Positions 1 through 24,000 are shown, counted from the stretch's first letter. The stretch is DNA of 24,000 bases from Candidatus Heimdallarchaeota archaeon (GCA_019056785.1 DXJV01000025.1:58207-82206); one strand, 5' to 3'. Notes: generated by a model from the letters alone, not told the origin. Translations and numbers: made by a program.

Positions 1-2292
1 CTTACCACCTGCAAGAACTGAAGAAAACCATCGATTTACATTTCGTAAAGCCTTTAGCTGGGTGCCGAATTTTTCTTTCCCATCGGTTCTGCCGGCTTTA
101 GTTCTAATTTGCTTTTCTAAGTTTTCAATTGCAGTTTTAATTTTAGCGAAATTTTTTAGCAAAACTTGAGAGGAGAAATTGAGCCATAAATACTCCATAA
201 CAAATGGTTTAGCAAGGAGGTCTTCCAAAATACCCTCAGCTTTTAATTCAGGAATCGTTACGTGCAACCGTTTTAGGGACGCTTTAGTTAATGAGGAAAG
301 TTTCTTTTGTTCGACGCTCTTAATGCGGCCGGCCGAAAAAGCCTCTGAAGCCAATTGAAATGGTGTGGGTAGAAGAGCCGAAAATTTGAGCTGTTGAGAA
401 AGGAATTTAACAGTTTTGCGAGAGAATAATTCGCGCGCATTTGGGCGCTTAGAAAGACGTGTAAGAATAGAAGTAAGAACATACAAACTTTGCAAATCGA
501 GAGCAATCTTTTGGATCATCTTACTCATAGTTGTTGGTAGCAGAGGAAACTTTTCAGGGCCAAAGATCTTTTGTAAAATTCGTCCAGTGGTTGCTTCTAG
601 AGAGGCACGGAAGGATTTGAAGAAGTAGGAGAGGTTTTCATAATTCTCAAAACGAGTTGTTGTTGCTTTTGCCTTCGCAGCACGTTTTAAAACCAACTTC
701 TTTGTATCAGCAGGTATTGTAAAGGCTAAGATATGCTCAAACTGCTGGATGCTTTTTTGCAGTAGCTCTTCTGGCTTATATTTCCGACCATAACTTGACT
801 TTGCCAAGCAATCAGTTAGAAGGGTATAAACAATGTCAGGAACCTTTCGGAATTGATAGGGATGGATGACTTGTTGAAGAAAATACAGGAGCATAAGGTC
901 TTGAATTGATGAAGACTTTTCTTGGATAACAGATGAATGAATTTGCCCCACAGAATTATACAGAATGACAGCCTCATCCAGTGTAGTCGAAAATTTCTCG
1001 AGCGTTTTTGTGCATTCTTTTTTAATGTACTGCTCGAGACTTTTAAGCTCAGGATTAGCAATTAGAATAAAAGGATGTTCTTTTTTAATGGACTCCACAA
1101 AACGATTGTAGGAAGAAAGAATGATCTCATTCTTTCGTTTTAGAAAATCATTTGGCGAGTATTTCACAGTAAATTGCTGGATAATGCCTGTCAATTTTTC
1201 AGAAATCCAGCTCTTGTCTGCCAATTCCTCCTTTAACACACGTGCCAGCGCCTTATTTACAACGGACTCTAGCTCTTTTTTATCAAAAACGGTTTCTTTT
1301 GACATGGCAACGAATTTCAAGGGAAATTTATTGAATAATTTCCGGTATAACTCCTGATTCATGTTGCTCAATAATTCTGGGACTTTTGTTTTAAGCTGTT
1401 CAAGTTTGGTGACCATAACCTTTTCGAACAAGAAACTTTCATTTATCAACTCAACATCAGGGATTTCGCCTTTTTCACGTCGAGAAAGCGCACGGGACGA
1501 ATCATTTAATTGTCTAATAATCTTAAGGATTTCGCCGGTAATTTCCTTCCGGGCAACAGATGATTTCTTTCGGAGAAAGTTGTCCAAAATTTTAATAATT
1601 TCACCAAAAGGATTTGGAGATTGAGCAAAAAGAAAGGGGAAAAACGCATCATCTTTAATCCCTTGAATGTAGAGATACTGGGCAAGTATAGTCAGCAATT
1701 CCTTATGGCTTAAATGGGCCAGGCGTTGTGAGACGAATTCATGGGACCATTCTTCAAAAGAACTCTGATCCTCCCAAATGCCCTCCAACACTTTAATGAG
1801 CTTGGGTTTCACGCTTTTTACTAACTGTTTCACTTTATCCGAATGCTTGCGGTAAAGCTGATTAGCAACGGCTGCAATTTGAGCATAAGCTTGATCAATT
1901 TTCGGTACCAAACCGATGGCCGTATACTCATTTTCAAAGGTAGTTACAATTACTCGCGCCAATTCAGTTGCGTACAGAGCAATAAAATCGAGACACTTAT
2001 CTTCCCCTTCAAAGCCTTTAATTGCTATTAAAATAATCGGGGAATGGTCTCCAACCCGGATTGCTTTAGAGGCCAAGATACCATTTTGGAAACGTGAAAG
2101 ATTCAATGTATCAATTGAAGCTGCTGCTTCAAGATTAGGTTCATCACTTGCTAAACCGATTTCTTGTGCAAAGTTTGCTAACGCACCACCGAGAGCACTA
2201 ACTAAAGAAGTATCTGTTTGAATGAATCCTAAAGAAAGGAAATCAGTATTATCTTCTCTACAAATGATGATTTGGGCGTCCAAGACAAACAC
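1..2292 (-). CDS. Giant uncharacterized protein, paralog A. N-terminus is inside the window and the C-terminus runs off the left edge (>=764 aa). Roadblock/LC7- or longin-like N-terminal alpha/beta domain followed by a long helical region.
   Basis: It is missing from the ORF track because its stop lies outside the window. My hand translation of the minus strand from GTG at 2292 is open to position 1; I re-checked 1-840 codon by codon, and the rest was read once. It is colinear with the 1037-aa protein at 5028..8141. Shared blocks (A/B): VSALGGALANFAQEIGLAS/VSALGGALSSFAVEIGLAD, DAFFPFLFAQSP/DAFFPLFFASSP, FPLKFVAMS/YPLKFLAAS, PYQFRKVPDIVYTL/KYQFRPVPDIFYTL, RFENYENLSYFFKSF/KFENIEALSFFSKVF. An alternative start is TTG at 2283, preceded by AGGTG at 6-nt spacing. 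Confidence refers to this being a real CDS; the domain call is weaker. Confidence 0.8.
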   Translation of the reverse strand, partial: MFVLDAQIIICREDNTDFLSLGFIQTDTSLVSALGGALANFAQEIGLASDEPNLEAAASIDTLNLSRFQNGILASKAIRVGDHSPIILIAIKGFEGEDKCLDFIALYATELARVIVTTFENEYTAIGLVPKIDQAYAQIAAVANQLYRKHSDKVKQLVKSVKPKLIKVLEGIWEDQSSFEEWSHEFVSQRLAHLSHKELLTILAQYLYIQGIKDDAFFPFLFAQSPNPFGEIIKILDNFLRKKSSVARKEITGEILKIIRQLNDSSRALSRREKGEIPDVELINESFLFEKVMVTKLEQLKTKVPELLSNMNQELYRKLFNKFPLKFVAMSKETVFDKKELESVVNKALARVLKEELADKSWISEKLTGIIQQFTVKYSPNDFLKRKNEIILSSYNRFVESIKKEHPFILIANPELKSLEQYIKKECTKTLEKFSTTLDEAVILYNSVGQIHSSVIQEKSSSIQDLMLLYFLQQVIHPYQFRKVPDIVYTLLTDCLAKSSYGRKYKPEELLQKSIQQFEHILAFTIPADTKKLVLKRAAKAKATTTRFENYENLSYFFKSFRASLEATTGRILQKIFGPEKFPLLPTTMSKMIQKIALDLQSLYVLTSILTRLSKRPNARELFSRKTVKFLSQQLKFSALLPTPFQLASEAFSAGRIKSVEQKKLSSLTKASLKRLHVTIPELKAEGILEDLLAKPFVMEYLWLNFSSQVLLKNFAKIKTAIENLEKQIRTKAGRTDGKEKFGTQLKALRNVNRWFSSVLAGGK

Positions 2293-2445
2293 CTAATTCT
2301 TCTTGAAAGTTAATTCTTAACTAGAACATCAATAGTAACCATCTCGAATGGGTTCTAAAGATTTTTTCTAGAGGCATGTTTTTTTTTGCTTTTTTATAGA
2401 AAAAGTAATGCTTTTAAAATACTTTGGAATACTAACAATTTTAAG

Positions 2446-2463
2446 TCAGAGACGGGGAGAAGG
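2446..2463 (+). promoter_or_regulatory. G-rich motif TCAGAGACGGGGAGAAGG upstream of the V4R-like gene (copy 1 of 2)
   Basis: It matches 12786-12804 (TCAGAGAGCGGGGAGAAGA) at 17 positions with one 1-nt indel, on the same strand. It lies about 20 nt upstream of an A/T-rich tract (TTTTTTTAATAATAG, about 2483-2497) and 71-128 nt before the possible starts. Confidence 0.35.
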
Positions 2464-2548
2464 TCAAATGCCTCTATCAAAGTTTTTTTAATAATAGATT
2501 CCTAAAGCTGGTTAAAAAGAAGATAGATTCTAATTGTACTTGAAGAGT

Positions 2549-3631
2549 ATGATTTTAAATAAGAAAAAGAATGAAAGGATGAATTCAATCATGGCATTTG
2601 ATATTATAAAAGAACAACGAATGATTCGTACACTGTTTTATTCTTTAATTCACTCGGCAAATTTTCTTGCAGATAGAGCCGACCAGAAACAGAAATTCAT
2701 CCAAGATATTGCTACATTTGTTCGAGAACGCTCCATGGTTGAAGATGATACGCGTGATAAATGTGAGCTTGTAAAAGAGACCTTGGAAATGTTCGGATGG
2801 AAAAGCACCAAAATTGATTATTTGGAAGGAGAGACAGAAGGACGCGTATTTCTAGGGAAAAATCGATATATCCCAAATGATTTAGCTGATTCGCAAGGAG
2901 CGTTAATTGTTCTCCAAGCATTTATCGAGGGGTTGTGTTTTCATTTAATAAAAGCACCAGTAGATGCTCGTGCTGAACTCTCACTTCGCACAGGAAGTTT
3001 CTATGAAATTACTTTCACGCGCAGCAGCAAAGAAGCAACCACTCCAACTTATGTGAAAAAGACACCTCACCTGGCTGAAGAGACAATTGACATGTCAATC
3101 CATGACAACCTAACCATTGAACAGCTTTTCTATCCCATCTTTACCCGTGAAATTCCAACTATGATACTTTTTGACGCTGCCTGGAAAGTCATTCGAGAAT
3201 CCTATGTGGCCAATGCCCTGGGGAGTGAACTCGCCGAACAAGAAGAACTAAAAAAACCGAGTATTAGAAACATTTCCATTATCATTAAAAAGCTAACTGA
3301 GAAAGCTCCTGAAGAAGAAATCTTGAACATGGCAGAAATCATAGGGGAATTTTTTGCCAAATTTTTAAAGACGAAGATTTCAGATGCACTTTATGACAAA
3401 CTGCAACCAACTTTAAAAGACAAGCATGCGACAAGCTACTTGGTGTATTACGATTGTAAACAATTCTGTAGTAATGATCGTTTTATTAACCGCTGCATAT
3501 TCATTCGGGGAATGTGGACCGGCATTTTGAGTGAAGTTTTAGGTTTTCCAATTCAAATAAAGGAAGTCTTCCATGCAGGAAAAAGAGATCGCTACTGTAT
3601 GATTGAATTTGAACCGGAAAAAAATGCATGA
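2549..3631 (+). CDS. Tandem V4R-like (4-vinyl reductase / Bet3-fold family) protein, function unknown
   Basis: The ORF track opens at TTG 2534; in-frame ATGs occur at 2549, 2579 and 2591, so the start is uncertain. The C-terminal half (YLVYYDCKQFCSNDRFINRCIFIRGMWTGILSEVLGFPIQIKEVFHAGKRDRYCMIEFE) matches my memory of the V4R pattern: conserved Cys, G-x-x-x-G, and a terminal C-x-F/I-E-F. The N-terminal half (LEMFGW..GRVFLGKNRY..LQAFIEGLCFHLIKAPVDARAEL..YEITFTR) looks like a second, Cys-poor copy. This is recognised by eye only. Confidence 0.5.
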   Translation: MILNKKKNERMNSIMAFDIIKEQRMIRTLFYSLIHSANFLADRADQKQKFIQDIATFVRERSMVEDDTRDKCELVKETLEMFGWKSTKIDYLEGETEGRVFLGKNRYIPNDLADSQGALIVLQAFIEGLCFHLIKAPVDARAELSLRTGSFYEITFTRSSKEATTPTYVKKTPHLAEETIDMSIHDNLTIEQLFYPIFTREIPTMILFDAAWKVIRESYVANALGSELAEQEELKKPSIRNISIIIKKLTEKAPEEEILNMAEIIGEFFAKFLKTKISDALYDKLQPTLKDKHATSYLVYYDCKQFCSNDRFINRCIFIRGMWTGILSEVLGFPIQIKEVFHAGKRDRYCMIEFEPEKNA

Positions 3632-3651
3632 AAGCGAATGATGAAGCTCTG

Positions 3652-4941
3652 TCACTTTTCAAGCTCATTTGCCATTTGTTGTCGAACTTTTGCTAAGACT
3701 TCAGTTATAGTTAAGCCTGTAGCATTGACAATGGTTTTTACATCTTCAAATTCTGGTTTGAAATGAGCTATTGCGCCTGTTTTTGTATAAGCGATCTTAC
3801 CTTTAAGAGCAAAATGTTTTCCATTAATAACAACCTGAAAATGCTTGATTTCTCTTGGAAGCATCAGCTTTGTTCCACGTAAGATGCGAACGCCTATCGT
3901 ACTTGTTTGATTCATAATTTCTGTTGCAAAACGTTCTATCTCCTCCTCTGCGCACAAAACAGAAACTTTTGTGGCGGGCCGTCCTTTCTTCATGAATAAG
4001 GGTGTAAGATAGACATCCTTTGCACCGAGTTCGAATAATCTTTCGGTTAAGAATCCAATAACTTCTCCGGAGCAATCGTCAAGGTTGGTTTCTATGATAG
4101 CAATCTCCTCTTTGGGGTAGCTTTGCTGCACCAATGAGCCGAGGAATAAACGCAAACTATTCGGGGTGTTTTCAAAAGTTTTTGTCCCGAAACCCGTTCC
4201 CACCTTTTCTAACTGAAAAATGGGTGGTGTGGTAATAAAAGTTGTTTCTAATATTTTTTGTAAAGCAGCAATAATGGCAATTCCTGTTGGAGTAGTTAAT
4301 TCTCCTGCTAGTGGCCCCATCATAACAGGGATAGAGAATTTGTGGGCTATTTCTGTTACAGCCGGCACTGGCACAGGTAAGGTCCCATGAGAGAAGGTAA
4401 TTGTTCCCGAACCCAAAGCAACTGGTAAAACAAAAAGAGTCACTGTAAAAAGCTCCAGACGATCTAAAAGAGTTGCAGCCCCCAATATATCTAGAAAAGT
4501 ATCCAGGGAACCCACTTCATGCAAGTGGGTTTTTTCTACGGGGATATTGTGGGCTGCTGCTTCAGCTTCAAAGAGAATGTGAAATGCTTTCTTACTGAAA
4601 TCTTTCGCTCGTTTTGATAACTGTTGTTGTTTTGTGTACTGGTCAATTATTGCCAGTGCATCAGAAAGCCGGAGGTGCCTTTTTGGTTCTTTAATATGAA
4701 TATGTAATTGAAGACCCTGATGAACAAATTGTTCTATTTGTTCGAGAGTGAGAGTAAATTCCGCCTTCCCCTCCAAACCCGCAGCTTTAACAACATTTGA
4801 AGCGACTAGTTGAAGTGCTTGCAACCTGTTTTTATTTGCCTGTTCTATAGAAAGGTCTGTAAAAAGAAGGTCCAGTAGTGCTGCTAAGAACTTGTCGCCT
4901 GAAATGCCCGTGTGTTGGGCATCAATAATTAATTGTCTCAT
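3652..4941 (-). CDS. larC: LarC-family (DUF111) nickel insertion protein
   Basis: 429-aa ORF. The N-terminus MRQLIIDAQHTGISGDKFLAALLDL matches the characteristic LarC/DUF111 GISGDM-LLgALLDLG opening, and the length is typical. GAGG lies 6 nt upstream of the ATG. Confidence 0.8.
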   Translation of the reverse strand: MRQLIIDAQHTGISGDKFLAALLDLLFTDLSIEQANKNRLQALQLVASNVVKAAGLEGKAEFTLTLEQIEQFVHQGLQLHIHIKEPKRHLRLSDALAIIDQYTKQQQLSKRAKDFSKKAFHILFEAEAAAHNIPVEKTHLHEVGSLDTFLDILGAATLLDRLELFTVTLFVLPVALGSGTITFSHGTLPVPVPAVTEIAHKFSIPVMMGPLAGELTTPTGIAIIAALQKILETTFITTPPIFQLEKVGTGFGTKTFENTPNSLRLFLGSLVQQSYPKEEIAIIETNLDDCSGEVIGFLTERLFELGAKDVYLTPLFMKKGRPATKVSVLCAEEEIERFATEIMNQTSTIGVRILRGTKLMLPREIKHFQVVINGKHFALKGKIAYTKTGAIAHFKPEFEDVKTIVNATGLTITEVLAKVRQQMANELEK

Positions 4942-5027
4942 ACTATCCCTCGAGTTTATTAGTAAATTATCAGTTAGACACTAAATAATAGTCTTTTTGC
5001 TATATGAAATAAAGATAGCCGTCTTTT

Positions 5028-8000
5028 TCAACTTTGGCTGATGGATTCTAAAATCAACTGCTCAAAGAAACGCCCCTTTGTATAGAAAAGGTCTGCCGCT
5101 TGTTGGCCAATATAGGATTCTACCAATCCGGCTAGAGAATCCAATGTTTTGAGAAAATTAGAACGCATATATTCTCGCAAACCTTCATACAGAAAGTTTC
5201 GAATTGTCTGTGACTGTTTTTGCCTGGGAGTGATTAGAGGAAGGAGGGAAGTCAAATTAAGGTTAAGTTCGGTTTTATCTTCTCCCTTTTTAGTGAGTTT
5301 GCAACAATGAGTTTTATCAAAATAAATAGCTAGAAGCTCAGCTGGGAAGGATATCGTAGCCAACGGAAGAAGAAAAGCATTTGCTCTTTGACTATATCTT
5401 ACAAAAAGATCATCTGAAAGTATAGCAAAGACTCGCGAGATAGCAGTTCGCACGGCATGATTGAACAAAACGAAAACTTCATCTTCAATTGTCTTGCGAA
5501 TGATAATTGTCTGTGCTGTTTTCTCGCCCTTAGTCGCTTCTTCCTGTAAATTCATAAGAATTTTTGCTTCAATAGAACCCTTTTGGACATCCTTTTTGAC
5601 CAGATCCCAAAGAAGCTTTTCATGTAATTTATCAAAAAATGCCGAATCACGAACCCATGTTGAGGCATAAACTTCTACAATACGCTGATATCCACCAAAA
5701 GTTGAAGTTAATTGCTTTTTATTTTGTGTAAATGTTGGTGAGTATGCTTTCAAGGAAAATCCGGGGAAGGATTTCTTAGAATAATACTGAATAATCTGTT
5801 TAAGTGGCTTTACTCGACCAAAAAGACGATGGAAAAAGTTCCCCCCAGTAATGAATCCTTTATAGACAGAACAAACAGTTTTTAACGCTTGTAACTTTTG
5901 CAGTTGTTTTTTCTTCGTTTTAATGCTCATTGCATTCTTTTTAATCTGCTCCTCGAATTTTTTCTTTTCTAAGAGGAGAAGGCGATATCGCTGTTTTAAT
6001 GTGGGTTCCAAAAATCTGAAAATTAATTCATTTATTACTATTGGTTCTTTGAGGAGTGCGCCAAGTTTCCCTTGATAAGATAATTCTGGGGCAACGACTT
6101 TAAGAGCGAGCAGCTGTTTCTTTGTCAATCCTTCTGGTTTGAATTCGCCCTGACTCTCTTTGGATTTACTTGTTTTTACCAGAAGAAGAAAACCATGCAA
6201 CAAAGCTTGTAAAGCAATTTCAGTTAACGAGGGGAGGAGAGTTTCAAATGAGAGAGTTTTGGTGAGAACCTTTTTTACGTCTGTCGTAAGGAGCGCTGCA
6301 AAACCCGGCTGATTTTTAAGCCCCTCAAATACCAGTGCTGTTCTATAAAGAGCAGTTGAATAAGTGATCATTTTTGACAAAGAATCATTGAGAGGTTTTG
6401 GTGCGCTTGGTTGTTTAATTGTACCGAAAAATTCCTCCAGCATTTTAACGATAGTGTCTTCCAAGGCATAGGAAAAAACTTTTGAAAAGAAGGAGAGCGC
6501 TTCAATGTTTTCAAATTTCTGTGTGGCTTTTATCCGCTTGATCCTCCGTAAAATTAGGGCACTTGTTTCAGAAGGAATCATTATGTTTGACTCTTTTTCA
6601 AAACTTTTAAACTGCCGCTCGATTAAGAGGAACACTGGATCTTGAGCTTTTTTTGTGGGTTTAACAATATTTGCAAGGATAGTTTTACAGAGAGTGTAAA
6701 AAATATCCGGCACAGGACGGAACTGATATTTCCTGATTAACTTTTGGAGGAAAAATAATTGAACGCATTTTGAAAAAGAGATTGATGGCAGTTGCTGGCT
6801 CTGCTCGTTAATTTGCCGGAGAATATACCATAAAGCCATTGCTTCATCATGAGCAGTTCGATATTGTTCGAAAGCTTCTCTCACAAGAGCAGAAACGAGT
6901 TTCTGGGTTTGGGTTAGATTTGAATCGACAAGTGCTATGAAAGGATATTTTTTCGGGAAAACTTCGAGAAACTTCTCTTTTACTTCGAGAATGATTTCAG
7001 CGGTGTTCTTCATTACCTCTTCAGGGGAATACTGGGAAGAGAGGTCTCGCAAGAGAAGAACTATTTGTTGTGAAAACGCATCCTTCTTTTCCAAACTGCT
7101 ACGCAAAAGTTGTTGGGCTGTAGCATTAAAATTCTCGCGAATAAAATCAATAGTAAGAGGTTTTGTTAAACTTGCTGCAAGAAATTTCAGGGGATATTTT
7201 TGAAAGAGTTTAAGGTAAATTGTAGTAAAGAGGTTTTCGAGAATTTTCCCTCGCGTTTTTTCAAACGAACCTCTTTTTATTACCGAAAGTTGCTCAAATA
7301 ATACATTGCTATTGAAAAAGCCCACCAGAGGAAAGCTACTCCTTTTCTTGGAATGACGACTTTCAGAAAATTGTTGCAACTGGGTAACAAGACGAGTAAT
7401 TTCTTCTGCAAGCTCCTTTCGTGACTGAGCGGACTTTTTCTGCAAAAACTCAAGAACGAATTTCTTTGTAGCAGTTAAATCTGGAGAAGACGCAAAAAAA
7501 AGCGGAAAAAAAGCATCATTACGCGTACCTTCTTGATAAAAAAGCTCGACAAATTTCTCGAGAAAGAAGGAGATTTTTGTGGGAGAAAAAGTGTCTTTTT
7601 GAATGCTCTTAAGAAATAAAGTTTTGTCTTGTTGTTTCTCCCAGAGTTCTTCGAGAAAAACGTTACACGAAGAAGCAATTAGCTGAGCGAACTCCTTCCA
7701 AGTGTTTGGTGAGCTTTTATAAAGTACATAAGCAACTGCAGGAACAACTTTTACCCCTTCTACGAATCTCGGAACCGCACCACGACTTTGATATACTTTT
7801 TCAAATTTAGTGAGAATAGCCTTAGCTAAAGCAGAGCCATATTCAAGGAGAAACATTTGATGATATGGTTCTAAATCGGGAAAGTCTCGAACAGCGATCA
7901 TAAGTAATGGATGATGTTCCCCAATTGTCAACCATTTTGAAATGAGAATGCCATTTTTAAACCGAGAAAAGTTTGCTTGGGTTGCTTCGCTATCAGCAAG

Positions 8001-8141
8001 ACCAATTTCTACGGCAAAACTGGATAAAGCCCCACCAAGTGCAGAAACCAGTGTAGCATCATTTTGAATGGACCCCATTGAGAAAAAACTCGTGCTGTCC
8101 TCTTGTGAGATAATTATTTGTGAGACCACTTCGACCAACAA
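5028..8141 (-). CDS. Giant uncharacterized protein, paralog B (1037 aa). Roadblock/LC7- or longin-like N-terminal domain followed by about 900 aa of mostly helical sequence.
   Basis: Uninterrupted 1037-codon ORF. GGAG lies 4 nt before TTG 8141 and 7 nt before TTG 8138. Residues 1-120 read as strand-strand-helix-strand-strand-helix (IIISQEDS / FFSMG / ATLVSALGGALSSFAVEIGL / SRFKNGILISKWL / LLMIAVRD / MFLLEYGSALAKAILTKF). That order is typical of Roadblock/MglB and longin platform domains. It is colinear with the partial CDS at 1..2292. I recognise no other domain. Confidence 0.85.
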   Translation of the reverse strand: MLVEVVSQIIISQEDSTSFFSMGSIQNDATLVSALGGALSSFAVEIGLADSEATQANFSRFKNGILISKWLTIGEHHPLLMIAVRDFPDLEPYHQMFLLEYGSALAKAILTKFEKVYQSRGAVPRFVEGVKVVPAVAYVLYKSSPNTWKEFAQLIASSCNVFLEELWEKQQDKTLFLKSIQKDTFSPTKISFFLEKFVELFYQEGTRNDAFFPLFFASSPDLTATKKFVLEFLQKKSAQSRKELAEEITRLVTQLQQFSESRHSKKRSSFPLVGFFNSNVLFEQLSVIKRGSFEKTRGKILENLFTTIYLKLFQKYPLKFLAASLTKPLTIDFIRENFNATAQQLLRSSLEKKDAFSQQIVLLLRDLSSQYSPEEVMKNTAEIILEVKEKFLEVFPKKYPFIALVDSNLTQTQKLVSALVREAFEQYRTAHDEAMALWYILRQINEQSQQLPSISFSKCVQLFFLQKLIRKYQFRPVPDIFYTLCKTILANIVKPTKKAQDPVFLLIERQFKSFEKESNIMIPSETSALILRRIKRIKATQKFENIEALSFFSKVFSYALEDTIVKMLEEFFGTIKQPSAPKPLNDSLSKMITYSTALYRTALVFEGLKNQPGFAALLTTDVKKVLTKTLSFETLLPSLTEIALQALLHGFLLLVKTSKSKESQGEFKPEGLTKKQLLALKVVAPELSYQGKLGALLKEPIVINELIFRFLEPTLKQRYRLLLLEKKKFEEQIKKNAMSIKTKKKQLQKLQALKTVCSVYKGFITGGNFFHRLFGRVKPLKQIIQYYSKKSFPGFSLKAYSPTFTQNKKQLTSTFGGYQRIVEVYASTWVRDSAFFDKLHEKLLWDLVKKDVQKGSIEAKILMNLQEEATKGEKTAQTIIIRKTIEDEVFVLFNHAVRTAISRVFAILSDDLFVRYSQRANAFLLPLATISFPAELLAIYFDKTHCCKLTKKGEDKTELNLNLTSLLPLITPRQKQSQTIRNFLYEGLREYMRSNFLKTLDSLAGLVESYIGQQAADLFYTKGRFFEQLILESISQS

Positions 8142-8401
8142 CCGACTCCTTCTTCAGCTCAAAAAAACCTTATAATTCATTTGTAGTTACTTCGTTTTTG
8201 TTAATTTCCTTCTTTGGCTGTTTTAATGTTTGTGATAGCGACATTTATGACGCATTTAAAAAGAGCTTCTTTCAATAACTATAAAGAAGTAAAAAAGGAA
8301 AAGAAAAATAAGAGAAAAAAATCATTTCCAAATCTAATTATATGAGAATAACTAACGATTCTATTGTAAGTAAATGAAACGCCTTTTGTGGTGAAAAAAA
8401 A

Positions 8402-11047
8402 ATGAAATACGAATTTGGTCGCTCCCCTTGTCATTATCTTCAAACGGTTCTTGAAAAATTGGCTGATCTTAATAGCACAATTGTAGATCCACATGATCGA
8501 GCATTACTAGCACGTGCAAATATGCTTGCATATGAAATTACGGACCATAAACAATATGCAACCAATGCCCGCCGGTTAGGGAAAGAAATTTTGAGAGACA
8601 TCTTAACAAAGGAAAGTTATATTCCGAAAGAAAATGAATTAAAATTACTCTATCTGTTGCAGAAACAAGGGTCTATCACTCTCGATGAGAGTCAAATCGA
8701 TAGATTACTGGAACTCCAGGAAAATTGGCCGGACCCAGATGATAGAATTAGCGCATTATTAGTGGCCTATAATCTATCTCTCGAAAAAACCGAATTGAAA
8801 GAAAAAATTTATGCACTTCTTGAATCTTTACCCTTTGAAGAACGATTGTGGCCATATGCAACAGCCTACATAATGTCTAATCGTGAAATCGAGTTGCCGG
8901 CAAACATTATTGAAATTGCACGGAAAATATCTGGGACAAACAATACTGCAGCGTATCTGGATAAGGTCATCTGGATCAAGTCAATGTATGACCCGGACTT
9001 TGGGCCGCGTAATGTAGAAGCCCGAAAAGAAATCGCAGAAGAAATTGCGCAATGCGATGAGCCTCGAGATTTATTGTTTGTTTTAGGGTTTATCAGAAAC
9101 GAAAATGTTTTGGAAAACATTCAAAGAGATATAGATGAAATTAGTAGTAGCCTTAAGGATTTCTCACCTAAAATAAACCTTCCTATTAATGCCCGTCAAT
9201 CGCCCACACAAGATGCAATTATCTTAGGGCGGAAAGGTTCTGTAATTAAAGACATCGGTTGCCAGGGAACACTCTATCTTGGACGGATTTCAGAAAAAGG
9301 CGCCCACGGCCTTTATGGTAAGAAAGTACTTGTTGATGCAGGTTACCCACATATATTCTTCATCAGCGGCCATCGTGGCTCAGGAAAAAGCTATACACTT
9401 GGTGTTATTGCAGAAGAATTAGCAAAAGCAAAGCTGGGTGTAGGAACAATCATCATTGACCCGATAGGCGTTTTTTGGGCACTGAAAAAGCAAAACAGCG
9501 ATGAAGGAGAGAATTTGCTTCTCCAACAATGGGGATTAAAGCCAGAAACAATAGACAATGTTGAAGTATTCACCCCTATCGGCATTTTCGAGAAATTTGG
9601 TGACGAAACGATAGATTCACCTTTTGCCCTGAAACCATCAGACCTTCATATTGAAGATTGGTGCCGCACCTTTGACATCGACCGGTATGAGATTCGTGGA
9701 ACTGTTTTAGAGAAAGCTCTAAAAATAGTAGCCAGGGAAAAGTCAGACTTTTCAATTGACGATATTATCGCTGCATTAGATGATCCAGCAATTACTAATA
9801 CTTATCGAAGTGACTCCATTCAAGCCATTCGATCCCGTATGGAAGCGGCAAAGGAATGGGGCATTTTCTCAGGAAAGGGTACACCACTTTCAAGGTTAAG
9901 CTCACCAAATAAAATTTCAGTCCTTGACATTAGCAACCCGCGGATTGGTGATAGCCTTCGTGCTTTGTTGGTTGGTATCATTGCCCGTAAAATCCTCGAA
10001 GCACGCATACGTTCTTCTCGGGGGGAAATGTTCGAAGTGTCTGGAGAAGAAGATGGCTCAATTCCAGTCACATGGCTGCTTATTGATGAAGCACATGTTT
10101 TAGTGCCAGCGAATAAGAAAACAGCGGCTTCAGACCCCTTAATTGAGTATGCAAAGCAAGGAAGAAAACCGGGTTGCGCCCTCGTGCTTGTTACACAACA
10201 ACCATCTGCCATGCATAAGGATATTATGAGCCAAATTGATGTAATGATAACCCACCTTTTGACTTTTGATGATGATATTCGAGCTTTTCTTAAACGAGTG
10301 CCAGCTTCTGTCCCGGACCAATTTGAAGATTCGGACTTTATCAGAAGCATGCCTACAGGAGTAGGAATGATTTCTGACCAGTTAACACAAAACCGCAGTT
10401 TTATAGTGAAAATTCGCCCCCGAGTCTCACTCCATGCAGGAAGAGAAGCATTACCTAAATCACTCCGAAGAAAAATACGCGCCAAACATGGTGGAGAAGT
10501 GGCTTTTGGGAAGCGAGATGTCTTAGTGGCAACAGCAATCAGTGAAGAGTCTCAACCCGACGAGAAACCCTCGAGCATCCCGGAACCCGTCCCAGAAAAA
10601 CCAAAAGTAAAGCAACCAGTAAAAGCAAAAAGAAAACATCCAGCAAAAGCAATTGATTTGCCCATACCTGAACCATCAAAATTACCCGAAAAAATGATTC
10701 TGAACATTTTAGAAAGAAAACTCGAATATGGACACAATACATTCCTCTTTGATGGCTCAAAATCAGTGCGCTTCGATAAACTCCAGCGCTCGGGGTTCTT
10801 AAGTGGCTCTATCGAAGAAAACTTGCCCCCAATCATTGCTGAGCTGGAAAGAATTGGTTGGGAAATAAAGGCAATTGTCCCTGAAAAAACCTTCGTCGTT
10901 ATTCTCATGCAGCTAGAATCAGCCTCATTGGGTATTTCATATGCCATATTTAAAGGCGACACCGCCCTCTCATTCATTGTTGTTGCAAAAGAGCGGTTCA
11001 AGAAGAGTATCTACGACAAAATCTTCAATTTAAAACAAAGTAGGTGA
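8402..11047 (+). CDS. HerA/FtsK-superfamily (COG0433/DUF87-type) P-loop ATPase with an extra N-terminal helical region (about 290 aa) and an extra C-terminal domain behind a Lys/Pro-rich linker
   Basis: Walker A is GHRGSGKSYTLGV and Walker B is VTWLLIDEAHVLVP. The HerA-typical GRKPGCALVLVTQQPSAMHKDIMSQIDVMITHLL block is present. A HAS-barrel-like stretch (AIILGRKGSVIKDIGCQGTLYLGRI) precedes the P-loop. GGTGA at 8390-8394 lies 7 nt before the ATG. The linker is PEPVPEKPKVKQPVKAKRKHPAKAIDLPIPEP, followed by about 170 aa that I cannot assign. Confidence 0.8.
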   Translation: MKYEFGRSPCHYLQTVLEKLADLNSTIVDPHDRALLARANMLAYEITDHKQYATNARRLGKEILRDILTKESYIPKENELKLLYLLQKQGSITLDESQIDRLLELQENWPDPDDRISALLVAYNLSLEKTELKEKIYALLESLPFEERLWPYATAYIMSNREIELPANIIEIARKISGTNNTAAYLDKVIWIKSMYDPDFGPRNVEARKEIAEEIAQCDEPRDLLFVLGFIRNENVLENIQRDIDEISSSLKDFSPKINLPINARQSPTQDAIILGRKGSVIKDIGCQGTLYLGRISEKGAHGLYGKKVLVDAGYPHIFFISGHRGSGKSYTLGVIAEELAKAKLGVGTIIIDPIGVFWALKKQNSDEGENLLLQQWGLKPETIDNVEVFTPIGIFEKFGDETIDSPFALKPSDLHIEDWCRTFDIDRYEIRGTVLEKALKIVAREKSDFSIDDIIAALDDPAITNTYRSDSIQAIRSRMEAAKEWGIFSGKGTPLSRLSSPNKISVLDISNPRIGDSLRALLVGIIARKILEARIRSSRGEMFEVSGEEDGSIPVTWLLIDEAHVLVPANKKTAASDPLIEYAKQGRKPGCALVLVTQQPSAMHKDIMSQIDVMITHLLTFDDDIRAFLKRVPASVPDQFEDSDFIRSMPTGVGMISDQLTQNRSFIVKIRPRVSLHAGREALPKSLRRKIRAKHGGEVAFGKRDVLVATAISEESQPDEKPSSIPEPVPEKPKVKQPVKAKRKHPAKAIDLPIPEPSKLPEKMILNILERKLEYGHNTFLFDGSKSVRFDKLQRSGFLSGSIEENLPPIIAELERIGWEIKAIVPEKTFVVILMQLESASLGISYAIFKGDTALSFIVVAKERFKKSIYDKIFNLKQSR

Positions 11048-11134
11048 AGAAGAATCGCAAAAAAGAAAGAGCCTAAGTGGTTTGGAACGTTCTTCACGGA
11101 AAACCAACCACTCTTCCGAAAGCTCTTTGAGCAG

Positions 11135-12163
11135 GTGATTTGGCCGATAATTAACCCACTCATCTCAAAAGCAGAAGCATCAAACATAACAGTAGAAGAA
11201 CTGACAAAAGAGCTGAAAGAGGGCATCTGGAAGATCTTTTTCCAAACCTTGCAATTGAATAGAAATAAAGAAGAAGAAACAGCAATTGCCAACCAGCTCA
11301 AAAAACTGGCAAATGAAAATATAATAGATTTCGTTCTAGACCTTATAAAAGATTTTTCTTTCAGCTTTCATGAAGACTTCACAGAGGGTGTCAGCCCAGA
11401 AGAAGTAACAGAATCACTAGAGCAATTCATAAACCAACAAGTCATCATCGAATGGATCGATTATCTCGTTGAGTTCTCCATTACCCCCTTGTTAATTCTC
11501 TCATTAAAAGAGCCATATAAAATCAAAAAGGGGAAAGAAATTATTACAAGGATCTTTTTAGCGATAGTCCAGGGATTGATAGGAAAAGAAGAAGCAGAAA
11601 CACAATTACAAACAGTTTTAACCAACGAATTGCAAGTACCGGAAGAACCGCTCCGATTCGTGAGCGCAATGGCTCGAACAATAGCAAGGGGAATGGAAAA
11701 GTTTGGACTCACCGGTTTAGCAAAAATTGCAGAAGAAACGCTCAAAGAAAAGAAAGAAATAACAATACAACGAAAATACACCAATGTTCGACAGGCTGCA
11801 AAAGAAATCATTTTCGACCGAGAGAAAGTAATGGAAGAATGGGAAAAGAATATTTTACAACCAGCAACAATAGGACTACGGATGGCCGGTAAAGAGCGAT
11901 ATAAAGGATTCATTACCAGCTGTAAAAAGAATTTTGAATTGTTTCTTGACCAATTGCTCTCGGCGAGCGATTTTGAAAAAAGAGTCGATAAAGAGTTGCG
12001 AAAGTTCGGCGGCAAAGAAGAAGAATTAATGCAACCGATTCGAGACTCCATAGTAAGCTCAGTTAAATTTCTCGAACTCGCACGAATTGATGACCCTACA
12101 CTTAACTTATTAATGATGATCATCGATGAGGAACGTGAAATTACAAAAAGAAACTGCACCTAA
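11135..12163 (+). CDS. Uncharacterized Glu/Lys-rich, predominantly helical protein (342 aa from GTG)
   Basis: Long ORF in the same frame as the upstream ATPase gene. It is open from the codon right after that gene's TGA (11048), and GTG 11135 is the first canonical start. I recognise no family. The antisense 232-aa ORF (11461..12159) looks like a shadow ORF. Confidence 0.6.
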   Translation: MIWPIINPLISKAEASNITVEELTKELKEGIWKIFFQTLQLNRNKEEETAIANQLKKLANENIIDFVLDLIKDFSFSFHEDFTEGVSPEEVTESLEQFINQQVIIEWIDYLVEFSITPLLILSLKEPYKIKKGKEIITRIFLAIVQGLIGKEEAETQLQTVLTNELQVPEEPLRFVSAMARTIARGMEKFGLTGLAKIAEETLKEKKEITIQRKYTNVRQAAKEIIFDREKVMEEWEKNILQPATIGLRMAGKERYKGFITSCKKNFELFLDQLLSASDFEKRVDKELRKFGGKEEELMQPIRDSIVSSVKFLELARIDDPTLNLLMMIIDEEREITKRNCT

Positions 12164-12183
12164 CTTTAAGCGAATTTTTGTTG

Positions 12184-12200
12184 CTTACTGTGCCAGTAAG
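12184..12200. terminator. Perfect 7-bp stem / 3-nt loop hairpin (CTTACTG-TGC-CAGTAAG) between convergent ORFs
   Basis: Read directly from the sequence. It lies 21 nt after the TAA of 11135..12163, just past a T5 run at 12175-12179, and 29 nt beyond the stop of the candidate minus-strand small ORF. Confidence 0.35.
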
Positions 12201-12228
12201 AAAATAACAATGCGAAAAACATTCCCTT

Positions 12229-12351
12229 TTATGATGTCTTTTTCAACCACTTGAGGAAGGGTGTTTTTTTGATGGGATTTCTAGCCAAGGAAATCGATTC
12301 TACAAAACAGTAATCTACAAGTTCGTTTTTCTGATTTATTATCTCAGCCAT
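12229..12351 (-). CDS. Candidate small protein (40 aa, MAEIINQKNELVDYCFVESISLARNPIKKTPFLKWLKKTS)
   Basis: It is below the ORF-track length cutoff. ATG at 12351 is preceded by GGTGA (12361..12357) at 5-nt spacing, the same motif and spacing seen at well-supported genes here. The hairpin at 12184-12200 lies downstream. There is no homology evidence. Confidence 0.25.
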   Translation of the reverse strand: MAEIINQKNELVDYCFVESISLARNPIKKTPFLKWLKKTS

Positions 12352-12726
12352 CAAAATCACCAGGAAGCGTTTCCCGACAGGGAATTCTGACTGTTTTCAT
12401 TAAAACCCAAACTCCTATTTGGAAGAATAGTTTCTTTACTCAACTAAAATATATTTCAACAAAGCTTGAAACGGCAACAGTAACTAGAAAGTGAAAACTT
12501 CCTCTTGCACCACGAGTAATAAAAGCAAATTACATGGAGGAGAGGGCATTAAAAAGTGCCATAAGAACACATTTATTATTGATGGTGAAACTAGCTATTA
12601 ATGAATCCTATATGGGAACATTAAAAATTGTGAATAACAGAATAATCATAAAGAAAGATTCAGTATCGGTAAGGAAAAAGGAAGAACCTTATCCAACTAA
12701 AGATGCTGAATAAAAGCATCTACTGA

Positions 12727-12804
12727 TCCCCCTCAGGAGCGAGGCTGACTGAACGAGCACAGCCACCTCAGGAAGCAAAAAAAACTCAGAGAGCGGGGAG
12801 AAGA
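12727..12804 (+). other. GC-rich island with nested stem potential (candidate structured RNA or leader element)
   Basis: The 49-nt core 12728-12776 is 32/49 G+C by my count, inside an AT-rich 700-bp intergenic region. An inner stem pairs GGCTG 12743-47 with CAGCC 12760-64. An outer stem pairs CCCCCTC 12728-34 with GAGCGGGG 12791-98, with one bulge. CCTCAGGA is repeated at 12731-38 and 12766-73. Confidence 0.3.
12786..12804 (+). promoter_or_regulatory. G-rich motif TCAGAGAGCGGGGAGAAGA upstream of the ESCRT-III gene (copy 2 of 2)
   Basis: See 2446-2463. It lies about 10 nt upstream of an A/T-rich tract (TTCAAATAAAATTATTG, about 12813-12829) and 57 nt before ATG 12861. Confidence 0.35.
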
Positions 12805-12860
12805 ACCCAAAAATTCAAATAAAATTATTGTTGAAAAAAAATGAAAGGTTGGTTATAAGA

Positions 12861-13529
12861 ATGCCCAAAATCAAGAATTGGCTTTTTGGCAAAGAGAAGC
12901 CTAAGGACACCGAAAGTATTGCTAAGATTCGCCGTGTCATTAATAAGTATACTTTACAGTCTCGTCGTCTTTCCCAGCAAGCAGATGAGCAGAAAGATCT
13001 TGCTAAGGAGATGATGAAGAGCGGCAACAAGGCTGGCGCCAAGCAAGCTTTGATGCGTCGTCAGCTTTATCTTAAAAAACTCAACGAGACTCAGAACAAG
13101 ATTTTAAATTTACAAGGTATGATCGAATCCATTTCCGAAGCAAAAGATGTTGCTGAAACTACAAAAGCCATTCAGGAAGGTGTCACTGTTATTGAAGATA
13201 CCTTAAAAGATGTCTCTCCTGCGGACACCGAGCGCGCCATGCTTGAAATGCAGTCCTCTATGGAGAAGGTTTCCTTTGCATCTGAAGCATTAGCTGATAC
13301 CTCCTTCTCCGAAACCGAGCTCGATATTGATATGGAAGATGCTATTGATCAAGAGATGAAAGAGCTCGAGATGGAGCTTTCCCTTGGTCAAGTGGAAGAG
13401 CTTCCGGATGTTTCCACTACAACACCTATTAAAACAACTCCTCAAAAAGAGAGAAAAGAAAAAGACGAAGTTAGTGAGGAGATATCCGAACTCCGGAAAA
13501 AGATCGAACGCGAACGCAGCGGCGCATGA
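12861..13529 (+). CDS. ESCRT-III family protein, Snf7/CHMP4 (Vps20/32/60)-like
   Basis: The ORF track opens at TTG 12828; I prefer ATG 12861 (MPKIKNWLFGKEKP), which resembles the short amphipathic Snf7 N-terminus. The core NKAGAKQALMRRQLYLKKLNETQNKILNLQGMIESISEAKDVAETTKAIQEGVTVIEDTLKDVSPADTERAMLEMQ parallels human CHMP4B NKRAALQALKRKKRYEKQLAQIDGTLSTIEFQREALENANTNTEVLKNMGYAAKAMKAAHDNMDIDKVDELMQDI, recalled from memory. There is an acidic C-terminal region and a terminal amphipathic helix, EEISELRKKIERER. Confidence 0.85.
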   Translation: MPKIKNWLFGKEKPKDTESIAKIRRVINKYTLQSRRLSQQADEQKDLAKEMMKSGNKAGAKQALMRRQLYLKKLNETQNKILNLQGMIESISEAKDVAETTKAIQEGVTVIEDTLKDVSPADTERAMLEMQSSMEKVSFASEALADTSFSETELDIDMEDAIDQEMKELEMELSLGQVEELPDVSTTTPIKTTPQKERKEKDEVSEEISELRKKIERERSGA

Positions 13530-13545
13530 AACCCGCTGTTAACAC

Positions 13546-13590
13546 GCGATAGCACCCTTTGTTCTTGCTATCGCCCTTTTGCTTTTTCTT
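13546..13590 (+). terminator. 9-bp perfect hairpin (GCGATAGCA / TGCTATCGC, 11-nt loop) followed by T-tracts
   Basis: The stem arms are 13546-13554 and 13566-13574, followed by CCTTTTGCTTTTTCTTTTT. It lies 17 nt after the ESCRT-III stop, between convergent genes. Confidence 0.5.
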
Positions 13591-13591
13591 T

Positions 13592-13864
13592 TTAGTCTTC
13601 TCCCACAGCCATATAAACCATATCGTCTTTGATCGCTTCAATGCGTCGTTTATTTTTTGTTATAAATTGGACATGGACGATGCCCCGGATCTCGAGTTCC
13701 ATTAACGCCTCGTTTATCTCTGTCTTGGACACCTCGCCAAATTCCATGGACAAGATCTTGATAAGCTCATCATCTATGAGCACTCCTTGACGCTTCTCAA
13801 TTGCCATCAATATTGCAGTAGATAGTGGCATTGTCTTCCAAATGGCTTTTTTTTCTTTGGACAT
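13592..13864 (-). CDS. Small (90 aa) winged-helix-like protein, function unknown
   Basis: Clean ORF. AAGGAG lies 12 nt upstream of the ATG. The pattern LSTAILMAIEKRQGVLIDDELIKILSMEFGEVSKTEINEALMELEIRGIVHVQFITKNKRRIEAI reads as helix-turn-helix plus a beta wing. The fold call is by eye only. Confidence 0.55.
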   Translation of the reverse strand: MSKEKKAIWKTMPLSTAILMAIEKRQGVLIDDELIKILSMEFGEVSKTEINEALMELEIRGIVHVQFITKNKRRIEAIKDDMVYMAVGED

Positions 13865-14037
13865 CGCAAAGTAAAACTCCTTATGAAACTCATTCTAATG
13901 AAAAGATAGGAAAATTCCTCATATCCTTTTTTATTTGTCCTATTTTAAAAGCTTATGGATGATGTTTAGTTTCTGTTACAAAAAGAAAAGAAGAGGAAAA
14001 AGAAAGTTCCAGAGAGAGTTCTTTATTGTCATGCCGG

Positions 14038-16230
14038 TTAAATGGTGGTTGGAAGTTGTGAAACTTCAATAGAGGCGCGCTTGAAATTCTCTTTGGCTTT
14101 TTCATAGTACTTCATTGTCTCTGGTGTGATGGAGGCATGCACTTTCTTTCTCGCAAGTTCAAAGTGCTTCAAAGCAACAATTTCACTATTCATATCTTCT
14201 CGCAAGGATAGCATTGCTGCTTCTCTACAGAGTGATTCGATATCTGCACCTGAAAAGCCTTCAATACTCTTTGCTATTTGCTCTAGGTTTACATCGTCTG
14301 CCAAAGGCATGTTTTTAGTGAAGATTTTCAAAATACGCAAGCGTGCTTTTTGATTTGGTGGGGGAACTAAGACATATCTATCGAACCTTCCAGGGCGTAA
14401 CAAGGCAGGGTCGACAATATCAGGCCGATTTGTTGCGGCAATAATAACTACTTGTCTAATCATTTCCAGCCCGTCTATTTCTGTTAAGAGCTGGCTAATC
14501 ACTCGTTCGGTCGTCCCCGAGTCACCAAAACCACTTCCCCGTCGCGGGGCAAGAGCATCGATCTCATCAAAGAAAACAATAGTAGGAGCAGACATTTTCG
14601 CCTTCCGGAATATTTCGCGAACAGCCTTCTCCGATTCACCCACCCATTTGCTCATCACTTCAGGGCCTTTAATACTGATGAAATTCACTTCACTTTCTGT
14701 TGCAACGGCTTTTGCCAAGAGGGTTTTCCCACAACCTGGTGGACCGAAAAGTAATACGCCTCGCGGTGGTTTAATTCCCATGCGTGTGAAGGATTCTTTG
14801 AATTTCAAGGGCCATTCTATCGCCTCCTTCAACTCACGGATTTGAGCATCTAAGCCGCCAATATCTGACCAGCGAATATTAGGTATTTCAGTAAATACTT
14901 CTCGTATAGCAGAGGGTTGTATCTCTTTCATTGCGGCCATTATATCATCTTGAGTGACAATTAACTTATCCAGTAATTCAGGAGTAATGACTTTATCGGC
15001 AAAATCAATATCAGGTAGATAGCGCCTAAGAGCTTTCATTGCAGATTCGCGGCATAAAGCTTGCAAATCCGCCCCAACATAGCCATGGGTTTTTTCAGCA
15101 ATTAAATCGAGATTGACATCCGGTGCTAACGGCATTCCTCGAGAGTGAATGAGAAGTATCTCTCGCCGTCCGTCTCTGTCAGGAACGCCAATTTCAATTT
15201 CCCTGTCAAATCGTCCGGGGCGGCGCAATGCTGGATCAATAGCATTGGGTCGATTCGTTGCGCCAATTACCATTACTTCACCACGAGAAACCATGCCGTC
15301 CATCAGGGCAAGTAATTGAGCAACAACTCGACGTTCAACCTCACCGGTTACATCTGCACGTTTACTGGCAATAGCATCTAATTCATCAATGAAAATAATC
15401 GTAGGAGCCTTAGCATTTGCTTCTTTAAAGATCTGACGTAAACGCTGTTCTGACTCACCGTAAAATTTAGACATGATCTCCGGGCCGTTAATAGTGATGA
15501 AATTTGAGGCACTTTCATTAGCCACAGCTTTTGCGATGAGCGTCTTTCCACAACCTGGTGGTCCATGTAAAAGTACCCCCTTTGGTGGGTCAATACCAAG
15601 CTTCTGGAACAATTCAGGGTGTTTCATTGGTAGCTCAACCATCTCACGGATGCGTCGAATTTGATCACCCAACCCACCGATGTCTTCATAAGAGGTTCGT
15701 GGGAGGTCCTCTTCAGATACTTGAATTGGTTTATCGATGACCTTTAATTCTGTATCCTCAGTTATACGGACAATCCCCTTCGGAGTAGTGGAGGTCACAG
15801 TAAAGGGCAGAGATTTTCCGAGAATGGGAATGAGAACAGTATCATCCTCTGTTAGGGGATAGCCCAATAATTTCCGTTTTACAAAATTCTCGAAGCTATA
15901 ATCAATTGCTACAGGTGTTTGAAATGGTGCCAGAGTGACAATTTTCGCATTTTTTGCGTCGGCTTTTGTAACAGTCACTTTTTCAGAAAGACTGACGCCG
16001 GCATTCTTACGCAGAAGTTTATCCATACGAATTAGCCCAGCATTTTGATCCTCAGGATAGGCCGGCCAGGCAATTGCAGCTGTGACTTTCTTCCCTTTAA
16101 TTTCCACAACATCACCCGTAGTGACATTAATTTGTCTCATTGAGAGACCATCAATTCGGACTTTTTGGCGGCCGATATCCCGTTGCCTAGCTTCAGCAAC
16201 TTTGAGGGTAATACTTGGTTTAGTAGGCAT
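14038..16230 (-). CDS. cdc48: CDC48/VCP/p97-type AAA+ ATPase (N-domain plus two AAA modules)
   Basis: There are two Walker A motifs (both GPPGCGKT) and two Walker B motifs ([16 protein letters not shown]). The N-terminal [34 protein letters not shown] matches the CDC48 N-domain. I prefer ATG 16230, with GAGG about 9 nt upstream; the track start TTG 16239 is the alternative. Confidence 0.95.
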
Positions 16231-16369
16231 AATTCTCAACCTCTGTCAATAGAATTTAAGCGGGTAGCTTTCTGCTTTAAATATTTTTGGCTGTTCATTT
16301 ACTATTTCAAGTTTTGCTTTTCTTTACAAAAATTGAGCTTAGAGAATTATTAAAGACTCGTTTGTGGGC

Positions 16370-16399
16370 AAAAACAAAGAAAAAAGAAAAAACAAACCC
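16370..16399 (-). terminator. Oligo-T tract directly after the cysS stop
   Basis: The minus strand reads GGGTTTGTTTTTTCTTTTTTCTTTGTTTTTG immediately 3' of the TAA. This resembles archaeal-style oligo-T termination signals. There is no experimental support. Confidence 0.35.
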
Positions 16400-17848
16400 T
16401 TAGGTCTTGTGTTTCCAGACTGTTCCTTTTGGTGTATCCTCGAGAATGACATCCAATTTTGCCAGACGATCCCTGATCATATCACTGGTTTCAAAGTCTT
16501 TTCGTTTCCGGGCAGCATTACGGATTTCAATGAGAAAATTGAGAAGCTCATCTGTGAGTTTATCGCCTTGTAAGGCTGCGTCTTTTAGAGAAAGCTTTTC
16601 GAAAAGGCCAAAGGTGCCCAGCAATGTTTTATAAATCGTGAAGGCTTCTTGGAGAACGCCAGGATTGATGTCTCCTTCTAGATATTTATTTAATGACTTC
16701 GCAAGTTCGTGAATGATTTTTAATCCTTTTGGGGTATCAAAGTTATTATCCATAACTTGTTCGAATTCGTTCTTTAGCGCATGAGCCTTGGTTAAGAGCG
16801 CTTCTTCTTGCTCAGAAAAGGGCGATGCGATGGTTGGTTCTCTTAAAACAGCCAGGACATTTTCAAGGGTATTGCGCAACTTTTCAACGCTATTTTTTGC
16901 ACTGATAAGCTTATCCTCAGAAAAGACGAGTAAGGCGTCATAGCGTGTCGAAAGATAAAGATAGCGTATAGTATCGGGTTCAAAAGACGACATAAGCTGA
17001 TGTAGAGCTGTGACATTCCCAAGTGACTTTGACATCTTTTCTTCTTTTATGCTTAGAAATTCACCATGTATCCAATAATGAACAAAAGGTTTCCCTGTAA
17101 TGGCTTCTGCTTGGGCAATTTCGTTTGTATGGTGTGGAAACTTCAAATCCACAGCACCGGTATGAATATCAAACGTTTCACCAAGATATTTCATTGACAT
17201 AACAGAACATTCAATATGCCAGCCAGGGCGCCCTTTCCCCCAAGGGCTTTCATAATATATCCCTCGTTTGATCTCTTCTTCTGTACTCTTCTTCCACAAT
17301 GCAAAATCCTGAACGTGTTCTTTATCGTACTCATCTGCTTTCGCTCGTTCACCAACTTTTTGTTTACCTAACTTAAGGTTAACAAGTTGACCGTATTTGT
17401 CGAATTTTTGGATGGCAAAGTATACTCCATCTTCCGTCACATAAGCAAATCCTTTATTCACGAGTTTTTGAATCCAATTGATCATATCTTGGATATGATC
17501 TGTCGCTCGAGGATAGATATGAGCCCGTTTGATATGCAACCAATCTATTCCTTTAAAGAAGATCTTTGTATATTTTTCTGTGAATTCTTTTAAAGTAAGC
17601 CCTTCTTTTGCTGAATCACGAATAGTCTTGTCATCAATATCTGTGATATTCATAACATGAAAGACTTCAAAGCCTTTAAACTCAAAGTAGCGGCGAAGAA
17701 TGTCCGCCATAAAGAAAGTGCGATAGTTACCAATATGGGGAGTTCCATAAACAGTTGGCCCACAAGTGTACATTTTAACCTTCCCTTCAACAAGGGGATG
17801 GAACTCTTCCATTTTATGCGTAAGACTATTTCGAACAATGATAGCCAT
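16400..17848 (-). CDS. cysS: Cysteine--tRNA ligase (class I)
   Basis: HIGH motif as PHIGNYRT and KMSKS motif as KMSKSLGN. The CysRS-typical blocks GRPGWHIECS and DIHTGAVDLKFPHH are present. Length is 482 aa. GGTGA lies 7 nt upstream of the ATG. Confidence 0.95.
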   Translation of the reverse strand: MAIIVRNSLTHKMEEFHPLVEGKVKMYTCGPTVYGTPHIGNYRTFFMADILRRYFEFKGFEVFHVMNITDIDDKTIRDSAKEGLTLKEFTEKYTKIFFKGIDWLHIKRAHIYPRATDHIQDMINWIQKLVNKGFAYVTEDGVYFAIQKFDKYGQLVNLKLGKQKVGERAKADEYDKEHVQDFALWKKSTEEEIKRGIYYESPWGKGRPGWHIECSVMSMKYLGETFDIHTGAVDLKFPHHTNEIAQAEAITGKPFVHYWIHGEFLSIKEEKMSKSLGNVTALHQLMSSFEPDTIRYLYLSTRYDALLVFSEDKLISAKNSVEKLRNTLENVLAVLREPTIASPFSEQEEALLTKAHALKNEFEQVMDNNFDTPKGLKIIHELAKSLNKYLEGDINPGVLQEAFTIYKTLLGTFGLFEKLSLKDAALQGDKLTDELLNFLIEIRNAARKRKDFETSDMIRDRLAKLDVILEDTPKGTVWKHKT

Positions 17849-18063
17849 CTTTTTTTCACCGATTTTCCTTTGTTCTTTATACTTCTTTAACTGTGTGCAA
17901 TAGTATTTTAATTTTCATAGTTTGCTAGTCTTATAAAAGGATTTATGCAATATTTGCTTATTTCAGGAGAAAGCATCTTAGTAGAAGAAAGCTCAAGAAG
18001 TAAGTATTATAAATCACAAGTTCTATGAGATAGATAGATTATTTTAATCAACAAACAGGTGAA

Positions 18064-19476
18064 ATGAGGCTAACAAAAATGACTGTTGGTAAAATCACAA
18101 TTAAACCGGCAAACAAAGGAGCCATAATCACCTATTCCATTATTTCATTGTTGTTCTTTGGAGCAGGCATCCTTTGTTTTATCCTCCTGTTGGGGATACA
18201 AGTTCCCGGTGAAACATACACAATTGGAAAAGCAATAACAGACTTTTTTGCATCGATTTCTTTTGCAGGAAGCACCTTAGCGGCTTATTGGTGGGTATTA
18301 TTACTTGCTGGTTTAGGGCTTATTCTCGTGGGCTTTCTTGTTGGATGGCTGTTACTTTTCTTGACGGCGAAAATTGGGCACATCCTAGTCTATGCGGGTG
18401 TGGCATTTTACATTGTTGGTGCTATTATTGGTGTGGTACTGGCTATTCCCTTTGGAGGCGCTCTTTATGCATTAATTGGTTTGGGACCGGCAATAATTCT
18501 AATTATTGGGCTCTTCACCAACATTAACAAGTTTAAACGCGCAGGCGAATTCATGAAATTTACCGGACAAGTTATCTTAGCAGAGAAAGGCATGTTGCTC
18601 GCCCCGATTCTCATTGCATTTAGCTCAATGATAAGTATTTTATCAATGGGATCTATTTTCGCCTATCTGGTCTTTATTTTCGATGCGATCCCTTGGCTAG
18701 GCTATTTATTAGGTTCCCTAGCGTCTCTCCTACAATTGATCGTTTATTATGGCACCTTTTATGTCGCAGAAGCAATAAATACTACGTATGCTTATGAGTG
18801 GTATCGCAAAAGAGATCCTGACATGAAGTTTTGCAGGAAAAACGTCGCCGGAAATTTCGGACCAATCTTTGCTTTCGGTGTCACTACAGCCCTTGTTAGC
18901 TGGTTGCAAAGAATGCTAAGAAACGCTGCCGCCAATGCACGGACCAAGGGTGCAGCAATTTTAGCAATACTCGCCCGGATTGTTGCAAGCCTTTTAGGAA
19001 TCATCTTCAAGTATCTGACCTATTTCACACTCCCTGCAATTGTTGTAGAAGGCCGGAAGTTCAAAGATGGTATAACGAGGAGCTTCAATTTACTGAAACG
19101 GTATTATATGGATGTCATTATACGTGAAACTGGCGTTGATCGAGGAATGGGCATCTTACAATGGATTGCCATTTTTATCTATGGTATTTTAGGTGTCATT
19201 GCTGGCTTTGTTGTTAAGATGACGACTAATGAAAGCTGGACCTTTGCAATGCTTATTTGCGTCATTCCTGCGATTATCTTCGCAAGTATCCCCACCTTCT
19301 TCATCTTCAGACCCATGAAAACAGCCTACTTAACTTTCATCTTTGCTTATGCTCAAGATGAAGAAAGTGGCTTTAAACTTCCAACAAGAATGCCTGCGGC
19401 ACTTCGTGGTGACTTGAAATCAGTTCGCAGCACAATGGATACAAGTAAATCAATTGCAGCAGTAGTGCAAAAATAA
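18064..19476 (+). CDS. Polytopic integral membrane protein (roughly 10 or more hydrophobic segments), family uncertain, possibly choline-transporter-like (CTL/SLC44/Pns1-like)
   Basis: 470-aa ORF dominated by long hydrophobic stretches. The blocks YYGTFYVAEAINTTYAYEWYRKR, FGPIFAFGVTTALVSWLQRMLR and YFTLPAIVVEGRKFKDGITRSFNLLKR resemble CTL-family conserved blocks as I remember them. This is unverified. ATG 18082 is an alternative start. Confidence 0.75.
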   Translation: MRLTKMTVGKITIKPANKGAIITYSIISLLFFGAGILCFILLLGIQVPGETYTIGKAITDFFASISFAGSTLAAYWWVLLLAGLGLILVGFLVGWLLLFLTAKIGHILVYAGVAFYIVGAIIGVVLAIPFGGALYALIGLGPAIILIIGLFTNINKFKRAGEFMKFTGQVILAEKGMLLAPILIAFSSMISILSMGSIFAYLVFIFDAIPWLGYLLGSLASLLQLIVYYGTFYVAEAINTTYAYEWYRKRDPDMKFCRKNVAGNFGPIFAFGVTTALVSWLQRMLRNAAANARTKGAAILAILARIVASLLGIIFKYLTYFTLPAIVVEGRKFKDGITRSFNLLKRYYMDVIIRETGVDRGMGILQWIAIFIYGILGVIAGFVVKMTTNESWTFAMLICVIPAIIFASIPTFFIFRPMKTAYLTFIFAYAQDEESGFKLPTRMPAALRGDLKSVRSTMDTSKSIAAVVQK

Positions 19477-19511
19477 GAACCTTCCGTTCTTTTCTTCCTT
19501 TTTCTTTTTTT
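19475..19511 (+). terminator. 6-bp hairpin (AAGAAC-CTTCC-GTTCTT) overlapping the stop codon, followed by an extended T-rich tract
   Basis: Read directly: the stem is 19475-80 / 19486-91, then TTCTTCCTTTTTCTTTTTTT. Confidence 0.4.
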
Positions 19512-19676
19512 GCTAAATAGTAAAAAAAGAACGAACATTTTTCATGCTTGTCTTTTAATTCCTTTTTTTTACTATCTACCTTTCACGTAAAGACATATTT
19601 GCAAAGAATAAAACTATGACAACAAAAGCAATCACAAGCACTATATACCAATACTCGGAAACAATTATCAGTGGCA

Positions 19677-20039
19677 ATGAGCGCAAATACACTTCTTCTC
19701 ATCAAATCAGAATTAGAAGAAGCGAAGAAAAAAGGCGTACAATTTTGCTCCATTGCCTTTAAATAGCTTGAGCAGTTAACCCCTTCTATTAAAAGAGAGC
19801 TGTACAAAGAAACAGGTTTTGACCATTACGTAATCCCCCTCACTTTTTACTTAAAGCCTATTCCCAAATTCTTCAAGCTAACTAAGAAAATTAGTGAGAT
19901 AATTGATTGCCCTGGCATAATTATTTCCTATAGTGTTGAGTCTGTTGTGCTTTTACCCCTGTTCCCACATGAAACGTTTTTTTGGCATCTGGGTTTTCTC
20001 AGAGCAGATCATAAAGCAACAACTAGTGGCATACAATGA
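19677..20039 (+). pseudogene. Candidate disrupted or recoded ORF: 120 codons open except for one in-frame TAG at 19764-19766
   Basis: Reading from ATG 19677 gives MSANTLLLIKSELEEAKKKGVQFCSIAFK-TAG-LEQLTPSIKRELYKETGFDHYVIPLTFYLKPIPKFFKLTKKISEIIDCPGIIISYSVESVVLLPLFPHETFFWHLGFLRADHKATTSGIQ-TGA. After the TAG there are 90 stop-free codons with no ATG/GTG/TTG for 60 codons. This argues that the frame began upstream of the TAG. I recognise no homology. Confidence 0.25.
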
Positions 20040-20158
20040 ATTATTTTCCCTTGCAGAAAAGACTCAAGTTTTACATTTCAGCTTAATTAAGAATAGTTTA
20101 ATAATTGACTTTCCTATTTACTAACAGACGCCGTTTATTACTCCGGGGTTAATAAGGA

Positions 20159-21421
20159 ATGACTAGTAGCAGCGTTGAACCAAAGAAAAAAAAACCAAAG
20201 GAACGCTTTAAACGCCTAGGTGTAGGGTTTAAGAAAAGGCTTCTAAAATTTTCAATTGTCTCTTTAATTGGGCTTTGCATTAATTTGGCGGCTTTAAATT
20301 TTGCAGAGTTTATACTCTATCATATTCACTCGAGTATTTTGGAAGCCGGACACAAGATTTGGATCTTCTCTTTTACTTATATTGACTTGATTTCAATTGC
20401 AACAGGTATCGCAGCTGCAACTCTTTCTAATTACATTCTTAATAAGATTTGGACCTTCGAAAAAGCGAAAGTTGAACGTGTTATAACCCAATTCTTGAAA
20501 TACGCTGTTGTAGGAGCCTCGGGAGCAGTTCTCAAATACCTTCTAACAACGGCATTAAAAACAGCATTTCTTCATGTTATCCCCTCAGATCGATGGGCGA
20601 CGGTCCCTGCCAGCGCAGTTGCCTTTACTGTTACGGTAGTATGGAACTATATTTGGAACGAAGTTTGGACGTTTGATGTTATTGAAGGTGTCTCAGAATC
20701 ATTTGAAATTCCGGAGGGGATGGACTTTAGCGATGTGACAATTATCACTCCGACTTTCAACGAAGGAGAAAATATTGGCCCTTTATTGGAATATTTGAGT
20801 AAACATTTACCCGGAGTTCATGTTATAGTTGCAGATGATGGGTCAACAGACGGGACGCGCGAATATGTTAGAGAGTTCCAAAAAACCAATCCAAAGTTTC
20901 ATCTTCTTGACCGAGAAAAAGAAGCCGTCCATGGATTGACAATAAGTGTAATTGATGCTATTAAGCAAACCGAGACACCTTATTTCGTTGTCATGGATTG
21001 CGACTTTCAACACCCACCAGAAAAGGTTGCAGAGATAACTGTGAAATTACGAGAAGGCTTTCATTTCGTTGTCGGAGAACGAGATGAAATCCCAGAATGG
21101 TCCTTTAAACGGAGGTTAATCTCTTGGGGAGCATCTGTTATTGGCAAGTTCTCCCTTTGGCTACACTGTTCAGCAACATGTGGCGATGTTATGAGCGGTT
21201 TTTTTGGCGGAAAGACAGATTTTGTTAAAACAATTATTGAAAATCATCCCAAAGGGTTCAGACCTCAGGGGTATAAAATCTTATTTGAGTTATTAAAACA
21301 TTCAAAAAGGAAAAAGACAACAGTAGGAAGGGTGGGATATATCTTCCAACAGAGAGCTCATGGAGAATCGAAAATCTCCAAAAAGCACATCATTGAATTC
21401 CTCAAGTCAGCTTTCCCTTAA
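20159..21421 (+). CDS. GtrA-like membrane domain fused N-terminally to a GT2 polyprenol/dolichol-phosphate glycosyltransferase (DPM1/AglD-like)
   Basis: The N-terminal 170 aa has 4 hydrophobic segments with GtrA-like NYILNKIWTF and WNYIWNEVWTF motifs. The GT2 part carries IITPTFNEGENI, VIVADDGSTDGT and VVMDCDFQHPP (DxD-type). Confidence 0.85.
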   Translation: MTSSSVEPKKKKPKERFKRLGVGFKKRLLKFSIVSLIGLCINLAALNFAEFILYHIHSSILEAGHKIWIFSFTYIDLISIATGIAAATLSNYILNKIWTFEKAKVERVITQFLKYAVVGASGAVLKYLLTTALKTAFLHVIPSDRWATVPASAVAFTVTVVWNYIWNEVWTFDVIEGVSESFEIPEGMDFSDVTIITPTFNEGENIGPLLEYLSKHLPGVHVIVADDGSTDGTREYVREFQKTNPKFHLLDREKEAVHGLTISVIDAIKQTETPYFVVMDCDFQHPPEKVAEITVKLREGFHFVVGERDEIPEWSFKRRLISWGASVIGKFSLWLHCSATCGDVMSGFFGGKTDFVKTIIENHPKGFRPQGYKILFELLKHSKRKKTTVGRVGYIFQQRAHGESKISKKHIIEFLKSAFP

Positions 21422-21440
21422 AGGGCAAAGATTATTCAAT

Positions 21441-22226
21441 TTAATGAAAAACCAATTTCATAGCATTTTCAAATTCGGGTGAATGGGGATCGCCCTGCCA
21501 AATAAGCCGTTTATCCAAACAAACAGCTCTATTACAGAGTTCTTTGATCAGCGGAATGCTATGAGAAACCATTACAATTGTAACGGAAGTTTCTTGGTAA
21601 ATATTTGCTATAACATCTGCAATGTTTTTGGCAACCTTAAAGTCGAGTGCGGTAAAGGGTTCATCAATAAGAAGAATTTCAGGGTTGTTAACAAGTGCTC
21701 TGGCAATCTTTATTTTCTGTTGTTGCCCTCCACTAAGATGGCCTATGGGTCGTTTTGCCATTGCATCCATTCCTACCAGTTTTAAGGCGGCGGTGATTTT
21801 TTCCCGGTGTTTTTTGGAGAGCGCCCTAAAGAAGCCAATTTGCGAGTAAAGCCCCATGCCAACCACATCTTCTACTAGTGCCGGAAAATTGCGCTCTATA
21901 TTTTGGATCTGGGGGACATAACCGATTTTTGCCTTTATACCCCGGATGTTACTTTTTGTCAAATCTTTGCCAAACACACGCAAACTCCCTTGAACGGGCT
22001 TGATTGCACCGACAATTGATTTTAAGAGCGTGCTTTTCCCAGAACCATTCGGACCGCAGATGCCAATAAAGTCATGTTGATGAACATCAAGATTGATGTC
22101 GAATAATGCCACATTAGTTTGATAGGCAACTGCAAGTCCATTTATGCAAATTAAAAGGTCATCATCTGGCGATTGTTCATCTCTGTCATAGACTTTTTGT
22201 GAAGTGGTTTGTTCTTTTTTTGCCAT
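21441..22226 (-). CDS. Metal (Zn/Mn/Fe) ABC transporter ATP-binding subunit, ZnuC/TroB/MntB-type
   Basis: Walker A GPNGSGKS, ABC signature LSGGQQQK and Walker B LLIDEPFTALD. It starts 6 nt after the permease stop. The specific metal cannot be read from the sequence. Confidence 0.9.
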   Translation of the reverse strand: MAKKEQTTSQKVYDRDEQSPDDDLLICINGLAVAYQTNVALFDINLDVHQHDFIGICGPNGSGKSTLLKSIVGAIKPVQGSLRVFGKDLTKSNIRGIKAKIGYVPQIQNIERNFPALVEDVVGMGLYSQIGFFRALSKKHREKITAALKLVGMDAMAKRPIGHLSGGQQQKIKIARALVNNPEILLIDEPFTALDFKVAKNIADVIANIYQETSVTIVMVSHSIPLIKELCNRAVCLDKRLIWQGDPHSPEFENAMKLVFH

Positions 22227-22232
22227 TATCCA

Positions 22233-23255
22233 TTATTCCTCCGGTTCTTTTTTGTGTTCATGATGATGAACTAAGGGTTCTTTCTTAAGCAAGGCTTTTT
22301 TCTGGATCTCAATTTTTTCGGCATTATGAATATGCTCGATATCACCAAAAATGCATTCTGGGTTTGGGCAATGACCTGTTTCGTCGAAAAATTTCTTGCA
22401 AAAAGGGCATTCTCCTGAGAGTTTCTTTAACGACCGTCTTTTAGGTGAAAATGCAAAGGAAACAAAAAAGACGAGTGAAACAGTTGTTGCAATAGATGCT
22501 GCAGAAGCAAGATCAAGAACATAAGAAAGGAATAACCCCACAAGTGAAGAGCTAACACCAAAAATGACAGAAAGACCAATCATCTTATTCAACTTGAAAG
22601 TCCATTGATAGGCTGCAGCAGCAGGGGTGACAATCATTGCAAAAACGAGAATCGCACCTATTGCCTTTAAGGAGACAGCAATGGTTATTGAAACTAAAAT
22701 CAAAAAGACGTAATTGAGCAGGGCAACTGGAATGCCGGAAATATTAGCAAGCTCAGCATCAAAGGTTATAAAGTAAAGTTCTTTTTTAATAAGGAATAAC
22801 ACAACAAGCACTAAAGCAGAATAAATGACCAGAAGTATGAAATCCTCTCGATCAACTGTTAATAAATTACCAAAAAGGACTGATTTGATATCAGAGGTAT
22901 ATTCCTTTTGTAAGCCAATAAAAAGGGCAGCGAGAGCAATAAAAAAGGAAAAAACAATACCAATAATCACCTCATCGCGCATTATTTGTTTCTGGTTGAC
23001 ATAGCCAATTCCAAGAGCAGAGAGGATGGAAAAGCCCATAATTAATAACAAGGGGTTCTCAACACCAATAAGAATGCCCAGTGTTGCACCAGCAAAAGAG
23101 GAATGAGCAATTGCTTGCCCGAGAAAAACCATCCCTCGAAGTAAAACAAAAACACCAATTATCGAACAAACGATGCCGATAATTATACTCGAGAAGAGCG
23201 CGCGTTGCATAAAACCATACTGAAATGCTTGGAAGAATTCTACAATTTTAGACAT
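22233..23255 (-). CDS. Metal ABC transporter permease (ABC-3 family, ZnuB/TroC-type) with a C-terminal Cys4 and His-rich cytosolic tail
   Basis: Multi-TM ABC-3-like sequence (MQRALFSSIIIGIVCSIIGVFVLLRGMVFLGQAIAHSSFAG). I prefer ATG 23255 (MSKIVEFF), with AGGAGG 9 nt upstream and an ATGTCTAA overlap with the upstream gene's stop. I do not favour the track's longer start at 23327. Confidence 0.9.
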   Translation of the reverse strand: MSKIVEFFQAFQYGFMQRALFSSIIIGIVCSIIGVFVLLRGMVFLGQAIAHSSFAGATLGILIGVENPLLLIMGFSILSALGIGYVNQKQIMRDEVIIGIVFSFFIALAALFIGLQKEYTSDIKSVLFGNLLTVDREDFILLVIYSALVLVVLFLIKKELYFITFDAELANISGIPVALLNYVFLILVSITIAVSLKAIGAILVFAMIVTPAAAAYQWTFKLNKMIGLSVIFGVSSSLVGLFLSYVLDLASAASIATTVSLVFFVSFAFSPKRRSLKKLSGECPFCKKFFDETGHCPNPECIFGDIEHIHNAEKIEIQKKALLKKEPLVHHHEHKKEPEE

Positions 23256-24000
23256 GGGGAAGGTCCTCCTTATGTCGGTATCGAACAACAATAACAAGAA
23301 TGGAAATAGCAAGAAAGCCAGAACCATTCAACGCAATAAGAAACCAAAAAGAAACAACGTCGCCTATTTTAGGGGGTTCATGTGGATTTTTAAGGGCAAT
23401 AAGATCATATTCAATCATTTTGATATAGGAAGTAATGATGCTGCCCTGTGCCAGAACAAACCCTTCTACATCAGGAACATCCAAGAGGGGGGTTAACTCG
23501 GCAATTTTGATGTTCGTGTCACGTGCGATTTCTGCGACTTGTTTTTCATCTAATTGTGGTTGATTTATAATTAGTGAAACGTTTTTCGTGATGATCTTAT
23601 CGACAATATCAGCAATATGCTCTGGGCTGGGCTCTTCACCTTCGTGTTCTTCAATAATAGCAACACGTTCGACACCAAGTAGATCCAACAGATACATCAT
23701 CGAGGGGTGATGCACAACAACTTTCAAATTTTGGAGCGTAAGCCGTGTGGCATTAATTTGCGCTAAAAGTGCATCTAGTTTTGCAAGATAAGCTTCTTTA
23801 TTAGAGAGATAGGTGGCACTATTTGCCGGGTCGAGTGTGATAATTTCCTCGTAGATTTTAGCCACCATTGTCTTGACAATTGTTGGGTCCATCCAAACAT
23901 GTGGATTAAGAGCCTCGATAAGGGGATCATAGCGCAACATGGATTGAGTAACCAGCGTAAGAACTTTCACGTTTGGATTTGCCAGTAATACCGCATCAAC
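23248..24000 (-). CDS. Metal ABC transporter substrate-binding protein (ZnuA/TroA family), N-terminus beyond the window, with a C-terminal membrane anchor
   Basis: The frame stays open from 23970 up to 24000 (VDAVLLANPN upstream of the track's GTG), so the gene is partial. NPHVWMDP and HPSMMYLLD are typical of cluster A-I binding proteins. The C-terminal hydrophobic segment is VVSFWFLIALNGSGFLAISILVIVV. Confidence 0.85.
   Translation of the reverse strand, partial: VDAVLLANPNVKVLTLVTQSMLRYDPLIEALNPHVWMDPTIVKTMVAKIYEEIITLDPANSATYLSNKEAYLAKLDALLAQINATRLTLQNLKVVVHHPSMMYLLDLLGVERVAIIEEHEGEEPSPEHIADIVDKIITKNVSLIINQPQLDEKQVAEIARDTNIKIAELTPLLDVPDVEGFVLAQGSIITSYIKMIEYDLIALKNPHEPPKIGDVVSFWFLIALNGSGFLAISILVIVVRYRHKEDLPHV

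Follow-up and report, generated by a model that had tools for sequence, protein, structure and literature searches.

The window is a 24,000-nucleotide stretch of DNA from a Candidatus Heimdallarchaeota archaeon. It contains a gene block that is restricted to one clade, the Heimdallarchaeia-type Asgard archaea, and strictly conserved there. In this block two giant paralogs, gA and gB, bracket larC and the gene for a predicted tandem V4R/Bet3-fold protein. The block and its neighbors are laid out as follows.

1..2292, minus strand: giant paralog A (gA), N-terminal 764 aa; GTG start at 2292, gene continues beyond the window
1909..2292, minus strand: gA N-terminal domain, ~128 aa, by alignment homology to the predicted longin-order domain of gB
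2293..2590: AT-rich intergenic region between the divergent gA and V4R-fold genes
2591..3631, plus strand: predicted tandem V4R/Bet3-fold protein, 346 aa (AF2 and Foldseek, conserved columns); N-half aa 1-145, C-half aa 166-346
3652..4941, minus strand: LarC, nickel-pincer cofactor nickel insertase, fused LarC1 and LarC2, 429 aa (Pfam, NCBIfam)
5028..8141, minus strand: giant paralog B (gB), 1037 aa, TTG start
7782..8141, minus strand: gB N-terminal domain, aa 1-120, β-β-α-β-β-β-α(-α), predicted longin type (DSSP of the AF2 model)
5112..5513, minus strand: gB C-terminal α/β segment, aa 877-1010, α-β-β-α-β-β-(β)-α (DSSP, pLDDT 85-93)
8142..8401: AT-rich intergenic region between the divergent gB and HerA-like ATPase genes, arrangement conserved
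8402..11047, plus strand: HerA/FtsK-type ATPase (DUF87), 881 aa (Pfam, motifs)
11135..12163, plus strand: helical 342-aa protein, always 3' of the HerA-like gene (comparison of clade loci)
12828..13529, plus strand: Snf7-family ESCRT-III protein (Pfam Snf7 at 1.9e-16)

No transmembrane segments were found in any block protein. The divergent arrangement of gA and the V4R-fold gene, 230-330 bp wide, is kept in 13 loci; the region between them presumably holds both promoters, and no regulatory motif was established in it.

Giant paralogs and their N-terminal domains

The minus-strand ORFs originally predicted at 1..2292 (partial) and 5028..8141 were confirmed, as was their description as colinear but strongly diverged giant paralogs. 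BLASTP of gB against gA returned a single colinear alignment over 764 aa (771 columns, 32% identity, E 1e-112), which rules out chance similarity and identifies the two as true diverged paralogs. Full-length gA orthologues have 1034-1045 aa and identities of 42-57%, and no locus that includes the relevant flank lacks gA. gA and gB are two ancient paralogous soluble proteins of ~1040 aa. Their family is real according to this analysis, uncharacterized and otherwise unknown. A search of 1.84 billion (1.84e9) representative proteins with the giant profile recovered only family members, namely 18 relatives, all from Heimdallarchaeia-type Asgard archaea, and the family is confined to 27 clusters/18 representatives, all Asgard/Heimdall.

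The AF2 model of gB (pLDDT 81.9, pTM 0.57) consists of a longin-order N-domain, a helical body of ~750-900 aa, and a small C-terminal α/β segment between long helices. DSSP assigned the N-domain elements as E7-12, E19-23, H29-48, E57-61, E64-70, E79-85, H92-112, and H114-118, matching the longin order β1-β2-α1-β3-β4-β5-α2-α3 of a ~120-aa α/β sandwich, with a pLDDT there of only 43-89. The strand and helix order proposed earlier was recovered with one additional strand. The proposed assignment as Roadblock or longin was borne out in part. The model and the Foldseek list support a longin order, whereas the Roadblock/LC7 order (α1-β1-β2-α2-β3-β4-β5) was rejected, there being no helix ahead of β1, and profile support was absent. 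Neither Pfam nor NCBIfam gave a Longin or Robl_LC7 match in 28 giant-family members, and the giant profile had no longin or Roadblock match in the PDB. The fold of the gA N-domain is taken from the gB model through the alignment. The gA domain contains an invariant LVSALGGAL..FA.E.GL helix; nothing in the giant family is more strongly conserved than the ALGGAL..FA.E.GL segment, the first helix of the predicted platform domain.

Roadblock/longin proteins made up ~40 of the best 50 Foldseek matches of the gB model in the PDB, among them LAMTOR2, Sec22b, Fuzzy-Inturned, Mon1-Ccz1, Nprl2/3, Lst4, the Lokiarchaeial longin 8yqg, MglB, LC7, and sedlin. Matches to solved longin domains had probabilities of 0.85-0.99, TMt values of 0.45-0.56, and weak E values of 0.14-0.45; because they came without query coordinates, some may fall on the C-terminal α/β segment. 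That segment (aa 877-1010) has a Roadblock-like order, yet its α2 is just 8 residues long, and in the model it may form another platform-like module, this one in Roadblock order. The helical body had no match at all, tether-like and GEF-like proteins included. gA and gB are predicted from the model to open with a longin-order α/β platform domain.

The predicted V4R/Bet3-fold protein and LarC

The mechanically called ORF 2534..3631 starts at a TTG at 2534, but in orthologues the start codon corresponds to the ATG at 2591, which shortens the protein to 346 aa. The protein of 360 aa with two V4R domains that was originally predicted is encoded by a real ORF, and AF2 with Foldseek predicts two V4R/Bet3-fold halves for it, but its length was corrected and profile support was absent. 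In the AF2 model (pLDDT 84.8), DSSP showed both halves to run as helices, hairpin, long helix, and hairpin, in keeping with the two-layer superfamily fold of four helices and a four-stranded sheet. The Foldseek matches in the PDB were almost all TRAPPC3/Bet3/TPC6, PoxR/MopR, H-NOX, and BcsD (probability 0.97-1.0, TMt 0.41-0.54, E 0.015-0.1, without indication of which half matched); the model does not assign the protein to Bet3 over prokaryotic V4R or H-NOX. Pfam V4R (PF02830) was reached by 1 of 30 family members only (E 0.12), a PDB profile search with the family gave nothing relevant, and the NCBIfam MsvR model matched weakly over its C-terminal part (E 0.022). JGI annotates one orthologue as "predicted hydrocarbon binding protein."

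The C-half contains an HAGKRD motif and a cysteine cluster in which Cys-293, Cys-302, and Cys-336 are invariant and Cys-289 nearly so; the N-half has no such cysteines. The cluster may be a Zn site, by analogy with PoxR and Thor-TRAPPC3, in which a Cys-based Zn site ties the sheet to a helix according to PMC10933270. The same paper describes V4R, PoxR, H-NOX, and TRAPPC3 as all binding small hydrophobic ligands.

LarC is bona fide: Pfam Ni_insertion (PF01969) matched at 4.5e-104, and both LarC1 and LarC2 passed the NCBIfam cut-offs (TIGR00299, 164.6 bits, cut-off 90; NF052512, 124.9 bits, cut-off 50). Its position 86 bp downstream of gB on the same strand was predicted exactly, and within the loci covered it is an orphan as proposed, with no larA, larB, or larE domains in the scanned window ORFs or the fetched clade loci. 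In every locus larC lies between the V4R-fold gene and gB or the HerA-like gene, convergent with the former (gaps of ~10-45 bp, 20 bp in the window) and, where gB is present, co-directional with it (53-135 bp apart).

This arrangement bears on a cofactor module, in which LarC would make the nickel-pincer nucleotide (or metallate a related ligand), the tandem V4R protein would carry or sense the product, and the giants would be clients or scaffolds. We consider such a module decidedly unlikely. An intact LarC that is never parted from the V4R-fold gene, the conserved cysteine cluster, the hydrophobic ligands of the related folds (PMC10933270), and the close spacing of co-directional gB and larC all point toward it. 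Against this, the other lar genes are missing from the window and from every fetched clade locus, the convergent orientation rules out co-transcription of larC with the V4R-fold gene, the giants give no hint of an enzyme, and no LarC-V4R link was met in the papers considered here, although that link was not specifically targeted.

Conservation of the block and its ESCRT-III-linked neighbor

Whether the genes co-occur and stay adjacent in related genomes had been left to be checked; gA, the V4R-fold gene, larC, gB where present, and the HerA-like gene are adjacent in every locus with enough flank. This adjacency holds across genomes in which CysRS is ~66% and the giants are 36-55% identical. 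gB was lost secondarily in one subclade, where larC adjoins the HerA-like gene.

It is rather unlikely, although a real possibility, that all of this is inherited synteny among fairly close relatives and that the giants, the V4R-fold protein, LarC, and the HerA-like module are functionally unrelated. Unrelated housekeeping genes downstream of gA (ADP-forming CoA ligase, M42 peptidase, and TldD/PmbA) keep their order in the same loci, so that conserved order alone is weak evidence of common function. CDC48 and Snf7 are 82-89% identical across loci, indicating moderate divergence, and the mixed divergent and convergent orientations are not those of one operon. However, the block is invariant in 13 or more loci while the outer flanks vary; Snf7 and CDC48, which adjoin it in some loci, are absent in L001, L003, L007, and L016. 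In L006 an insertion of ~7 kb left gB-LarC-V4R-gA whole. The giant and V4R-fold families also share the same narrow phyletic range, and these fast-evolving proteins have never lost their adjacency.

The HerA-like ATPase (PF01935 at 3.2e-15, above the cut-off) has Walker A GHRGSGKS and Walker B LLIDEAH motifs, and its profile matched HerA in the PDB down to 3.4e-12. The protein also has a 300-aa helical N-region, a linker rich in Lys and Pro, and a C-terminal domain. Its identity within the clade is 69-82%; its gene always adjoins the block, and homologues occur beside Snf7 throughout the Asgard archaea. The 342-aa protein is homologous to 344-aa proteins of the ESCRT clusters in L020 and L024 (E 1e-6 to 4e-7). 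The presence of a Snf7-type ESCRT-III gene, noted in the original prediction, was confirmed at 12828..13529; in Loki-, Jord-, and Helarchaeial loci, the orthologues of its product are encoded by the Snf7 genes that lie downstream of HerA-like/p345 (phmmer E 1e-16 to 1e-19). HerA-like, p342/p345, and Snf7 form an Asgard-wide conserved trio, against whose ESCRT-III-linked ATPase gene the block is wedged.

The giants might be accessory scaffolds of the HerA-like ATPase/ESCRT-III machinery in cell division, in the formation of vesicles, or in clearing DNA from the scission site, acting without a GTPase and using the platform domain for dimerization or ATPase docking only. The constantly divergent placement of gB (or of larC where gB is lost) from the HerA-like gene is consistent with this, as are the occurrence of the trio inside a Vps4/ESCRT-I/II/ubiquitin cluster in L020 and L024 and the non-GTPase roles that longin/Roadblock domains can also have (PMC10933270). 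We nevertheless regard it as unlikely. hmmsearch found no giant or V4R homologue in L020-L025, which argues that the ATPase is independent of them in other Asgard lineages, and in the subclade lacking gB it is larC that lies beside the ATPase gene.

As originally noted, no small-GTPase domain was present in the scanned ORFs of the window. Rab genes were also absent from the window and from the ±10 kb around the L001, L003, and L005 loci. Whether Ras/Arf-family GTPases lie nearby on the full contig had been left to be checked; among the related loci there was no conserved GTPase neighbor, and a Roc GTPase occurred in L006 only, inside the insertion.

A possible complex and its relation to known systems

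We tentatively propose, as a possibility rather than an expectation, that the longin-headed giants and the tandem V4R protein form a scaffolded complex that acts at the membrane by recruiting or switching a nucleotide-dependent partner. Roadblock/longin proteins generally pair through their platform domains. gA and gB would pair in this way as an A-B heterodimer or, where gB has been lost, as an A-A homodimer, with their long helical bodies serving as the scaffold. The tandem V4R protein would be an intramolecular counterpart of the Bet3/V4R dimer and would dock on this scaffold. Its C-half would offer a Cys4 site, probably for Zn, and probably also a pocket for small hydrophobic ligands. Such a complex would be cytosolic and would share the two building blocks of the TRAPP core, the longin and Bet3 folds. 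As its partner, either a small GTPase whose gene lies elsewhere or the neighboring HerA-like/ESCRT-III machinery is conceivable.

In favor of the proposed complex we counted the paralogy, the narrow family range, the adjacency, the DSSP and Foldseek results, the cysteine cluster, the lack of transmembrane segments, the ESCRT context of the ATPase, and the published Heimdall longin-TRAPPC3 fusion. Against it we counted the lack of sequence-level Longin, Robl_LC7, or V4R support; weak Foldseek E values (0.015-0.5 over both models, none ≤1e-3); a pTM of ~0.55 for both models; a gB N-domain pLDDT partly <60; an in-register but not significant local hhalign alignment of the two V4R-fold halves (E 0.11); the lack of a GTPase in the window; a V4R-fold gene that is divergent from gA, convergent with larC, and co-transcribed with neither; LarC, which has no place in the model; and the syntenic housekeeping genes, which make part of the conservation inherited gene order.

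The eukaryotic TRAPP core comprises Bet3/TRAPPC3, Trs33/TRAPPC6, and Trs31/TRAPPC5 together with the longin subunits Bet5/TRAPPC1, Trs23/TRAPPC4, and Trs20/TRAPPC2. Its combination of a Bet3/V4R-fold protein with platform proteins of longin type recalls the folds predicted in the block, and the Bet3 fold, which acts as a dimer, would here be present as two copies fused in one chain. The best Foldseek matches of the 346-aa protein are TRAPPC3 chains, and those of the giant include sedlin. However, PoxR and H-NOX score equally with TRAPPC3, a putative Cys4 site is kept as in prokaryotic V4R, and the longin domain heads a 1040-aa helical protein, whereas TRAPP longin subunits have 140-220 aa. Membership in TRAPP was rejected: there is no sequence orthology to any subunit, only one Bet3-fold gene, no small longin subunit, and no Rab nearby. 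The original description as a TRAPP/GEF-like module thus stands as to the predicted folds, adjacency, and ESCRT-III neighbors, but not as to TRAPP orthology or a conserved GTPase neighbor, and a TRAPP/GEF-like function is putative. The relation to TRAPP may be a resemblance in working mode.

Asgard TRAPPC3/V4R and longin/Roadblock proteins, including the Heimdall longin-TRAPPC3 fusion, were described by Tran et al. 2024 (PMC10933270), and the fusion already suggested a functional link between the two folds; in the block the two are linked by gene adjacency instead. The described proteins come from the same phylum and have the two folds predicted here, with a Zn-Cys4 site in the V4R/TRAPPC3 fold to which the cysteine cluster of the C-half may correspond, but they are small, with one or two domains, whereas the block has a predicted tandem V4R fold and predicted longin-type heads on two giants; no mention of the gA/gB or 346-aa families was found in the passages considered.

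Several further systems invite comparison. The V4R-fold protein shares its predicted fold and a putative Cys-based metal site in the C-half with PoxR, MopR, MsvR, and H-NOX. Unlike PoxR, MopR, and MsvR it has no DNA-binding or AAA+ output domain, and unlike the V4R sensors it has two V4R-like halves per chain, the N-half without Cys ligands. Paralogous longin heterodimers that regulate GTPases are Mon1-Ccz1, Fuzzy-Inturned, Nprl2-Nprl3, FLCN-FNIP, and C9orf72-SMCR8. As predicted for gA/gB, two diverged paralogs each open with a longin-type domain, and several of these proteins are in the Foldseek list of the giant; a lineage with gA only would match their presumed ancestral homodimer. They continue with further longin/DENN modules, whereas gA and gB, whose pairing is putative, continue with ~750 aa of unmatched helices. 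The 881-aa neighbor has the DUF87/HerA core and Walker A/B motifs of the HerA/FtsK ATPases (HerA-NurA and anti-phage HerA). In contrast to these, it is extended by large additional regions at both termini and has no NurA, Sir2, or nuclease partner. It is highly conserved and single-locus, and its Asgard-wide linkage is with Snf7 genes, not with genes of repair or defense.

Asgard archaea are close archaeal relatives of eukaryotes. The fullest version of the proposed complex is speculative and, in our judgment, improbable: a new Asgard assembly in which a heterodimer of longin-headed giants joins a Bet3-fold protein with an internal duplication. It would be a sister of the TRAPP and Mon1-Ccz1 type of platform and not their ancestor, and it would act with the ESCRT-III-associated HerA-like ATPase. 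If true, this complex and the undescribed HerA-like ATPase would couple a nucleotide switch to membrane remodeling.

Gene content and conservation of the block

The block comprises four genes, none of whose products contained transmembrane-like segments. It is followed by an ATPase gene and an ESCRT-III (Snf7) gene. The features, from ORF listing and translation, are as follows.

1..2292, minus strand: giant paralog A, partial gene, 764 aa in the window, non-ATG start (GTG at 2292)
2591..3631, plus strand: V4R protein, 346 aa; ATG 2591 is the true start, the mechanical ORF beginning at 2534
3652..4941, minus strand: larC, intact by Pfam and NCBIfam
5028..8141, minus strand: giant paralog B, 1037 aa, non-ATG start (TTG at 8141)
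8402..11047, plus strand: HerA-like ATPase, 881 aa
11135..12163, plus strand: 342-aa protein
12828..13529, plus strand: Snf7

The giants aligned colinearly over 771 columns with 32% identity (E 1e-112), and larC lay exactly 86 bp downstream of giant B. LarC matched Pfam Ni_insertion at 4.5e-104 and scored above the curated cut-offs of both the LarC1 and LarC2 models of NCBIfam. The ORF calls, the alignment of the giants, and the position and domains of larC thus bear out the gene layout of the original prediction, namely giant paralogs with an intervening gene and larC between them. None of the trafficking models accounts for LarC. A rival reading as a cofactor or ligand module built around LarC, with the V4R protein binding the LarC product, seems to us quite unlikely; no larA, larB, or larE domains were detected in the scanned window ORFs. 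Small-GTPase domains were likewise not found in these ORFs. A strict regular-expression search for G1/G3/G4 small-GTPase motifs in all loci gave no match and is uninformative, because the Roc gene known from locus L006 escaped it too. Base composition was even throughout the window, and a k-mer search of the two divergent intergenic regions for a shared regulatory motif returned only AT-rich, TATA-like words.

The gene family is narrowly distributed. Searches with giant B recovered 27 clusters, all of ~1030-1060 aa and all from metagenome-assembled genomes (MAGs) labeled Heimdall-, Gerd-, or "Asgard group"; a 100% match was annotated as Candidatus Gerdarchaeota. When a profile of 28 giant-family members was run against 1.84 billion representative proteins with no word index, it recovered just 18, each a family member or fragment. 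The V4R protein had an equally narrow range (31 clusters, all ~345 aa), and JGI calls one of these "predicted hydrocarbon binding protein". When 185,579 species-representative genomes were scanned, the family turned up at 13 loci, 12 of them titled Heimdallarchaeota or Promethearchaeati. The other, L007, is titled Candidatus Bathyarchaeia, yet it has the block as well.

ORFs were called in 19 loci and matched to the window proteins. Wherever the flank sufficed the order was constant: the gene for the 342-aa protein follows the HerA-like gene, which is divergent from giant B (where present); larC follows giant B; and the V4R gene is convergent with larC and divergent from giant A. There is therefore no single operon. 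Identities to the window proteins are listed below.

Identity to the window protein across loci
CDC48: 85-89%
Snf7: 82-85%
HerA-like ATPase: 69-82%
CysRS: 66%
LarC: 52-61%
V4R protein: 44-62% (top values are from short fragments in L019)
Giant A: 42-57%
Giant B: 36-51%
342-aa protein: 36-47%

Giant B was absent from L005, L013, L017, and L018, where larC itself directly faces the HerA-like gene, and it is probably also missing from L026. In a neighbor-joining tree the two giants formed separate clades, with giant A of the genomes lacking B nested within the A clade. This placement indicates that the duplication is old and the loss of B secondary; since B was lost in one subclade, giant A can evidently function alone.

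Downstream of giant A, housekeeping genes (ADP-forming CoA ligase, M42 peptidase, and TldD/PmbA) are syntenic too. This synteny and the non-operon layout count against functional coupling of the block genes, and inherited synteny alone could explain the block. We consider that explanation doubtful, however, because the block is intact in L006 despite a ~7-kb insertion and also where the outer flanks change. The insertion (L006:2542-9391, between the HerA-like gene and giant B) encodes a 935-aa LRR-Roc GTPase, the only GTPase seen beside the block, and a 1206-aa TSP3-repeat protein.

Predicted folds of the giants and the V4R protein

Sequence searches (Pfam and NCBIfam with single sequences and all alignment members, PADLOC, phmmer and profile hmmsearch against the PDB, and the profile search of 1.84e9 proteins) gave no domain assignment above threshold for the giants or the V4R protein, and the giants had no Pfam, NCBIfam, or PDB sequence match. 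An AlphaFold2 (AF2) model of giant B from 28 sequences had a pLDDT of 81.9 and a pTM of 0.57. Residues 7-118 were modeled in the order β-β-α-β-β-β-α-α. The Roadblock order starts with a helix, and the predicted N-domain is thus of longin rather than Roadblock order. The first helix of this domain (LVSALGGAL..FA.E.GL) shows the strongest conservation in the family and occurs in both paralogs; low pLDDT at its C-terminal end would suit a partner-binding surface. Residues 126-905 were modeled as helices except for one hairpin. Residues 877-1010 (window 5112-5513) formed a small, confidently modeled α-β-β-α-β-β-(β)-α segment that recalls Roadblock topology and might be a second platform-like module. 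Two long helices end the modeled chain.

A Foldseek search of the giant B model against the PDB gave no match at or below 1e-3. Nevertheless, about 40 of the top 50 matches belonged to the Roadblock/longin superfamily (80-155 aligned columns, probability 0.8-1.0, TMt 0.4-0.56). They included LAMTOR2 and other Ragulator subunits, the Sec22b longin domain, Fuzzy-Inturned, Mon1-Ccz1, GATOR1 Nprl2/3, Lst4, a Lokiarchaeial longin domain (8yqg), MglB, dynein LC7, and sedlin. The output carried no query coordinates, so some matches could map to the C-terminal α/β segment; judged by aligned lengths and longin-type targets, the complete N-domain appears to fit best. Of the Roadblock/longin N-domain originally predicted, the longin alternative is favored by the model and the Foldseek list, and the Roadblock order and sequence-profile support were not recovered.

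Other candidate similarities of the giants were rejected. A weak, partial Band_7/SPFH match in 11 of 28 sequences spanned only ~55 residues (positions 79-132 of the 176-position profile); it fell in the all-helical residues ~335-396 (window ~6954-7139), had a best E-value of 6.2e-5, exactly at the cut-off, and is probably an artefact of helix composition. The best nominal Foldseek match, Nap1/NCKAP1 of the WAVE complex (E 3.3e-3), had a probability of 0.30, a TM of 0.08, and an rmsd of 43 Å, and was dismissed as non-specific helical similarity, as were SETX and Kap114.

Within the V4R protein family, Pfam V4R matched one of 30 members, at an E-value of 0.12, with nothing above threshold; the NCBIfam MsvR model matched in its C-terminal part at 0.022, and a PDB profile search found nothing relevant. 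In the AF2 model (30-sequence alignment, pLDDT 84.8, pTM 0.53) a disordered linker (residues 149-165) divides the chain into two halves, each with N-terminal helices followed by two β-hairpins that have a long helix between them. Nearly all of the Foldseek/PDB list consisted of TRAPPC3/Bet3/TPC6, the V4R sensor domains of PoxR and MopR, H-NOX/soluble guanylate cyclase, and BcsD, with probabilities of 0.97-1.0 and TMt of 0.41-0.54 but E-values of only 0.015-0.1. Tran et al. 2024 (PMC10933270) describe this V4R/Bet3/H-NOX structural neighborhood for Thor-TRAPPC3, and also a Cys-based Zn site in PoxR and Thor-TRAPPC3. The C-terminal half of the V4R protein has invariant Cys-293, Cys-302, and Cys-336, a nearly invariant Cys-289, and an HAGKRD motif, and these cysteines would fit a Zn site of that type; the N-terminal half has no such cysteines. 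The two halves aligned locally and in register by hhalign, without significance (E 0.11). The model supports a V4R/Bet3-superfamily fold, which cannot be assigned to Bet3 over prokaryotic V4R. The two V4R domains of the original prediction are thus supported by predicted fold and not by sequence profiles, with topology as the sole support for the tandem arrangement.

An ESCRT-linked ATPase beside the block

The 881-aa protein is a HerA/FtsK-type ATPase with a DUF87 core, a Walker A motif (GHRGSGKS), and a Walker B motif (LLIDEAH). Full-length homologues with 33-37% identity were found in Frey-/Jord-, Loki-, Hel-, Hod-, and Promethearchaeial MAGs. In each of the five distant contexts examined, the HerA-like gene is directly downstream of a Snf7 gene; a gene for a 344-346-aa protein comes next in four of the five, and a second Snf7 gene then in three (L021-L023). 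In L020 and L024, Snf7, the ATPase, and the 344-aa protein are within the canonical cluster of Vps4, ESCRT-II, EAP30, Vps28, UEV/E2, ubiquitin, E1, and an Arf/Ras-like GTPase. The GTPase (214 aa, with a weak RING signal; L020:14467-15111 and L024:10457-11101) is encoded two genes downstream of the ATPase/344-aa pair. The window 342-aa protein is homologous to these 344-aa proteins (E ~1e-6), and the window Snf7 is an orthologue of the downstream Snf7 copy (E 1e-16 to 1e-19). No Snf7 gene was found near one non-Asgard HerA-like homologue.

The trio of HerA/DUF87-like ATPase, ~345-aa protein, and Snf7 (window 8402-13529) is conserved in the Hod/Prometh, Jord/Frey, Loki, and Hel lineages. Profile searches found no giant or V4R homologues in these distant loci, and so the window combines a clade-specific block with an ESCRT-III-linked module found Asgard-wide. 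The giants could be an accessory scaffold of the HerA-like/ESCRT machinery with no GTPase involved, which we think unlikely. A defence-system reading of the ATPase was rejected: PADLOC returned only generic HerA, and the protein is 69-82% conserved at a fixed locus. No description of it was found in the Asgard ESCRT literature searched, which is not proof of novelty.

In the Jordarchaeial contig L021 a LarA gene (Lar_N/LarA_C; 1593-2861) lies ~8 kb upstream of the Snf7/HerA-like/345-aa/Snf7 genes. Apart from larC and this gene, nothing of the Lar pathway was seen near the ATPase, and the proximity is probably coincidental.

Beyond Snf7 the window contains the following.

13592-13864, minus strand: 90-aa protein between Snf7 and CDC48, 74-82% identity, position kept across loci
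14038-24000: CDC48 AAA ATPase, CysRS, multi-pass DUF6159 membrane protein, GtrA-GT2 glycosyltransferase fusion, ZnuABC-type metal ABC transporter

The 90-aa protein matched no family, a small winged-helix-like protein being one possibility; the order CDC48, 90-aa protein, Snf7 is kept in L005, L010, L013, and L017.

Proposed mechanism and relation to known systems

Eukaryotic GTPase regulators, among them TRAPP, Ragulator, and Mon1-Ccz1, draw their building blocks from longin/Roadblock platforms and Bet3-fold proteins, and how the two first came together is a question in eukaryogenesis. The block recalls the TRAPP core through its building blocks, and the paralogous longin heterodimers (Mon1-Ccz1, Fuzzy-Inturned, and Nprl2-Nprl3) through its paralog-pair logic as well. 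It differs from TRAPP in having neither subunit orthology nor a Rab, in the giant size of the helical body, and in keeping a Cys4 site; it is not a TRAPP member. The Asgard TRAPPC3 and longin proteins, including a Heimdall longin-TRAPPC3 fusion, reported by Tran et al. 2024 (PMC10933270) are likewise similar to the block.

From the paralogy, narrow distribution, strict adjacency, ESCRT-linked neighbor, and predicted folds, we tentatively infer a possible mechanism. Giants A and B would pair via their longin-type heads, as a heterodimer or, where B is lost, an A homodimer. Their helical bodies would form a scaffold on which the internally duplicated V4R/Bet3-fold protein docks. At the membrane, the resulting soluble complex might recruit or switch a nucleotide-dependent partner, which could be a GTPase from elsewhere in the genome or the HerA-like/ESCRT-III machinery next to the block. 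The TRAPP/GEF-like function originally proposed is plausible but unproven: the predicted folds, adjacency, and ESCRT-linked neighbor favor it, and TRAPP orthology, a Rab, and a conserved GTPase neighbor are missing.

The block is a real, uncharacterised, clade-specific module of Heimdallarchaeia-type Asgard archaea, a new architecture that couples predicted longin and Bet3-type folds genetically. With a paralog pair, a natural single-paralog lineage, and an ESCRT-III-linked ATPase next door, it offers four to six soluble, clonable proteins in which complex formation, ligand binding, and GTPase/ESCRT coupling are directly testable. Separately, the Asgard ESCRT system may have an overlooked component in the conserved pair of HerA-like ATPase and ~345-aa protein encoded within its clusters.
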